Shown in pieces: positions 1 to 64,000 of a DNA stretch of 64,000 bases. The notes beneath the pieces are model-generated. The model was not told the DNA's origin, did no database searches, and saw only the letters and a list, made by a program, of their open reading frames with translations. Made by a program: the position numbers and the translations under genes. How positions within the stretch are numbered: position 1 is the first letter of the stretch; each line of letters begins with the position of its first letter. This DNA comes from Bacteroidales bacterium (lineage in GTDB: Bacteria > Bacteroidota > Bacteroidia > Bacteroidales > VadinHA17), in NCBI GenBank assembly GCA_009877105.1, contig WXFD01000006.1:74497-138496 (forward strand). Reading direction: 5' to 3'.

Positions 1-273
1 CCTGACTACATAAGGCTTATTGCTGTCAGCCGGATCATGCTTCACAATATCAGGAACATCCAGGCATCGCTGCTGACGGTTGGCAGGGAAACGGCAATTA
101 TGTCATTGAATGCCGGTGCAAATGACCTTGGATCCATAATGATCGAAGAGAATGTTGTGAGTGCAGCCGGAGGCGGGAACCGCTATGATGCTGAAAATAT
201 TCAGTCGATAATCAGGGAGGCTGGTTTTAACCCGGTGAGAAGAAATCAGAAATATGAACTCGTCGTATCCTAA
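1..273 (+). CDS. C-terminal fragment of a radical-SAM menaquinone (futalosine pathway) enzyme, MqnC/MqnE-like; the 5' end is outside the window
   Basis: The frame-1 ORF is open to the window edge. The tail ...NAGANDLGSIMIEENVVSAAG... matches the conserved C-terminal block of MqnC/MqnE/CofH-type enzymes as I remember it. Confidence 0.55.
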   Translation, partial: PDYIRLIAVSRIMLHNIRNIQASLLTVGRETAIMSLNAGANDLGSIMIEENVVSAAGGGNRYDAENIQSIIREAGFNPVRRNQKYELVVS

Positions 274-468
274 AAAGCCTCAACCAGGATATTCACGTTC
301 ATTATTTTACAGCCAGAATTATTATCTGAGTGACCGTTTATTTTTTCAGGCAGGCTTTATATTCCCTGAATCAGGCGCGCGGGCCCTCTGCCCTGAAACA
401 ACAGGGATCAGGAAGAAAAAAGGGACTTTATTATCAAAGTCCCCCGAAAATATCCTTAATCTTCGTGA

Positions 469-645
469 TTACTTTAAATCACCGGCTTCCTTTTCTTCTC
501 TTTCAGTATCCAGCTTGGAAGCCTTTTTAAATTCTTTCATCCCCTGCCCGATTCCCTTCATCAATTCAGGAATTTTCCTGCCACCGAAAAGCAGAACAAC
601 CACAAGCAGTATCAGGATTATTTCAGTCGGACCAATTCTTCCCAT
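469..645 (-). CDS. tatA: Twin-arginine translocase subunit TatA/E (58 aa); too short for the ORF track
   Basis: My translation of the minus strand gives [58 protein letters not shown]. It has one N-terminal TM helix, the FGxxKLPE-like hinge and an amphipathic helix, which is the typical TatA layout. Confidence 0.85.
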
Positions 646-794
646 CTCAGTAGATTTTTAAAAGTTTATACAAAGTTATAAATACTTTGGTTAAATGGGA
701 TACTTTCTGAAAAATATTTCAATGCAGGTGGGATCAGACGGTGCACCAAATGTCAGAATAAGGCTGCATAACACCATATCCTTTCTGTTTCCTG

Positions 795-2126
795 TCATTT
801 TCTCAGAAGTCTCAGGATATCATTGCCGTTGGCAAATATGAGCAGCCCGAAAAGAATTATCATACCGGTAATCTGGGCATATTCGAGAAATTTATCGCTG
901 GGTTTTCTTCCTGTTATAACCTCATAAACAAGAAACATCACATGTCCGCCGTCGAGTGCCGGGATTGGAAGGATATTCATAACTGCCAGGATAATTGACA
1001 GGAATGCGGTGAGATTCCAGAAAGAATGCCAGTCCCAGGTCCCTGGGAAAATACTGCCTATAGTAATGAATCCCCCGAGTGATTCATATGCTTTGGTATG
1101 CCTTGAAAAAATAAGTTTAAACTGCTTCAGGTAATCTCCCACGGTCTTGAATCCTTTAGCGATTCCGGCAGGAACTGATTCAAGCAACCCGTAATTGATT
1201 GTTTTCAGCTCAAAGATCCTGTCAAGCGACCTGGAACTGTAAACTCCCAGCATTCCACCCGAAGAAAGCATTACCGGTATATCATTAATTTCGTCTTTCC
1301 GCAGGATATTCAACACAACGGTTTTGTTCCTGTTTTCGAGAAGATATCCCTGAAATTCATCATACCATTCAAACTTAAGTCCGTCAATGCCCAGGAGTTC
1401 GTCACCTGCAAGCACACCTCCGTTTTTTGCGGGAGATTCTTTTCCGAATGCCGTAATTATAAACGGGCCGAAAGGAGTTCTGGGTTCGATCAGGCCTTTT
1501 CCCCTGATCATTTGCGGAATAAGTTCGGCAGGGATTGGAATATTCAGGAATTCACCATTTCTTTCAACCTGTATGGATTTCCTGTTGTTAAGCACAATAT
1601 CAGGGGTGATTTGCATGAAGTTTTCAATATACTGATTGTCAACACTCAGGATCTTATCTCCATTCCTCAGTCCAATGTTATAGCCAACGGTATCGGTCAC
1701 TATACCATATTTCACATTGGCAGTAGGAAGGTAGGTTTCTCCCCAGGCATAAAGTACGAAAACATAAATCAGCATTGCCAGGATGAAATTAAACAGTACT
1801 CCTCCTGTCATAATGAGCAGTCGCTGCCCTGAAGTCTTCGACCTGAACTCCCATGGCTGGGCAGGCTGTTTCATTTGCTCCTTATCCATTGATTCGTCAA
1901 TCATTCCCGATATTTTGACATAGCCGCCGAGCGGTAACCATCCCAATCCGTATTCGGTCTCTCCCTTCCTGAACTTGAAAATTGAAAACCATGGATCGAA
2001 AAAGAGATAGAATTTCTCCACTCTTGTTTTAAAGATCCTGGCAAACACGAAATGGCCCAATTCGTGAATTATCACCAGAATTGAAAGACTCATTACAAAC
2101 TGGAGTATTTTTATCAGAACAGTCAT
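795..2126 (-). CDS. rseP: RIP metalloprotease RseP (site-2 protease, M50 family)
   Basis: HELGH zinc motif near the N-terminus, a central PDZ-like region, a C-terminal NILPIPALDGGH motif and several TM segments. It overlaps dxr by 4 nt, the classic dxr-rseP arrangement. Confidence 0.92.
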   Translation of the reverse strand: MTVLIKILQFVMSLSILVIIHELGHFVFARIFKTRVEKFYLFFDPWFSIFKFRKGETEYGLGWLPLGGYVKISGMIDESMDKEQMKQPAQPWEFRSKTSGQRLLIMTGGVLFNFILAMLIYVFVLYAWGETYLPTANVKYGIVTDTVGYNIGLRNGDKILSVDNQYIENFMQITPDIVLNNRKSIQVERNGEFLNIPIPAELIPQMIRGKGLIEPRTPFGPFIITAFGKESPAKNGGVLAGDELLGIDGLKFEWYDEFQGYLLENRNKTVVLNILRKDEINDIPVMLSSGGMLGVYSSRSLDRIFELKTINYGLLESVPAGIAKGFKTVGDYLKQFKLIFSRHTKAYESLGGFITIGSIFPGTWDWHSFWNLTAFLSIILAVMNILPIPALDGGHVMFLVYEVITGRKPSDKFLEYAQITGMIILFGLLIFANGNDILRLLRK

Positions 2127-3292
2127 GCTTTTTTGTTAAGTCCGTTAATAAAATTCAGGGCAATTTCCCTTGCCCTGTTGTTGGATATTTCGAGTAATTC
2201 CAGCCCCGGGGAGGAGACAAATTCAGCTTGTTCCATGGTATATTCGACCAGGTCAGACATTTGCAGAAATCCGATCCTGTCGGCAAGGAAAGCGCTGACA
2301 GCCACCTCATTTGCTGCATTCATAATACATGGCATATTCCCGCCCCTTCCAAGGGCTTCAAAGGCCAGAGCCAGGTTCCTGAACCTGGATACATCGGGTT
2401 CGAGGAAGGTCAGAGTCTGATTCTTTTTGAGGTCCAGTTTCGGAAGATCAGAGGGGTATCTTGAAGGATAGCTGAGAGCGTAGAGAATAGGGATTCTCAT
2501 ATCGGGCGCACCCAATTGTGCTTTCACCGAACCATCGGCAAAATGTACCATTGAATGAACTATGGACTGCGGATGTATCAAAACTTCAATCTGGCCGGGA
2601 TTCAGGTCAAAGAGCCATTTTGCTTCAATGACTTCCAGTCCCTTATTCATCAGCGAGGCGGAATCAACGGTAATTTTATTTCCCATGTCCCATTTCGGAT
2701 GCTTCAGGGCTTCAGAGGGTTTTACCTGTTTCAACATTTCGCATGAATAATTCAGGAATGGTCCTCCCGAGGCAGTGAGCGTGATTTTTTCAACTGGATT
2801 GCCGGTTTCACCGGCCAGGCACTGGAAAATTGCAGAATGTTCTGAATCTACCGGGATAAGTCTGCTTCCCGAGTCGAGGCTCAATTTCCTGATAATTTCG
2901 CCGGCAACCACCAGGGTTTCCTTGTTTGCGAGGGCGATATCCTTGCCGGCCCTAATGGCAGCTATTATTGGCTTAAGGCCTGAATATCCCACCATTGCTG
3001 CAAGCACCAGGCTGGAGTCTGATTCGGCTGCAATCTTTTCTACAGCGTCTTCACCTGCATAAACTTTCACCGGAAGGTCTCTGACAAGTTCCTTTAGCCG
3101 GGCATAATGGGCCTTATTTCCAATTACAACCGAACCGGGACCGAATTTTCTCGCCTGTTGTGCAAGCAATTCAATATTGTTTCCGGCAGTAAGAACTTCA
3201 ACCTCAAAATCAGCGGGAAACCTGGATATTACATCCAGTGCCTGCCTGCCTATCGATCCGGTTGAGCCCAGTAAAGCAATTCTCTTTGACAT
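2123..3292 (-). CDS. dxr: 1-deoxy-D-xylulose-5-phosphate reductoisomerase
   Basis: GSTGSIG NADPH-binding motif, DSEHSAIFQC, HPKWDMGNKITVDSASLMNKGLEVIEA and IHPQSIVHSMV blocks. Confidence 0.95.
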   Translation of the reverse strand: MSKRIALLGSTGSIGRQALDVISRFPADFEVEVLTAGNNIELLAQQARKFGPGSVVIGNKAHYARLKELVRDLPVKVYAGEDAVEKIAAESDSSLVLAAMVGYSGLKPIIAAIRAGKDIALANKETLVVAGEIIRKLSLDSGSRLIPVDSEHSAIFQCLAGETGNPVEKITLTASGGPFLNYSCEMLKQVKPSEALKHPKWDMGNKITVDSASLMNKGLEVIEAKWLFDLNPGQIEVLIHPQSIVHSMVHFADGSVKAQLGAPDMRIPILYALSYPSRYPSDLPKLDLKKNQTLTFLEPDVSRFRNLALAFEALGRGGNMPCIMNAANEVAVSAFLADRIGFLQMSDLVEYTMEQAEFVSSPGLELLEISNNRAREIALNFINGLNKKA

Positions 3293-3308
3293 GTCCTGCC
3301 TGTGAGGT

Positions 3309-4196
3309 TTAGAATATTATGTGTTTCTCCGGATCCAGGGGATTTCCCTTGTACCATATCTCCAGGTGAAGGTGGGGTCCGCTTGTGTAGATCTCCCCGG
3401 AATCACCTACAATAGCTATTGCTTCCCCGGTTCTAACAAGGTCTCCCGTTTCCTTAAGAAGCGAGGCATTATGCTTGTACACCGATATTATGTCATTCGA
3501 ATGCTGTACTTCAATCACGAACCCTGTTTCCATAGTCCAGCCCGTGAAGATCACCGTTCCCCCCAACATTGCGTTTACTGGTGATTTTGGCCGGGTAACG
3601 ATATCGGTACCATAATGTTTCAGCCTCGAATTAAATTTGCCGGATACAATGCCTTTCACAGGCGGGAAGAAATGCAGACTGGCCATGTTTGTAACGGCTT
3701 CGGGTAATACGGGACCTGATGAAAGGCTAAATCTCGATTCTTTCTCAACCTGGGCCCTCAGGACAGAATCTTCGGGAGATTTTCCAAAACTTATTGTTTT
3801 GTAATTTTTGGTTGAGTCAGTAAGGGAAAAAATCTCCACTGGCTTCTCACCGGAAATTATTGCATTGAGATTGGCAAAATATTTATCCCTCAGATCAACC
3901 TCCCTTTCCAGTGAATCCAGCCTTATTGCACTCAACAGAATATTTCGTCTCATGGTAACATTTGGATACCCCGGAATAAATTCCCTGAGGTTTGTGAATG
4001 CAATCAGACAGGTGGTTGATCCAATGATGAAAAAAACGAGGAATGTTATAAGCAGGAAAGCATTGTACTGTGTAAGTCTTATCCTCCAGACCTCCTCAAA
4101 AGTAGTATCGTTAGTGACAGAAAACCGGTACTTGTCGCGCCAGTTCTTTTGCTTTTTGTTTTCGTTCTTCGACATACTCAATCTTTTGCCAGGCAT
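3309..4196 (-). CDS. M23 (LytM-type) family metallopeptidase with an N-terminal membrane anchor
   Basis: One TM helix (LLITFLVFFIIGSTTCLIAF). The C-terminal domain has HxxxD-like and GPHLHLEIW motifs typical of M23 peptidases. Confidence 0.85.
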   Translation of the reverse strand: MPGKRLSMSKNENKKQKNWRDKYRFSVTNDTTFEEVWRIRLTQYNAFLLITFLVFFIIGSTTCLIAFTNLREFIPGYPNVTMRRNILLSAIRLDSLEREVDLRDKYFANLNAIISGEKPVEIFSLTDSTKNYKTISFGKSPEDSVLRAQVEKESRFSLSSGPVLPEAVTNMASLHFFPPVKGIVSGKFNSRLKHYGTDIVTRPKSPVNAMLGGTVIFTGWTMETGFVIEVQHSNDIISVYKHNASLLKETGDLVRTGEAIAIVGDSGEIYTSGPHLHLEIWYKGNPLDPEKHIIF

Positions 4197-4262
4197 GCAA
4201 AGATAGCAAACCTCCTGTAAAGAAATTAAACGCCGGTTGAAATGTAAAGTAAATATCTAGAC

Positions 4263-4646
4263 TTAAATCACTTTCACCGGTTTGTCCTCACTCTGCCATA
4301 AACCGTGTTTTGTACATACCGACATTGCGGAAAGATTCATTGAGACCTCGGGTGCCACAATAAAGAAATCAACTTCGGCATGCGAAGGCATATTTCCATA
4401 AACGCCGGCAGTATAGCGTGCCTCTGCAAGCAGGGTCTCCCGGTTCCAGAGCTGTATGAGGCTTATGAAATGGTCGTGTTCATCGGGATGCGGATAATCG
4501 TTCCCAAGCTTCACTTTAACCCTGAACTTTTCACCCCGTTTAACTTCATCAGGGCAGACGACATGCGGCATATGGCGGTCGAGATAATCACGTTTTATTT
4601 CCTTTTCCTCCTTCTCGATTTCAAGAGCCTTGAAAACCCGTGGCAT
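4263..4646 (-). CDS. Superoxide reductase-like protein (1Fe-SOR / desulfoferrodoxin ferrous-iron-binding domain)
   Basis: HPDEHDHF block and C111-T-K-H114-GLW near the C-terminus, matching the His4-Cys iron ligand pattern of neelaredoxin-type SOR. Confidence 0.75.
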   Translation of the reverse strand: MPRVFKALEIEKEEKEIKRDYLDRHMPHVVCPDEVKRGEKFRVKVKLGNDYPHPDEHDHFISLIQLWNRETLLAEARYTAGVYGNMPSHAEVDFFIVAPEVSMNLSAMSVCTKHGLWQSEDKPVKVI

Positions 4647-4855
4647 ATTAGTAAGTTTTAAATTATTTATTCATTAAAATCATGTTTGCAGCAGGCACTG
4701 CAAAATTATTAATTAACTGCCGACAGACAATTTAATTGTCATGGAAAAAACTGATTTGTTGAACAAATATCCGTATCAGCAAATGTCGGGGCAGGATTGA
4801 AAAAGGTGCATAAAATTTGTCATTTCGAAGATATGTATTAAATTTGCACCAATCC

Positions 4856-4927
<72 letters not shown>

Positions 4928-5414
4928 CAAAGAAAAAGCCCTGTCGCGTTAGCGACGGGGTTTTTTATTGAATGTCCGAAGAAAGCTCGCTTTCTGAAGG
5001 ACGTGAAAATAAAAAACCCAGGCAGCCGACGGAGGAGGCTGACAGGGCTTTTTCTTTGGGCTGTCACCCCTCCCAGGATCATGAAATAATCCTCCTTATA
5101 TTATATTGAGCTAAAGCCCCTTTCAAATCCCAGATCTTCAATACCGTTGGCTAAAGCCAACGGCAATTGAAAATCCGACAGACGCTGAAGGCGGTTGCGG
5201 GGATTTTGAGTTGTCAGGCATCCCCCAGCAGGATCACGAGCTTCGCCCGTCCCTGCTGAAAGCTATGACGGGCGAAGCGAGTAATCCTCCCGATCCAATT
5301 TTATGAGGTCAGGGGATCATTCCTACGAATCGTTACAGTGTAAATCAGGCAGCTAATGGATTGCGTGGTCAATCCTTAATAAACCAGGTTCGATAATAAT
5401 TTTACTGGCGCTGA
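4928..5414. repeat. Repeat copy A (~0.49 kb, hairpin-rich), starting at the base after the tRNA discriminator
   Basis: Aligns by eye with 8748-9132 over its whole length, apart from two extra segments of ~45 and ~55 bp. Its first and last parts also match 12001-12084. Confidence 0.85.
4939..4966 (+). terminator. Rho-independent terminator after the tRNA, embedded in repeat copy A
   Basis: Stem CCCTGTCGC / GCGACGGGG (one G.U pair), loop GTTA, followed by TTTTTT. Confidence 0.6.
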
Positions 5415-6010
5415 TAATTCAATTTAAGTCTTTCAAAAAGTTCATTTAAGACACAAATACAGGATAAACGGGCTTCTACTCCTTGCTTGTAAAGCGACTG
5501 GATAAATTCTTCAAATTCTTACTTAAACCTGATCTTCTTTAATGCCTCCTCAGGAATTTTAAATAATTCATTTTCATTCATTTTACTGCTAATTAGGATT
5601 TAAATTTAAACTCTTATTCAAGGCAACCGGTTTTGAGCCCGTTTTCCAGCTCCAACCGGTTGAAATCCCTAATCAGCTAGCAATTCATTTGCACAAAATT
5701 CTTTACACTGCTACAAAAATGAAAGTTATGTGTGAGTTAATTGTAGGGCAAATTTTTGGTTTTTCATGATGTAATAAGGTTTCATTCTTCAGCCGCCTTT
5801 CCTTTCTGACGGCAGGGACTGGCTGGAAGGCCCCTTACACAAACAAATGCCGGAGGGAGGCCTGTGCGGTTTGCGTAATGTGCCTGACAGCGAAGGGAAG
5901 GTCTCAATCGACAGTGAAACATAGCAAGAATCATAATTTATATTCAAAAATTTATTAACACTATCATTACAATATTTGCAGGTGTTAATTAGTGTTTATA
6001 ATTTTGTATT

Positions 6011-6640
6011 ATGAGACCATTTATACGTACTATAGAAACTTTGGAATTGGATGGAGGCACTCTTTGTCTGAATTTTGTGAATTCAGTAAAGAATCGTTTC
6101 GAAAAACCGGTTTATGAGTTTATTAAAACACCTGATGACTGGATTTTATGGAGTCACAGAACACAGATTTGTAGTGAATTAACAAAGCAGAGGTTAAGCA
6201 AGTATGTTTCTGAGAATAAAGAGAAAGCTCTTAAGGAACTTAAAAGAATAATCGAGGTAAGAGAAGTGCTTTATGGAATATTTCGCAATATAGCACTGAA
6301 GAAATCACCTTTAACTGAAGATATTCGAATTTTTAATTCTGAACTTTCTTTCTCTTTTGGCTTCTTGAATATTGAAATTGGTGATAACCTGGAAACCATT
6401 CCAATCTGGAATTATAAAGAAACTGATCTTCTTTATTCTTTACTACCAATAATGAAATCCGCCTATGAATTATTGACAACTGATTTAAAGGAGCATATTA
6501 AAGAATGTCCTAATTGTGGCTGGTTATATCTGGATAAAAGTAAAAACAATAGCCGGATATGGTGCAATATGAAGACCTGTGGAAATACCATGAAGAGCAA
6601 GAAATATTATGAAAAGAGCAAGATTCTTGCTAAAAAGTAA
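6011..6640 (+). CDS. CGNR zinc-finger domain protein (ABATE/DUF1470-type putative regulator)
   Basis: C-terminal CPNCGWLYLDKSKNNSRIWCNMKTCGNTMKSKKYY fits the CxxC...WC..xxCGNR zinc-ribbon signature (CGNT here). Confidence 0.7.
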   Translation: MRPFIRTIETLELDGGTLCLNFVNSVKNRFEKPVYEFIKTPDDWILWSHRTQICSELTKQRLSKYVSENKEKALKELKRIIEVREVLYGIFRNIALKKSPLTEDIRIFNSELSFSFGFLNIEIGDNLETIPIWNYKETDLLYSLLPIMKSAYELLTTDLKEHIKECPNCGWLYLDKSKNNSRIWCNMKTCGNTMKSKKYYEKSKILAKK

Positions 6641-6719
6641 AAAACCCTGTCCTGATTTGATTCAATCAGAATTACTTTTTTCAATGACGGTGAAAATTTA
6701 AAATTAAAATGCTCATATA

Positions 6720-7244
6720 ATGAAAAGCTGGCTTTATTTTGTTATTGCACTTATGTTATATATGCTGATTCATGAAGGGCATCATGCATATATTGCATTA
6801 TTGTTCAATGAGTTTGATGCAATCAAATTCCATTGGTACGGACCTGAAGTTTTATTTAAATCCCCGATTGCAGAAAGAACTTCTGAGATTAAGTGGTTTC
6901 TAATATCAGGCATCAGTAATTTAGTCACACTTTTGATTGGTTACTTGTTATTTATAGTGAAGGTGAAAATTATAAATATTAAAATTTCTTCCCTTCGGAG
7001 TATTCTATATTATGTAACAATTGTATTCCTGTTGTTTGATGCCGTGAATCTTTCAATCGGACCTTTCTTTTATGGAGGTGATATAAACGGGATTTCGACC
7101 GGACTTAAAATAAAACCATGGATTATTCAAATACTCTTTGGTGCCATTCTGCTAATTAACAGGGAGTTAATAGTAATGTTTATGAAACATTTTGGTATTA
7201 AGTCCAATAATATTTTGTTTAAACCATGGTATCGTGAACGATAG
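6720..7244 (+). CDS. Small polytopic membrane protein with an HExxH motif (putative zincin, DUF3267-like)
   Basis: HEGHH lies at the end of the first TM helix, followed by 3-4 more hydrophobic segments. The family assignment is tentative. Confidence 0.45.
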   Translation: MKSWLYFVIALMLYMLIHEGHHAYIALLFNEFDAIKFHWYGPEVLFKSPIAERTSEIKWFLISGISNLVTLLIGYLLFIVKVKIINIKISSLRSILYYVTIVFLLFDAVNLSIGPFFYGGDINGISTGLKIKPWIIQILFGAILLINRELIVMFMKHFGIKSNNILFKPWYRER

Positions 7245-7269
7245 TTTTAAAATTGATATTGAAAGCATT

Positions 7270-8190
7270 ATGATGCATTCAGATATTATCAGTTCGATTT
7301 TTTCTTTCATAGTAAACGCAGGTTATGTGGCAAAAATAACATCAATAGAACATCTTAAAGAATTAGAAGATGATCTGGCTATAAGAAAAAGAAAAGATAA
7401 ATTTGATGAGAACTTTTATAAGGAGCGTCTGACATCATTTAAATTTACTACGGATACAGTATTACCTGATGCTAAATCAATAATTGTAATTGCGGTGCCC
7501 CAACCTACAGTTGTTTTAATTTTCAGAAGAAATGGAATAGATCAACAGGTAATAATACCTCCTACTTATGATTATTCTGTAAACATTGAAATTGAAAAAC
7601 GATTAAAAGAGATTATTAAACCGGAAGGCTTTAATATTTGTACAACATCCATTCCTCTGAAACTTATTGCAGTTAGAAGTGGTTTAGCTGAATATGGGAG
7701 GAATAATATATGCTATATACCAGGCAAAGGTAGTTTTTTCAGGTTAATGGCATTTTTTTCAAATCTGCAATGCAAAGAAGATATTTGGAAACCGGTTTGT
7801 ATGATGGAAAGATGTAAAAGATGCAAAGCATGTATGTTGGCTTGTCCGACCGGCGCTATTGATGACAGAAGATTTTTAATATATGCTGAAAAATGTATTT
7901 CATTTCATAACGAACATGGAATAGATTTTCCCGAAAACATTGATCGTTCGTTTCATAATTGTTTGTTAGGTTGTCTTAAATGTCAAATTGTTTGTCCTGA
8001 AAATAAAAAAACAGTTAAATGGTTTGAAGTAGGGGCACAGTTTTCTGAATTTGAAACATCTGTTATTCTTAATGGCATATCGTTGAAAGAAATTCCATAT
8101 TCAACTCAAAAAAAGCTGGACAGACTGGGATTGATTGATGATTATTCACTACTGGCACGAAATCTGAGTGTATTGTTAGAACCTTCATGA
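7270..8190 (+). CDS. Epoxyqueuosine-reductase-like (QueG family) 4Fe-4S protein
   Basis: CKRCKACMLACPTGAI and CLKCQIVCPEN cluster motifs sit in a QueG-like context (LKLIAVRSGLAEYGRNN..., CISFHNE). I moved the start to the ATG at 7270 to avoid overlap with the upstream gene; the track start is 7192. Confidence 0.65.
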   Translation: MMHSDIISSIFSFIVNAGYVAKITSIEHLKELEDDLAIRKRKDKFDENFYKERLTSFKFTTDTVLPDAKSIIVIAVPQPTVVLIFRRNGIDQQVIIPPTYDYSVNIEIEKRLKEIIKPEGFNICTTSIPLKLIAVRSGLAEYGRNNICYIPGKGSFFRLMAFFSNLQCKEDIWKPVCMMERCKRCKACMLACPTGAIDDRRFLIYAEKCISFHNEHGIDFPENIDRSFHNCLLGCLKCQIVCPENKKTVKWFEVGAQFSEFETSVILNGISLKEIPYSTQKKLDRLGLIDDYSLLARNLSVLLEPS

Positions 8191-8194
8191 CGAA

Positions 8195-8479
8195 ATGAGA
8201 CAAAGTCTAAGAATTTGTCGGCGTCACATCAACCATCCAGGGTCTAAGGGTGATGCTTCGGAATATGAATGGATTGCTTGGTTAAGGAAGTATCTACCTG
8301 AAAGGTATAAAGTAGATAAAGCATTTGTAGTTGACCATGAAGGTTTTATAACTAAACAATTAGATGTTGTAGTTTATGATCGACAGTATTCACTTTTTGT
8401 TTTTCATCATAATGGAATCATTTACGTTCCTGCCGCAATGAATATCACAGAGTATGCGAAAGCACTTGAATCTCTGTAA
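8195..8479 (+). pseudogene. N-terminal fragment (94 aa) of a DUF6602-like protein, cut off before repeat copy B
   Basis: HPGSKGDASEYEWIAWLRKYLPERYKV..VVDHEGFITKQLDVVVYD resembles the start of DUF6602 proteins, which I recall as roughly 250-300 aa. The ORF stops after 94 aa. Confidence 0.45.
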
Positions 8480-8690
8480 GATTAATATAGAAGTATGTTT
8501 TTCACCATTCTTCCTTTAAATATAAACAGACATATCATATAACCTGGCGTAATTCTGTCATAAGAAAAAAGACACTTTTTGTAAATGTCTCATTTCATTG
8601 TGGGCTCAGCCGGGATCAAGCCTACGATCCCCTGATTATAAGTCATATAGTTCCCAATTCCGTCAAAGTTAAAGCCTCTGAAAGTTTAAT

Positions 8691-9132
8691 AATTTTCGCC
8701 ATACCCCTGATTAATTTTTGGTTCGATATTTCAAACCTTTTGTCTACAACGAAAACGCCTTGTAGCGACAGCGACGGGGTTTTTTATTGAATGTCCGAAG
8801 AAAGCTCGCTTTCTGAAGGACGGGAAAATAAAAAACTCCGGCAGCCGACGGAGGAGGCTGACAGGGCTTTTTCTTTGGGCTGTCATCCCTCCGAGGATCA
8901 TGAAATAATCCTCCTTATATTGGACTAAAGCCAACGGCAATTGAAAACCCGACAGACGCCGAAGGCGGCTGCAGAGGTTTTGAATTGCCAGGTATCCCAA
9001 GCAGGATTACGAGGCAATTTTATGAGATCAGGGGACTACCCTACGAAACGTTAGAGTGTAAATCAGTCAGTTAATGGATTGCATAGTCAATCCTTAATAT
9101 ACAAGGCTCGATAATAATTTAACTGGCTCTGC
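8691..9132. repeat. Repeat copy B
   Basis: 8748-9132 aligns with copy A. 8691-8750 aligns with the left part of copy C (aattttcSccata...GGTTCRAT.TTTCAAACCTYTTGTCTACAA). Confidence 0.85.
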
Positions 9133-9181
9133 TGTTAATATGACAAAAATTCACAACATTGAATAAATCTATCAGTACGTT

Positions 9182-9258
9182 GGAGAAGGAAGCGGCGATT
9201 CGCAGGCACAAGGGAACTGTATGATGCTTCCACAATGCGAATCGCCGCTTCCTTCTCC
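9182..9258. repeat. Perfect 23-bp inverted repeat with a 31-nt spacer
   Basis: GGAGAAGGAAGCGGCGATTCGCA at 9182-9204 is the exact reverse complement of 9236-9258. Confidence 0.9.
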
Positions 9259-9429
9259 TTCCCTGATTACATTAGTAAAGGTGTCATGAGGATATATCAT
9301 AAGTCCTTTGTTTTACCCCTTTCTCTAAACTGCTATTAATACACGATTAATTGTCCATGATTTGCCTGGAATTTGAATGTTCGTATTAATTATTCTCGTA
9401 ATGACAGGTAAAAGAATAATCCTTGCCTG

Positions 9430-9597
9430 ACACCCGGGGTGTGGGTTTCCAGTAATACGTGCAGACAAATCCATTCTGCTTTCCCTGGCAGATGTTTCCA
9501 GTCCGACACCTGGGGTGTCGGCTTCCAGCAGCCCGGGTCTCACCCCGGGGAAAGATCACCACGTGCCTGCCACAACCCCGGAGGGGTTGACTTCCAG
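9430..9597 (+). repeat. Cluster of three REP-like GC-rich hairpins, each followed by TTCCAG
   Basis: ACACCCGGGGTGT-gggTTTCCAG (9430-9452), CCGACACC-tgg-GGTGTCGG-cTTCCAG (9503-9528) and CAACCCC-gga-GGGGTTG-acTTCCAG (9573-9597). Confidence 0.75.
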
Positions 9598-9657
9598 TTG
9601 TTTATTATAATTATTTTGTTTATATTTGTTATGCTGCATTCTTTAATTGGAATAAAT

Positions 9658-9984
9658 ATGTCAACCTACACCCAGATTCTCTATCAGATAGTCTTTGACA
9701 GTAAAAACTACACCGAATTCCTTAATAAGGAAAATCAAGGCCCTCTTTTTGGATATTTTGTCGGTATGTTGAGCAAAAGAGGTTGCCATCCTTACCGGGT
9801 GGGAGGATATGGAAACCATGTTCATATTCTCGCGCATCTTTCAACAACAATTACACTTTCTGATCTTGTACGGGATATTAAAAAGGCAAGTCATGAAATG
9901 ATGGTGAGGGAAAAGAGTCTGTTTGACAAGTTCCCGGGGGTAGGTCGGTTGAGGAGTACCTGTTGCTTTGATATTCTTCATTGA
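9658..9984 (+). pseudogene. Truncated IS200-like / REP-associated (RAYT-type) Y1 transposase; HUH motif kept, C-terminal Tyr region missing
   Basis: MSTYTQILYQIVF...GYGNHVHILAHL... matches the N-terminal two-thirds of Bacteroidota IS200-like Y1 transposases (~150 aa). The sequence diverges after ...FDKFPG and stops at 109 aa. The 73 codons before 9658 in the track ORF are just translated REP hairpins. Confidence 0.7.
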
Positions 9985-10026
9985 CTTTGTATTTTGTTTC
10001 CGAAATCGGACAATGATAACTGAGGG

Positions 10027-10097
10027 CAACCCCTCCGGGGTTGGAATGGAACTATCGTCAATTTACCCCGGGGGCGGGACCGGGGCTACTGGAAGCC
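10027..10097 (-). repeat. REP-like hairpins in inverted orientation, downstream of the Y1 transposase remnant
   Basis: CAACCCC-tcc-GGGGTTG (10027-10043) is the exact reverse complement of the 9573-9589 hairpin. CTGGAAGCC (10089-10097) is the reverse complement of GGCTTCCAG at 9520-9528. Confidence 0.7.
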
Positions 10098-10261
10098 CAG
10101 CCCTCAGAGCTAGAGATGTGTATAAAAAGTAGTTCAAAGAGCAGTTTCCGTATATAGGGTTTTAAATAGCAGATAATCAATAAGTTTTCTTTAGGATCTA
10201 CCTGCCGTAAAGGCAGTGTAGGCAGGGATTCAGGAGTGTGCAATAAAAGTGTGTCTATTGA

Positions 10262-10696
10262 CTAACTACATGACAAAAATTTACAGCTTTGGGTAAATTT
10301 ATCTATATCGTTGATAAAATGCAAGTTTGTGTCTTTTCGTTCCTGCATCGAAAAGTTCCCGAACTTTGGCATTATATGGAAAAGAACAGGAAAGGCAACT
10401 CCCTTGCATGAAATGGCCAAAGTAAGGATATTAATGTTGCTGGTGCCTAACTTCCAGTTTGTTCTGTCCAGTGCCAGCCTGAATGGTGGTTTAAGCGGGA
10501 GCAGAGCAAAAATAAACCTGGCAACCCGGTCCGAGTCCAGGGAATACTCCGACATAAACCTCTGTATTCTGCGAAGTGATGATTCATACTTTACATCTGA
10601 GTCAAAACCACAGGCCAGCTTTTCGAAGCAGACAGTTTGCACTTTGCATAAAGCACTGATAAATAAGCCAAAGAACTTAATACGTGCAAGGTTCAT
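10262..10696 (-). pseudogene. N-terminal third of an IS4-like DDE transposase
   Basis: MNLARIKFFGLFISALCKVQTV.FEKLA...LRRIQRFMSEY...DRTNWKLG..NINILTLAI..KGVAFPVLF resembles the N-termini of Bacteroidota IS4-family transposases (~380 aa). This ORF ends at 144 aa inside the terminal repeat. Confidence 0.55.
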
Positions 10697-10900
10697 TTTG
10701 TTTCCGAAGAACTCTTTTAACGTATCTGATTAAATTGTAACTTTGTTTTCAACCCTGGTTTCCATTGTTAGAAATAGTATTGATAACAGTATACTAATCT
10801 ATAGAATATCAAAGCCTTTATGCTGATATTTTAATCTGTATTTATTAAAAAGTACAACAGAACATATTAACGATCTGTTGGTTGACATTTTTTGTCATGT
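10268..10900 (-). mobile_element. Internal-deletion derivative of a DDE insertion sequence bounded by inverted repeats
   Basis: ACATGACAAAAA at 10268-10279 is the reverse complement of TTTTTGTCATGT at 10889-10900, extendable to about 14/17. The repeats enclose the truncated transposase ORF and its 5' leader. Confidence 0.5.
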
Positions 10901-10943
10901 GCTGAGGCAAGAATGTTAATCTACAACAGTCCTGATAATAGTC

Positions 10944-11477
10944 CTAATTATTTGAGGAAGGCTGATTTGGATTCCCGAAAGGTGCTTTCTTTTCCTCAAG
11001 CTTCAATCGCTGCTCTTTTTTCCCTATGACAAAAACCGTAGCAAGAGAAATTACTGTGCTTCCACCCAGGACACAAGCGACGGCTTCATGTCCAAACATT
11101 GCCAAAGCTACAGCTGATCCTAAAGTAAAAAAAGCTATTATTAATCCAAATATTTGTCCTCGGCTTGACTGTTTCACCTGTCCTGATATAACGGTTTCCT
11201 CAATCTTAATTCTATGGCTGGATTGATTCTCCGCCATCTTCATAATTCTATCCGCTCCATCAGGAATAATTTGATTATATTTCTCTAATGCTTCAGGAGC
11301 AGGTATAGGTCCACTATAGGATTGATATGATGAAACAATGACAGATCTAATCTTTTTTTGCTCTTCCTGCGAAAGCTTTCCAAGGATTGGCTTTAACTCG
11401 TCTGGAACTGCGTAATTCGGGTTTGAGGGCTCAATGCCCTGTCCATTCGTGTGTTTTAAATCCTTTTTAAGGGGCAT
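10944..11477 (-). CDS. DUF2335-domain membrane protein
   Basis: YSGPIPAPEALEKYNQIIPDGADRIMKMAENQSSHR followed by two TM helices, the layout I associate with DUF2335. Confidence 0.6.
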   Translation of the reverse strand: MPLKKDLKHTNGQGIEPSNPNYAVPDELKPILGKLSQEEQKKIRSVIVSSYQSYSGPIPAPEALEKYNQIIPDGADRIMKMAENQSSHRIKIEETVISGQVKQSSRGQIFGLIIAFFTLGSAVALAMFGHEAVACVLGGSTVISLATVFVIGKKEQRLKLEEKKAPFGNPNQPSSNN

Positions 11478-11480
11478 TAT

Positions 11481-11717
11481 TTAAAATGGTAAAACGAGTT
11501 GTTTGTGGTTTTCCTTCTCGTATCCTGAAATGGCCTGTTTAATATCTTCACCAATAATGTTCCAATCAGATGCTATTGCTATTTCATCTGCTTCTTCAGC
11601 GCTAGGAGAATAGTTATAGTTAAAATAGTTACCTGCCAGATTAAAAATACTACCCATTCCAATGACAAAGGAGTTTGCTGTCAAGAAATCCGTTTGGTAC
11701 ATATTTTTGTTATTCAT
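11481..11717 (-). CDS. Small hypothetical protein (78 aa) immediately upstream of, and probably co-transcribed with, the DUF2335 gene
   Basis: ORF with a 3-nt gap to the next gene on the same strand. I recognised no motif. Confidence 0.45.
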   Translation of the reverse strand: MNNKNMYQTDFLTANSFVIGMGSIFNLAGNYFNYNYSPSAEEADEIAIASDWNIIGEDIKQAISGYEKENHKQLVLPF

Positions 11718-11947
11718 AACAGTAATGTAAAATATCAGAATAATATAACGTAAAAAGTGATGAAATGTTCTTTAATTACTTTCCTCCAGCGCAGATTATT
11801 GTTAATAACACCTACTAAGTTAATAAGAATATTCAAACTAATAAAATGCATTTTGAACGAAAAAGACACAAATATCACATTTTTATCAATGCAAAACAAT
11901 TCTCATGCCATTTCGGATCCCATTATTATTATTTCCCCAAGCTTAAG

Positions 11948-12084
11948 AATTTTCCCCATATCTCTTAATAACTCACGGTTCAATGTTTCAAACCTCTTGT
12001 CTACAAAGAAAAAGTCCCGCCGCATTAGCGGCGGGACTTTTTCTTTGGGCTGTCACCCCTCCGAGGATCATGAAATAATCCTCC
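11948..12084. repeat. Repeat copy C (short form), containing a bidirectional terminator hairpin
   Basis: The left part matches copy B. CTACAAAGAAAAAG and CTTTTTCTTTGGGCTGTCACCCCTCCGAGGATCATGAAATAATCCTCC match copies A and B. AAAAAGTCCCGCCGC-atta-GCGGCGGGACTTTTT (12009-12042) replaces the long nested insert found in A and B. Confidence 0.8.
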
Positions 12085-12381
12085 CTCCCCTACAAGCGGA
12101 GTTAAGGGTTTTGCCCGGGTAAGGAATGAACATCTGATACCTTTCCATGTTTTATATTGGCCCGGCAAAGGAAAGGCAGGGAGATAATGTATTGTCTGAT
12201 GCATTCAGTTGCGGAGTGCAGGCCTGATGAATGCTGATCATGAAGAAGCACTGCCGAAATTTGATTTAAGAAATATTAATAGAGGATAAAGATAAAAAGG
12301 CTTAATTTTGATTGCTCATAATTGAGATGCGGGGAACACTTTTAAAGTTAATCAGGGTGGAATAATTTAAAAATCAATGTC

Positions 12382-12981
12382 ATGAGAAATTTAATGTTCA
12401 TTATATTGTCAGCAACCATTTTGATGTTAGGATATTCATGTAATAAAGAAGAAACCAATCCTGCAATTGAATCAAGGACATTTGAAGTTAATTCAAGCAA
12501 CTCGCGCCACTGGGTATATTTTAGTTTTTCAGAAGATGACTCCGTTACCGTAACTGATCCCTCTGCATCAAAGGATTGGGACCTGGCTTTCCAGCGCTAC
12601 AGGATTAAAACCAACGGAGGAGACTCGGGAAACGGGCAGGGCAGTGCAGCAAACACCTATCAAAAAGGGCAAACCGGATTTGATGCAGTGAAATCCGTAC
12701 ACGACACCCTCAGATTTCTTCCAGACGGTCCGGTTATAATCGCAGTGCAGCAGGGCTATGAAACCTTTACCATCAATCCTGCATTATATACATGGTTTAC
12801 CATGGAACAGGCAACCCAGGGAACCCAGATTGCTCCTTCTGACTATATCTATATTGTAAGGACAGCCAGGGGTAAATATGTAAAAATATGGTTCAAAAGC
12901 TACTACAGTGCAACAAATAAGTCGGGCCATATCACATTTCAGTACAAATATCAGCCGGATGGCTCCGGGAGTTTTGAGTGA
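12382..12981 (+). CDS. hmuY: HmuY-family lipoprotein (putative hemophore-like protein)
   Basis: Lipobox LGYSC. The DWDLAFQRYRIKTNGGDSGNGQG block is typical of the HmuY family, and the gene sits directly upstream of a TonB-dependent receptor. Confidence 0.7.
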   Translation: MRNLMFIILSATILMLGYSCNKEETNPAIESRTFEVNSSNSRHWVYFSFSEDDSVTVTDPSASKDWDLAFQRYRIKTNGGDSGNGQGSAANTYQKGQTGFDAVKSVHDTLRFLPDGPVIIAVQQGYETFTINPALYTWFTMEQATQGTQIAPSDYIYIVRTARGKYVKIWFKSYYSATNKSGHITFQYKYQPDGSGSFE

Positions 12982-13020
12982 ACAATCCGTATAAACCATG
13001 CGGATCAAATAACTTGACTG

Positions 13021-15132
13021 ATGCCGGCAATCTTTCTGAAACTTTCAGTGGTCTTCTGTTTCATATTCTTCCCTTTTGAGCTTGCTGCCCAGAAAGGAAG
13101 CTTATCAGGTTTTGTACGGGGTCAAAATGAGGAGGCAATTGAAGCGGCAACGCTGGTAATTAAAAATACTACACTCGGAACGGTAACTGACAGGAGCGGC
13201 TTCTACAAAATTAGCGGCATAAATCCGGGGACGTACTCCGTCCGGGTGTCACTGGTCGGATACGAGACAGTGGAAGAAACCATCACGATAAGGGAAAGTG
13301 AGAATCATGAGGATTTTACCCTGGTCGAGTCAAACATAAATCTAAACGAGGTTGTTGTAACAGGTACAAGATCAGAAAAAGCATTAAAAAATGTACCTGT
13401 GATAACACAGGTGATAAGTGCACGGAGAATGCTTGACCTGGGTATCACAACCGTTTCCGGGGCTTTGCAAAGCATGGTGCCCGGCCTGGATATCAGCCAG
13501 TTCGGTACCAGGGCCACCGTAACCCTCCAGGGAATGGATGCAAAGTATGTATTGTTCCTTGTTGACGGGGAAAGGATCGCAGGGGAAGTCAGCGGCGACA
13601 TAGATTATTCGATGCTGAATATGGAAAATGTTGAAAGAATTGAAATTATCAAGGGAGCTTCCTCATCATTATACGGGTCAAACGCCATCGGAGGCGTCAT
13701 AAACATCATCACAAAAAAAATTGATGAGCCCTTCAATGCAAGGCTCTATTCAAGATATTCAAAGTTCAATGAATTTACAACCGGCGGGGGAATCAGCTTC
13801 AGAAAAGGGATATCAGGATCACTGACAAGCTTTAATTTCAGCAGTAACGACGGGTATGACAATACCCCTGAAAGTCCGTATGAATGGACTCAGAATCCAT
13901 ATACTTCTTTCAGTGTAAATCAAAAATTTGAGATAACACCTTCATACCGGTTGTCACTGACTCCTTATTTCGGATATTACCGGTTTGAAAGAGGAAATGT
14001 GAGTGCCCGTCCTGTCCATGATCTGTACACCGATTTTAAAGCCGGCCTGAAAGGTGAATACTATTTCGGGATGCATTCAGTTGACTTTTCCTATTACAGG
14101 GACCGATACAATACCTATAATGTCTTTGAACTCCTGAACAATGAGAGGGATACTGCATCCTATGACATCATCCAGACCATCAGGACGCAGGGAAATTTCA
14201 GGATCTCCGACAAAAATACCCTGATAACCGGTTTGGAATACAATTATGAAAAACTGTTATCGGACAGGATTGAAGAAGGGATCAAAAATGCCGGTGAAGC
14301 GGTGCTGTACATTCAGGAAGATATTTCTCCCGGGAAAAAATGGAATATTATCGGAGGTGTCAGGGTAAGCTATCACAGCAATTACGGATTTAATGCAGCG
14401 CCCAAGCTATCCCTGATGTACAAGTCACCGGTCGGAAATTTCAGGGCTTCTGCAGGAACAGGGTTCCGCTCGCCTTCCCTGAAAGAATTATATATGAATT
14501 TTGACCATTTCGGAGAATGGTATTTAATTGGTAATGCCGGCTTAAAACCAGAATCATCGCTTTATGTTTCAGGATCATTTGAATTTACAAAGCCATGGAA
14601 CAACTCATCCGTATCAGTATATCACAATTCAATTTCCAATATGATCACCGACAGATGGCTGCCTGACACCACTCGCCTGACCCGTCAATACGAGAATGTG
14701 GCAAGCGCCTCCGTGTCCGGCATAGACTTCCTTTCAAAACAGAAAATCATCAAAGGCCTGTGGCTCAATGCTGGTTATAATTACGTTCACTCCCATGACA
14801 ACGAGACCGGTCTTCAGCTATATGGTACCGCAAAACATTCCGGAACCATTTCATCAGATTATAATTTCAGGAAAAGAAATTATTCATTGACGGTCCAGCT
14901 CCTCTGCAAGCTGACGGGTGAAAAATTTTATGAGATCACAGACGAAGGCATTGACCGTGACAGGCCCTTCAGTACATGGCGATTAACCATATCACAGGAA
15001 TACAAATGGTTACGAGTCTCAACCGGAGTGGATAACATTTTTAACCTGGTACTTCCGCAAAACAATAATTATATTTCTCCAGGAAGACGTTTTTTTGCTG
15101 GCCTTAATATTGATTTCGGAAAAATCAGGTAG
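13021..15132 (+). CDS. TonB-dependent receptor with an N-terminal carboxypeptidase-regulatory-like domain (HmuR-like)
   Basis: Signal peptide, a CarbopepD_reg-like segment (GFYKISGINPGTYSVRVSLVGYE), a plug region (VVVTGTRSEKALKNVPV, IEIIKGASSSLYGSNAIGGVINI) and a beta-barrel C-terminus. Confidence 0.9.
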   Translation: MPAIFLKLSVVFCFIFFPFELAAQKGSLSGFVRGQNEEAIEAATLVIKNTTLGTVTDRSGFYKISGINPGTYSVRVSLVGYETVEETITIRESENHEDFTLVESNINLNEVVVTGTRSEKALKNVPVITQVISARRMLDLGITTVSGALQSMVPGLDISQFGTRATVTLQGMDAKYVLFLVDGERIAGEVSGDIDYSMLNMENVERIEIIKGASSSLYGSNAIGGVINIITKKIDEPFNARLYSRYSKFNEFTTGGGISFRKGISGSLTSFNFSSNDGYDNTPESPYEWTQNPYTSFSVNQKFEITPSYRLSLTPYFGYYRFERGNVSARPVHDLYTDFKAGLKGEYYFGMHSVDFSYYRDRYNTYNVFELLNNERDTASYDIIQTIRTQGNFRISDKNTLITGLEYNYEKLLSDRIEEGIKNAGEAVLYIQEDISPGKKWNIIGGVRVSYHSNYGFNAAPKLSLMYKSPVGNFRASAGTGFRSPSLKELYMNFDHFGEWYLIGNAGLKPESSLYVSGSFEFTKPWNNSSVSVYHNSISNMITDRWLPDTTRLTRQYENVASASVSGIDFLSKQKIIKGLWLNAGYNYVHSHDNETGLQLYGTAKHSGTISSDYNFRKRNYSLTVQLLCKLTGEKFYEITDEGIDRDRPFSTWRLTISQEYKWLRVSTGVDNIFNLVLPQNNNYISPGRRFFAGLNIDFGKIR

Positions 15133-15367
15133 GCTTTTCCTGCTTAACTGTTATGAAAATCACATGGCGAGTGTTAACAGAGCCTGTCAGTTTCAAAGTA
15201 CCGGAAAATTTTCTCCGTCGCAGGTTGTTTCCGCAACCTGCCGGCAAATTCAGTGGCATCCAAAGAAAAAACAACAACAGATTTACAGAGATTCACACTG
15301 ACCTCCCGGACAAATGCTTAAAACAGGAAGAGGTCGACCAAGCTGCCCTGATTCTGTTGAACAAGTA

Positions 15368-17185
15368 TCAGTAACGCCATTTTATGTATTCCGGATACAT
15401 TAACACCATATTTTGCCCCGGATGCTGCCTGCTGTAGCTTACAAGCCTTTCGCGGTCAGCCGGATCAGGTTCCGGAATAGATTCATATTCGCAATGGAGC
15501 AGGAAATATTCTACATAAGTTTTCAATCGCTGTATCCTCACTTTTATCTTCTCTTCCCTGCAGTTAGCCAGGATACTGTCCAGTGTACTCAGTATTGATC
15601 CGGCTGCGGCTCTTACCTGATTGATGTCACGGCCGCTGCCGCGGCGGGAATCCTGGTACGGTTCCGCCTGGAGATCATTGAGAATAAGATTGAAAACCCG
15701 TTCAATGTCCTTCCCTTGTTCTCCGTAATAATCCATGCAGTATTTTGTAAGGGTGGCCCTGACATCCAGATCCTCCTGCCAGCATGCCCGGGCAAAAAAC
15801 CAGTTATTGAAAGATGACCGCCACCAGGTCTGGATCGGAAGAAACAGGGAAACAACACCCCGAAATCCCATTTCCCTGGCATGATAAGCGACACCAGCCG
15901 CATATCCGGGCCGGAGCCAGACATTGGTCCTGTATCTGTAATTATCTCCCAGGAAATATTCAAACTGGTAAACTTTTCCCTCCGGGGTTTTCCTGATCCA
16001 TTCATGTGCCAGGGAATCCATGGGTCCCGGGTCAGGGCACCACATGACAGTCATGTTATCAGGTATTTTCAACGTTTCCGGGGGCTGCCAGCTTTGAGGA
16101 TGGTACGCGAGATGCTCAACCAGCATATCAGGACGGACTTCCCTTACCTTCTCAGCCACATGTAATGCAGCTTTGAATATTGTTTCAGGATCTTTGCAAT
16201 TTTCACATTCACAGTATTCTCCTCCATCGAGCGGCCATGTTCCTATAATCCGGAGCTCAGGATGTCTGGCTGAATATTCCGCCACGGCAGAAGCATAGAA
16301 TTCAACCGCTTCCTCATTTGAATAACACATCTGCCCCGAATACGGTCCCGGAAGAATCTTCCTTTCCCCGTCATTCATGGCCCACCATTCGGGATGATCT
16401 TTAAAAAGTGTTTTCGGGAAAAAAACCGGCATGCAATGTTCGCTCATATCAATAATAAATCCCCTTTTCTGCAGTTCCGGCAGCAAATACTCTCCGACTT
16501 CTTTCCATATTATAGCATGGGCCGGGCCATCCGCATCGCTCGGCCGGTCCTCGGAAACCATGATGTAGTTCATCCGGTTTTTTGCCATCCAGTCAATGAA
16601 TTTCCTGCCCGTTTCAATGCTTCCGGCATATAAACCGTAGGGGGTTAAACCCCGGTGTTCAATTACCGGGTTATGGATGAATGTTCCCGGGGTAAAAACT
16701 ATTTCCTCTTTTTCAGGGACGATCTCTTCCTCCTTTCCGGGATAGACAAAGGAACACCCTGCTTCTTCAAGCAGGCAATAGACCGCGTAAAGCAAACCAC
16801 GGGATTCGGCAGACAAGAGATGAATTTTATCCCTGGTTTTCTTAATAATAAATCCATCCCATTTAAGGGATCTGTCATTTTTAATTTCCAGTTGTATGAT
16901 ATTCTTCCTGCCTTTTGCCCCGGACCGGTATGAAATCCGGAATTCGTTCCCGACTATTTTTTCCAGGTATTCTTTAAGCTCGACTGCGGCAAAACGTACA
17001 ATCTGATCTGAATTATCAGCTATTACAATATGATGCAATTTGCCGTCATGACGTAGTTTTAACATTTCCCCATTCTTTTCAGAGCCGCATCCCTGGGAAA
17101 GTACAAAGATGCTAAGGCCCAACGCTGACCGGAACAAAATCCGGCTGCATAAAACTGTCAGGTCAACGGATAATTTCTTTTTCAT
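15368..17185 (-). CDS. DUF4838-domain protein (GH20-like putative glycoside hydrolase), secreted
   Basis: Signal/lipobox (LSQGC). The overall pattern, including GGEYCECENCK, matches DUF4838 proteins as I remember them. Confidence 0.55.
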   Translation of the reverse strand: MKKKLSVDLTVLCSRILFRSALGLSIFVLSQGCGSEKNGEMLKLRHDGKLHHIVIADNSDQIVRFAAVELKEYLEKIVGNEFRISYRSGAKGRKNIIQLEIKNDRSLKWDGFIIKKTRDKIHLLSAESRGLLYAVYCLLEEAGCSFVYPGKEEEIVPEKEEIVFTPGTFIHNPVIEHRGLTPYGLYAGSIETGRKFIDWMAKNRMNYIMVSEDRPSDADGPAHAIIWKEVGEYLLPELQKRGFIIDMSEHCMPVFFPKTLFKDHPEWWAMNDGERKILPGPYSGQMCYSNEEAVEFYASAVAEYSARHPELRIIGTWPLDGGEYCECENCKDPETIFKAALHVAEKVREVRPDMLVEHLAYHPQSWQPPETLKIPDNMTVMWCPDPGPMDSLAHEWIRKTPEGKVYQFEYFLGDNYRYRTNVWLRPGYAAGVAYHAREMGFRGVVSLFLPIQTWWRSSFNNWFFARACWQEDLDVRATLTKYCMDYYGEQGKDIERVFNLILNDLQAEPYQDSRRGSGRDINQVRAAAGSILSTLDSILANCREEKIKVRIQRLKTYVEYFLLHCEYESIPEPDPADRERLVSYSRQHPGQNMVLMYPEYIKWRY

Positions 17186-17265
17186 ACAGTTATATTAAAC
17201 CACTATTACACTGAAATATTTCTGGTCAGACAGCACAATTCCTGTTCCCGGACCACAGATCTGCC

Positions 17266-18363
17266 TTAAAGGCGGATGAATATCCTGTTCCTGTACAGGA
17301 AATAGCAGACATACCACAGCATTCCGGAAATAATCAGGAATGATACAATTGTTATCACCGGTTGTCCGCCCCAAGCGAAAAGCCGGTATGTGAAAGGATT
17401 CACAATACTGGCAAAAAAGGAGCGGAAACGTCCGGCAAGAAGGTACATTAACAATGGATTCATACCGAATACCGCAAAGAACAACGGTATCTTTCTCAGT
17501 TTCAAAATATCAACCAGCCAGTATGAAATTCCCATTCCAATCAGGCACCAGCCACCGCTGGCAATCGCATAGGAGCCCGTCCATATACGTTTGATAATGG
17601 GTATATACGGACTCATCAAATACCCTGTCAGAAGAGCAATAATGCCGGTCAATAAAAGCGTCCGGAGTTTTTTCTGCTGCGTCCAGTCAGTCATAAGCAA
17701 CCTGCCTGTAAGAACTCCCCATATGGTGTTTGCAGTTGACGGTATGGCATTGAATGGTGCCCATTGGTCATGGTTCAAATATTGTTCCCCGGTCAGGAGC
17801 CTGTCAAACCATGATCCGAAATTATGATCGGCAATAAATGGCTGATTAAAACCTTCAACCGGCCAGAAGAGATAGATAAGATGAGTAACGAGAAGCAATC
17901 CGAATGAAAATATCAATTGCCATTTTACTGATTTCCGCATTACCAGAAATGCAATGAGATAGGTTACCGATAACTGGGCCATTATATTGTTGAAATCCGA
18001 GCTGTCTGGTCCTGAGTTTATTGCCCATCCGATCAACAGCAGAAACAGGCATCGTTGCAGAACGTGACGGAAGGTTTTTTTCCAGCTGTCACCTCTTTCC
18101 CATCTTTTTGCAATTGAGAAGGGCATGGCGACTCCCACGATGAAAATGAAGAAAGGATGGATAAGATCCCAGAAACGCAGACCGGCCCAGGGAGCATGAT
18201 CCATCTGGTTGCTGAGAATTGAGATGAAGGAGCTGCTTTTGTCCGGATCCGGATTGGTGAATAGTTCCCAAACACCTCCGACAAGCATGAACATGGTAAA
18301 ACCACGGAAAAAATCAATTGAAAAAATACGATTTTCTATCTGTTTTACATTGTTTGTGCTCAT
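17266..18363 (-). CDS. DUF5009/DUF1624-family membrane protein (HGSNAT-like transmembrane acetyltransferase)
   Basis: RIFSIDFFRGFTMFMLV start motif followed by about 10 TM helices. I chose the ATG at 18363; the track start is 18429. Confidence 0.65.
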   Translation of the reverse strand: MSTNNVKQIENRIFSIDFFRGFTMFMLVGGVWELFTNPDPDKSSSFISILSNQMDHAPWAGLRFWDLIHPFFIFIVGVAMPFSIAKRWERGDSWKKTFRHVLQRCLFLLLIGWAINSGPDSSDFNNIMAQLSVTYLIAFLVMRKSVKWQLIFSFGLLLVTHLIYLFWPVEGFNQPFIADHNFGSWFDRLLTGEQYLNHDQWAPFNAIPSTANTIWGVLTGRLLMTDWTQQKKLRTLLLTGIIALLTGYLMSPYIPIIKRIWTGSYAIASGGWCLIGMGISYWLVDILKLRKIPLFFAVFGMNPLLMYLLAGRFRSFFASIVNPFTYRLFAWGGQPVITIVSFLIISGMLWYVCYFLYRNRIFIRL

Positions 18364-18479
18364 TTGGCTGATATTTAAATTCAGAATTTTCTGCGAATAT
18401 TGTTGGCCGCAAAACCTCCGGAGAATCATTTTATCCGGCTGACCTGCGGTGAAAAGAAAGTATAACGGCTGAGAAATAA

Positions 18480-20402
18480 TTAATTAGTCCGGAAGTGAAT
18501 TTCAATTCTGTGAGTGCCGCTGCCCTCAGGAATTCTTATTTCCCCTTCAGGTTTACCTGCTTTTTTCCCATCGATGACAACCGAACTGACAGCTCCCGTC
18601 GTTTCCAGCAGCCAGTCAGAAAATTCCAGGTTCCAGGCTGAACCATGCTCCTCAAAAAACTGGCAGTAATGAGGATCGTAGTCCAGTGTAATACTCAGTC
18701 TTTTTTGCCCGGCATCCCATTTCCCCGAATTACGTGCATGCATATATCCGATAAATTCGTTGATGCTGATGAAGCGTCCGTGGGGGTACTGATCAAATAT
18801 GGAAGCAAACTTATCCGGTTCCAGGGCAATACCGTAATCATGATTATTTGGAGGCGAGCCAACGATTAGAGGGGAGTCGGGTGTTCCGAAAAATTTCCAT
18901 CCTGAAATTGCCAGGTCATTTCCCAGATAGCCGCCGCTCCATCCGTACCAGCCAAATCCTGCCTGTCCGGCAAGTTTTATTGTATTATTGAAATATGTAG
19001 TGGAAACACCATTACCGCCGGCCACAACTTCGAGAGGAGTAACACCAAACTGTTCCTTCAGCCATTTCATACCGGTTTTCATTCTCCAGAGCTGTTCAGC
19101 TGCAGGGATTTCCTTGTTCCGCCTGTTATCCCTGAATTCCTGGTACCAGCCATTCACCGCTTTTTCCCCGTCGAGTGGTGACCCATACCAGCGCGGCTCC
19201 GAAAACAGGTCTGGCTGCATGTGGGTGAGTCCGTGGGACATGACCGTGAAAACGCCAAGGTCAACACCTTTCTGATAGCCGCGTTTGCTGGAAACATAAT
19301 CCTGTTTTGTCCCGAATCCGTCTGTAAAAACCTGGGTCCATGTTGGTTCCAGTCTTCCTTTGGCATCATTTACAAAACCCGGAGTAAAATTGATATTCAG
19401 AACAGCATTGTGTTCCAGTAAAGGATTGATGAGATACTGTATAATTGTATCTTCCGGCAATGTCGGGAAATGCCAGCTTTCAAGCCAGGCATTATCAGCC
19501 ATGCCCGGATCATCCATGATCATTATCAGATCATTCTCCCATGTTTTATAAATATTATATCCGATTGTCCAGGTAATGGCCCTGCGGAGCAAATTCCGCA
19601 TATCCTGGAAATAAAAGATGTAATTCTTGTCATTCCCGATCCAGACCGCATGGCCTCCCGAAGGATATTCCCTCAGCGTTACCTGCGGGAAGGAACCCTG
19701 TTCGACAATTGTTATCACATCGTCCGATATTGCCACGTGCTGACGTACCATGTCAATATCCGAAGCCCTGACACGCTGAACTTCCATGCTTATAAGTGTA
19801 CCGGTATCTGCCCTGAAAGGAGAAAAAAGGCTTTCGGTTATGAAATGTGTGCCTTTTAATCTTAAAACCGTGTCGCCCTCCCTGATACCTGTATATTTCA
19901 AGCCCAACGTGCCAAGTATCTCCGCCTGGGGAATATGATCAGAAAGAACAATAAGGCCAATTCCATATTGTTCGGTCATTTGAGACACTATGGAATAATC
20001 CTGGGGCAATAATCCATCCGTCTGATTAACGGCCCATATGATGCTTCCATACACGGGTTTCTCGTTAACGTCGAGAAACATGTAACGGTCAAGAAACTGC
20101 TGATCGAGGCGGATAATATCAAAGGGTATACCCCATGATTTCAACAAAATGGCAATATCATAGAAATCAGACTCTTTGCCATTGATCGAGGAGTCGGTCT
20201 CTGTAGTACCGACATTTATTTTACCCACAATATAACTTGCCGGATCATCCCATTGATCACCTATAACGACGAGTACCCGGAAGGGTTTCAGCCTTCCTTC
20301 AACATTGTTTCGGGGAGAGCTGCTCTCAGAAATACATGATGTAAAACATAGTATAAGGAAAATGAAAAAAGTCTGGCACAGGCTGAAAGCTTTAAGATTC
20401 AT
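18480..20402 (-). CDS. Hypothetical secreted lipoprotein (640 aa) with a possible CE4-like deacetylase core
   Basis: Lipobox FTSC. IMIMDDPG and SHGLTH loosely resemble the CE4 TFDD and HSxxH motifs. I did not recognise a confident family. Confidence 0.35.
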   Translation of the reverse strand: MNLKAFSLCQTFFIFLILCFTSCISESSSPRNNVEGRLKPFRVLVVIGDQWDDPASYIVGKINVGTTETDSSINGKESDFYDIAILLKSWGIPFDIIRLDQQFLDRYMFLDVNEKPVYGSIIWAVNQTDGLLPQDYSIVSQMTEQYGIGLIVLSDHIPQAEILGTLGLKYTGIREGDTVLRLKGTHFITESLFSPFRADTGTLISMEVQRVRASDIDMVRQHVAISDDVITIVEQGSFPQVTLREYPSGGHAVWIGNDKNYIFYFQDMRNLLRRAITWTIGYNIYKTWENDLIMIMDDPGMADNAWLESWHFPTLPEDTIIQYLINPLLEHNAVLNINFTPGFVNDAKGRLEPTWTQVFTDGFGTKQDYVSSKRGYQKGVDLGVFTVMSHGLTHMQPDLFSEPRWYGSPLDGEKAVNGWYQEFRDNRRNKEIPAAEQLWRMKTGMKWLKEQFGVTPLEVVAGGNGVSTTYFNNTIKLAGQAGFGWYGWSGGYLGNDLAISGWKFFGTPDSPLIVGSPPNNHDYGIALEPDKFASIFDQYPHGRFISINEFIGYMHARNSGKWDAGQKRLSITLDYDPHYCQFFEEHGSAWNLEFSDWLLETTGAVSSVVIDGKKAGKPEGEIRIPEGSGTHRIEIHFRTN

Positions 20403-21073
20403 AATTTAATCCTGAGTGAAAATGAATTAATCTGACAGGTTCTATTAAATAAACATAAATATAAAACGTATTTTAACAATCTTATTAAACTTGTTCAATG
20501 AATCTTTAAAAAGGATTAATATTAAGATCAACTGGCAGCTCAATCCTGCTGTTCCGTAAGCTGAAAGGTGAGATATTCCGCGAAATCATATTCGGTATAA
20601 CTGACAGTGACCTTCATTCCCGTAATTGCTGATTTAGCATACTTCGGGCATACAAATGGTTACAGTTTCAACCCTGGTCGATAATATCATTGTCCTGGCT
20701 ATCCCGCAGGACAATAATTGTATTTCTCACGGAAGATGTTTTTCAGTGGATTCGGAAAGAACCGGACAGTATATTATTGTCCTGCTATTTTGATCAATCA
20801 ACGGGACATGCTTAACAGCCCCGTGTAGTAGCGGGATTACAGAATACATTCTCCTTTGCGGGACTTTCTGCTGCCATCCGGCAAATAACTTTTTTCATGA
20901 TCAGCTCAAGGAGAATCAGGAAGGCTCCCGAAAAGAGAGGATAAAATAACAGGCATTAACAATCTGAGCAAATAGGTGGGGACTCTTCATTATTTCGTAT
21001 TTTTACGGATTACGGGTATATACTTATTATCAGCCGTTCTGATATAATGATCCCGCCGCGCGATATCTGTTCT

Positions 21074-21532
21074 TCAAATCGCTGCCAGTCCAGCCTCATC
21101 CAGAGTGCAGTTAAGCCATTCACTGTTAATTGCAGCGCCCCATTTCCTGTAGAAATCAATAGCCCGTTCGTTCCAGTCCAGAACCTGCCACCTTACACGT
21201 TTGCAGTTTTCCTCCCTTGCTTCCTTCAAAACCCTTTCCATCAGAGCAGATCCAATCTTACGGCCTCTGTGTTCCTTTCCGACAATAATATCCTCGAGAT
21301 AGATCGATTTACCCACCCAGGTGGAATAAGCTATAAAACAGAGGGCCATTCCAATGATTTTATGATCTGTCGTTTCGGCAACAAAGCATCTGAAAAATTC
21401 CTTCTCATTTTTCATCTGCTCGACTGTATTGGTCACAAGATCAAGCGATCGCTCATACTCCGCAAGTTCTTTTATAAGATGGAGAATTGCCGGGAAATCA
21501 TCTTCCCCTGCACGTCTGATAGTGTAATCCAT
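21074..21532 (-). CDS. GNAT-family N-acetyltransferase
   Basis: Size (152 aa) and the acetyl-CoA motif EHRGRKIGSALMERV. The opposite-strand ORF 21047-21559 has no recognisable features. Confidence 0.85.
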   Translation of the reverse strand: MDYTIRRAGEDDFPAILHLIKELAEYERSLDLVTNTVEQMKNEKEFFRCFVAETTDHKIIGMALCFIAYSTWVGKSIYLEDIIVGKEHRGRKIGSALMERVLKEAREENCKRVRWQVLDWNERAIDFYRKWGAAINSEWLNCTLDEAGLAAI

Positions 21533-21621
21533 GTCTGTTTCTTAAGGCTGGTCTTTTAAAATGGAGGCTGGAAAATAACGGGAATTTCTGATTCAATATC
21601 TGTACAATTCCGGCATGAAAG

Positions 21622-22281
21622 TTATTTCACCAAAGTAATTTCCTTTACATTCGGGTTGTTCTCCAGTTCCCTGATTATCGTTTCGATTGATTTCTGATCC
21701 TGTTTTGCAATACGTAAATTTAATACCATACCATCATCACCTTTTTCAACTGACAGGGACTCAATTTTAAAAACATCATTATTAAGCAGATTTCTGAGTA
21801 AATCAATACTGTCTGTCACGATTTTCAACGAATTGTATCTGAACCTGCCGGAAAAGATCCTCTCAAATGGCTGAAGTGCCCAAAGGATAATCAACGCAAT
21901 AACCGTGGTGGCCCCGGCCGCAAAATAAAGTCCGCCTCCGGTGGCAAGCCCAATTGCGGCAACTGTCCACAATCCTGCAGCTGTTGTCAGCCCGTGGATA
22001 ATTCCTTCTTTTGATAGCAGGATTGTTCCGGCCCCAATAAATCCAATACCGGTAATAACTTGTGCAGCAATCCTAGAGGGATCGAGTGTAACATGGGGGG
22101 TGCCAAGAATATCGGCAAATCCGAAAGCTGAGACTATCATTATTAAACAGGAACCGACACAAACCATCATATGGGTTCTCAATCCTGCCGCCCAGTTTTT
22201 CCTTTCGCGCTCCAGGCCAATAAGTGCACCAAACAAGGAAGCCAACAGCAGACGCAACAGTATTTCAGTCCAGCTGATCAT
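21622..22281 (-). CDS. MgtC/SapB-family membrane protein
   Basis: LLLASLFGALIGLERERK start motif, 4-5 TM helices and a soluble ACT-like C-terminal domain. Confidence 0.85.
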   Translation of the reverse strand: MISWTEILLRLLLASLFGALIGLERERKNWAAGLRTHMMVCVGSCLIMIVSAFGFADILGTPHVTLDPSRIAAQVITGIGFIGAGTILLSKEGIIHGLTTAAGLWTVAAIGLATGGGLYFAAGATTVIALIILWALQPFERIFSGRFRYNSLKIVTDSIDLLRNLLNNDVFKIESLSVEKGDDGMVLNLRIAKQDQKSIETIIRELENNPNVKEITLVK

Positions 22282-22477
22282 TTTATGTCAATTTTGTGCC
22301 TAACAGGCTAAGTCATTTATTCTTCTCCCTGTCAATGCGGGAATCGTTATGGGAGGACTGTCATAAACTGAGGATGGATCACCGCAAATCAGTTTTAACA
22401 TGTAAGATCTGCCCGAAAAAAGAACGGAAGATGAAATACTGATATGTGTTCCAGAATATTCCATCTGCCCGTACGGC

Positions 22478-22849
22478 CTATTCAAACTCTTTTGGAACGC
22501 CGCAAATCATCCTGAACGGCTGGCTGCCCGTGTTCCGGTACTGGTGCTTTTCATCGGGTTTGACAAGGGCAAAGTCACCTTTCCGTAGAGAGATCATCTC
22601 TCCTTTTTCATTAACAAGGGCTCCCTCGCCCTCGATAACATAGTTCATGTGCTCATAGGGATGGCTGTGATACGGGGTATGTCCTCCCTGTTCAACAGTG
22701 AACACCCTGTAGGAATATACCGGGGCACCGTCTGAACTGCCAAGCGGCAATTGTTTCCATGCCCCGACAGCTCCCTCCATGCTGACTTTGTTCTTTTCAA
22801 CATTATCGAGTGAAACAACTTTCATGATGATGTTTTTTGATTTATACAA
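22478..22849 (-). CDS. Cupin-domain protein
   Basis: GGHTPYHSHPYEHMNYVIEGEG ... GDFALVKPDEKHQYRN is the two-motif cupin signature. The true start may be the internal ATG at 22825. Confidence 0.8.
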   Translation of the reverse strand: MYKSKNIIMKVVSLDNVEKNKVSMEGAVGAWKQLPLGSSDGAPVYSYRVFTVEQGGHTPYHSHPYEHMNYVIEGEGALVNEKGEMISLRKGDFALVKPDEKHQYRNTGSQPFRMICGVPKEFE

Positions 22850-22983
22850 AAATAATCAGTTAGAGACAAAAATCAGCCTGAACGGATAAAAAGCATTGTT
22901 TTTACTGTTAAAACATTAACAAGGATACCTGGTTTCAGATAATATTCAGTATCCTGACCATTCAGGAAGTTCATCTCCCCCCG

Positions 22984-23736
22984 TCATATGCCAAGCATAT
23001 CCATTAATCCGTTGATGAACGTGAGGGGATGGGCCGGGTTGCCCGGGACGTAAAGGTCAACATGATGTTTTTCAATGAAATCCCGTGCAATAGCGGGACT
23101 GTCTGCAAAAAGTCCGCCACTGATGGCATCTGTTCCGCAGAGAATAATAACCTTGGGTGAAGGTGTAGCCTCGTATGTTATTTCAAGTGCTTCGGCCATG
23201 TTTTCGGTTACCGGGCCTGTTATAACTATGCCGTCGGCATGACGGGGTGAGGCCACGAACTCGATACCGAACCGTCCCATGTCGAAGTTCACATTTCCGG
23301 CCGCGTTCAGCTCCATCTCGCACGAGTTGTCACCTCCGGCCGATACCTGCCTGAGTTTAAGGGATCTTTTAAATAACCGGCGAACTTCCTGCCTGACAGC
23401 CTTACCGTCGAAGCCGGGAGATCCGTTATTACCGGGCTTAACAATCAGATCTTCCCTTTTTGATGCTGCAATACGGTAATCATTGGTAAACCTGAATATT
23501 TCAGGGAAATTCAGTGCGCACTCGTTGCAGAACATGCACCTGCCCAGATCCAATGAACCGGTTTGCTTATCGATGGCTCCCGTGGGACAAAGGCTGGCAG
23601 CAGCCTCGATCCGTGAAGGTTCTCCCCCGGCAGTAATAACCGGCATACCCCTGAAGCGTTCTGACACCGGCTGATTACGAAGATCGGGAACGTACTGGAG
23701 ACCATGATCGGAAAGTATCCTAAATTCTTTTCTCAT
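22984..23736 (-). CDS. NuoB/HycG-like small subunit fused to an N-terminal single-cluster ferredoxin-like domain (EhrS-like)
   Basis: SPRHADGIVITGPV and CGTDAISGG are NuoB-family blocks. The N-terminus has C50-PTGAI plus C67-xx-C70-xx-C73. The expected CxxC reads D136-NS-C139 and PGCPP reads PGN233PA. Confidence 0.8.
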   Translation of the reverse strand: MRKEFRILSDHGLQYVPDLRNQPVSERFRGMPVITAGGEPSRIEAAASLCPTGAIDKQTGSLDLGRCMFCNECALNFPEIFRFTNDYRIAASKREDLIVKPGNNGSPGFDGKAVRQEVRRLFKRSLKLRQVSAGGDNSCEMELNAAGNVNFDMGRFGIEFVASPRHADGIVITGPVTENMAEALEITYEATPSPKVIILCGTDAISGGLFADSPAIARDFIEKHHVDLYVPGNPAHPLTFINGLMDMLGI

Positions 23737-23753
23737 GTTTTCTTACCCGTTAA

Positions 23754-25280
23754 TTACAGATCATTGCCGCAATACGACAAATTAAAGCTCTTGTTACAGA
23801 CCGGGAAGTCTGATATTTCCTGGTTACGGACAGCCAGTGCCAGGGCCATCCAGTTATGCAGCGAGGGGTCCTTGATCCTGTAATGGACCAGGCGGCCGTT
23901 GATGCCGGTAACTGCTACATGGCAAATCTCACCCCTCCAACCTTCAACCACCGATACGGCGAGGCTGCCGGGTCTGAACCCCAGTTCGTACCGGGGGCGT
24001 TCGGTTTCCTTTTTCATTTTGCTCCATTCACCTGTCAGCCCGCGGATGATATTCACCGATTCATTCACTTCCATCGCCCGGAGCATTCCCCGCGACATCA
24101 CGTCACCACGTTCCTGCAACACCGGGTTTATTACCGTTTGCCTGTAATACTGGAACGGGTGGGTGGCCCGGGTATCCCTTGGGATACCGCATGTCCGGGC
24201 AGCCATGCCTACTGCTCCAACAGCCAATGCCTGCTGCCTGGTCAGTGTTCCTGTTTCCTCGAACCGGCCGAGCACACTGGGCAGGGTATAAATACAACTG
24301 ACAATATTCCCGAATCGCCTTTCAACCTCTTCAAGCACCCTGAGTATCTCGACGGTGATCTCTTCAGTGAGAGGGTAATTTGATCCCCCCGGGCGTATCA
24401 GTCCCTTACCGAACCGGTTGCCACACCAGAACTGGGTGGTATTTATCACCATTGTCCGCAGTGCCTCGCATGCAACCTGCCCCAGCTGGTAGGCCACGTC
24501 GGTGCACAACGCTGCCGTATCGCCAATATGTACAGCGATACGTTCAAGCTCGAGGGCTATACAACGTTCAACCTGGAGTGACCCTGGAGGGTTAAAACCG
24601 GCAAGTGACTCGACAAGCTGGGCATGAGCCAGTCCATGGCCAACTGCAGTATCACCTGCGATGCTTTCTGATAATAAAACGCGGCGAAGCCCGTCACCCG
24701 TTTCGGTAAAAAGACTCTCTACACCACGATGCTGATAACCAAGCTGAATCTCGAGATGCAGTACTTCTTCCCCGTTGCAGGTAAACCTGAAATGACCCGG
24801 TTCAATAACTCCGGCGTGAACGGGCCCGACACCAACTTCATGAAGTGCTTCTCCCGCCATCGTGTAAAACGGGTAATTATTCATCACGCTGAGCTTATCG
24901 GCCCTGTAGCTCGGGTATCGCACCGGTTTTAACCAGGGGTGACCCTCGAACCTCACACCGTGACGTTCATGTATTTCACGTTCAAAAATATGCATTGCAC
25001 TGCACGAGGGGGTCAGTGATTGCAGTGCTGAATCATCATCTCCCTTCTCGTGACTGAATATCCTTATAAGTCCCGATGAATCATCCGCTATGCAGCAAAT
25101 GAACCGCAGGCCGGCTCCAACAGGGTGGCAAAAATAATTCAGGCAATGACAATCATCCCGGTTCAGCATCGCCGTAACTTCTTCCCGGAAAAGGGAATAA
25201 TCAAGCACCGGTATGCCTGTCGTGTCAACCGGGGTGGAATCGTTACGTATTTCAAGATATCTCCTGCCGTTCATCTTCAT
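23754..25280 (-). CDS. NuoC-NuoD fusion / HycE-HyfG-like large subunit lacking the [NiFe] cysteine ligands (EhrL-like)
   Basis: GPVHAGVIEPGHFRFTCNGEEVLHLEIQLGYQHRG is the hallmark group-4 large-subunit block, and the N-terminus has the NuoC-like FEREIHERHGVRFEGHP. The L1 position reads SESIAGDTAVGH (residues 204-215). The C-terminus ends ...NLSYCGNDL. Confidence 0.85.
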   Translation of the reverse strand: MKMNGRRYLEIRNDSTPVDTTGIPVLDYSLFREEVTAMLNRDDCHCLNYFCHPVGAGLRFICCIADDSSGLIRIFSHEKGDDDSALQSLTPSCSAMHIFEREIHERHGVRFEGHPWLKPVRYPSYRADKLSVMNNYPFYTMAGEALHEVGVGPVHAGVIEPGHFRFTCNGEEVLHLEIQLGYQHRGVESLFTETGDGLRRVLLSESIAGDTAVGHGLAHAQLVESLAGFNPPGSLQVERCIALELERIAVHIGDTAALCTDVAYQLGQVACEALRTMVINTTQFWCGNRFGKGLIRPGGSNYPLTEEITVEILRVLEEVERRFGNIVSCIYTLPSVLGRFEETGTLTRQQALAVGAVGMAARTCGIPRDTRATHPFQYYRQTVINPVLQERGDVMSRGMLRAMEVNESVNIIRGLTGEWSKMKKETERPRYELGFRPGSLAVSVVEGWRGEICHVAVTGINGRLVHYRIKDPSLHNWMALALAVRNQEISDFPVCNKSFNLSYCGNDL

Positions 25281-26708
25281 TTATTTTGGAAATATGGCAA
25301 TACTCCTGCTGATCATGTCAACCAGGAAAGGAGGCTGATAGAAGCAGGCCGCTATAACCAGGCCAAGCAGGACAAACTGGCTGATCGTCTCTGCCGGGTT
25401 AACAGCATCAGGCTGACCCGTGCTTCCCTCACTCCTGGGCGATGAAAAGCTGATATGCATTATCCGGGTGCTCATGGCATAAATAACGAAGGTGAGCAAT
25501 ATAACGGACACAACAAGTACAAGCCATTGACCGCCGGTTACCATTGCCCTGAATATCATGAATTCGGGAATGAACATGCCGGAAGGCGGTATTGCAAGAA
25601 TTGTGATCATCCCGGTCAACAGGACGGCGCCCCCGGCCGGGTACAGTTTCATATACCTCCCGCATTCATCCAGTCTGAAGGTATGAAGTATCCTGGAAAG
25701 CTGCCCCATCTGGTAAAACAGGCTTGACTTTGCCAGCGAATGAAGAATTATCAGCAGTAAGGCTGCGTAATAACCCTGTCCTCCAATTCCCAGGGCGATG
25801 GCGACAAGTCCCATGTTTTCAAAACTGGAATAAGCCAGCATACGTTTCACGTGTTTTGCCTTAAGCATGTACCCGGCAGCTACCAGAAGTGACAACACTC
25901 CTGCAAGTATCAGCACGCTGTTCATGAATGGCAGAACAGGGGAAGAGGCGAAAAGCGAGTACACACGGAAGATCCCCAGGAATCCGACATTCATCAGGGT
26001 GGTGGAGATCAGGGCGCTCACCGGGGGGGGTGCCACCGAATGGGCGTCAATGGTAACGGTATGCATCGGGAACAGCCCCATCTTTGTACTGAAACCCACG
26101 ACCACAAACACGAAGGCGATCTTCAGGTAGAGCGGGTCGGCCATTGCCGCCACCTGTGACAACGATGAAAAGGAGAGATTGGGAGTATCGCCCCTGCCGT
26201 AGATGAGGCCCAGGAACAATATACCCAGGTACGCCAGGGCAATACCGGTAGAACAGATAAAAATATATTTCCAGGTGGCCTCCAGGGCAATCTCAGTCCG
26301 GTCGTGATAAATAAGAACTGCAACGGCAAGCGTGGTGGCTTCCACGAATATCCACAACACCGTCATGGTATTTGCAAGGTAAGCCCCGGTCATGAATGTC
26401 ATCAGGCTGATCAACCCCGAGTGATAGATATTGAATCGTTTCAGCGTGTCGTAACGTGTATAAATAAATCCATGATAAACGGTTGGCAATGTAAGTAATG
26501 CCAGGACAGAAAGAAGGAGTACCGAAGTGCCGTCGAAGGTAAAATATGAAAGTTCAGTGCTGCCAGTGTTAATCCACGCGTGTATGGCAAGAGCAATGAG
26601 CGAGGCTGAGAAAACCACTGCAATCCCCTTGGTAATGGCCTTACCCGGCGAGAGAAGGGCAAAGCCGGCGAGTAGAATCGATAAAATGAAAAATATCAGA
26701 AGCATCAT
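25281..26708 (-). CDS. NuoM/NuoN/HyfF-like antiporter-type membrane subunit (EhrD-like)
   Basis: About 14 TM helices. KMGLFPMHTVTIDAHSVAPPPVSALIS matches the proton-conducting-membrane-transporter motif. Confidence 0.85.
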   Translation of the reverse strand: MMLLIFFILSILLAGFALLSPGKAITKGIAVVFSASLIALAIHAWINTGSTELSYFTFDGTSVLLLSVLALLTLPTVYHGFIYTRYDTLKRFNIYHSGLISLMTFMTGAYLANTMTVLWIFVEATTLAVAVLIYHDRTEIALEATWKYIFICSTGIALAYLGILFLGLIYGRGDTPNLSFSSLSQVAAMADPLYLKIAFVFVVVGFSTKMGLFPMHTVTIDAHSVAPPPVSALISTTLMNVGFLGIFRVYSLFASSPVLPFMNSVLILAGVLSLLVAAGYMLKAKHVKRMLAYSSFENMGLVAIALGIGGQGYYAALLLIILHSLAKSSLFYQMGQLSRILHTFRLDECGRYMKLYPAGGAVLLTGMITILAIPPSGMFIPEFMIFRAMVTGGQWLVLVVSVILLTFVIYAMSTRIMHISFSSPRSEGSTGQPDAVNPAETISQFVLLGLVIAACFYQPPFLVDMISRSIAIFPK

Positions 26709-26710
26709 AT

Positions 26711-27325
26711 TTAATCCTTCAACATGGTTAGCTCATTTGTATGGGGCTTAAGTTTTAAGCCGAAAAACCCAAGTATCAGCGCGCCCACGAACAGGTCGAG
26801 CAATATGCCAATGTTGATAAGCATCGGCATTTCGCTTCCTACTGCCAGCGAGAAAAGGAAGACTGCATTTTCAACAACCAGGAACCCGATCAGGTGTGAA
26901 ATGATAAGCTGATGGGTCACGATTAGCAGCAGACCCGTGTAAAGCGTGAATAGAGCGATGGCCAGATATATTGTGTTGATAAATGGATTCAGCAGGATTC
27001 TGGCAAGACTGACACTGATCAGCAGCCCGGCAATTGAGAACAGTAGCAGGTAAAAACCGGGGACTGCCTGGCGATGTACCCTGGTAACTCCCGAGCGTCC
27101 GATTATCCTGCCAAGCAGCCAGGGCAATATCATTGCCTTGAAGAAAAGCGTCTCGGCAATGATGAATAAAAGGTTTACCAAGTTAACCTCCTTCAGCTCG
27201 AACACCGCGATACCACATAACAGGAGACCATGCAGCGCGATCAGCCTGACATATGTTGAAAGCCTTTCTGCCGAGGCAAAATAGATCAGGGTGACAGCAA
27301 ATGTAACGATCAGGTAGTTTACCAT
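26711..27325 (-). CDS. HyfE-like small membrane subunit (EhrC-like)
   Basis: A 204-aa, all-hydrophobic protein with about 6-7 TM helices. Its position between the NuoH-like and NuoN-like genes matches hyfC-hyfE-hyfF. Confidence 0.65.
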   Translation of the reverse strand: MVNYLIVTFAVTLIYFASAERLSTYVRLIALHGLLLCGIAVFELKEVNLVNLLFIIAETLFFKAMILPWLLGRIIGRSGVTRVHRQAVPGFYLLLFSIAGLLISVSLARILLNPFINTIYLAIALFTLYTGLLLIVTHQLIISHLIGFLVVENAVFLFSLAVGSEMPMLINIGILLDLFVGALILGFFGLKLKPHTNELTMLKD

Positions 27326-27331
27326 TTCCTT

Positions 27332-28243
27332 TCAGACAAGTTTTTCAGTCAGTATCAGTATAACCATAAATGCAATAAGTGCGATGGTTGTAAGTGTGAG
27401 AATAAATTTCGGATTTTTGTTCATCTTGTTGCGCGCCCTGAATGACTCTGTTATACCGATTATCACGGCAAACAGGGTCTGAACGCCAAAAAAGGCCCCG
27501 ATTTTCAGCAAAGTGTTCCATCCTGCCGGCACGAGCAGGTTATAAATGAGCGAACCATATAACGCGAATTTCAGGTTTGTTGCCATATGGATGAGGGCTT
27601 TGTCGAATCCGCTGTAGTCGAGGATTATCACTTCATGGACCATTGTAAGCTCCAGGTGGGTTTTCGGGTCATCGACAGGAAGCCTGCTGTTTTCCACCAT
27701 TGCTATCTGAACGAAGAGGTAAGCGCCTATTATGCTGTAGATGAACACGTAATCATTGCCGGTAATGTAGAAATGATTGAAGATCACCGAGAACGAAGTA
27801 TATGAGGAGAACATCGCGAATGTGGCCAGCAGGATAAAAAAAGCAGGTTCAACCAGCATGGAATATAGGGCCTCGCGGCTGGCGCCCATTCCTTCAAAAC
27901 TGCTCCCCGTGTCGAGAGCGGCAATGATCATGAAGAATTTTCCAAGAGCGAGCAGGTAAGCAAACATGATAAAGTCGCCCTCGAAATGCAGAATGGCCTT
28001 ATGCTCTGAAAATGGAAGCAGGAGCATGGCGCCAGCCACCGATATCAGCGCCACTGATGGAGCAATCCTGAAAATAAGCCCGGTGCTGATGCTGAAAACA
28101 CTACCCTTTCGCAGGAGCACGGCAATGTCCTTCAGGGGCTGGAACAGGCCGGGACCCTTCCGCCCCGAAGCAATGCTCTTCGTCCGGAGTATTATTCCGG
28201 GAAAGAAAAGGGCCGCTATCACGATCAGAATAAATCCTGTCAT
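27332..28243 (-). CDS. NuoH/HycD/HyfC-like membrane subunit (EhrB-like)
   Basis: GRKGPGLFQPLKDIAVLLRKG N-terminal motif and 8 TM helices. Confidence 0.85.
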   Translation of the reverse strand: MTGFILIVIAALFFPGIILRTKSIASGRKGPGLFQPLKDIAVLLRKGSVFSISTGLIFRIAPSVALISVAGAMLLLPFSEHKAILHFEGDFIMFAYLLALGKFFMIIAALDTGSSFEGMGASREALYSMLVEPAFFILLATFAMFSSYTSFSVIFNHFYITGNDYVFIYSIIGAYLFVQIAMVENSRLPVDDPKTHLELTMVHEVIILDYSGFDKALIHMATNLKFALYGSLIYNLLVPAGWNTLLKIGAFFGVQTLFAVIIGITESFRARNKMNKNPKFILTLTTIALIAFMVILILTEKLV

Positions 28244-28245
28244 TT

Positions 28246-30240
28246 TCAGATAATATTGAATAACGAAAGCAACAGTACAAGAAGCATGAACAGGAAAGCA
28301 TATAATATGTAATGCCTGATCTGCCCTGTCTGCATCACCGCTATCTTTTTCAGCAATCCCGAGAGCCGGTTCACGGGCAAGTCGATAAGATAGAGCCTGA
28401 AAATGTCATGACTCCGGGTAAAGAATTCACGTTTGCCGGGGAACAATTCATTTTCATCGGGTAAATCAACAATCTTTCCTGTACGCAGCACGGGTTTTGC
28501 AAGCACGTTGAAATTCCCCGAAAACGAGTTAGCCGTGTATTGATGCCGAGGTGTTATCGCGGTGTAGCCGCAACCCCAGGTTGGACCAGCCTCGACGACT
28601 CTCCTGCTCAAATGATACCGACGGTACAGGAGCAATGCACCCAGGGTGACCACAAGAATGCCACCGGCAAGGCTGATCCGCGACAAATTATAGGATAAAG
28701 CACCGGCAACCATTGGCATACCTTTCAGGCCCCATGTTATCATAACGTTGTTGAACACCGGTTTTACTACGACAGAGGAACCCAAGCCGACCAAAAGTAT
28801 CAATCCCACTGTAAATACCTGGGGAATAATCATACCCGGCGTCGTCTCTCCCGCGTGGTTCATTGCTGCAGTCCTGGCTTCACCGAGGAAAACAATGCCA
28901 AACGCCCTTGTAAAGGCAAAAAGCGCCAGGCCTCCAATGAGTGACAGGGCAAGAATTGCCACGATCATAAGCAGTGAAATATATAGGGTGGCGTCGGAAA
29001 GGCTGTAAAACATACCCATGTAAATCAGGTATTCCGAAATGAACCCGTTGAAGGGAGGCAGTCCGCAAATAGCCAGAGACCCGGTTAAAAACATCATGGC
29101 AGTCCACGGCATCTTCTTCATCAGCCCTCCCATTTGCTCCATGTTCCTGGTGTGGGTGGCATAATAAACCGATCCGGCATTGAAAAACAGAAGCGACTTG
29201 AAGAGCGAGTGGTTAAAAACGTGCAGTAAAGCACCGGCGAATCCAAGCAGGGCCAGCGATTGACTTCCAAGGGCCTGTCCTGTCACTCCAAGTCCAAGGC
29301 CTATGCCAATAATACCGATATTTTCTATGGTGCTGTATGCCAGCATCTTCTTCATGTCGCTCTGAACCAGGGCCATCATGATTCCTCCAAGCCCCGACAT
29401 GATTGATATTACCAGAATGAATATCCCCGTCGCCAGGAGGTCAGACTGCATCGAGGCCAACACCCGAGCTATACCATAAATACCCATTTTTATCATCACA
29501 CCCGACATTATTCCAGAGACATGCGACGGGGCCGCCGGATGAGCCTCCGGCAGCCAGGTATGCATGGGAACGAAACCTGCCTTGATGGCAAACCCAACAA
29601 AGAAAAGCAGGAACAACGGCAGGTTGTGATGGCCGTCAAAATATTCTGCCAGGGCATCAAAACTCAACCGCCCGGTAGATCTGTAAACAAGAAGGAAAGC
29701 TATCAAAATGAAAAACATCCCGACATGCATCTGGATGAGATAACTGATACCGGTTTTCATGATCTTCCTGTCTTCCGCCTCAAAAATCACGAGGAAAAAG
29801 GATGATAAAGCCATGATTTCCCATGCAACCAGGAAGGCAAGTCCGTCGCGCAGCATGACAACCATCAGCATCGAGAGCCAAAGCCAGAAGTAGGAAAAAA
29901 AATGAATCGAGAAACGAGTATTTTGCTTTGTCTGCCGGTAAGGGGCCAGATAACCCCGGGCATAAAAAAATCCGATCAGAACTGTTATATTAATAACAAT
30001 GACGAAGAAAGCACTCAGGCTGTCAAGGGTCAAAACAAAACCAGGGCCATGAGCGGGCCGGAAAAGGATCAATTCAATGGCAGGAGCCGATCCTGTAAGG
30101 ATATCAATAGACCATGAGCCGGAAAGAGCCACGCCGGCCAGCAGCAGGGCAAGGGTGAAATAATACTTGAGAGGCTCAGACACTGCAAATATCAACAGAG
30201 ACAGGGCAATGATGATTAGGAATGCAACGGAACCAAACAT
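28246..30240 (-). CDS. NuoL/HyfB-like antiporter-type membrane subunit (EhrA-like)
   Basis: WEIMALSSFFLV and HTWLPEAHPAAPSHVSGIMSGVMIKMGIYG motifs. 664 aa and highly hydrophobic. Confidence 0.88.
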   Translation of the reverse strand: MFGSVAFLIIIALSLLIFAVSEPLKYYFTLALLLAGVALSGSWSIDILTGSAPAIELILFRPAHGPGFVLTLDSLSAFFVIVINITVLIGFFYARGYLAPYRQTKQNTRFSIHFFSYFWLWLSMLMVVMLRDGLAFLVAWEIMALSSFFLVIFEAEDRKIMKTGISYLIQMHVGMFFILIAFLLVYRSTGRLSFDALAEYFDGHHNLPLFLLFFVGFAIKAGFVPMHTWLPEAHPAAPSHVSGIMSGVMIKMGIYGIARVLASMQSDLLATGIFILVISIMSGLGGIMMALVQSDMKKMLAYSTIENIGIIGIGLGLGVTGQALGSQSLALLGFAGALLHVFNHSLFKSLLFFNAGSVYYATHTRNMEQMGGLMKKMPWTAMMFLTGSLAICGLPPFNGFISEYLIYMGMFYSLSDATLYISLLMIVAILALSLIGGLALFAFTRAFGIVFLGEARTAAMNHAGETTPGMIIPQVFTVGLILLVGLGSSVVVKPVFNNVMITWGLKGMPMVAGALSYNLSRISLAGGILVVTLGALLLYRRYHLSRRVVEAGPTWGCGYTAITPRHQYTANSFSGNFNVLAKPVLRTGKIVDLPDENELFPGKREFFTRSHDIFRLYLIDLPVNRLSGLLKKIAVMQTGQIRHYILYAFLFMLLVLLLSLFNII

Positions 30241-30461
30241 CGGAAATACATTTGACCGCGAATGTATAAAATATCAGATTCAAAAATCAATCCTGATTCC
30301 CGGACGTGAGTGATAAATAATGATTCGGGGTTGTTTCACCTGGTTCATCCTGGGACCGGCAAAATATCTTGCCATGGTGCCTGAATGATGAATATCAGTA
30401 CCCCGGCACCAGGATAGTTACATAAACTTATGCTATTTTTACCGGTTACTATAAGGACCGG

Positions 30462-31373
30462 ATGAATGAAAGGAAAAAAGTAGCCTGGGCTTACGCGGGC
30501 CTTACACTGATGACACTTATTATCGGGTTCTCCTTCATTTTTGTCAAGATTGCCCTCAGGCATGCCCCGCCTTCTGACCTTCTGGCGCATCGCTTCACCA
30601 CTGCCACTATCGGATTAATTATCTATTATGTCTTTAACAGGAGAAAACGGCCAGGGATAAAAAGGGAAAATATTCCTGCCCTGCTGGCCTTATCACTGTT
30701 CTACCCCTTGCTGTTGTTCGGATTTCAAACCCTTGGGCTCAAATACACGTCAGCCTCTGAGGCCGGGATCATCTCGGCTGTTACACCAATCATAACCCTG
30801 GTTCTTGCCGCCCTGTTCCTGAAAGAAAAAAATACCCCGGTGCAAATCCTTTTCGTTTTATTGTCCGTATCGGGGGTAATCTATATCATGTACAGGAACG
30901 GGATAACCGCGATAACCGGAGCAAGCATGAAAGGCAACATGCTGATTCTCCTGTCGGTTATCTCGATAGCCATATATTATGTCATGGGGAGAAAAGCCAA
31001 TAAACAGTTCAATTCCATGGACATCACCTTTTTCATGAGTCTCACGGCATGCATCGTGTTCAACTGCGCCGCGGTCGCCATGCATGTAAAATCAGGAAAC
31101 CTTGCCCACTATTTCGACGCGTTTAAAAACCCGGGATTTCTTTGGCCCATCCTCTATCTCGGGATTCTTTCCACCTTCCTGACGTCCTTCCTTGGCAACA
31201 ATGCACTGTCGGTGATACCGGCTGCGCAGGTGTCAATATTCAATAATTTCAGCCCGGTGATTTCAGTGTTTGGCGGGGTGTTCTTCCTCAATGAAACACT
31301 TAAGGGATGGCATATCATAGGTGGAATACTGGTACTGGGAGGAATAATAGGCGTTAACTATTTCCGGAAGTGA
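30462..31373 (+). CDS. DMT-superfamily (EamA-like) transporter
   Basis: About ten TM segments in two similar halves, about 300 aa. Confidence 0.8.
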   Translation: MNERKKVAWAYAGLTLMTLIIGFSFIFVKIALRHAPPSDLLAHRFTTATIGLIIYYVFNRRKRPGIKRENIPALLALSLFYPLLLFGFQTLGLKYTSASEAGIISAVTPIITLVLAALFLKEKNTPVQILFVLLSVSGVIYIMYRNGITAITGASMKGNMLILLSVISIAIYYVMGRKANKQFNSMDITFFMSLTACIVFNCAAVAMHVKSGNLAHYFDAFKNPGFLWPILYLGILSTFLTSFLGNNALSVIPAAQVSIFNNFSPVISVFGGVFFLNETLKGWHIIGGILVLGGIIGVNYFRK

Positions 31374-31578
31374 AAAAAACCGGCTTCCATACCCGACTAT
31401 TCCTCCCCGCGGTACCCGTATTTTAGTGTTAATCAATTAACAAATGAGCTTTTCGCCTTATTCCTGCTACGCTCCGATTAACAGGACAGATACTAATTTC
31501 AACCCTCACGGCGTCCTGCTTGCATGTTACTTACAGGAATACAAATAATTCTTGTTTAAATACTTTTAAGGTTGCTGT

Positions 31579-32385
31579 CTAGTCTTCCTGAACAACAAAA
31601 TCCCACATGTACTCGACTTCTGGCGTACATTCAATATCTATGTCATCTATATCGCAATCCCATTCAAGGTTGCCATTAATGTCAATCAGTTTATTGACGC
31701 ACGTTGCTACAACTCCTCCGCCAAGCCTCCATAAGATTTTGGCAGTCTTACCGGATTTGATCGTAAATCCGCCCACTTTTTCCTTTGCTGAGCCAAGCTT
31801 GAATTTCCCATCTACTAAGGAAAAGTTACCCCCGGTGCTGAAATAGTCATCCGGTGCCCATGAGGTGTCAGCCGGATCGCAGGGATCGGTTGAACTGCCC
31901 ATCGTTTCCAGTAATTCATACACAACGTTGGGATCAGATATTAATTTACAGTGCCTGTAAAAGATGTTTCTAAACTTTATTTTGATGCTTTTATACTCAC
32001 CGGCTGGTAGTTCAACTGCCGGAAAGGTATAATCCTCGAAAAGTTTCAGCTCGTAATTGGTATCCTTAGTCAGCTTTATCCACTCCAGGTTGTCGGGTTC
32101 GCCTTCCCTTACAACCCCCTGTGAAACCCATACATCTCCAATCCCCAGTTTCATGCTTGTCATAATGGTTTCGGTTATTTCATCAACCAGTTTAGGATTA
32201 CCATCATCAGCTTTTGCCTGATTCACACCACCCTTGGAAGATCCTGCCATGGGATTAATACATTTAACTTCCAGGAAACCAGTGCCTGTAAGGTCATCAT
32301 CATTCCCTTTTTCCTAGCTGCAGCCCGCAAAAATAAGTGAAGCAGTAACCAAAATTCCAAATAATCTCATTGTTTTCATCATCAT
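31579..32385 (-). pseudogene. Lipoprotein gene (DUF4382-like?) interrupted by an in-frame TAG two codons after the lipobox Cys
   Basis: My minus-strand translation from the ATG at 32385 gives MMMKTMRLFGILVTASLIFAGCS-TAG(32316-32314)-EKGNDDDLTGTGFLEVKCINP-MAGSSKG..., which is in frame with the 223-aa track ORF. Confidence 0.6.
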
Positions 32386-33043
32386 TCTTTTTAGTTTGGA
32401 AATATTTGTTAATTCAAAATATCATACGTATTACTCAAAAACCTGGTCATTCCAATTCAGATCCTGCCTGACAGCAAGAAAAAACCTTCCCTGCAATCGC
32501 GCATGATTGCTTTCCGAAGTAGTTTCTTAAATGCTGGTGCCGGTCCTGGCCAGGGCCGTTGATTGCCTGAATTGCAACATCCAGTTAAGTTAACGCCCGC
32601 TGAATAATTAAATTGCCCTGACCCGGATCTTCATTACCAAAAATCTGCATGAATCCTGATATATATCTGACAACCAGGGATTCCAGATTTCGGAATCAGA
32701 CGGATTCAAATTTAAATTAATGGTACAAAATGACCGGTTCATCGTAAATATGCAGGACCTGGTACTGTCTATTTCTGTTTTTTTTATTTATGCGTCATGA
32801 TTGTTTGAAGTCCCCTCCTGCTGAATCGATAATTAGTAAAAAAATTAAGTCTGGCAACATAATTTCATAGAAAAATTCCTGCATAACCCGTTTTCAAACT
32901 GTTTTATAAAATCCTTAGTCTGATGAGAATAATATCTTTGATATCAATTACTAAAAGCAGGGGAAATATTGAAAATGAAAAACAGAGTTACATTTACCAT
33001 AATTCTCCGGAATCATAATCTCACTTTGAAAATTTTCAACCAG

Positions 33044-34597
33044 ATGAAAAAAGTAATCATACTAATAACGCTGATCCTGATCCCTGCAGTCCTGGGGTCG
33101 CAGCCCCTGAAAACCGCGGATATCGACAGGCTTGTAATCAGGACGATGGAAACCTTCAATGTTCCCGGGATCGCGGTTGCGGTGATAAAGGATGACAATG
33201 TTGTTCACATGAAGGGGTACGGGGTCAGTTCCATCATTACCGGTAAAAAAACCGACGAGAACACCCTCTTTGCAATTGCATCAAACAGCAAGGCATTTAC
33301 AGCAGCAACTCTCGGGATCCTTGTTGACGAGGGTAAAATAAGGTGGGAAACCAGGGTTACTGATATCATACCCGAATTCAGGCTTTACAACTCCTATGTC
33401 ACAGAAGATTTTAATATAAAGGACCTCCTCACACATCGCAGCGGGCTGGGCCTGGGAGCGGGCGACCTGATGCTCTGGCCCGACTCCTCCCTGTTCACCA
33501 GGGAGGAAATTATCCATAACCTGAGATACCTTAAACAGGTATCCCCTTTCCGCACTAAATATGACTATGACAACCTGCTTTACATAGTGGCCGGCGAGAT
33601 TGTTGCAAGGATCTCCGGACAGAGCTGGGAACAGTTTGTTGAGCAACGTATCATGAAGCCTCTTGGAATGGACAGGTCATCGGCATCATTGAAAAGAGCC
33701 AAAGACATGTCAAACATCATTGATGCCCACGTGCCTGTAGATGGGAAACTGCAGGTTGTACCCAAATACCAGGGAGAAACCCTTAACTCCGCGGGCGGGA
33801 TCATAAGCAGCGTTGCCGATATGAGCCGGTGGGTAATAATGCTTTTAAATAACGGCAAATACGGTGAAGGCAATACTGAACAGCTTTTCTCGGAAGCCGT
33901 TCAGCGCGAGATGTGGACACCTCAGACTATACTCCCCCTCAGGAGCAGCGGACCCTACCGCAGTCATTTTGCTGCCTACGGGCTCGGGTGGCAGCTGACA
34001 GATGTTGCAGGATACATGCAGGTTTCCCACACGGGCGGATTAAACGGGATTGTTACGCAGGTAACACTTATCCCCGAGCTGAAACTGGGCATCATTGTCT
34101 TTACAAACCAGCAGGAAGGAGCTGCATTCTCGGCCATTAGCAATACCATAAAGGATGCTTACCTGGGACTAAAAGGCAGCGACTGGATCAAAACCCTCCG
34201 GGATAATACTGAGTGGAGCAAAACCAGGGCCCAAAGAATAATCGATGAGGTATGGGCAAAAGTCGAGGCTCAAAGCTCGGGTAATGGCATCCGGCCGGAT
34301 CTCTCTTCCTATGCCGGCACGTACCTCGACAGCTGGCTTGGCGAAATCATGATCACGGAAGAAAACGGGAAACTCAGGTTCAGATCTGCCAAATCACCCA
34401 GGCTCAGGGGCGACATGTATTATTATACCGGCAACACCTGCATTGTGAAATGGGATGACAGGTACATGGATGCAGACGCTTATGTCGTTTTCTCACTCGA
34501 CAAGGACGGGAAGGCTGCAGCCTTTACAATGGAAGCCATCTCGCCCCTGACCGATTTCAGCTATGATTTCCACGACCTGAATCCGGTACGGAAATAA
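33044..34597 (+). CDS. Serine hydrolase of the class C beta-lactamase / PBP family, secreted
   Basis: Signal peptide from the ATG at 33044. SxxK motif ASNSKAF, a YDYDN segment (YxN) and an extra C-terminal domain. Confidence 0.8.
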   Translation: MKKVIILITLILIPAVLGSQPLKTADIDRLVIRTMETFNVPGIAVAVIKDDNVVHMKGYGVSSIITGKKTDENTLFAIASNSKAFTAATLGILVDEGKIRWETRVTDIIPEFRLYNSYVTEDFNIKDLLTHRSGLGLGAGDLMLWPDSSLFTREEIIHNLRYLKQVSPFRTKYDYDNLLYIVAGEIVARISGQSWEQFVEQRIMKPLGMDRSSASLKRAKDMSNIIDAHVPVDGKLQVVPKYQGETLNSAGGIISSVADMSRWVIMLLNNGKYGEGNTEQLFSEAVQREMWTPQTILPLRSSGPYRSHFAAYGLGWQLTDVAGYMQVSHTGGLNGIVTQVTLIPELKLGIIVFTNQQEGAAFSAISNTIKDAYLGLKGSDWIKTLRDNTEWSKTRAQRIIDEVWAKVEAQSSGNGIRPDLSSYAGTYLDSWLGEIMITEENGKLRFRSAKSPRLRGDMYYYTGNTCIVKWDDRYMDADAYVVFSLDKDGKAAAFTMEAISPLTDFSYDFHDLNPVRK

Positions 34598-34608
34598 CAG
34601 TCATAAAT

Positions 34609-35697
34609 TCACGGATTGTATTTTATATCTTCAATCTCAAGCAAGAGCCAGGTCCAGTCACCATCCGGAAGTTTCCACGTTGCCGTCATCCTCGACGGGA
34701 CCTTTATCCCACCGAAGGTGCCGTACTCCTCAACGTCGAGAACCCATTCGAATCGTTGGGCATCAGGGCTATTCTCCATGAAACGCTGCGCAGAATACCT
34801 GATGAAGTCGCCTTCCTTACTGAAATGAAATGTTCCGCCTGCCGTTACCCCCTTATAGTTCATTTCTGCCCTGACCGTTACGTCATCAACCTGCTCCCAG
34901 GTAATGTTCTTACCGGGAGCCATGGAGGGAAACCAGACCATTTCACCAAGATAACGCTGCACTGTTGATTCAGTAAGTCTTGGCCCCTTCTCATTTGCCA
35001 CGTTGAATAACGAGTTTAATTTAATCAACATTTCTCCCTGCCCTTCAAAATATTTATCCCTTCCCATGAAGTAAACGAGAGGATTCATTTCAGCATTAAC
35101 AGTCCAGATAAAGCCCGGAACCGAAATAGTTGAATATTGCAGCGCTGAAGCCCTTATCCACCTTTTCTGACCAGGCTTCATTTTCATCTGCGCCCGTTGA
35201 ACGACCCTGCCACTGATGATAAAGGGCTTCCCGATTGCCCCCGTGCGATGGAGCCATTGTTTTACCGGTTCAGGCAGTTCCGCGATATCGCCCTCATGCA
35301 TGATGCCAGGGGTAATATCTTTTACTCTGTTCAACAAACTTCGAGTTTCTTCTTCAACCTTTTTATTAAAATTAAAACTGCCCAGAGAGACAATTGAAAC
35401 CAGAAGGATCATAATATTGGGAAGAGTTCCGGCCCGGGCATCCTCCCAGAACATGATAACCAGTGTTTGCGATACTGCAACCGCAATAAAACCAGCGAGC
35501 CAGGCATACCTGTAATTCGTTGATTTTAATGTGCCGAAAACCATGATCAGCAACGCTGCCACCAGCCAGATAACTCCCTCAAGGCTGGAAACCGGCAGTT
35601 TTAACGCTTTAACCTCGCTGATCCCTGATCCCTTAACAAATCCCAGGATATGGATAAGTCCGTGCAGGAACACAATTATCAAAAACGTGATTCTCAT
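34609..35697 (-). CDS. Membrane-anchored hypothetical protein (resembles DUF6544)
   Basis: The N-terminus has 3-4 TM helices starting MRITFLIIVFLHGLIHILGFVK, followed by a soluble domain of about 240 aa. The family name is from memory only. Confidence 0.4.
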   Translation of the reverse strand: MRITFLIIVFLHGLIHILGFVKGSGISEVKALKLPVSSLEGVIWLVAALLIMVFGTLKSTNYRYAWLAGFIAVAVSQTLVIMFWEDARAGTLPNIMILLVSIVSLGSFNFNKKVEEETRSLLNRVKDITPGIMHEGDIAELPEPVKQWLHRTGAIGKPFIISGRVVQRAQMKMKPGQKRWIRASALQYSTISVPGFIWTVNAEMNPLVYFMGRDKYFEGQGEMLIKLNSLFNVANEKGPRLTESTVQRYLGEMVWFPSMAPGKNITWEQVDDVTVRAEMNYKGVTAGGTFHFSKEGDFIRYSAQRFMENSPDAQRFEWVLDVEEYGTFGGIKVPSRMTATWKLPDGDWTWLLLEIEDIKYNP

Positions 35698-35953
35698 TCA
35701 ACTCAAGCAGCCTGTGTTTTTCTCCGTAATTGATTTTTTCCTGATCTCAACTTTGCTGGTACATTAACACATAAGTGCCCTAATTTACAATAAATATGGG
35801 GAATCAGTATCCTGCAGGAAAAATCGTTGTCAGAATAAGAAAAACACTTCTCCCACGAGAACCTCTTTATTGCAAAATCGCCTGGCGCAGTTGAACAGCC
35901 CGTAAAAAATAAAATAACTTTGCCGGAAATTTAACTTTTTTACGGGAGATCTT

Positions 35954-37381
35954 ATGAACACGAAAGAGATCGTGGATAAACTCCATGAGCTGGATCAATC
36001 GAGCAGTGAACTTGAAATACAGGAATCTGACAGGGCGGCGCTGATTAAGCTGGTAACGGATTATTCAAATGAATTTATTGCAGGGTTGAATGACAGGAAT
36101 GTATTTTTTGAAAGGCGGCCAGGATCCCTTGAAATCGGCGGCAATAAAAAAACCATGTCAGAACTTCTTGATATTTATCGGAAAGAAGTGGCGGAAACAG
36201 GTATCAATGCTGCATCGGGCAAACATCTGGGATATATCCCGGGCGGCGGGATCTTTGCCGCAGCTCTTGCCGATTTTATTGCAGCTTTTACCAATCCGTA
36301 TGCAGGTGTGTACTATGCTTCACCCGGTGCAGCCGGGATAGAAAATGAAGTTATCCGCTGGCTGAAGAAAATATTTTCTTTTCCTGAGAGTTCGGTGGGC
36401 AACCTGACATCAGGCGGATCAGTATCGGCGCTGATCGCTTTTACGGCCGCAAGGGACAAATACCAGGTAAAGAACGAATCTGTCCGTAAGAGCGTGGTTT
36501 ATATCACGGAGCAGGCGCACCATTCTGCCCGGAAAGCTTTGCGGATCATAGGCCTCGAAGACGTGATTATCCGTTATGTGCCAATGGATGATCACCACAG
36601 GATGAAGACCGGTGAACTGGATGAACTGGTGCAAAGGGATAAAACTGCCGGACTTAATCCTTTTCTGGTTATCGGGTCGGCGGGAACGACTGATACCGGA
36701 GCTGTTGATCCCCTGGACGGGATAGCTGATATCGCGGGGAAACACAACCTCTGGTTTCATGCCGATGCAGCTTATGGCGGATTCTTCATCCTGACATCAA
36801 AAAGGGAATTGTTCATGGGAATTGAAAGGGCCGATTCGATCATCGTTGATCCTCACAAGGGCATGTTCATTCCCTACGGAGTTGGTGCAGTTCTGATCAG
36901 GGACAAGGCCAGTGTTTTGTATTCGCACCAGTATGCTGCAAACTACATGCAGGATGCCGCTGCGGAAGAGCTGATTCAAAGCCCGTCAAATCTCTCCCCT
37001 GAACTGACGAAACATTTCAGGGGTCTCCGCGTATGGCTGCCCCTTCAGATACATGGTATTGAACCTTTCATATCATGCCTCGAGGAAAAGCTGCTATTGG
37101 TAAAATATTTCAGAAACAGGCTTGGTGAACTGGGATTCAGACTCGGGCCCGAGCCCGACCTGTCAGTAAGCTATTTCTGGTATCCGTTTGAAACTGACCA
37201 GGATGAAAAAAACAGGCAGCTGATGAAAGAAATTCATGCCGACGGAGATGTTTTTTTAAGCTCTTCCGTAATTGACGGCAGATTTGTGATCCGGATTGCC
37301 ATACTGGCATTCAGAACAAAAAAGGCATCCATCGACCGTGCCCTGGAAATGATAAAAAGGTGCCTCGAAAAAATCCGTTAA
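35954..37381 (+). CDS. PLP-dependent group II decarboxylase (aromatic-L-amino-acid/tyrosine decarboxylase-like)
   Basis: HADAAYGG and the DPHKGMF (PLP-lysine) motifs, GGSVSALIAF, about 475 aa. Confidence 0.8.
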   Translation: MNTKEIVDKLHELDQSSSELEIQESDRAALIKLVTDYSNEFIAGLNDRNVFFERRPGSLEIGGNKKTMSELLDIYRKEVAETGINAASGKHLGYIPGGGIFAAALADFIAAFTNPYAGVYYASPGAAGIENEVIRWLKKIFSFPESSVGNLTSGGSVSALIAFTAARDKYQVKNESVRKSVVYITEQAHHSARKALRIIGLEDVIIRYVPMDDHHRMKTGELDELVQRDKTAGLNPFLVIGSAGTTDTGAVDPLDGIADIAGKHNLWFHADAAYGGFFILTSKRELFMGIERADSIIVDPHKGMFIPYGVGAVLIRDKASVLYSHQYAANYMQDAAAEELIQSPSNLSPELTKHFRGLRVWLPLQIHGIEPFISCLEEKLLLVKYFRNRLGELGFRLGPEPDLSVSYFWYPFETDQDEKNRQLMKEIHADGDVFLSSSVIDGRFVIRIAILAFRTKKASIDRALEMIKRCLEKIR

Positions 37382-37463
37382 AGGGGCTGCGCCATGTTAA
37401 CAACCAGGGATCACCGGGCCCTTGCCTGGAAATTTTGTTATACCCTGATTACGGTCCTGGTTT

Positions 37464-37895
37464 TTAACCTGTTAACAGTTTCCGGAAATACCTGGTGCCT
37501 GAAAGGAACAGGGCCACACCTATGCCAAGGTAAATTATCGAGAGGTATGGCTTGGGGATTGATGAGTGGCGTAAACCGATCCCCATTGAAACCATGATGA
37601 CAATGATAAGGTAGCTTTTCCAGGAGATAAATGCAAATGCACATGATTGATCAGGTAATCGTGAAATACGGTCGAGGTTTTTGTCGACTATTTTCAGGAA
37701 CCCGAAATGATGAATGATCATGGCGGCAGTTAATCCGGGTATTGCAAAAAGCCAGGTTCTTCCTTCGTAATCCGATAACCACCGGTATGCCATGAGCGAT
37801 AACATTAATCCCACACCGCACCACATTGCCCCGGCAATAAGCATTAATACCTTCCGCGGTACGGAAGGTTTCAGATTTCCTTCAAATCCGGCCAT
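37464..37895 (-). CDS. Hypothetical 4-TM membrane protein
   Basis: The ORF shows a clear hydrophobic periodicity. I recognised no motif. Confidence 0.5.
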   Translation of the reverse strand: MAGFEGNLKPSVPRKVLMLIAGAMWCGVGLMLSLMAYRWLSDYEGRTWLFAIPGLTAAMIIHHFGFLKIVDKNLDRISRLPDQSCAFAFISWKSYLIIVIMVSMGIGLRHSSIPKPYLSIIYLGIGVALFLSGTRYFRKLLTG

Positions 37896-38204
37896 GCAAT
37901 CTCAGGCTTTCCAGGTCAAATATGATTTATAATCTTCAATTAAGCAAGAGACCAGGGGTGCAATCGTTACACAAGAGCTGCGCCTGTTATAATAATCACC
38001 TTCTGTACAACTGGTTACAGGAATTTAAGCCATAACAGACTTTTGCATATACTCCTTCATATTTTCACATGGCACTCATGCTGCATGGTGCAAGCATATG
38101 TCATATCAGGAACAGAGCAGTTCGCCGATTGACAATAAAAGCTTAATTTTAACATATCATAATATCCGAAAGGTTTTTGCCGCCCGGATACCGGAAATCC
38201 TGCC

Positions 38205-39602
38205 ATGGGTAGATTAAGATTAAGCGGACAGGAACTTAAACGCATCGGTTACAAAAGTGACCGTACCATCTCCCTTGCCATTAACCTGGCGAGAAAAAAC
38301 TTTAAAAAAGCGGGCAGGGAGGAAATCCTTATTACCCTGGAAAAGATCAACCTGCAACCTCATAAGTATTTGAAGGATCCGGTCTGGGGTAAACTGGCAC
38401 AGCTTTTAACTGAGAAGCCCGAAGAAGGCAGAAAGGTTCCTGATCTGAAAAAATCCAGGCGTTATTTTAAAATTTTCGGTGAAGAACTGATCGATCCTGA
38501 AGCCATCCGGCAGATGGAGCTGGCAATGAGTCTGCCCATCTCGGTAAAAGGTGCCCTGATGCCTGATGCCCATGTGGGATACGGCCTTCCGATTGGCGGT
38601 GTGCTAGCCGCATACAATGCAGTAATTCCGTATGGGGTTGGAATGGACATTGGCTGCAGGATGTGTCTTTCTGTATTTCCATTTTCTCCCCGGAAGATAA
38701 ATGACGACAGGGAGCAGATAAAGAGGATACTGATGAATGAGACCCGTTTCGGACTGGCCGAATTCAGGGATGAACAGGATCATGAAATTCTCGGGAGAAA
38801 AGAGTTTGATGAGATAAAATTCCTAAGAACCCTTCATAAAAAGTTTGCAGCCCAGCTGGGCACATCCGGTCATGGAAACCATTTTGTGGATGTAGGTCAT
38901 GTAATTATCCCGGAATATTCTGAACTGATAAAGCTTCAGGCGGGTGAGTATTTTGCCGTTCTGAGCCATTCCGGTTCACGCAATTTCGGAGCCGAAGTAT
39001 GCAGGCATTATACCGGTATTGCCCGCGGGAAGCTGGGGTTAAGGGGCGCAGAAGCACAACTGGCATGGCTCGAGCTTGGCTCTGAAGAAGGAGAGGAATA
39101 CTGGGCAGCAATGAATCTGGCTGGAGATTATTCGCATGCAAACCATCGCATCATTCATCGCCGCCTGGCCAGGGCTTTCGGTGAAGCGCCGCTGGTCATC
39201 ATTGAGAATCATCACAATTTTGCCTGGAAGGAGACCCTTGCCACGGGTGAAGAGGTTGTCATACACAGGAAGGGGGCCACTCCTGCCGGTATTGGCGATA
39301 TCGGAGTGATTCCGGGTACCATGGCTTCCCCTGCATTTATTGTAGGTGGCAAAGGAAATGAGGAATCATTGAATTCAGCCTCCCATGGCGCCGGGCGGAA
39401 AATGTCACGTAACGTGGCTGTTAAGGATCTGTCGGGTAAACAAATGAAGGAATATCTCGATAGCAGGAGAATAGAGCTCCTGGGTGCAGGCACCGATGAA
39501 TCGCCATTTGCATACAAGGATATTCATGAGGTGATGGATTACCAGAAAGACCTGGTTGAGATCCTTGGTACTTTCCATCCGGCAATCGTAAGAATGGCCT
39601 AG
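38205..39602 (+). CDS. rtcB: RNA ligase RtcB
   Basis: MPDAHVGYGLPIGGV, GTSGHGNHF, ENHHNF and the C-terminal SHGAGR motifs. Confidence 0.92.
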   Translation: MGRLRLSGQELKRIGYKSDRTISLAINLARKNFKKAGREEILITLEKINLQPHKYLKDPVWGKLAQLLTEKPEEGRKVPDLKKSRRYFKIFGEELIDPEAIRQMELAMSLPISVKGALMPDAHVGYGLPIGGVLAAYNAVIPYGVGMDIGCRMCLSVFPFSPRKINDDREQIKRILMNETRFGLAEFRDEQDHEILGRKEFDEIKFLRTLHKKFAAQLGTSGHGNHFVDVGHVIIPEYSELIKLQAGEYFAVLSHSGSRNFGAEVCRHYTGIARGKLGLRGAEAQLAWLELGSEEGEEYWAAMNLAGDYSHANHRIIHRRLARAFGEAPLVIIENHHNFAWKETLATGEEVVIHRKGATPAGIGDIGVIPGTMASPAFIVGGKGNEESLNSASHGAGRKMSRNVAVKDLSGKQMKEYLDSRRIELLGAGTDESPFAYKDIHEVMDYQKDLVEILGTFHPAIVRMA

Positions 39603-39808
39603 TCCCAGGGATCCGCAATATTCAGTTCACCTTAATCTCAGTGTTCGTCAGTAAAATCATTGACCACTGAATGGTATATGGCTAATCTGTGGGTATTGGA
39701 AGCATGCAACAGTTTTGACTGAAAACTGATCCAAACGCTTCCCTTAATAACATATAAAATAAATGAGGCGGCACTCAGAATGAAACCTGAACACAAGTTA
39801 CGAATATC

Positions 39809-40252
39809 TTATTCTGTAATTGGTCCTTTTTGCTTTGTCCAGATGAGAGTGGGAGCCTCCGGATTCTCCAATGGAGTCCACGTCATTTTCTTGCTTCCCT
39901 TTTCCCATTCAACTTCAAAAGTAATCGAGTCTTCAGAATTTTTAACCGGCTCGAACTCAGGTTGTTTAATGGTGATCTGGTTCCTGGATTCATCAAGCAC
40001 ATACTCCGCTTGAGGCAAGGAAACGAGGTCTCCCCCCTCTGAAAACTTCATGCTGAGAACGTAGGTTTTGTTTTCGTTGATAACAATTATTAAGGTTACC
40101 TTCATATCAATCTTGGTAGGCCCGCCCAGATTAATCTCCTGTGATTTCCACGTTCCTACAACAAATTCAGACAGTTTAATGTCATCTTTGGTGCAACTAC
40201 CGGTCAAAAATGCCAGCAAAGCCACAACTGTTAAAAGCAGATTTCTTTTCAT
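39809..40252 (-). CDS. Small lipoprotein, lipocalin-like
   Basis: Lipobox LTGSC followed by an FVVGTWKS-type lipocalin-like start. Confidence 0.5.
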   Translation of the reverse strand: MKRNLLLTVVALLAFLTGSCTKDDIKLSEFVVGTWKSQEINLGGPTKIDMKVTLIIVINENKTYVLSMKFSEGGDLVSLPQAEYVLDESRNQITIKQPEFEPVKNSEDSITFEVEWEKGSKKMTWTPLENPEAPTLIWTKQKGPITE

Positions 40253-40535
40253 GTCAATACTTTGTTGTTTTTATGATAAAACCCGTAAAACAGATGGGTA
40301 TTATATTATTTACGAAAAATATTAATGATATGTTACGCAAAGGCTTCTGAATAATTATCTACTGATCGGGATGGATTCTTTTTTTCTGAACCGGGGAAGT
40401 TTCCATGCAGTTTTTATGAGCGGTACTGGCACGGCTTTCCATACAAAGGAACTGACAATGATATTTAACTCTGCCAGATACGGCAGAAAGTTATTCATAT
40501 TGAATGCGGCTCCAATTTGTGAGCCGGAACGGGAT

Positions 40536-42197
40536 CTAACGTCCGCCAAACAGACTTTTTTCCGGCAGGTTATGTTTTCCGCGTGATGTGACGGCAGGAT
40601 TCACATCAAGCCTGACAAGATGTTTCATATTGCCGATATCATAAGCTGTAAGATATACAAGCCTGGTTGTTTTATAAAGCTTGTCATAATCAACCCGTTC
40701 AATAATATCCCACTCAGTATGGTAGTCATACGTAAAGCCGCAGAAGAACCACACCGACGGAATGCCCAGTCTGACAAACGGATACTGGTCGCTTCTGAAA
40801 TAGACTCTCTGCGGGTGAGTCAGATTTGAGTACAGGTAATCGAAAGTGAAATTTATCCCGTATTTCTTATTCACTTTTCTTATCGATGCATCCAGCTCCG
40901 AGCTCAGCAGGTCGGAGCCTACAAGGTAAAGGCTGTCTGGATCATTTCGGGAGATCATGTCCATATTAAGGCACACACTGATCTTTTCGACCGGTACCGG
41001 ACAGTTGTTAACGAAATAGTGTGACCCGTTCATCCCCTGTTCCTCACCGGTAAACCAGGCAAGGATGACCGATCTTTTAGGCCGCTCAACAAGCAGGGCC
41101 CGGCCTATTTCCATCAGTGCAACGCAGGCGCTTCCATTGTCGTCGGCTCCGGCAATAATGGCGCCATCGTCGATACCCCGTGCATCATGATGGCCGCTGA
41201 TCACAATGTATTCATTCTTCAGCACCGGATCCGAACCTTCCACCATGGCTAGCACGTTACGAGATTCCGACCGGAAGGTTTCTACTTCCACATCAAGCCG
41301 GGCACTGATGCCGGAAACAGCGAACGACGGCACCTGCAGTCCCTGCTCAATCTTGCTGAACATCCCTGCAATTTCATCTTTGGTGATTCCCAGCATATCA
41401 GCAGCCAGATCATGGCTTATCTCAGCCCTTTCAAACGGTAAGGACGGCCTTGTCTTCTCTTCCGCTGCCTGCACGGCAGCCGCCTGGCCCAAATTTATCC
41501 TTTGGGTCTCATAAACCGGGGTCATCCTGCCTTCCGGTATGTAGTCGAAAATATTCTGCCCTCCGGCTTTCCTTCTCTCTCTCTCCGGACTCACAACTGA
41601 CAGGACAGCTGCAGCCCCCCTGTTGCGCAATTCGAAAATCCTGGACATCAGCCTGCCTGTCATGGTGAATCCCAGCGGGAACACAGTACCCGGACGCTGG
41701 GCGTCAAGTATGACAACTATCTTACCTCTGAGATCCAGGTTCTTCAGATCGTCCCATCCGGTTTCCGGATCGCTTATTCCCAGTCCGGCAAAGACCACTT
41801 CACCCCTGTAAGTGCCGCTCCGGTTAAAATTGCCATTCAGCTCCTTGCCGAAATAATAAATTCTGTCGCCATTCGCCCCGGTAAGAGTGATCCGGGTTCC
41901 CGGCTGAAAAACCGAAGCTACTGTCACGGGAACAGGCTGGTAAAATGAGCCGTCTTTCATTACCGGTTTAAGCCCTGTACGGCCGGCCCAGTTGCCGAGA
42001 TAGAGAGTGGCTATCTCCAGCTCCGGCGAAGGCGTTTCCCTTCCCCTGAATTCAACAGCGCCGAGAAAATCGAGATTATACTTCAGTTCCTTCTTTGAAA
42101 TGGTCCCCAGGCCCCTAAGTTGTGAAAAGGTTGCTGGCCCAGTACATATGAGGCCCAGCAAGAGGAAGAACAAAACTTTTGGAAAATTTCTTTTCAT
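40536..42197 (-). CDS. M28-family aminopeptidase with a PA domain
   Basis: ISGHHDARG, GADDNGSACVALMEIGR, FTGEEQGMNGSHYF and a signal peptide from the ATG at 42197. Confidence 0.85.
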   Translation of the reverse strand: MKRNFPKVLFFLLLGLICTGPATFSQLRGLGTISKKELKYNLDFLGAVEFRGRETPSPELEIATLYLGNWAGRTGLKPVMKDGSFYQPVPVTVASVFQPGTRITLTGANGDRIYYFGKELNGNFNRSGTYRGEVVFAGLGISDPETGWDDLKNLDLRGKIVVILDAQRPGTVFPLGFTMTGRLMSRIFELRNRGAAAVLSVVSPERERRKAGGQNIFDYIPEGRMTPVYETQRINLGQAAAVQAAEEKTRPSLPFERAEISHDLAADMLGITKDEIAGMFSKIEQGLQVPSFAVSGISARLDVEVETFRSESRNVLAMVEGSDPVLKNEYIVISGHHDARGIDDGAIIAGADDNGSACVALMEIGRALLVERPKRSVILAWFTGEEQGMNGSHYFVNNCPVPVEKISVCLNMDMISRNDPDSLYLVGSDLLSSELDASIRKVNKKYGINFTFDYLYSNLTHPQRVYFRSDQYPFVRLGIPSVWFFCGFTYDYHTEWDIIERVDYDKLYKTTRLVYLTAYDIGNMKHLVRLDVNPAVTSRGKHNLPEKSLFGGR

Positions 42198-42457
42198 GAT
42201 ACATGTCTGGTTTAAGTTCAGGAGCATCAGAAAATGCTTTCAGGCTACTAATGATGCCATATGTAAAGATAAATAATTCCTGGGCCTTGCCTGATAATTG
42301 TAAGTTACCGTTTAATAATTTCCTGAAATATTTAGCTACGGGGGAAGAAAATCCGGCAATCTTACATTCGTACGAGGACATACAGTATCAGTTGTTCATT
42401 GCTGTCTTTCACAGTCAGAACCAGGAAAAACCGGTCAGTTGTTCCCCATTTCGATAC

Positions 42458-42473
42458 TTTTAACGTTTAAGCA
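42458..42473. promoter_or_regulatory. Candidate LacI-family operator, site 1 (TTTTAACGTTTAAGCA)
   Basis: Carries the AACGTTTAAGC half shared with three other sites. It lies in the divergent M28 / PKD-lipoprotein intergenic region. Confidence 0.5.
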
Positions 42474-42723
42474 TTAATTTTTCATGGGGCGGAATACTGT
42501 TTTATCAGTGCACTCATGCCGGTTTATCTGCATATCCTCCCGGCAATAAGCCAAACATCGGCATCAGCGGCGAATCTGAAATCCATAATGATTTGTACCC
42601 TGAGTCTATGGAAGTTAAAATCTGATAATTGTTTGTTGTAATCATAAACTGATACCAGTTTTCTGCTTCCTTCTCCTGTGCCGGGCTCAGGCAGACAGGA
42701 AAAAAGTGATAATAAATTTGTTT

Positions 42724-42739
42724 ATTTAAACGTTTAAGC
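42724..42739. promoter_or_regulatory. Candidate LacI-family operator, site 2 (ATTTAAACGTTTAAGC)
   Basis: Contains the perfect 12-bp palindrome TTAAACGTTTAA with the central CG typical of LacI operators. It abuts the -7-like box. Confidence 0.6.
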
Positions 42740-42740
42740 G

Positions 42741-42748
42741 TAATTTTG
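42741..42748 (+). promoter_or_regulatory. Bacteroidota-type -7 promoter element TAATTTTG upstream of the PKD lipoprotein gene
   Basis: Matches TAnnTTTG. A TTTG lies about 20 bp upstream (aataaaTTTGttta). It is 28 nt before the ATG at 42776. Confidence 0.45.
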
Positions 42749-42775
42749 TTTCAAGAATTAAACCAACAATCTGAA

Positions 42776-43756
42776 ATGAAAAGGAAATTACTGTTTATTG
42801 GCTTGCTGACAGCTCTTCTTGTAATCGGACTGGACTCCTGCAAGAAAGAATCTGAGGCAAAAGAACCTCCAACATGTGATTTTTCAATCAAGGCGGAGGG
42901 CCTGAAAATTACATTCACCGCTGTTGCAACAAACACTGACACTTATGCCTGGAATTTCGGCGACGGCCAGACAAGTACGGAAGCAAATCCGGTGCATACC
43001 TATGCCGACGGCGGCGAATATGAAGTTAAGCTGGTTGTAACCGGGGAAGGCGGATCAGCCGAGAAGAAGATAAAGGTAACAGTCACCCCTGGTCTTGAAG
43101 ACATCAAAATAATGCTGACCGGTGGGCCTGGAGCTGCAAACGGCAAGACCTGGGTGCTGAAGACAGACAGCCCTGTCGACGGTGACGGAGCCAGCGCCAT
43201 TGAGCCCAACATGCTTGTTCTCATACCTATACCGGCTGATTTCTACGGATGGATGGGCAAGGAAAGACTTGATGGCAAAAAGGAGGAATATACCTTCAAG
43301 TATGACGGGTCATTCAAAATTGACACGAAGAATGATACGGTTCTGGCAATTTCCCTGTATGCCTTTTTCAATGGGATCACCGTGGATCAGAGCAACACTC
43401 CCTATGGAACATGCAGGGCCACCGGTTATGTACAGCCTGCAGGAGCCACCTGGGAGATCAGGGAATCAGATATTACTGTCGATGCAATAACAAATCCTTC
43501 CGAAACCACAGTACCCCCTGCACATGGGAATGTGGTTTTTTCAGGGAAGAAATGGCTCTCCCTTTCGCCCGGTTCGTTTCTGGGGTTCCTCGACTTTTCA
43601 ACTTCCAGTAACATTATTATCAAATCAATTTCCCCGACCCAGCTGAGAGTGGCCATAATGGTCTGCATGTATCAGGGTGCAGCGGCACCCGGAGGCGCTG
43701 ACTTCGCAAATCTGCCGACATACATGTACCACATGACATTCATACCGAAACCGTAA
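42776..43756 (+). CDS. PKD-domain lipoprotein
   Basis: Lipobox GLDSC and the PKD signature YAWNFGDGQTSTEANPVHTYADGGEYEVKLVV. The start is taken at the ATG at 42776; the track uses a TTG at 42746. Confidence 0.8.
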   Translation: MKRKLLFIGLLTALLVIGLDSCKKESEAKEPPTCDFSIKAEGLKITFTAVATNTDTYAWNFGDGQTSTEANPVHTYADGGEYEVKLVVTGEGGSAEKKIKVTVTPGLEDIKIMLTGGPGAANGKTWVLKTDSPVDGDGASAIEPNMLVLIPIPADFYGWMGKERLDGKKEEYTFKYDGSFKIDTKNDTVLAISLYAFFNGITVDQSNTPYGTCRATGYVQPAGATWEIRESDITVDAITNPSETTVPPAHGNVVFSGKKWLSLSPGSFLGFLDFSTSSNIIIKSISPTQLRVAIMVCMYQGAAAPGGADFANLPTYMYHMTFIPKP

Positions 43757-43781
43757 TGTCTGCTTATGCATTGTCATTGTA

Positions 43782-43830
43782 CGGCCCGGAAACCGCAACC
43801 ACAGGTCAGGCTCTCCGGGCCGCTTTTTTT
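43782..43830 (+). terminator. Hairpin plus T-tract after the PKD gene
   Basis: CGGCCCGGA ... TCCGGGCCG stem (9 bp, about 23-nt loop), followed by CTTTTTTT. Confidence 0.5.
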
Positions 43831-43881
43831 GATTTACCCGTCTGTGTTAAACTTCTCCCATTGCGTTAAACACCTCCTATA

Positions 43882-45528
43882 ATGAAGAAGCATAACAGGT
43901 TCCTTAAGACTGCGGCAGTAATTCTTATCATCACGGGAGTGAGTGTGCTGCTGCTGATCAACAGGTTTACAAGCCGGAGAACGGAAACCGAAATAACCAT
44001 GAGCGACGGAACACCGCTCAGTGCAACTATATTCATCCCGGCCGGCAGAGGGAAATATCCTTCAGTGCTGGTCCGCACACCTTACAACAAACAGGCTGAA
44101 GAGTGGGTGGGAAAGGCTTTCAATATTTTCGGTATTGCAGTAATAACCCAGGATGTCAGGGGAAAATTCAAATCCGGAGGTGATTTCTATCCATTCATCA
44201 ATGAAAGAAAAGACGGTCTTGAAACCATCCGATGGATAAGAAAGCAGCCATGGTCCGACGGAACAGTGGCAGGCTGGGGTGCAAGCTATTTAGGATACAC
44301 CCAGTGGGCGGTTTCTGATTCTCTTGATTTTATGACTCTTATGCTGACAGGAGCCAGGTTGTTTGATTTGGTTTATCCTGATTCGCTTTTTTCGCTGCAA
44401 ACTGCCGGAATATGGGGCTTTAGCAGTGCTTCACGCACCGTTAATGACCTCAATGAGGACACTGTAAGGAAAAAGCTATATACTCTGCCGGTTATGGCAG
44501 CAGATGATTCTGCAATCAGGGACATCAACTACTACAATGACTGGGTTATTCATGATAAATACGACAGTTATTGGGAGCAGATGGATTTCAGGGGCAGATC
44601 GGATGCTCCCGTTCTTTCAGTGGCCGGATGGTATGATTTGTTCCTTAAATGCCAGCTGGCGGATTTCCTGGCGCTTGATTCTTCCGGTAATAACCGGGGC
44701 AGGCTTGTCATAGGGCCGTGGGCCCATGGTGAACCGGGGGAAGCCAGTCAATACGGCGGACCAGAAAAAACGGGTGACCCGAAACTGATTTTTAAATATG
44801 TACGGCAGTATCTTAAAGGCAGGAAAGCCAGACCGGGAAGTCCCATGAAAGATGCAAAATACAATCTGTTCATCATGGAAAGGAACGAATATGCGGGCTC
44901 AGATGTCTGGCCACCCAGGGAAACCACGATGACTCCCTATCACCTCGGACCTGGCGGATATCTCGGGCCTGCCATCCCTTCCGAAAAGGGAAGTCTGTCA
45001 TACGAATACGATCCGGCCGATCCATATCCCAGTCTCGGCGGCACCGCCCTCGGCAAAGGAGTGGGACCAGCCCGGCAAAATCCGAATACCGGTCGGAAGG
45101 ACCAGCTGGTTTTCAGGAAAAAAATTGAAAGCGAACCTCTCATCCTTCTGGGTCCTCTTGGCGCAACTCTCTGGCTTTCCTCATCTGCGGTATGCACTGA
45201 TTATTATGTGCTGCTGCAGGATGAATTCCCGGATGGAAAGATCATAAACATCCAGGAAGGAGGGGCAAAAGTTAAATTGACCGGGAATGGTCCTGAAAAA
45301 ACAGAAATTTCTATATGGGCCACTGGTTATCAACTCAATCCCGGGCATACCCTGAGGGTTGTGATCACCTCATCCTGGTTCCCAAGGTTCAACAGGAACC
45401 TCAACCGCTGTGAGAAAGCGGCCGATGCCAAAATCACAATGCGTTCGACACAAACACTCTGGTATGGAAACGGAACACCTTCATCAGTCAGTCTTCCGGT
45501 TTACCTTCCTGGCAATCCAGGGTATTAA
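43882..45528 (+). CDS. CocE/NonD-family hydrolase (S15 X-Pro dipeptidyl-peptidase / acylase-esterase family)
   Basis: YPSVLVRTPYNK, the nucleophile elbow GWGASYLGY, GPWAHG and a C-terminal beta-sandwich region. Confidence 0.8.
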   Translation: MKKHNRFLKTAAVILIITGVSVLLLINRFTSRRTETEITMSDGTPLSATIFIPAGRGKYPSVLVRTPYNKQAEEWVGKAFNIFGIAVITQDVRGKFKSGGDFYPFINERKDGLETIRWIRKQPWSDGTVAGWGASYLGYTQWAVSDSLDFMTLMLTGARLFDLVYPDSLFSLQTAGIWGFSSASRTVNDLNEDTVRKKLYTLPVMAADDSAIRDINYYNDWVIHDKYDSYWEQMDFRGRSDAPVLSVAGWYDLFLKCQLADFLALDSSGNNRGRLVIGPWAHGEPGEASQYGGPEKTGDPKLIFKYVRQYLKGRKARPGSPMKDAKYNLFIMERNEYAGSDVWPPRETTMTPYHLGPGGYLGPAIPSEKGSLSYEYDPADPYPSLGGTALGKGVGPARQNPNTGRKDQLVFRKKIESEPLILLGPLGATLWLSSSAVCTDYYVLLQDEFPDGKIINIQEGGAKVKLTGNGPEKTEISIWATGYQLNPGHTLRVVITSSWFPRFNRNLNRCEKAADAKITMRSTQTLWYGNGTPSSVSLPVYLPGNPGY

Positions 45529-45560
45529 CTGTTATCGGGTAATTTCCGGATTTCCGGAAT

Positions 45561-47657
45561 TTATTTTCTCAGCCAGATAAAATCAATTTGTGCCGTTTTC
45601 CTGCCATCAGCGCCTGGCATGCCGATCATCAATTCATTTGATCCTTTTTTCAGCCTGACCGGACCGGAAAAATGATTATCGAGCAGCCTGCCGGCCGCCG
45701 TGAAAACTAGTAGGGTGTCACGGCCGCTGAATCGAACCGGCTCCCCGTTCAACCTGAAGGTCAGTGAACCGGAATCAGGGGTATGGGTAAGGGTTATACC
45801 AATGCGTGTTTCCCTGATCTCCTTGTCGGAAGGGATATTCAGTTTCAGTACATCCTGCCCGCTGGCAGGAATCCAGTTCAGGACACCGGAGCCGGCCCAG
45901 AAATCATCTTTTTCAAAACTGACCCTGTCATTGCCGCGCGCAAGTTCTTCAGCCTGAACAAACCTCCATCCGTCTGAGCCCTTGAAAGCTTCCGGCATCC
46001 AGGGCTCATAATTTATTTCTCTCAGGTCATGTGCAGTAAATAACCCTGTAACAGTATTGCCTCCGGGCAGCAGGTAATAGTAAATGATGCGTCCGTATGA
46101 GAATCCCTCAACCTTTCCATGGTGTTTGAGTTCCATAAGAAAGCAGGCGCTTTCCCTGAAAGGGATGTCATCACTGATATGCCACCTGAAATCCGAAACA
46201 TATCCCCTGTTGCCCGGACCATCATTCCTTGGCTGTCCGCAATAGGGATACGAGAATATCCGTGAAGATGACCAGGAATAATTAAAATAATCCTCCGATC
46301 CGGTTCCAAAAAAGGAAGGAAAGGTATCCCTGTCAATGAATATTTTCTCATCACCCTCTCCCCACCAATTCCCCCACGAGGTGGGAACCCCGCTGGGATT
46401 ATGGATAAGTGCTGCAGCTCCTGCAATCCTTCCTTTTCCTTCGGCGGCCAGGCAGGGAATGTCTGACGCCCGGGAATCAAGCTCTGAAGTTGTCAGATCA
46501 TGATCCATGCTCCACAAGGCATGGAAATGCATAGATTCTCCGTCCTTCCATCTGAACCTGGCAACAATTGCCTCAGCTGACACCTTAATTTTTTCAGCTG
46601 AATGATTCTCAATGATGATTCTTGCGTTCTTGCTGAAGGGCATTTCAAACCGGCAGATCATGGTTCCGTCAGTAAGGACAGTGAATGGCAGGGATATATA
46701 GGGATTAATTCCGGGTGCTGCCCCGAAAAAATCACCTAGCGGAGCATTCACCTGTGCAGTCTCAGAATCATCGAACCAGATCCTCAGCACGGCCTGTCTC
46801 AGGGCATTCTCAAGGTTTCCGGCATCGGCCCTCAGACTGAACCGGGTAATCGAGGATGGTCCTTTCAGATCCATGAGTACTGCCTGCTCTCCGGGCTCAA
46901 GTCTGACTTCTCCATTCATGGAGGAGTAATGCCCTGAAGCAGGCCTGTGATCAGGGTTCCTCAGCAGTGAGTCCGTTCTGATCATCGTTGCCTTGTACTT
47001 CCTGAAATTTTCCCTGGTGAAGGATTCCACTTCCTGGTCATTGTCATACAGGCGCAATCCTACATGATAGAAGTGAATGTCGCTGATCTTACCGGTCCAT
47101 TCCATCCGGAATCCTTTTGAGAAAGGTATCGGGAAATAAGATGCATCATACTGGTAAAATGACTCAGTGTGTTTTCCGAGGCTGCTGTCACCCGACAGTA
47201 TCTCAACCGGTTTCCTGAAAAAATCCTCTGCTTTTCCCTGGAAAAGCAGATTGTCAGGAGAATCCAGGAAAACTCTCACAGTGCCTGATATTCCAGCTGT
47301 CCAAAGTCTTTGGACCACACCCGGACCCCTTGCGTCACATATCAGGTATGTCCCGGTACCAGATGAGTCAGGGGCGGCAAGCACCTTTTCAAATCCGGGT
47401 ATCGGTTCTCCCCCGAAACCATCCTCATTGGCAAACCAGGTGCTGTCAAGTGGACTGACGCTTCTGCGATCGTATGATGAATACTGGACAACCCTGTAGT
47501 TCATCCCTTTTGCAGACGACAGTCTTGAAATATCAGTCATTTCTTCGAACAGGGTATCCTGGGTAATCATTTTGTGGTCCCCTGCGCAAGAAATTAATGC
47601 AACGATGGTACAAAATGCAGGCAGCAGGAATTTAAGCGGATTCTTCATATTCTTCAC
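45561..47657 (-). CDS. DUF2961 / glycoside hydrolase family 172 protein, secreted lipoprotein
   Basis: WWGEGDEKIFIDRDTFPSFFGTGSEDYFNYSW hallmark block and lipobox LISC. Confidence 0.8.
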   Translation of the reverse strand: MKNMKNPLKFLLPAFCTIVALISCAGDHKMITQDTLFEEMTDISRLSSAKGMNYRVVQYSSYDRRSVSPLDSTWFANEDGFGGEPIPGFEKVLAAPDSSGTGTYLICDARGPGVVQRLWTAGISGTVRVFLDSPDNLLFQGKAEDFFRKPVEILSGDSSLGKHTESFYQYDASYFPIPFSKGFRMEWTGKISDIHFYHVGLRLYDNDQEVESFTRENFRKYKATMIRTDSLLRNPDHRPASGHYSSMNGEVRLEPGEQAVLMDLKGPSSITRFSLRADAGNLENALRQAVLRIWFDDSETAQVNAPLGDFFGAAPGINPYISLPFTVLTDGTMICRFEMPFSKNARIIIENHSAEKIKVSAEAIVARFRWKDGESMHFHALWSMDHDLTTSELDSRASDIPCLAAEGKGRIAGAAALIHNPSGVPTSWGNWWGEGDEKIFIDRDTFPSFFGTGSEDYFNYSWSSSRIFSYPYCGQPRNDGPGNRGYVSDFRWHISDDIPFRESACFLMELKHHGKVEGFSYGRIIYYYLLPGGNTVTGLFTAHDLREINYEPWMPEAFKGSDGWRFVQAEELARGNDRVSFEKDDFWAGSGVLNWIPASGQDVLKLNIPSDKEIRETRIGITLTHTPDSGSLTFRLNGEPVRFSGRDTLLVFTAAGRLLDNHFSGPVRLKKGSNELMIGMPGADGRKTAQIDFIWLRK

Positions 47658-49312
47658 TCATTTTCATCATCGGGTTCGTGTCTGTGTACCGCTACTTTTT
47701 TCCGCACTGAAGGTATGTCGGGTTTAATATTTCTGATCACCGGATCGAAAAAGTAGTAGTACGATGTGAGGGCAATGTTCATTTCAATATCGGCCCAGTG
47801 CCACATTTCAATCCGTGAATCGATTGATTTTCTGAATGGAATTGCATCCAGTGCCCTGTGTCTCATGTTTATTGTTACCCCTCTGGCCATATTCCCGATA
47901 CCGACCGGCTGAGAAAGGAAGGGATGTGAGAAGGCTTCCCGGCGTCCGAATGAATATCCGTAATAATCCTCTGAACCTGTGCCAAATATTGACGGGAAAG
48001 GTTCGTTGTCGACAAAAGTTTTCTCATCGCCTTCTCCCCACCAGTGATAGGTATCATTGAAAAGGGTAAGCTGGTCGCCTACGTATACGCCCTTCCCAGT
48101 GAGTTTTATGAATGTAAGGTCGAAAGGGGAGCCGGACGCGTCGCGTGTGCGCAGGCGGTGATACTCATGCCATGAGGCCCCGAAATACATGCTCCGGTCA
48201 TTCCACCTGTATGGGATCAGATCGGCCATAACCCTAACATCAACCGTATCCTTTCCGTAATTGACAAACGAGATGGAAATGTTTTTTCTGTAGGGCATTA
48301 TCCGGAAAGAGCTCATCATCCCGGAGGAATCCCTGCTGTTGAAGAGAGTACGGTGGGTCTGGGAAGTATATCCGGAACCGAAGAAATCGCCTGCCGGAAC
48401 CCATACTGAAGCAATTCCGTCGGTTCTTATGCTTAACACCACCGATCTCAGGGACTGGTCCGGACAGGATGAAATGATCCTTGCCCTAAGGCTGCCTACA
48501 GCCGAAGGGCCTGAATGATCTGATAACACGAGTGAGTCGCCAGGTAAAAGCCTCATCTCTCCTGAAACCTTTCTGCCGGATAAGGGGGCTTCTGATAGGA
48601 GGATTGTCCCTGCATCCCTGATTTTTTTTCTGCACCTTCCGAGCTCTTTCATGGTAAATGAGGTCACGCTGACCGTTTTATCATATAGCCGGTAGTTTAT
48701 GTTATAAAATACATCGGGCCAGTAATATCCCTCCGGCACGTTTGTTCCCTCATAATCATAGAGGATCCTGAGAGAATCACACTCATATGTTATTTTGCAA
48801 TGTTTTGAAAAAGGAACAGGGAGATACAGGTTATAATCATAATCGCGGCCTTCTTCTCCGAGCGGAGCGCCTTCCTGCACTGAGGCAGAAAATGGGTAAG
48901 GCGCAAGGAGTGACCCGCTCAGCAAATCATCCGGAGCTCCCGCAATTACAGGATCCTCTGAATTATCGAGATAAATGCGGATTATGCCCTCCTGCGCCTT
49001 GTAAAAAGTCATCCACCATCTTACAATCGCACCGGGGCCGTCAGTGTCGAGCATAACAAATTCCCTGCGGCCCTGGTTTTCCTCGATCCGTATGAAATGA
49101 GACATGTCATTGTTCTCAAACCATCCGGCGCTGTCGGGCGAAACTGATTTCCTGTTGTAACTGCTGGCCTGCAGGAGCCTGTATTCCGGGTAAGGAAAAT
49201 AAGACGCCGATTCGGCTGAAATCATCTCAGAAAGAAGTTTCCCAAGGGTTACTGTATTTTTTGTGCACCCTGAAAGAATAAGCAGCAGAAGTATTATTGC
49301 AATCCTTACCAT
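47654..49312 (-). CDS. DUF2961 / GH172 protein (second paralogue)
   Basis: WWGEGDEKTFVDNEPFPSIFGTGSEDYYGYSF, lipobox LSGC and a 4-nt overlap with the downstream paralogue. Confidence 0.8.
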   Translation of the reverse strand: MVRIAIILLLLILSGCTKNTVTLGKLLSEMISAESASYFPYPEYRLLQASSYNRKSVSPDSAGWFENNDMSHFIRIEENQGRREFVMLDTDGPGAIVRWWMTFYKAQEGIIRIYLDNSEDPVIAGAPDDLLSGSLLAPYPFSASVQEGAPLGEEGRDYDYNLYLPVPFSKHCKITYECDSLRILYDYEGTNVPEGYYWPDVFYNINYRLYDKTVSVTSFTMKELGRCRKKIRDAGTILLSEAPLSGRKVSGEMRLLPGDSLVLSDHSGPSAVGSLRARIISSCPDQSLRSVVLSIRTDGIASVWVPAGDFFGSGYTSQTHRTLFNSRDSSGMMSSFRIMPYRKNISISFVNYGKDTVDVRVMADLIPYRWNDRSMYFGASWHEYHRLRTRDASGSPFDLTFIKLTGKGVYVGDQLTLFNDTYHWWGEGDEKTFVDNEPFPSIFGTGSEDYYGYSFGRREAFSHPFLSQPVGIGNMARGVTINMRHRALDAIPFRKSIDSRIEMWHWADIEMNIALTSYYYFFDPVIRNIKPDIPSVRKKVAVHRHEPDDENE

Positions 49313-51090
49313 CCCGGATTCTGAACAAGGTTTTTATTAAGAGTCAGTTCATCGCTTGGTATCGGGGAAAGATAATCCCTTTCGGGATTAAATCCTAAAC
49401 CATTCGGGAATTTAACCTGGTATGGGTCAATCCGGCCGTCAGAATCCACAAAAAGGTTCTGTCCGATGACTATTGTAGGTTTGCCCAGATAATCCTTATA
49501 TTTTCCTTCCAGGTTTGATCCTATGTACTTAATTCCCTTTGGGCGTTTGCCTGCAAACACTCTGTGAGCCCTCCACCGGGCCAGGTCATCCCACCTCTGG
49601 GCTTCAAATGCCAGTTCTATCCTTCTTTCCCTTCTTACCTCATTTATTATGGGAGAGAGTTCCGGGAAATCCCAGTCAGGATCAACTGTGATATTACTGA
49701 TGTCGAGGTGTATCATTCCGACACGGTCACGGATCTTGTTAATGGTTTTATCTATATCGTCCTGTGTTATTGTTCCCAGTTCGGCCCTGGCCTCAGCATA
49801 TATAAGTAAGGCTTCTGTATAACGGAAAAAAATACTTGCCATGGTTCCTCCCGAGCTCAGCTGCTGGGAATAATCGAGGTTTGCCCCTTTGTTCATGCAA
49901 TAGCCGGTGGTGGCCCGGAACTGCTGACTCTGATCGAGAGCGGGCATCCACCATTTCTTGTCGAGCGATCCTCCGGGGGAGTTAATTGTAACATCATCGC
50001 CTGGCAAAAGCATTGACTGGGCAAGACGCGGATCCCTGTCAGCCGATTCCGCCTGAATTGAATCATATCCCCTGAACAGGGGGCTGACTGCAATTGGTAA
50101 GCCGTCAGTGCACAGGTAGTCGTCCATAAGACTCCGGGACACTCCGAGGTTTCCTGCCCCGAATGGCAGATACTGATTGCACCAGTGATATACGCCCAGG
50201 CCAATGTCATATTTTTTCCAGAGAAGTACTTCCGGGATCCCTGAATAATCAAGCTTATTAAAAAGAGAAAAATACTCCTGCCTCGCCGGCCCCCTGTAGA
50301 GATTTGAGGTGCCTGCCTGCATCAAAAGGTCAGCTGCATCTGCCGCCATCTGGAGGAATTTCGTTCCGTCCTTTCCCTGCACACCGAAAGGAGTGCCTTT
50401 GTGATACTTTTCCCAGCAACCCTCGTAAAGGCAGACTCTTGCCTTGAACAGGATCGCAACTTCCCTGTTAAGCCGGAATTCTTCCGAATGGCTCCTTGGT
50501 TTCAGGTTTGCAATGGCGTAATCAATACAGGCAATGATCGAATCTGTAACTATTTCCCTGCTCAGTCGTCCCGAAAACAATTCCGGTGAATCGGGGTTGA
50601 GAGCCACGGAAAACCACGGAACATCTCCGAAGGTTTTGAGCTTATCGAAATAGATCATTGCCTTAAACAACCTGACTTCAGCAATATATATCTTCTTAAG
50701 ATCTTCCTCCCCGGGATACTGGAAACAGTGATCGAGGAAATAATTTACCTGCCTGATTTCTTCCCAGTTCCAGCCGCCTCCCGAGGAAGGGACTGTTCTT
50801 GTTCCTGCGAGGCGCATATCTTCCGTTCCCGGAACGAGATTATCGCTGTTGGTGTCGAGCCAGAATGTTCCTCCGCCATATCCTGAATGAGACGGTAAAA
50901 GAGGATAAAACCTGTTGGCATAGAGCTTGAGGTCATTAGCCGTTCTGAAATAATCGCCAGGTGAAATCTCATCGAGAGGTGTCCGGTTGAGATAGTCTTC
51001 CGAACAGGAAACCAGAAGACCTGCCAGTATAAGTAATGTAAAGATTTTTTGGTGCATCTCTTTCATTGTTGAATGATGGTTGGAATTCAT
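49306..51090 (-). CDS. susD: SusD/RagB-family nutrient-binding outer-membrane lipoprotein
   Basis: Lipobox LVSCSEDYLNRTP, TPR-like SusD architecture and a position directly downstream of SusC. Confidence 0.9.
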   Translation of the reverse strand: MNSNHHSTMKEMHQKIFTLLILAGLLVSCSEDYLNRTPLDEISPGDYFRTANDLKLYANRFYPLLPSHSGYGGGTFWLDTNSDNLVPGTEDMRLAGTRTVPSSGGGWNWEEIRQVNYFLDHCFQYPGEEDLKKIYIAEVRLFKAMIYFDKLKTFGDVPWFSVALNPDSPELFSGRLSREIVTDSIIACIDYAIANLKPRSHSEEFRLNREVAILFKARVCLYEGCWEKYHKGTPFGVQGKDGTKFLQMAADAADLLMQAGTSNLYRGPARQEYFSLFNKLDYSGIPEVLLWKKYDIGLGVYHWCNQYLPFGAGNLGVSRSLMDDYLCTDGLPIAVSPLFRGYDSIQAESADRDPRLAQSMLLPGDDVTINSPGGSLDKKWWMPALDQSQQFRATTGYCMNKGANLDYSQQLSSGGTMASIFFRYTEALLIYAEARAELGTITQDDIDKTINKIRDRVGMIHLDISNITVDPDWDFPELSPIINEVRRERRIELAFEAQRWDDLARWRAHRVFAGKRPKGIKYIGSNLEGKYKDYLGKPTIVIGQNLFVDSDGRIDPYQVKFPNGLGFNPERDYLSPIPSDELTLNKNLVQNPGW

Positions 51091-51109
51091 CTTTAATGTC
51101 GGTATGATA

Positions 51110-54100
51110 TCAGAATGTTATGCTTAAACCACCCGAGATTATCTTCTGCAGGGGATAAATATATCCATGTGCTCTTTCGCCATCGGTTGCCTCGGGATCA
51201 AATGCCTCAAACAGTTTTGTAAAAGTGAGCAGGTTTTCACCCGAGGTGTATATTCTTAAATTGGTTATGTAGAATTTCTTCGTAAGCTTATACGGGATTG
51301 TGTATCCCAGCTGAAGGGATTTCAATCTCAGAAAGGCCCCCGTCTGGAGGTACCTGCTCTGAACCTGCTTGTTTTTAAACCCGTGGTCCATATAGGGTCT
51401 GGGCCAGAAGGCATCAGTGTTTTCGGGGGTCCAGTAATCCATGTGTCCTTCATAAGCCGTGAGCCAGTAAATACCTCCGGCGCCCCAGAATATCGGGCTG
51501 TCAAGCCACAGATCGCGCTTGCCTATCCCCTGCCATATAATGTTAAGGTCAAGGCCTTTCCACCCGGCGTTAAGGGTAAGGCTGTACGCAAATCTAGGAG
51601 TTGAATTGCCTATTATTGATTTGTCGCCCGGATCTGCAACCGTGTTTCTTCCTATATCGATTTTCCCGTCGTTGTTGATATCCTTATAATGAACGTCGCC
51701 TGCTCTCAATATATCCGCAGAGAAATATGACTGGTCGACCGACTGAGCCTGTTCATCAGACTCAAAGAGGCCGACAGTGGTAAATCCCCAGATCTCGCCC
51801 AGTTTCATTCCTTCATAATAATTGGCACTGAGGAGTTTTTCGGGATTGTAATAGCTTGTGACAGTTGAGACGGCATCTGAAAGGACGATTTTTGCACCAT
51901 ATGAAAAATCACGATAATGATCCCGCCAGTCGAGGGAAAGTTCAAATCCCCTTGTCCTGAGGGTTGCATTGTTTGACCTTGGAACAGCCGTACCCAGAAC
52001 AGCCGGTAATGATTCAGCCGGCCCCAGCATATCGTAGGTATTACGGATAAAATAATCAAAGCTCAGATTGAGCCTGTTCATGAGAAAACCTGCATCAATA
52101 CCTGCGTTCTTTGTATTTACTTTCTCCCATGTAAGCCCGGGGCTTATTGAAGCAGCCATCCCTACGTAATTGGGTCTCTCATTACCCATAATATACGGCA
52201 GGTTGGTTGAAACAGGCAGTCTTTCAACATAAAGATAATTGTCGACATTCTGATTCCCCAGGGAACCGAATGAAGCCCTTATCTTAAGCTGGTTTACCAC
52301 TTCGGAAAAAGGTTTCCAGAAATTTTCCCTCGAGATCAGGTAAGCCAGGGATCCTGATGGGAAAATTCCCCACCGGTAACCTTTTGGAAATTTTGAAGAC
52401 CCGTCATACCTTATTGATAACTCCAGCAGATACTTATCATTGAAACTGTAATTTAATCGTCCAAAATAGCTTCTGGTTGCTGAATGACCCTTTGTTCCCG
52501 CCACTTCCTGCCTTCCCGTGGCAGTACCAAGGGAAGGCACCTCATCACTTATGAGATCATATCTTTTTGCATACGACGACTCATAAGTGAAAAGCTCCTG
52601 TTCAAACCCTGCCATCAAAACATAGCTATGCTCTCCAAAAGCTCCTGAATAGGTACTGTAAAGATTTGGAGATATATAGTACCCGCTGAAGTTGTTAGTT
52701 GAATAATTATTCTCCGGACGCAGGTAAGTCATAGTCATATCTGTGAGCCATGCCTTCACTTTTGCTTCGTGATTTGACATCCTCCAGTCGTTCATTCTCC
52801 ATCGAAGGTTTGAATAAACAATCCAGCCCTTAAGTGGCTCAATTTCGAGCCCTGGTATTATACTCAGCTCATTGTTCTTTTCCTTGTACATTCCACCCTG
52901 TTCAAGCCATACCTGAACCGCCTCGTAATTAGGGGTCCCGTTAGGGAAATACGGGGCATTGGTTGGCCATTGTCTTGCTAGACGGTCGTACAGGAGATTC
53001 CGGTCATAACTGGGTCGTTCAATATTAACGCTGCTGAACTTGCTTGCAAGATTGAATCGCAGCCAGTCGAGGATCCTGGTATTGATTTTCGTGTTCAGGG
53101 TATACCTGCCGTAATCGTCTTTTCCGAAATTAAGCAGGCCCGACTGGTCAAAAACCGAACCCGAAACATAATACTGGGTTCTCTTATCCCCGCCGCTGAT
53201 GCTGAGATTATGAAGAGTATTGGGAACCCATTTTTTATAATTGATGTCGTACCAGTCGGTATTTGCCCAGGCGCCCTGGTTCAGGAGCCAGTATTGCGGT
53301 GCAAGCGGAAAGGGTACTGTCCAGTAATCTATCTCACCTGCAAGATACTGATCAATGAAGTTGAGAATTATGTTCTGAAAAAGTGGAGGGTTCCCGTCAT
53401 TCGCGGAAGCCACGTTCAGATAGGTCGCAAATCTCTTTGAATCGACTGAATGGGGTACTATTGTCGGTGCTGCAAAGGAAAAATTGTTTGAATAACTGAT
53501 TGAGACCCCGTCATTTCTGCCTTTCTTTGTCGTGACAAGGACAACTCCGAAAGCTGCCCTGGCACCGTAAATAGCAGATGAAGCAGCATCCTTAAGAACC
53601 GAGATGCTCTCAATATCATCCGGATTAAGATTGTTTATATCCTGCTCCAGCCCGTCGACAAGTATATAGGGGGAACCTCCGTTTATTGAACCTATCCCCC
53701 TGATGTTAAGATTCATACGGGCACCCATCTCACCCCCCGAATTCCCTACGCTAATGTTGAGGCTTGGAGAGATGCCCTGGAGCGACTGCGACAGGTTGGC
53801 CACTGCCCTTTTCTCAAGGGCTTTTGAACTAACCACATCAACCGCACCCGATACATTGACCTTTTTCTGTGTCCCGTATCCCACTACCACAACATCATCA
53901 AGGGTCCGGGTATCAGGGCTCATTTCGACTTCAATCACATTTCTGCCTTTTGCGGATACTTTTTGGGTTGTGTATCCAAGAAATGAAAAAACCAGTACCG
54001 AGTTTTCGCCAGGTACCGCAATTGAGAATCTGCCTTCCGCATCGGTATTTGTACCGGAAGTGGTTCCTTCAACCAGAATCGCAGCGCCGGGGAGAGCCTG

Positions 54101-54268
54101 ACCGTTCTCATCCCTTACCGTGCCGCTGATCTTTTTCTGCTGATCTCCTCCTTTCTGTCCTGCCACTATACTGAAAGGACCGGCCAGCATGATCATTATC
54201 AGTGCCAGGCTGCAGGGAACAGGCAGAAAACGGCTGTATGAACGGCTATTGTTAAGATTGATTTTCAT
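51110..54268 (-). CDS. susC: SusC/RagA-family TonB-linked outer-membrane transporter
   Basis: A CarbopepD_reg-like N-domain, the VVVGYGTQKKVNVSGAV block, a plug and a 22-strand-size barrel (1052 aa). No STN domain. Confidence 0.93.
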   Translation of the reverse strand: MKINLNNSRSYSRFLPVPCSLALIMIMLAGPFSIVAGQKGGDQQKKISGTVRDENGQALPGAAILVEGTTSGTNTDAEGRFSIAVPGENSVLVFSFLGYTTQKVSAKGRNVIEVEMSPDTRTLDDVVVVGYGTQKKVNVSGAVDVVSSKALEKRAVANLSQSLQGISPSLNISVGNSGGEMGARMNLNIRGIGSINGGSPYILVDGLEQDINNLNPDDIESISVLKDAASSAIYGARAAFGVVLVTTKKGRNDGVSISYSNNFSFAAPTIVPHSVDSKRFATYLNVASANDGNPPLFQNIILNFIDQYLAGEIDYWTVPFPLAPQYWLLNQGAWANTDWYDINYKKWVPNTLHNLSISGGDKRTQYYVSGSVFDQSGLLNFGKDDYGRYTLNTKINTRILDWLRFNLASKFSSVNIERPSYDRNLLYDRLARQWPTNAPYFPNGTPNYEAVQVWLEQGGMYKEKNNELSIIPGLEIEPLKGWIVYSNLRWRMNDWRMSNHEAKVKAWLTDMTMTYLRPENNYSTNNFSGYYISPNLYSTYSGAFGEHSYVLMAGFEQELFTYESSYAKRYDLISDEVPSLGTATGRQEVAGTKGHSATRSYFGRLNYSFNDKYLLELSIRYDGSSKFPKGYRWGIFPSGSLAYLISRENFWKPFSEVVNQLKIRASFGSLGNQNVDNYLYVERLPVSTNLPYIMGNERPNYVGMAASISPGLTWEKVNTKNAGIDAGFLMNRLNLSFDYFIRNTYDMLGPAESLPAVLGTAVPRSNNATLRTRGFELSLDWRDHYRDFSYGAKIVLSDAVSTVTSYYNPEKLLSANYYEGMKLGEIWGFTTVGLFESDEQAQSVDQSYFSADILRAGDVHYKDINNDGKIDIGRNTVADPGDKSIIGNSTPRFAYSLTLNAGWKGLDLNIIWQGIGKRDLWLDSPIFWGAGGIYWLTAYEGHMDYWTPENTDAFWPRPYMDHGFKNKQVQSRYLQTGAFLRLKSLQLGYTIPYKLTKKFYITNLRIYTSGENLLTFTKLFEAFDPEATDGERAHGYIYPLQKIISGGLSITF

Positions 54269-54314
54269 GTGAAAATAAAATTATATGCTACTGAAGATTA
54301 AGTGGTTCACATGG

Positions 54315-54368
54315 AACCCGCATGAATTTTATTTTCATGCTTGTTTGTGATTTTGTATCATGCGGGTT
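54315..54368 (-). other. Intercistronic RNA hairpin between the acylase gene and susC
   Basis: AACCCGCATGA at 54315-54325 is the reverse complement of 54358-54368 (11 bp, 32-nt loop). No clean U-tract follows on the transcribed strand. Confidence 0.5.
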
Positions 54369-54374
54369 TCATAA

Positions 54375-56456
54375 TCAGAACTTTTTGCTCTTTTTAAGGG
54401 TTTCAGTCAGTTCAGTATTTCCGCGGAGATCTTCTTTCCTTAGCAGTGCAGGCCGCATCTTCTTTTCCGACAGGTATTGAATCTGATCGCCATAATGCCT
54501 GCTGCCGGGCTGCGAAGAGTTACCATAAGCCAATAACACCATGGCATGAGGTTCCTCTCCGAATTCGACCACTGCATGGAAAGTATCACCATGAACTGCC
54601 CTGAATTTATTATCCGAATCCCTTTCAAAACTCATTGTCCTGAAGATACCCAGCAGGTCGCCGGGCCCGCCGTTTGCAGGATAATCAATGGTACCGCGCC
54701 TGAAACGATATACTTCGCCCCAGGGAACACTCAGGGAACCATATGAATTTTGCACATCGGATGCGGCTTTCCCGAGGAGTTCCGCAGCCTTTCCCGGATC
54801 CTTCAGTCCCGACGGGGTTGCAACAGGATCGCCAGGATCCCACTGCCTGACGAACATGCCCGGTTCAATAAGTCTCCACCAGGCATTGAACAACACAGCA
54901 CCGCGACTGTCGGTGTCAGTTTTTCCGTCCCAGTCTCCCAGAATCCTGCCAGCTTCCCGGACCAGGGGGTCTTCCGAGGCCGATGAAGCATCAACCAGCT
55001 CCTTCTTAAACCTGTCGGCAGCCTCCATCCCGGTATTCAACTTAAGATCAACCAGTTGTTCAAAGGAAAATTTCTCCCGGCTCCTTATAAGGTTTATTGA
55101 ACGCTGAGGCCTGAGCGTCATCCATGAGGATGAAAAATAGGCAGGATAATCTGACTGTTTCAGCACAGGGGGATATGTGCAGAACCAGGGCGGCTCGTTG
55201 CAGTTCTGAACAAATCCGGTTTCCGGATTCAGCAGCTTTGGAAGTTCTTCATAACTATGGTATTTGTCCCATAAAAACCCCGACGTTGTACCGTCAATGG
55301 TCCCGTTCCAGAAATGGAAATCGCCTTCCTTCCTCACCGGGATATTACCATTGAAAAGATAAAAGATATTCCCGTCCCTGTCAGCATAAACAATGTTGAA
55401 CATGGGGTTCTGCATCATGCGTATGGCCGACTCGAACTCACCGAAGTTCCCTGCGGCGGCCATTTTGTGATACTGTTCAAATATCCTGAATTCCTCCAGT
55501 CCGGCAATCCTGACGGCCAATGCCTTGTTTCCGCTGATCCCGGTAACCGGTCCGTGCACTGAATGCTTAACTTCAAAAGCGACTTCGGAAAATAATCCGT
55601 CTGGTTGCTTTACGCGGATGGTGTAATTTTTTTGTGTGAATTGTTTCACAGCTCCGTCAAATATATATCCTCCGTCCTTCAGTGTAAGTTCATAGCGGTC
55701 GGACGCATCGATGGGATTGACCGTATGGGCCCATCCCAGGTTGTTGTTGAAAGCCAGAGTCAAAACCGGCATTCCTGCAAGGGCAATACCATAGCAGCTG
55801 AAACCAGGGTAATTCAGCTGTGCTTCAAACCAGGTATAAAAGCCGTGCCATGGAAGATGGGGATTTATCACAAGCATTGCATTACCCGTTGTGGTTTTTG
55901 AAGGGGCAAGTGCAATTGCATTCGATCCCGGGCTCATCGTGCGCAAGGCTTTAATTACGTCTTCCCCGCCAAGAAATTCAAGCCAGATAACCCTGTAAGT
56001 ATGAGCCAGGATATCTGCCGGGGCAACAGGATAAACCTGCAAAAGCTCCTTATCTACCGAGTCGCGGTTGAGATCAATGAAATCATTCATTCCTTTTACA
56101 AATGCATCCAGATATTTCCGGGACTCCGGATCCATTTTTTCTATTCCGGCTTCGGCGAGCTCAGGGATCCTGAAAGTCAGCATCAATTTGTCGCTTTCCA
56201 GGTACCTGCTCCCCAAATACTCGGAAGCGCGACCCCTCGAGCGGGCGTAAAGCTCAAGTATAAGATCGTGGTGTGATCTCATCTGCGCCCATCCGAATGA
56301 ATAATACATCCCGGCAGCATCGCCGGCATATATATGCGGCACTCCCCATTTGTCCCAGATAATTTCAGGGCTGCGGCTGCAACCGGAAAGAAGAAGGAAG
56401 AAAATGGCGGGAATCAGCATTTTCCGCACTGCTACGCGGACTATGGAGTTTTTCAT
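54375..56456 (-). CDS. Penicillin-acylase-family (S45) Ntn hydrolase, secreted
   Basis: DKWGVPHIYA start motif, the autoprocessing/nucleophile site GSNAIALAP and a size of about 690 aa. Confidence 0.8.
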   Translation of the reverse strand: MKNSIVRVAVRKMLIPAIFFLLLSGCSRSPEIIWDKWGVPHIYAGDAAGMYYSFGWAQMRSHHDLILELYARSRGRASEYLGSRYLESDKLMLTFRIPELAEAGIEKMDPESRKYLDAFVKGMNDFIDLNRDSVDKELLQVYPVAPADILAHTYRVIWLEFLGGEDVIKALRTMSPGSNAIALAPSKTTTGNAMLVINPHLPWHGFYTWFEAQLNYPGFSCYGIALAGMPVLTLAFNNNLGWAHTVNPIDASDRYELTLKDGGYIFDGAVKQFTQKNYTIRVKQPDGLFSEVAFEVKHSVHGPVTGISGNKALAVRIAGLEEFRIFEQYHKMAAAGNFGEFESAIRMMQNPMFNIVYADRDGNIFYLFNGNIPVRKEGDFHFWNGTIDGTTSGFLWDKYHSYEELPKLLNPETGFVQNCNEPPWFCTYPPVLKQSDYPAYFSSSWMTLRPQRSINLIRSREKFSFEQLVDLKLNTGMEAADRFKKELVDASSASEDPLVREAGRILGDWDGKTDTDSRGAVLFNAWWRLIEPGMFVRQWDPGDPVATPSGLKDPGKAAELLGKAASDVQNSYGSLSVPWGEVYRFRRGTIDYPANGGPGDLLGIFRTMSFERDSDNKFRAVHGDTFHAVVEFGEEPHAMVLLAYGNSSQPGSRHYGDQIQYLSEKKMRPALLRKEDLRGNTELTETLKKSKKF

Positions 56457-56460
56457 TGAT

Positions 56461-57732
56461 TTATTTTTTTAGTGAGGCGGTGATCTGCTCAAGTTTGAGG
56501 CTGAAAATCTTTTCTGTTATCCTGTTCAGCTCATTTTCGCTGCCGGTAAAATGGAAGATGCGCTGCACATGCGTCATTTTTTCCCCGGGTTTAAGAAATG
56601 CTGCTGGAGAAGAGCTCTCAATTTCATAAAAGGGACCCATTATGGAGCCATCTTCCACAGGCCCGTCATTATAGGAATTAACCGCATCGCCCTTGAGCGG
56701 ATTGTCCTGATTTCCCCATTTTGAGTTGACATATGGACCGGGAGTCCCGGGAAGGGAAAACCATAAAATTGTAAGAGTTTTGCCGTCGGGATCGTAGCTG
56801 CCGGCAAAAGGCAGTGCCCTTTCGGGCGAGATGCCGATTTTGCTTCTGAATTTGCCATCGATGCTGAAAAAGATCTTGTCATCCCTTACCACGAGCCTGT
56901 CGGGAGGAACAGTACCGAAATAATCGTCGCTGACAATTTTGCCCATGGCGGCCGTGCTGCCCGGTTTAAACGGAATAAAGACAATGCCAGATGATGAGGG
57001 CGTGAACATCGACAACATCCATATTGAAAGGAAGCCGGACTTTTCGGTCCAGGCTTCGGTGCCATTGTTCGTGATCCTATTAACCGACTCATATCCCACA
57101 TATTTGACGGAACCGTCGAGACTGACATTGAGTGCCGACATAATTTCCGTCCCTGACAAAAGTTTGACAGTCCTTTCAACGCCGACGTCCAGGGAGGTTC
57201 CCGTACTGTTTGTAACAGTGAAGTTCTGGGAAAATTCGGTTTTGTCCTTACCGGCTGAGACAATTTCAAATGGCTGCGTATCGATTACATCCGGCACTTT
57301 CCAGTTTGAATATACCTGCTCATCACCTTTCCGGAAATAGATTGAGAACGGACCGCCTTCCGGGCCCAGCCAGAACCTTTCCTCACCGCCAAAGGGGTTG
57401 AACTGGGTGTTCTGTTCACCGCTTTCAATCAATTTATAGTTTATCCAGCCAAAACTTAAGCCCGAATCTCCATCTGCTGAAGAGGTCATCACCCTTCCCT
57501 GCAGTCCGGGAGCAAGGAGAACCCTGCTTCCGCTGATGGGATCAGTCAATTCAATTGTGGATATGTTATTCTTCTCCAGGAAGATTTTGTCATATCCATA
57601 GGTTCCTTTTGTGTATTCGCGTGTCATATCGGTTTTTTTATTACTACCTGCTGTTCCGCAACCTGCCGCTGTGATCATTCCCACGATCATGATCAGGATG
57701 AGGCTTTTTCCGCTGAATTCAGTTTTTTTCAT
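56461..57732 (-). CDS. Hypothetical lipoprotein, first gene of the PUL transcription unit
   Basis: Lipobox AAGC. The blocks GGEERFWLGPEGG and FYEIESSSPA are conserved-looking. I am not sure of the family. Confidence 0.5.
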   Translation of the reverse strand: MKKTEFSGKSLILIMIVGMITAAGCGTAGSNKKTDMTREYTKGTYGYDKIFLEKNNISTIELTDPISGSRVLLAPGLQGRVMTSSADGDSGLSFGWINYKLIESGEQNTQFNPFGGEERFWLGPEGGPFSIYFRKGDEQVYSNWKVPDVIDTQPFEIVSAGKDKTEFSQNFTVTNSTGTSLDVGVERTVKLLSGTEIMSALNVSLDGSVKYVGYESVNRITNNGTEAWTEKSGFLSIWMLSMFTPSSSGIVFIPFKPGSTAAMGKIVSDDYFGTVPPDRLVVRDDKIFFSIDGKFRSKIGISPERALPFAGSYDPDGKTLTILWFSLPGTPGPYVNSKWGNQDNPLKGDAVNSYNDGPVEDGSIMGPFYEIESSSPAAFLKPGEKMTHVQRIFHFTGSENELNRITEKIFSLKLEQITASLKK

Positions 57733-57859
57733 AGAAGTTGTTTTAATCCGTTTAAGTGAGCCCGGGATTCCGCCTGCATGAAAACACGGGTTCGTTGATC
57801 AATGAAATTATAATCAATTTATATTGCAGTCATCGCGTGATTTATAATGTCAGTATGTT

Positions 57860-57875
57860 GACTAAACGTTTAAGC
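57860..57875. promoter_or_regulatory. Candidate LacI-family operator, site 3 (GACTAAACGTTTAAGC)
   Basis: Same motif as the other sites, 128-143 nt upstream of the first PUL gene (start 57732). A weaker half-site, CCGTTTAAG, lies at 57748-57756. Confidence 0.55.
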
Positions 57876-57889
57876 ATAATTTCCAGGGA

Positions 57890-58903
57890 TCAGCAGTTTC
57901 TGATTTCCCTGATAACCAGTTCTGGATCAAGCATGATATGGGACACTTTGGTTGAGCCGTTCATGAGATCCGTCAGAAGTTTCACAACTTCGCGTCCCAT
58001 TTCCTCGATGGGCTGCCTCACAAATGAAAGTGGCGTGGAATAAAGGTCGAATGGTTCTCCTCCGTCAAAGCCGATAAAATCAATATCCCCGGGTATTCTG
58101 ATGCAATTCTGTCTGATGTAATAAAGGCTGTTGATCGACAAGCCGTTATTGGCACAGATAAGTGCCTCGATATCGCTGTGTTTGTTAAAGAATGCCCTGA
58201 AACTGTTCTCAAAATCCTTGTACGAATGTGAGAATTTTATCTCAGCCAGGTATTTTGTATGGTCAATTCCGGCTTCTTTCAGGGCTTCGGTGTAGCCCCT
58301 TATTCTTTCTGTCATGTGAACCAGTGATGTTTTGTAGGCAACAAGCGCTATTTTCCTGTGGCCCTTTTCAACAAGGTAACGTGTTGCAATGTTGGTTCCC
58401 TTATAATTATCGAGAATGATATGATTGCAGTTTACTTCCTTAAAATACCTGTCGAACAGCACAAAGGGTTTTTTCTTTCTAACCAGTCCGTTTATCTGCT
58501 TGACAGTTCCTTCCGAGGGTATCACTATCAATCCGTCGACCTGCCGGTTAAGCAGGGTGTCAAGGACAAAAGCCGATTTGATATCATCTTCATCCGAGCT
58601 TCCAAACACAACTGTATACCCGGCCTTGAATGCTTCATCTTCGACAATCCTTGCGAACTGGCCGAAGAATGGATTGGCAATATCTGCCACAACGAGTCCG
58701 ATTGTTTTTGTTGAACCCAGCCTGAGGCTCCTGGCGATCTGATTTGGCTGATAATTGAGCTCTTCAGCTGCCCTGCGGATCTTTTTTACCGTCTCTTTCC
58801 CAACCCGCTTTTCCTTTTCCCGGCCGTTCATTACATATGAAACCAGGGCTACGGAAACTCCCACTTTCCTGGCAATATCGGTTATTGAAACCTTCTTCTC
58901 CAT
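57890..58903 (-). CDS. LacI-family transcriptional regulator
   Basis: N-terminal HTH VSITDIARKVGVSVALVSYVMNG followed by a periplasmic-binding-protein-like sugar-binding domain. Confidence 0.92.
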   Translation of the reverse strand: MEKKVSITDIARKVGVSVALVSYVMNGREKEKRVGKETVKKIRRAAEELNYQPNQIARSLRLGSTKTIGLVVADIANPFFGQFARIVEDEAFKAGYTVVFGSSDEDDIKSAFVLDTLLNRQVDGLIVIPSEGTVKQINGLVRKKKPFVLFDRYFKEVNCNHIILDNYKGTNIATRYLVEKGHRKIALVAYKTSLVHMTERIRGYTEALKEAGIDHTKYLAEIKFSHSYKDFENSFRAFFNKHSDIEALICANNGLSINSLYYIRQNCIRIPGDIDFIGFDGGEPFDLYSTPLSFVRQPIEEMGREVVKLLTDLMNGSTKVSHIMLDPELVIREIRNC

Positions 58904-58931
58904 ATGAAAACAAAATTCTACACAAATATAT

Positions 58932-58947
58932 GCTTAAACGTTTAAAT
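58932..58947. promoter_or_regulatory. Candidate LacI-family operator, site 4 (GCTTAAACGTTTAAAT), likely autoregulatory
   Basis: Perfect TTAAACGTTTAA palindrome 29 nt upstream of the lacI-family start codon. Confidence 0.6.
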
Positions 58948-59215
58948 ATAAAAATAGTTTTTGCTTATTTCAAATAAAAAATTGCCTGTTCCCTTATTCC
59001 TTTCATCTGCCGGCCCTGATCCTGTTCCAAACCATTCGGAACCGTCATCCAGATAAGGGAGTGGAAAAACGCGTGGTATAAAGAAAGACTGGCCTGGCAG
59101 TAAATGCTCACGAATGATGCAACAACTACTATAATTATCGCCGGGTAATATCACGATCCCCCCGAAGGATTCAACGGGTAATCAAAAACCATGACCGATT
59201 CGCAACAGTTGTTTC

Positions 59216-59767
59216 TTACTGTCCGTGTTCGTGATGATGAGCCTCTTCTGCATCATTGTAGGTTTTGTGAACCGTTCCTTTATGATGCTCCGGAGGTCCA
59301 TATATGGTGTAAAGCTTTAAGTCATTGGTCCCGACATTCTCAACCTTGTGCCAGTAGCCTGCAGGAACCAGCACGGACCAATCGTCGGACACTCTTTTAT
59401 CATAACTCAGGTCATCCCTGGTTTTTCCCATCAGGATCCGGGCTTCGCCCTGTTCTATACGAAAAAACTGATCATGATCATCGTGTACTTCCAGATCAAT
59501 CACTTCACCCGGCTTCAGGGACATAAATACAAGCTGTATATTGCTGCCGGTCCAGTTGGCCGCCCTGTAATTGCCATTTCCGAGAGTAGCTTCTTCAATA
59601 TTCATTGCCCAGGGCTGTCCGCCCATATCCATATTGTAATCAATTGCAGCAGATCGTTCACCCGGGACTTTAAGTCCCGAACCTCCGCCCGTTCCGGACT
59701 GACAGCCATGAATGAAAAAAATCAGTAAGCAGGCAGTGATTGAAGCAAATAAGTTCTTTTTATTCAT
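59216..59767 (-). CDS. Cupin-domain lipoprotein with a His-rich C-terminus
   Basis: Lipobox IHGCQS, the cupin motifs GEVIDLEVHDDHDQFFRIEQGEA ... VPAGYWHKVEN and the tail EEAHHHEHGQ. Confidence 0.7.
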   Translation of the reverse strand: MNKKNLFASITACLLIFFIHGCQSGTGGGSGLKVPGERSAAIDYNMDMGGQPWAMNIEEATLGNGNYRAANWTGSNIQLVFMSLKPGEVIDLEVHDDHDQFFRIEQGEARILMGKTRDDLSYDKRVSDDWSVLVPAGYWHKVENVGTNDLKLYTIYGPPEHHKGTVHKTYNDAEEAHHHEHGQ

Positions 59768-60147
59768 AATGATTGATTTTTGATTTATTGCAAGTTATGA
59801 AATTCCGCCGCCTGGCGGGCTATAAACTGATATTTGGCACAAGATCGGAGGTGTTTTTTTGCGCATCTATTCCCGGTATTTCTCAGGGGAATGCTGCCGG
59901 ACATTGGTTAAGGCAGAAATCGTACCATAAAAAGTCGCAGGGGGGGAATGACCCAGATTATGATTATCCGGCCTGACATGAAATACCCGGTTTTGTACGG
60001 GTGAAAAAATAATTTACCCAAAATTATTCCTGATTGTTCTCCCTGCATTATCTTTACCGGTCTCGTTCAAGAACATATACAGGGCGAGAATGACGATTTA
60101 ATAAAATACAATTGAAACATCCTTAAATTCTTATAAGATTCAGGGCA

Positions 60148-60978
60148 ATGGAAGAAAAACTTATTTACAGCGGTAAATCCAAAAACGTATATGAGATCAC
60201 TTCGGGCCGTTATTCGGGTAAATACAGGCTCGTTTTCAAGGATGATGCCACCGGCTATTTTGAAAATGGCAAGGCTGTTTTTGATCCGGGTTATGATACC
60301 GTGGTTGGCCAGATCCCGGGAAAAGGAGCCATTGCATGCAGATTCGCCACCCATTTCTTCAAGCTGCTTCAGGAACATGGGATCCCGTCACACTATATTG
60401 ACACAGTCAGCGACAATGAGATGATAGTGGAACCAGCACTCCCTCTGGGGATACCTGCGGACTCGCCTGAATTTCCCGGCTCGGCTCCTCTGCAGAACCT
60501 TGAGTTTACCTGGAGAAACAATGCTACCGGAAGTTTCTGGAGGAGATATCCCTTTGTAAGGCCCTGCAGGAATATTCACAAGGTGGTGGAAGCCTGGACA
60601 AAAGGTGATACTGATATTCTCATCACCTTTGAAGCATTGGAGGAAACAGGAGCAATGACCAGGGCTGAAATTGACTACAGCGTTGAGCTTGTGAAAAAAA
60701 TAGCGGAAATTGTAACCAGCGAATTTGGTTCCAAAGGACTGCATGTCCTTGACGGTAAGTTCGAGCTGGGGCGTCTGAAATACGGGGACAGGAAAATTGT
60801 GATCATAGACGAGATATCGCCCGATGTTGTACGGGTATGCAGGGGATATGCCCCCGACAAGGACGGTAATTGTACCATATACAAGGATTGCACCGTAACA
60901 AATTTCGCAGAGGGCAAACGGACCATAAAAAACAGGAACCAGGTTAAGGCAGCCGATTTTATATCTGTTTTCCTGTAA
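60148..60978 (+). CDS. purC: SAICAR-synthase-family protein (PurC-like, divergent)
   Basis: IYSGKSKNVYE, FKDDATGYF, IPGKGAIACRFATHFFKLLQEHGIPSHYI, LEFTWRNNATGSF and LDGKFELGR...IIDEISPD follow the PurC motif order, but there is an insert and an atypical C-terminus. Confidence 0.55.
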   Translation: MEEKLIYSGKSKNVYEITSGRYSGKYRLVFKDDATGYFENGKAVFDPGYDTVVGQIPGKGAIACRFATHFFKLLQEHGIPSHYIDTVSDNEMIVEPALPLGIPADSPEFPGSAPLQNLEFTWRNNATGSFWRRYPFVRPCRNIHKVVEAWTKGDTDILITFEALEETGAMTRAEIDYSVELVKKIAEIVTSEFGSKGLHVLDGKFELGRLKYGDRKIVIIDEISPDVVRVCRGYAPDKDGNCTIYKDCTVTNFAEGKRTIKNRNQVKAADFISVFL

Positions 60979-61228
60979 TCAGGTGCTTCATCCGGAACTG
61001 ATCCGCCCGCTTGGCTGAGATCAGCTTTTACCGGAGATTACGCCGGGAAGCCTTTAAAACTGCCGGGTAATACCGGTATTACCAACAACGCGGAAATACT
61101 AAAAGTCTGGCAACGGACTTGTTTGTTATCATTGTCAGCAAAACCCCCGGTTCATGGTCATTATTTTGATGCCAGGCACGGGTTTTTTATGGCTTCAGTG
61201 TCTTTTCACCTTTGAAATTCCGGCAGAA

Positions 61229-62026
61229 TTACATCTGTATTATTTCGATTTTCCTGCCTTCTGACATTTCATAGAGCCTCCTGGCCGTATCTGCCTTGTC
61301 ACGGCTGAAGGAAGGATCGATGGAATGAGCTTTCATATACGATTCATAAGCTTTGTCGTACATTTTCATATACATGTAATAGTCGCCCTTTGAATCGTAT
61401 ACGTTTGGATTACCGGGAGAAAGTTCAATATACTTATCGAAAGCCTTTTCCGCCTTGTCGTTTTGTTTGGTTGCCAGATACGCGTATCCCAGCTGATTGT
61501 AGAACGGGGCCGGATCGGGCGCAATTTCCAGGGCTTTTGACAATGTAACTATCATACCGTCATTGTCGCCCTCAAGCGACTGAAAGGAAGCAAGATTATT
61601 GTATGATTCCGGATCAGCGGGATATAACTCAATCAGCTTCTTTCCAAGATAGGCCACATCTGAATTGCCGGACATCAGGTTTTGCAGCGCCTGTTTCAGT
61701 ATCTCCTCGGCATTGCTCAGCTTGTCCCTGCAAGAAATTGCAGCCCTGGCATATTTGTAGAAATTATCAGCTTCACGGTTTAGCAGATAATAAAGAGCCA
61801 GCTGATAATTGGCCATGAAAAAACCGGGATCCTGGGAGAGGGCCCTTTTGAAGGTCTCAATGGCCCTGTCGAGTGCAACATCTTCATAGTATTTCCTGGC
61901 TTCTGTGTAAACCTTCAAAGCAGAGCTTGAACCTGTTGTCACGGGCATAAGCTTTTTTATGTCAGTCTGGGCATAAACCAGAAGTCCTGCTGAAATCAGG
62001 AATATGACAATTAATAGCTTTTTCAT
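61229..62026 (-). CDS. Tetratricopeptide-repeat protein, secreted
   Basis: Signal peptide followed by repeated A..Y..A/LG..Y 34-residue TPR-like units. Confidence 0.75.
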   Translation of the reverse strand: MKKLLIVIFLISAGLLVYAQTDIKKLMPVTTGSSSALKVYTEARKYYEDVALDRAIETFKRALSQDPGFFMANYQLALYYLLNREADNFYKYARAAISCRDKLSNAEEILKQALQNLMSGNSDVAYLGKKLIELYPADPESYNNLASFQSLEGDNDGMIVTLSKALEIAPDPAPFYNQLGYAYLATKQNDKAEKAFDKYIELSPGNPNVYDSKGDYYMYMKMYDKAYESYMKAHSIDPSFSRDKADTARRLYEMSEGRKIEIIQM

Positions 62027-62167
62027 TTTTTTTACATAATGGTTCCTATAAACAATTGAACCCAGGGTTCAGTTCACTTTTCCCGGGGTCGTATAACATC
62101 AGCAAATATCATGCAATTCAGACCCGGTAGAACAGGGAATTTGTCATAATTTCCAAAGCATTGCTTA

Positions 62168-63184
62168 TCAGCCGCGCGGATTGAAGCTGACAGTTGTTAC
62201 AAGTGCCATGATCTTTTCCAGTTCATTACCGGTAAAACTTATATTTTCGAGTGCCCTGATGTTCCCGGCAAGCTGGCTTGCAGAACTGACCCCGATTATA
62301 ACCGAGGTTACCCGTTCATCCCGCAGCAGCCAGGCGATTGCCATTTGTGCAAGTGTCTGGCCCCTTTGCAAAGCTAATTCATTCAGCTTTCCTATAACGG
62401 AAATTAGCTCGGGAGTGATGAATGAAGGTTTCAGGAAGTGGGCTTTTGCAGCGCGGGAGTCTGACGGAATACCTTTCAGATACCTGTCAGATAATACACC
62501 TTGTGCCAGGGGAGAGAATGCCACAAACCCGAGTCCGCCTGATCCTATAACATCCAGGAGGCCGCTTTCAACCTTCCTGTCGAGCATTGAATACCTCGAC
62601 TGGTGCAACAGGCAGGGGGTACCAAGCTCTTTCAGGATCCGGATTGCCTTCTCTGTTTGTTCCGGGGAATAATTTGAGATACCGGCATACAATGCCTTAC
62701 CGCTCCTGACTATGTGATCGAGAGCCATCATTGTCTCTTCAACAGGGGTTTCAGGATCAAACCTGTGGGAGTAGAATATATCGACATAATCAAGGCCCAT
62801 TCTCTTAAGACTCTGATCAAGGCTGGCAATGAGATACTTTCTTGAACCCCATTCGCCATAAGGTCCCTCCCACATAAGATAACCGGCCTTGGTGGCTATC
62901 ACCATTTCGTCCCTGTATGCAGAAAAATCCTTCCTTAGTATCGTTCCAAAGACCTCTTCGGCCGACCCGGGAGGAGGTCCGTAATTGTTTGCCAGATCGA
63001 AATAAGTTATCCCGCTGTCGAAGGCGGTCCTGATTATCTCTCTTGAATTATTGAAATTATCTGCAAAGCCGAAATTGTGCCACAGGCCAAGGGAAATTGC
63101 AGGTAAAAGCAGGCCGCTTTTTCCGCATCGGTTATATTTCATGTTCTTATACCTGTTGACTGATACCTGGTGATTCTCTGTCAT
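62168..63184 (-). CDS. Aldo-keto reductase, YghZ/L-glyceraldehyde-3-phosphate-reductase-like
   Basis: YNRCGKSGLLLPAISLGLWHNFG start block and AKR motifs throughout. I chose the ATG at 63184; the track start is 63292. Confidence 0.85.
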   Translation of the reverse strand: MTENHQVSVNRYKNMKYNRCGKSGLLLPAISLGLWHNFGFADNFNNSREIIRTAFDSGITYFDLANNYGPPPGSAEEVFGTILRKDFSAYRDEMVIATKAGYLMWEGPYGEWGSRKYLIASLDQSLKRMGLDYVDIFYSHRFDPETPVEETMMALDHIVRSGKALYAGISNYSPEQTEKAIRILKELGTPCLLHQSRYSMLDRKVESGLLDVIGSGGLGFVAFSPLAQGVLSDRYLKGIPSDSRAAKAHFLKPSFITPELISVIGKLNELALQRGQTLAQMAIAWLLRDERVTSVIIGVSSASQLAGNIRALENISFTGNELEKIMALVTTVSFNPRG

Positions 63185-63419
63185 ACTTAACTTTTTGAGA
63201 TGGATCCTGGATGGTCCAAATTTATGAAAATTCCCAATCCTTTCTCCATCCCGGATATGATCGGGGCGACTGGCGCTGGTGACGGGCATCACCGGTAGGG
63301 ATCCCGTCCGAAAAACAAAAAACGCAATTCTGCCCTCAATTCGTTACAAATTTCTGTTTGAACTGAAGCATCGTATTCAAATAAGTTTATTTATATTTAC
63401 CATAACTAACCTGACATCA

Positions 63420-63433
63420 GTGTGTGTGTGTGT
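63420..63433. repeat. (GT)7 dinucleotide repeat in a divergent intergenic region
   Basis: gtgtgtgtgtgtgt read directly from the sequence. Confidence 0.9.
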
Positions 63434-63529
63434 TTTAGTATTATGTTAAAGCCTGAATTTTAACCTTGCTTTTCCATAGCTTTGTAAATATTAATTATTT
63501 CAATTCCAGGAGGATTTTTATCTATAGAC

Positions 63530-64000
63530 ATGGAAACAACCAGTAACCCTGCTGAAGGATCCGTTTCGTATGAGGCGTACAACAAGCTTCAGGACCTTTA
63601 TATCGAACTGCTTGAAAAACACAAGGAACTCACCGGGGAAGTGCCGTTCCAAACTGCAAAACCAAAAAGGAAGAACCTGGCGGTTCCGTTTTCAAAGGCA
63701 GACTGGGCGGCGACCCTTAATATTGGGGGTGAAGAACGGAAATACGATCTGAGTCCGGTATTTAGAATGATTGAAAATGAGGGTCTGGAATATTTTGAAG
63801 ATACCCTCCGGGCTGTACATGAGAATTATGCGGTGTTTTATATTACCGAGCTGGAGCGTGTGCTGAACACCCCTCCCGAGACTCACGACTGGTTCAGGGG
63901 GACACTGAAAAATTTCCAGTCTGAACTTTCACTGATCAAGAAGCTGGCTGATGCCTTCAGGGCAGTCAGGGAAGTTGAACCGCAATCACAGGCCGGCACA
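63530..64000 (+). CDS. Hypothetical protein, 5' part only (the ORF runs off the window end); absent from the ORF track
   Basis: The ATG at 63530 is followed by 157 codons without a stop (METTSNPAEGSVSYEAYNKLQDLYIELLEKHKELTGE...). I recognised no motif. Confidence 0.5.
   Translation, partial: METTSNPAEGSVSYEAYNKLQDLYIELLEKHKELTGEVPFQTAKPKRKNLAVPFSKADWAATLNIGGEERKYDLSPVFRMIENEGLEYFEDTLRAVHENYAVFYITELERVLNTPPETHDWFRGTLKNFQSELSLIKKLADAFRAVREVEPQSQAGT

Follow-up and report, generated by a model that had tools for sequence, protein, structure and literature searches.

A Bacteroidota-specific Ehr-class membrane complex with neither a [NiFe] site nor a proximal [4Fe-4S] cluster predicted from its sequence

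In the window, i.e. the whole 64-kb stretch of DNA analysed here, six co-directional ORFs run on the minus strand from 30240 to 22984, Table 1. The span is identical to that given in an earlier reading of the letters alone (the sequence-only reading), and the tight packing and subunit order described there are borne out by the ORF coordinates together with Pfam, NCBIfam and hhalign. The intergenic gaps are, in gene order, 2, 6, 2, 0 and 17 nt. The divergent neighbour of the first gene (start 30240) is an EamA-family gene at 30462. Sigma-70 and terminator scans at the locus gave scores not above those of shuffles, and an Rfam scan of the intergenic region found no family up to threshold. A Pfam scan of 40 other ORFs of the window turned up no hyp or hyc genes and none for formate dehydrogenase or CO dehydrogenase, as had been claimed before.

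Table 1. Features of the six-gene locus, in window coordinates.
Feature	Coordinates	Strand	Evidence
ehrA-like: 664-aa HyfB/NuoL-type antiporter-like subunit	28246..30240	-	Pfam, NCBIfam
ehrB-like: 303-aa HyfC/HycD/NuoH-type subunit, joins membrane and peripheral arms	27332..28243	-	Pfam
ehrC-like: 204-aa HyfE-like membrane subunit	26711..27325	-	NCBIfam below cut-off, hhalign
ehrD-like: 475-aa HyfF/NuoM/NuoN-type antiporter-like subunit	25281..26708	-	Pfam, NCBIfam
ehrL: 508-aa NuoC-NuoD fusion, large-subunit homologue without Ni-Fe ligands	23754..25280	-	Pfam, phmmer, Foldseek
L1 motif remnant, EhrL residues 206-215, SIAGDTAVGH, replacing RxCGxCxxxH	24636..24665	-	alignment
L2 remnant and C-terminus, EhrL residues 499-508, FNLSYCGNDL, replacing DPCxxCxxR and extension	23757..23786	-	alignment
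ehrS: 250-aa fusion of NuoI/HyfH-type half-ferredoxin and NuoB/HyfI-type small subunit	22984..23736	-	Pfam, hhalign
EhrS N-terminal NuoI/HyfH/HycF-like domain, residues 1-100, one complete [4Fe-4S] motif	23437..23736	-	hhalign
EhrS NuoB/HyfI-like domain, residues 120-250, proximal ligand positions D136/C139/D203/N233	22987..23379	-	alignment
Divergent intergenic region 5' of operon, presumed promoter site	30241..30461	.	ehrA start 30240, neighbour start 30462

The EhrA-like protein matches Proton_antipo_M in Pfam (2.6e-56), and its best NCBIfam match is hydrogenase 4 subunit B (4.6e-155, residues 5-658). Residues E141, K220, H340, H344 and E403 align with NuoL E144, K229, H334, H338 and K399. 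The first four are the same in all 66 relatives, while the fifth is Glu, as in HyfB/NuoM, in 64/66 and Lys in 2/66. The EhrD-like protein (Proton_antipo_M, 1.1e-42; best NCBIfam match hydrogenase 4 subunit F, 3.9e-69) has E123, K209 and E382 at the positions of NuoM E144, K234 and E407, invariant in 73/73 relatives, and Asn240 at that of K265, the same as E. coli HyfF. Both are MrpA/MrpD-type antiporter-like subunits in which the conserved Glu of TM5, Lys of TM7 and Glu of TM12 are present. In the EhrB-like protein (Pfam NADHdh, 1.2e-27), E132, D191, E198 and D209 align with NuoH E157, D213, E220 and E228 and are kept in 68-69/69 relatives; Lys194 stands at the position of NuoH E216. The EhrC-like protein, with conserved residues E58, E152-N153 and D176, gave no match in the Pfam scan and matched the NCBIfam hydrogenase 4 membrane subunit (HyfE) at 6.2e-7, under the family cut-off. 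Its family profile aligned with E. coli HyfE (hhalign 92.6%, E 4.5e-7, 170 columns) and with nothing significant among NuoK, NuoJ and NuoA. Judged by these alignments, the membrane arm keeps all the charged residues known for ion transport in complex I, Hyf and Mrp, including those of the antiporters and the E-channel, in nearly every relative.

EhrL contains the Pfam domains Complex1_30kDa and Complex1_49kDa, and its closest solved relative is HycE of E. coli hydrogenase 3 (7z0s_E; phmmer 1.4e-35, Foldseek E 2.7e-23, TM 0.75). The four strings quoted in the sequence-only reading, GPVHAGVIEPGHFRF, LEIQLGYQHRG, SESIAGDTAVGH and CNKSFNLSYCGNDL, were all located in the 508-aa protein. We aligned it with E. 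coli HycE, HyfG and NuoCD using profile and pairwise alignments. At the four [NiFe] cysteines of HycE it has Ala208, Thr211, Ser502 and Gly505, i.e. no cysteine at all, and the claim that all four ligands are gone holds. In L1, from HycE to EhrL, the changes are R239 to S206, C241 to A208, I243 to D210 and C244 to T211, with G242 (G209) and H248 (H215) kept; in L2 they are C531 to S502, S533 to C504, C534 to G505 and R537 to L508, with Y532 (Y503) and D536 (D507) kept. The replacements recur across relatives: Ala208 in 72/79, G209 and D210 in 79/79, Thr or Ser at 211 in 76/79 and H215 in 74/79, followed by S502, Y503, G505 and D507 in 78/78 and C504 in 73/78. G209, D210 and H215 are also common to other Ehr subfamilies. 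In 78/78 relatives the protein ends at L508, which aligns with R537, the end of mature HycE (residues 182-537), so EhrL stops at the HycE maturation-cleavage position and, again as proposed earlier, has no C-terminal extension. Glu160 of the EPGHFR motif, also present in E. coli hydrogenases 3 and 4 and which we take to be the hydrogenase proton-relay residue, is retained.

EhrS carries a NuoB domain (Pfam Oxidored_q6, 4.3e-21, residues 137-246) with weak Fer4 matches at 62-90; its top PDB matches are MbhJ (9e-24) and HycG (7.6e-20). The NuoB/HyfI-like label given to the sixth protein is correct in part: with the family profile, the N-terminal part aligns with E. coli NuoI (98.4%, E 7e-15), HyfH (97.5%) and HycF (97.5%), i.e. 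half a NuoI/HyfH is fused to it, and three of the four proximal cysteines are lost. In the ferredoxin half the first CxxCxxC is missing and Phe77 replaces the last CP cysteine. One complete motif persists, C50-P51 with C67-x2-C70-x2-C73, all five residues being invariant in 75/75 relatives, and would hold a [4Fe-4S] cluster. When the proximal site was aligned against HycG, HyfI, MbhJ and NuoB, HycG C48, C51, C115 and C145 corresponded to D136 (75/75), C139 (60/75), D203 (74/75) and N233 (74/75); SPRHAD and PGxP are kept. Among small subunits covering all four positions, CCCC is found in 53/54 from other Ehr lineages, and in 56/57 when other Ehr subfamilies are taken with the nearest true hydrogenases. 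As read from the ligand positions, the peripheral arm lacks both a Ni-Fe site and a proximal [4Fe-4S] cluster.

The locus is colinear with hyfB-C-E-F-G-H-I of E. coli hydrogenase 4/FHL-2 (hyfABCDEFGHIJ), and HycE of hydrogenase 3/FHL-1 (HycBCDEFG; PDB 7Z0S) is the top sequence and fold match of EhrL. This homology might suggest a true group 4 [NiFe] hydrogenase whose ligands are unusual. However, the Ni-Fe ligands, the proximal cluster and the C-terminal processing peptide are all missing, there are no HyfA, HyfD, HyfJ, formate dehydrogenase or maturation genes, and the HyfH counterpart is cut to one cluster and fused to the HyfI counterpart. The sole nearby cysteine, C504, is one residue out of register, and its position is more often Ser or Ala in more distant Ehr relatives. 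With no ligand cysteine, no extension, no hyp genes in the window and no proximal cluster, we reject this explanation, whose probability is close to nil.

The locus instead fits the Ehr definition used by PMC6349859, PMC10284858 and HydDB. The type example is GSU0739-0745 (EhrA-1...EhrL, EhrS) of Geobacter sulfurreducens, for which PMC6349859 and PMC7894505 cite Coppi 2005 as well as Marreiros et al. 2013; EhrA, C, L and S of this cluster are named in PMC7894505. The subunits and their order are the same (NuoL-like, NuoH-like, HyfE-like, NuoN-like, large, small) and the large subunit there also has no Ni-Fe cysteine, in line with the Ehr assignment first made from the letters, in which the locus was set apart from standard group 4 enzymes. 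Two large-subunit signatures, xGD[ST]xxxH in 126/144 and SYxGxD[LR]-COOH in 105/133 covered cluster representatives, are found in metagenomic Ehr loci too. In contrast, some other Ehr operons begin with the small subunit gene or do not have the half-ferredoxin fusion, and the four proximal cysteines typical of other Ehr are Asp-Cys-Asp-Asn in the Bacteroidota clade. On sequence grounds, the locus encodes an Ehr-class membrane complex of the complex I superfamily, in a subclass specific to Bacteroidota.

The family is present in more than 579 species-level genomes, and hundreds of Bacteroidota species have strictly conserved the six-gene operon. The earlier setting of a Bacteroidota anaerobe is right for the phylum, but the family is not limited to anaerobes: besides anaerobic Bacteroidales it is found in Sphingobacteriales, Chitinophagales and Cytophagales, orders that we take to be mostly aerobic. 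We fetched 80 loci, about 70 of them complete. Gene order is the same in every complete locus and all six ORFs are intact there, while one locus (L024) has a split HyfF-like ORF. The clade is monophyletic and nested within Ehr lineages retaining four proximal cysteines, and the loss of these cysteines is therefore derived and was then fixed.

Two lost cofactor sites, in a class to which no function has ever been assigned, could be taken for a decaying relic or pseudogene array without function. This is very improbable and we reject it, since it is contradicted by the intact ORFs, by dN/dS values of 0.02-0.2 in each of the six genes, with dS unsaturated (i.e. purifying selection), by dozens of invariant residues and by the wide spread of the family. 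The replacement residues are near-invariant over 75-79 species at 49-78% identity, which together with the dN/dS argues that the remodelled sites are functional and not decaying.

The complex might still be a redox-driven ion pump, in which ferredoxin or an unlinked dehydrogenase would deliver electrons to the retained [4Fe-4S] cluster and a substrate would be reduced through a non-canonical metal centre at D136/C139/D203/N233 or at a site near that cluster. Beyond the invariance of the single-cluster motif, the same half-ferredoxin fusion occurs in the nearest true hydrogenases and other Ehr lineages, where, with a four-Cys proximal site alongside, its cluster is a working point of electron entry. 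Ehr subunits are also more abundant in formate-grown Geobacter, for which an FDH-Ehr complex has been proposed (literature including PMC7894505). Nevertheless, we regard such a pump as unlikely. At the proximal site Asp, Asp and Asn take the place of three ligands, and the fourth position is not always Cys; we know of no Fe-S cluster with an Asp/Cys/Asp/Asn ligand set. No neighbour family occurs in more than 15 of the 80 loci, therefore no dehydrogenase partner is encoded alongside, and no NuoEF-like or dehydrogenase gene is conserved beside the operon. Complex I (NuoB, CD, H, I, L, M, N) has homologous Q-module and membrane-arm subunits, with NuoC-NuoD fused in E. coli as here, but its N2 cluster is missing in our locus, its quinone-binding Tyr aligns with the invariant Gly209, its quinone-binding His position is non-His in EhrL, and the operon has no NuoA, NuoJ, NuoK or NuoEFG genes. 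The MBS/MBX (6U8Y) and MBH (6CFW) complexes of Pyrococcus furiosus are likewise respiratory complexes derived from group 4, MBH supplying MbhJ and MBS/MBX having also abandoned H2 chemistry. In MBS the catalyst is reportedly the proximal Fe-S cluster itself, in work of 2020 attributed to Yu et al. The ligands of that cluster are missing in EhrS, the similarity of EhrL to MbsL is weak (1.5e-9), and no Mrp-type MbhA-G subunits are encoded here.

By analogy with DabAB and with CupA, which hydrates CO2 on cyanobacterial NDH-1, the pocket could perform non-redox chemistry (hydration, hydrolysis or metal handling) coupled to the ion gradient. A strictly conserved polar pocket (D210, T/S211, H215, S502, Y503, D507 and the free L508 C-terminal carboxylate), the kept Glu160 and strong purifying selection over the whole peripheral arm are consistent with this. 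We nonetheless find it rather improbable: there is no recognisable catalytic motif, candidate substrate or conserved accessory gene, and in the AF2 model of EhrL (pLDDT 76, pTM 0.82) confidence is poor precisely where the pocket is formed (131-183 and 485-508).

The metal site and the adjacent Fe-S cluster are lost, yet the operon is conserved, so the complex probably transports ions with no need of the customary electron chemistry. We tentatively propose, as a plausible but far from assured reading of the sequences, a redox-independent or redox-sensing ion translocator that is secondary and gradient-driven, with a remodelled polar site. Because three of the proximal-cluster cysteines are lost, electrons would no longer have a route to the old active site; with spacings like those of FHL and complex I, they would not reach the former pocket at physiological rates. 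The sequence-only reading had proposed a redox or redox-relic module; the loss of the proximal ligands in the small subunit makes the redox part less likely than was allowed there, and a relic, if decay is meant, is excluded. Rather than a redox-driven pump, the complex would be a translocator of H+/cations that resembles Mrp antiporters in principle, i.e. with secondary ion exchange and no redox input. The former cofactor sites would have been rebuilt as a conserved site, polar and rich in carboxylates (EhrL E160, D210, T211, H215, S502, Y503 and D507 with EhrS D136, D203 and N233). Its role would be either to bind an ion or a small ligand or to control which conformation the coupling loops adopt. 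The Fe-S cluster that is left would have a structural or a redox/oxygen-sensing role.

Several points speak against the ion translocator. A secondary antiporter has no obvious need of an Fe-S cluster or of a large peripheral arm kept so strictly; unlike Mrp, our complex has this arm in full and a NuoH-like subunit, whereas MrpB, MrpC, MrpE, MrpF and MrpG homologues were not recognised by Pfam, NCBIfam or hhalign, and the absence of the B, E, F and G types counts against it. The invariant CP...CxxCxxC would argue for a persisting redox function or redox sensing. Asp serves as an Fe-S cluster ligand in a few proteins, so a non-canonical metal centre at EhrS D136/C139/D203/N233 has some, if low, probability, and the genes of partner proteins may lie in other parts of the genome. 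On the other side, the EhrL pocket residues are common to all Ehr subfamilies, whether or not the small-subunit cluster is kept, which suggests that the role of the pocket is independent of electron delivery.

The six genes form one tightly packed, co-directional operon with gaps of 2, 6, 2, 0 and 17 nt, in order, in the ORF listing. The listing, together with the Pfam and NCBIfam assignments in the table, bears out what the sequence-only reading had described, and the sequence strings quoted there are all present in the translated proteins. The family profile of the 204-aa protein aligns to E. coli HyfE (hhalign 92.6%) and has no significant match to NuoK, NuoJ or NuoA by the same method. The N-terminal 100 residues of EhrS, the 250-aa small subunit, are homologous to NuoI, HyfH and HycF (hhalign 98.4%, 97.5% and 97.5%), so the operon is colinear with hyfB-C-E-F-G-(H fused to I). 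The earlier assignment of the sixth gene as NuoB/HyfI-like is right for its NuoB-like domain; it overlooked both the NuoI-type N-terminal fusion and the loss of the proximal ligands. Sigma-70 promoter and terminator scans at the operon scored no better than shuffles, and no Rfam riboswitch or leader was found in 21000-32000.

Coordinates of the operon genes and of other features in the window. In the columns: the feature, its position, the strand, and the supporting match or detail.
Feature	Position	Strand	Match or detail
HyfB/NuoL-like gene, 664 aa	30240-28246	minus	Proton_antipo_M; best NCBIfam match hydrogenase-4 subunit B, 4.6e-155
NuoH/HyfC-like gene, 303 aa	28243-27332	minus	Pfam NADHdh
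HyfE-like gene, 204 aa	27325-26711	minus	NCBIfam weak, 6e-7
HyfF/NuoN-like gene, 475 aa	26708-25281	minus	Proton_antipo_M; best match hydrogenase-4 subunit F
EhrL gene, 508 aa	25280-23754	minus	Complex1_30kDa + Complex1_49kDa, NuoC-NuoD fusion
EhrS gene, 250 aa	23736-22984	minus	Oxidored_q6 (NuoB)
Desulfoferrodoxin (superoxide reductase) gene	4263-4646
tRNA-Met gene	4856-4928
Block of about 490 nt	4925-5413
Direct repeat of the block	8744-9131		81-94% identity, spacing 3819 nt
Third copy of the block, 51 nt	12034-12084
IS200-like Y1 transposase ORF	9439-9984		within second repeat interval
GC-rich inverted repeats	9510-9594 and 10022-10107		overlap and flank the transposase ORF (region 9439-10107)
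HmuY-like haem-binding protein adjoining TonB-dependent receptor	12382-15132
Polysaccharide-utilisation-like locus	45561-58903	minus	two DUF2961, SusD, SusC/TonB receptor, penicillin amidase family, DUF6786, LacI-type regulator

Among solved structures the large subunit, EhrL, matches E. coli HycE best (7z0s_E, 1.4e-35), then MbhL and Nqo4. To read the ligand columns, EhrL was aligned by MAFFT to HycE, HyfG and NuoCD of E. coli (NC_000913). At L1, the N-terminal Ni-Fe ligand motif, RVCGICGFAH of HycE (R239...H248) aligns to SIAGDTAVGH of EhrL (S206-H215); C241 is replaced by A208 and C244 by T211, while His215 is kept. The group 4 motif RxCGxCxxxH is absent, with no Cys at either ligand position. 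At the C-terminal motif, L2, LDPCYSCTDR aligns to FNLSYCGNDL, with C531 replaced by S502 and C534 by G505, and both DPCxxCxx[RH] and the C-terminal peptide cleaved during maturation are missing. The last residue, Leu508, aligns to Arg537 of HycE, whereas HycE and HyfG run on past this point; mature HycE comprises residues 182-537 (PMC9474812). The HycE alignment thus upholds two earlier claims, that all four [NiFe] cysteines are lost (A208, T211, S502, G505) and that there is no C-terminal extension. The sole nearby cysteine, C504, is one position off the ligand column and is more often Ser or Ala in distant Ehr lineages.

The replacement residues are themselves conserved among Bacteroidota relatives: G209 and D210 in 79/79, A208 in 72/79, Thr or Ser at 211 in 76/79, and S502, Y503, G505, D507 and L508 each in 78/78. 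An AF2 model of EhrL built from 39 homologues has a pLDDT of 76 and a pTM of 0.82, with pLDDT below 50 in exactly the segments that form the pocket, 131-183 and 485-508. Foldseek places HycE closest to this model (E 2.7e-23, TM 0.75), then NuoCD fusions and MbhL; in the PDB up to April 2026 nothing is closer than HycE.

The half-ferredoxin part of EhrS has lost the first CxxCxxC but keeps the Cys-Pro that trails it, C50-P51; it also keeps the second CxxCxxC (C67, C70, C73), where Phe77 replaces the trailing Cys. C50, P51, C67, C70 and C73 are invariant in 75/75 relatives. In 2x[4Fe-4S] ferredoxins the two motifs swap ligands, and by this rule the retained cysteines make exactly one complete cluster site. 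This cluster is most likely the equivalent of N6b, since the nearest true hydrogenases appear to work with only that cluster and the proximal one; the Nqo9 ligands agree with this assignment. The columns that hold the proximal-cluster cysteines in HycG, HyfI, MbhJ and NuoB read Asp136, Cys139, Asp203 and Asn233 in EhrS (D-C-D-N), so that three of the four ligands of the [4Fe-4S] site of group 4 small subunits are lost. Among the Bacteroidota relatives D136 is conserved in 75/75, D203 and N233 each in 74/75, and C139 in only 60/75. The single-sequence structure prediction of EhrS (pLDDT 35.7, pTM 0.23) was unusable.

A Pfam scan of 40 other ORFs of the window turned up neither hyp or hyc genes nor genes for formate dehydrogenase or CO dehydrogenase, as the sequence-only reading had stated. 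A true hydrogenase was rejected, as there are no L1 or L2 ligand cysteines, no C-terminal peptide and no four-Cys small subunit, and we regard it as the most improbable of the readings considered, practically nil.

Ehr complexes are defined as relatives of group 4 hydrogenases without the Ni-Fe cysteines, tied to antiporter-like subunits (PMC6349859, PMC10284858), and HydDB leaves them out. The window locus is a member of this known class. Its large subunit matches HycE best and lacks the ligand cysteines, its operon encodes NuoL/HyfB-like, NuoH-like, HyfE-like, NuoN/HyfF-like, large and small subunits, and the same subunit names are listed for the Ehr of Geobacter (PMC7894505). Ligand loss, HycE homology and subunit set together support the earlier interpretation of an Ehr-type complex and not a hydrogenase.

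We searched 1.84 billion cluster representatives with HMMER and inspected the best 150 of 4632 matches (33-62% identity). Among these 150, xGDx stands at L1 in 126 of the 144 that cover it and SYxG at L2 in 105 of 133; CxxC occurs in only five. From this we use a pocket signature, xGD[ST]xxxH with a C-terminal SYxGxD[LR], which was derived in this analysis and is no published criterion; EhrL reads A-G-D-T...H and S-Y-C-G-N-D-L. The pocket residues E160, H163, R165, G209, D210, H215, S502, Y503, G505 and D507 are common to all Ehr.

The small subunit differs. In 80 metagenomic loci, fetched with a profile of distant Cys-less representatives, 56 of the 57 small subunits covering all four ligand positions have four cysteines, CCCC (53 of 54 where the large subunit is Cys-less). 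These include a sister type at loci L125 and L128 (AGDT...SYCGFDL) and the nearest true hydrogenases (CGVC...CYSC), which also carry the half-ferredoxin fusion. The window complex is therefore a variant within the class, with D-C-D-N against CCCC in 53/54 others, CCCC being no published defining feature. The positions that tell the Bacteroidota clade apart from the remaining Ehr lie mostly in EhrS (D136, D203, N233 and their neighbours). In a neighbour-joining tree of large subunits this clade is monophyletic and nested among four-Cys Ehr lineages, hence the half-ferredoxin fusion is the ancestral state and the proximal cluster was lost later, as a derived trait of this clade. On each of the contigs L125 (Ga0315277_10000917) and L128 (Ga0172379_10000358) a pair of Ehr operons from different subfamilies stands in tandem, and one operon of the pair is the nearest four-Cys sister to the Bacteroidota type. 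The two would lend themselves to comparison for the loss of the proximal cluster. The lone exception to CCCC, L136:1059-1604 (Ga0172368_10010620), reads S-C-D-D and is the only small subunit outside the Bacteroidota type seen with a degraded proximal site; it may represent an independent second loss.

Searching one genome per GTDB species, we found relatives of the window type in at least 579 species genomes. Nearly all of the best 80 belong to Bacteroidota: Bacteroidales (among them Rikenellaceae-like MAGs, 75% identity), Cytophagales, Chitinophagales and Sphingobacteriales, the last with the cultured Arcticibacter eurypsychrophilus, plus one Ignavibacteriaceae MAG. Several carrier lineages are aerobes. 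The same subunit set occurs in the 80 genomic and about 50 metagenomic loci, and the gene order is the same in every complete locus of the 80 genomic ones. About 17 loci from more distant Bacteroidota (Chitinophagales-, Cytophagales- and Sphingobacteriales-like; L048, L053, L057, L058, L063, L064, L066, L068-L071, L074, L076-L079) have a second, tandem HyfB/NuoL-like gene, making a seven-gene operon, and the name EhrA-1, used for a Geobacter subunit, points to a comparable duplication in Geobacter.

Selection was estimated by the Nei-Gojobori method on pairs with dS 0.2-0.7. The membrane subunits have a dN/dS of 0.03-0.14, EhrL has one of 0.11-0.21 and EhrS one of 0.08-0.13. Judged from these sequences, the Bacteroidota Ehr operon is a functional, selected system. 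A pseudogene array was rejected on the conserved replacement residues and the low dN/dS, and a decaying relic is highly improbable.

The residues of the ion path are nearly invariant too. The TM5 Glu, TM7 Lys and TM12 Lys/Glu of the MrpA/MrpD type are present as E141/K220/E403 in the HyfB-like and E123/K209/E382 in the HyfF-like subunit, five of the six invariant: E141 and K220, with H340 and H344, in 66/66 relatives (E403 is Glu in 64/66), and all three HyfF-like residues in 73/73. In the NuoH-like subunit E132, D191, E198 and D209 are conserved in 68-69 of 69.

Other members of the superfamily differ. Complex I holds cluster N2 in NuoB, the ligands of which are lost in EhrS, and the quinone Tyr of E. 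coli NuoCD (RIEY motif) aligns to the invariant Gly209; on these two grounds a quinone reductase was rejected. Unlike complex I, EhrL has a beta1-beta2 loop of the hydrogenase type (IEPGHFRF), and neither NuoA, NuoJ and NuoK nor the NADH-oxidising NuoEFG module is encoded in the operon or the window. Mrp antiporters lack a peripheral arm and contain the small subunits MrpB, C, E, F and G, while Ehr has a peripheral arm and no such Pfam or NCBIfam matches. MBS and MBX rely on a catalytic or electron-transferring proximal cluster in the NuoB-like subunit; three of its four ligands are absent in EhrS, for which an MBS-like mechanism was rejected, and the similarity of the window proteins to the chains of 6U8Y is weak.

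In FHL and complex I electrons pass from the outer NuoI cluster to the inner one, then to the proximal/N2 cluster and the active site, each step below 14 A. By ligand loss in the sequence, the Bacteroidota Ehr lacks both the outer NuoI and the proximal cluster, and the retained cluster would lie at a distance from the pocket that electrons could not bridge at physiological rates. We clustered the ORFs lying up to 6 kb from the operon at all 80 loci; no family is present at more than 15 of them, none of the loci has a dehydrogenase gene linked to the operon, and the cupin, MgtC, GNAT and EamA neighbours in the window are conserved beside no other copy. A Gfo/Idh/MocA-like oxidoreductase with a twin-arginine-like signal, assigned by eye from sequence, is encoded some 70 nt upstream, in the same orientation, in 15/80 loci (e.g. 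L010:3368-4852); it is confined to certain lineages, and the window lacks it.

Because of the probable distance of the retained cluster, the lack of a linked dehydrogenase in the 80 loci and the aerobic carriers, we tentatively favour a redox-independent, gradient-driven ion translocator. The peripheral head would then be a conserved polar, carboxylate-rich module for ion or ligand binding or for conformational control, and the remaining EhrS cluster would be structural or a sensor. Possible, if doubtful, is the more specific proposal of a complex-I-type coupling machine without redox chemistry, in which the former Ni-Fe/quinone pocket and N2 site have become a carboxylate-lined ion or ligand site that drives, or is driven by, the antiporter modules. 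A redox pump using a non-canonical centre or an unlinked partner is unlikely; the invariant Fe-S motif in EhrS and the proteomics of Geobacter on formate (PMC7894505) speak for it, the three replaced proximal ligands and the lack of a linked dehydrogenase in the 80 loci against it. Gradient-coupled non-redox chemistry in the conserved pocket seems more unlikely still.

Records of Ehr from many phyla have accumulated since 2005, and hydrogenase surveys routinely filter it out. Full-text searches outside the two founding papers (Coppi 2005; Marreiros et al. 2013) turned up neither functional nor structural work on Ehr, nor any statement on its small-subunit ligands or on loss of the proximal cluster. 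The class itself is already known; the window locus belongs to a large Bacteroidota subclass within it that additionally lacks the proximal Fe-S cluster. This large, strictly conserved clade dropped the catalytic metal site and the adjacent cluster and kept the entire ion-translocating apparatus, which narrows the possible functions, and the double cofactor loss speaks against the widespread view of Ehr as an oxidoreductase linked to ferredoxin or formate. If the more specific proposal of a coupling machine without redox chemistry is true, Ehr in general would not be oxidoreductases, because the pocket is identical in lineages that have the proximal cluster. Were the complex to work without electron transfer, nature would have supplied a separate test case for the coupling between the antiporter modules and the peripheral-arm pocket and loops in the complex I superfamily. 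As the clade includes cultured Bacteroidota such as A. eurypsychrophilus, the question of function is open to genetics and biochemistry.

Elsewhere in the window, the Pfam scan shows the Bacteroidota hallmarks SusC/SusD, HmuY and TonB receptors, the first within a polysaccharide-utilisation-like locus. The desulfoferrodoxin it also detected fits an anaerobic or microaerophilic host. The region 4856-12084 resembles a tandem series of insertions beside the tRNA gene, with att-like repeats; its first repeat interval contains a low-GC segment (0.315 vs about 0.46) that encodes an ABATE/CGNR zinc-finger regulator, a Fer4_16 protein and the product of an unknown ORF, and the second holds the Y1 transposase. 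The HmuY-like protein and the adjoining TonB-dependent receptor are likely a haem uptake pair.
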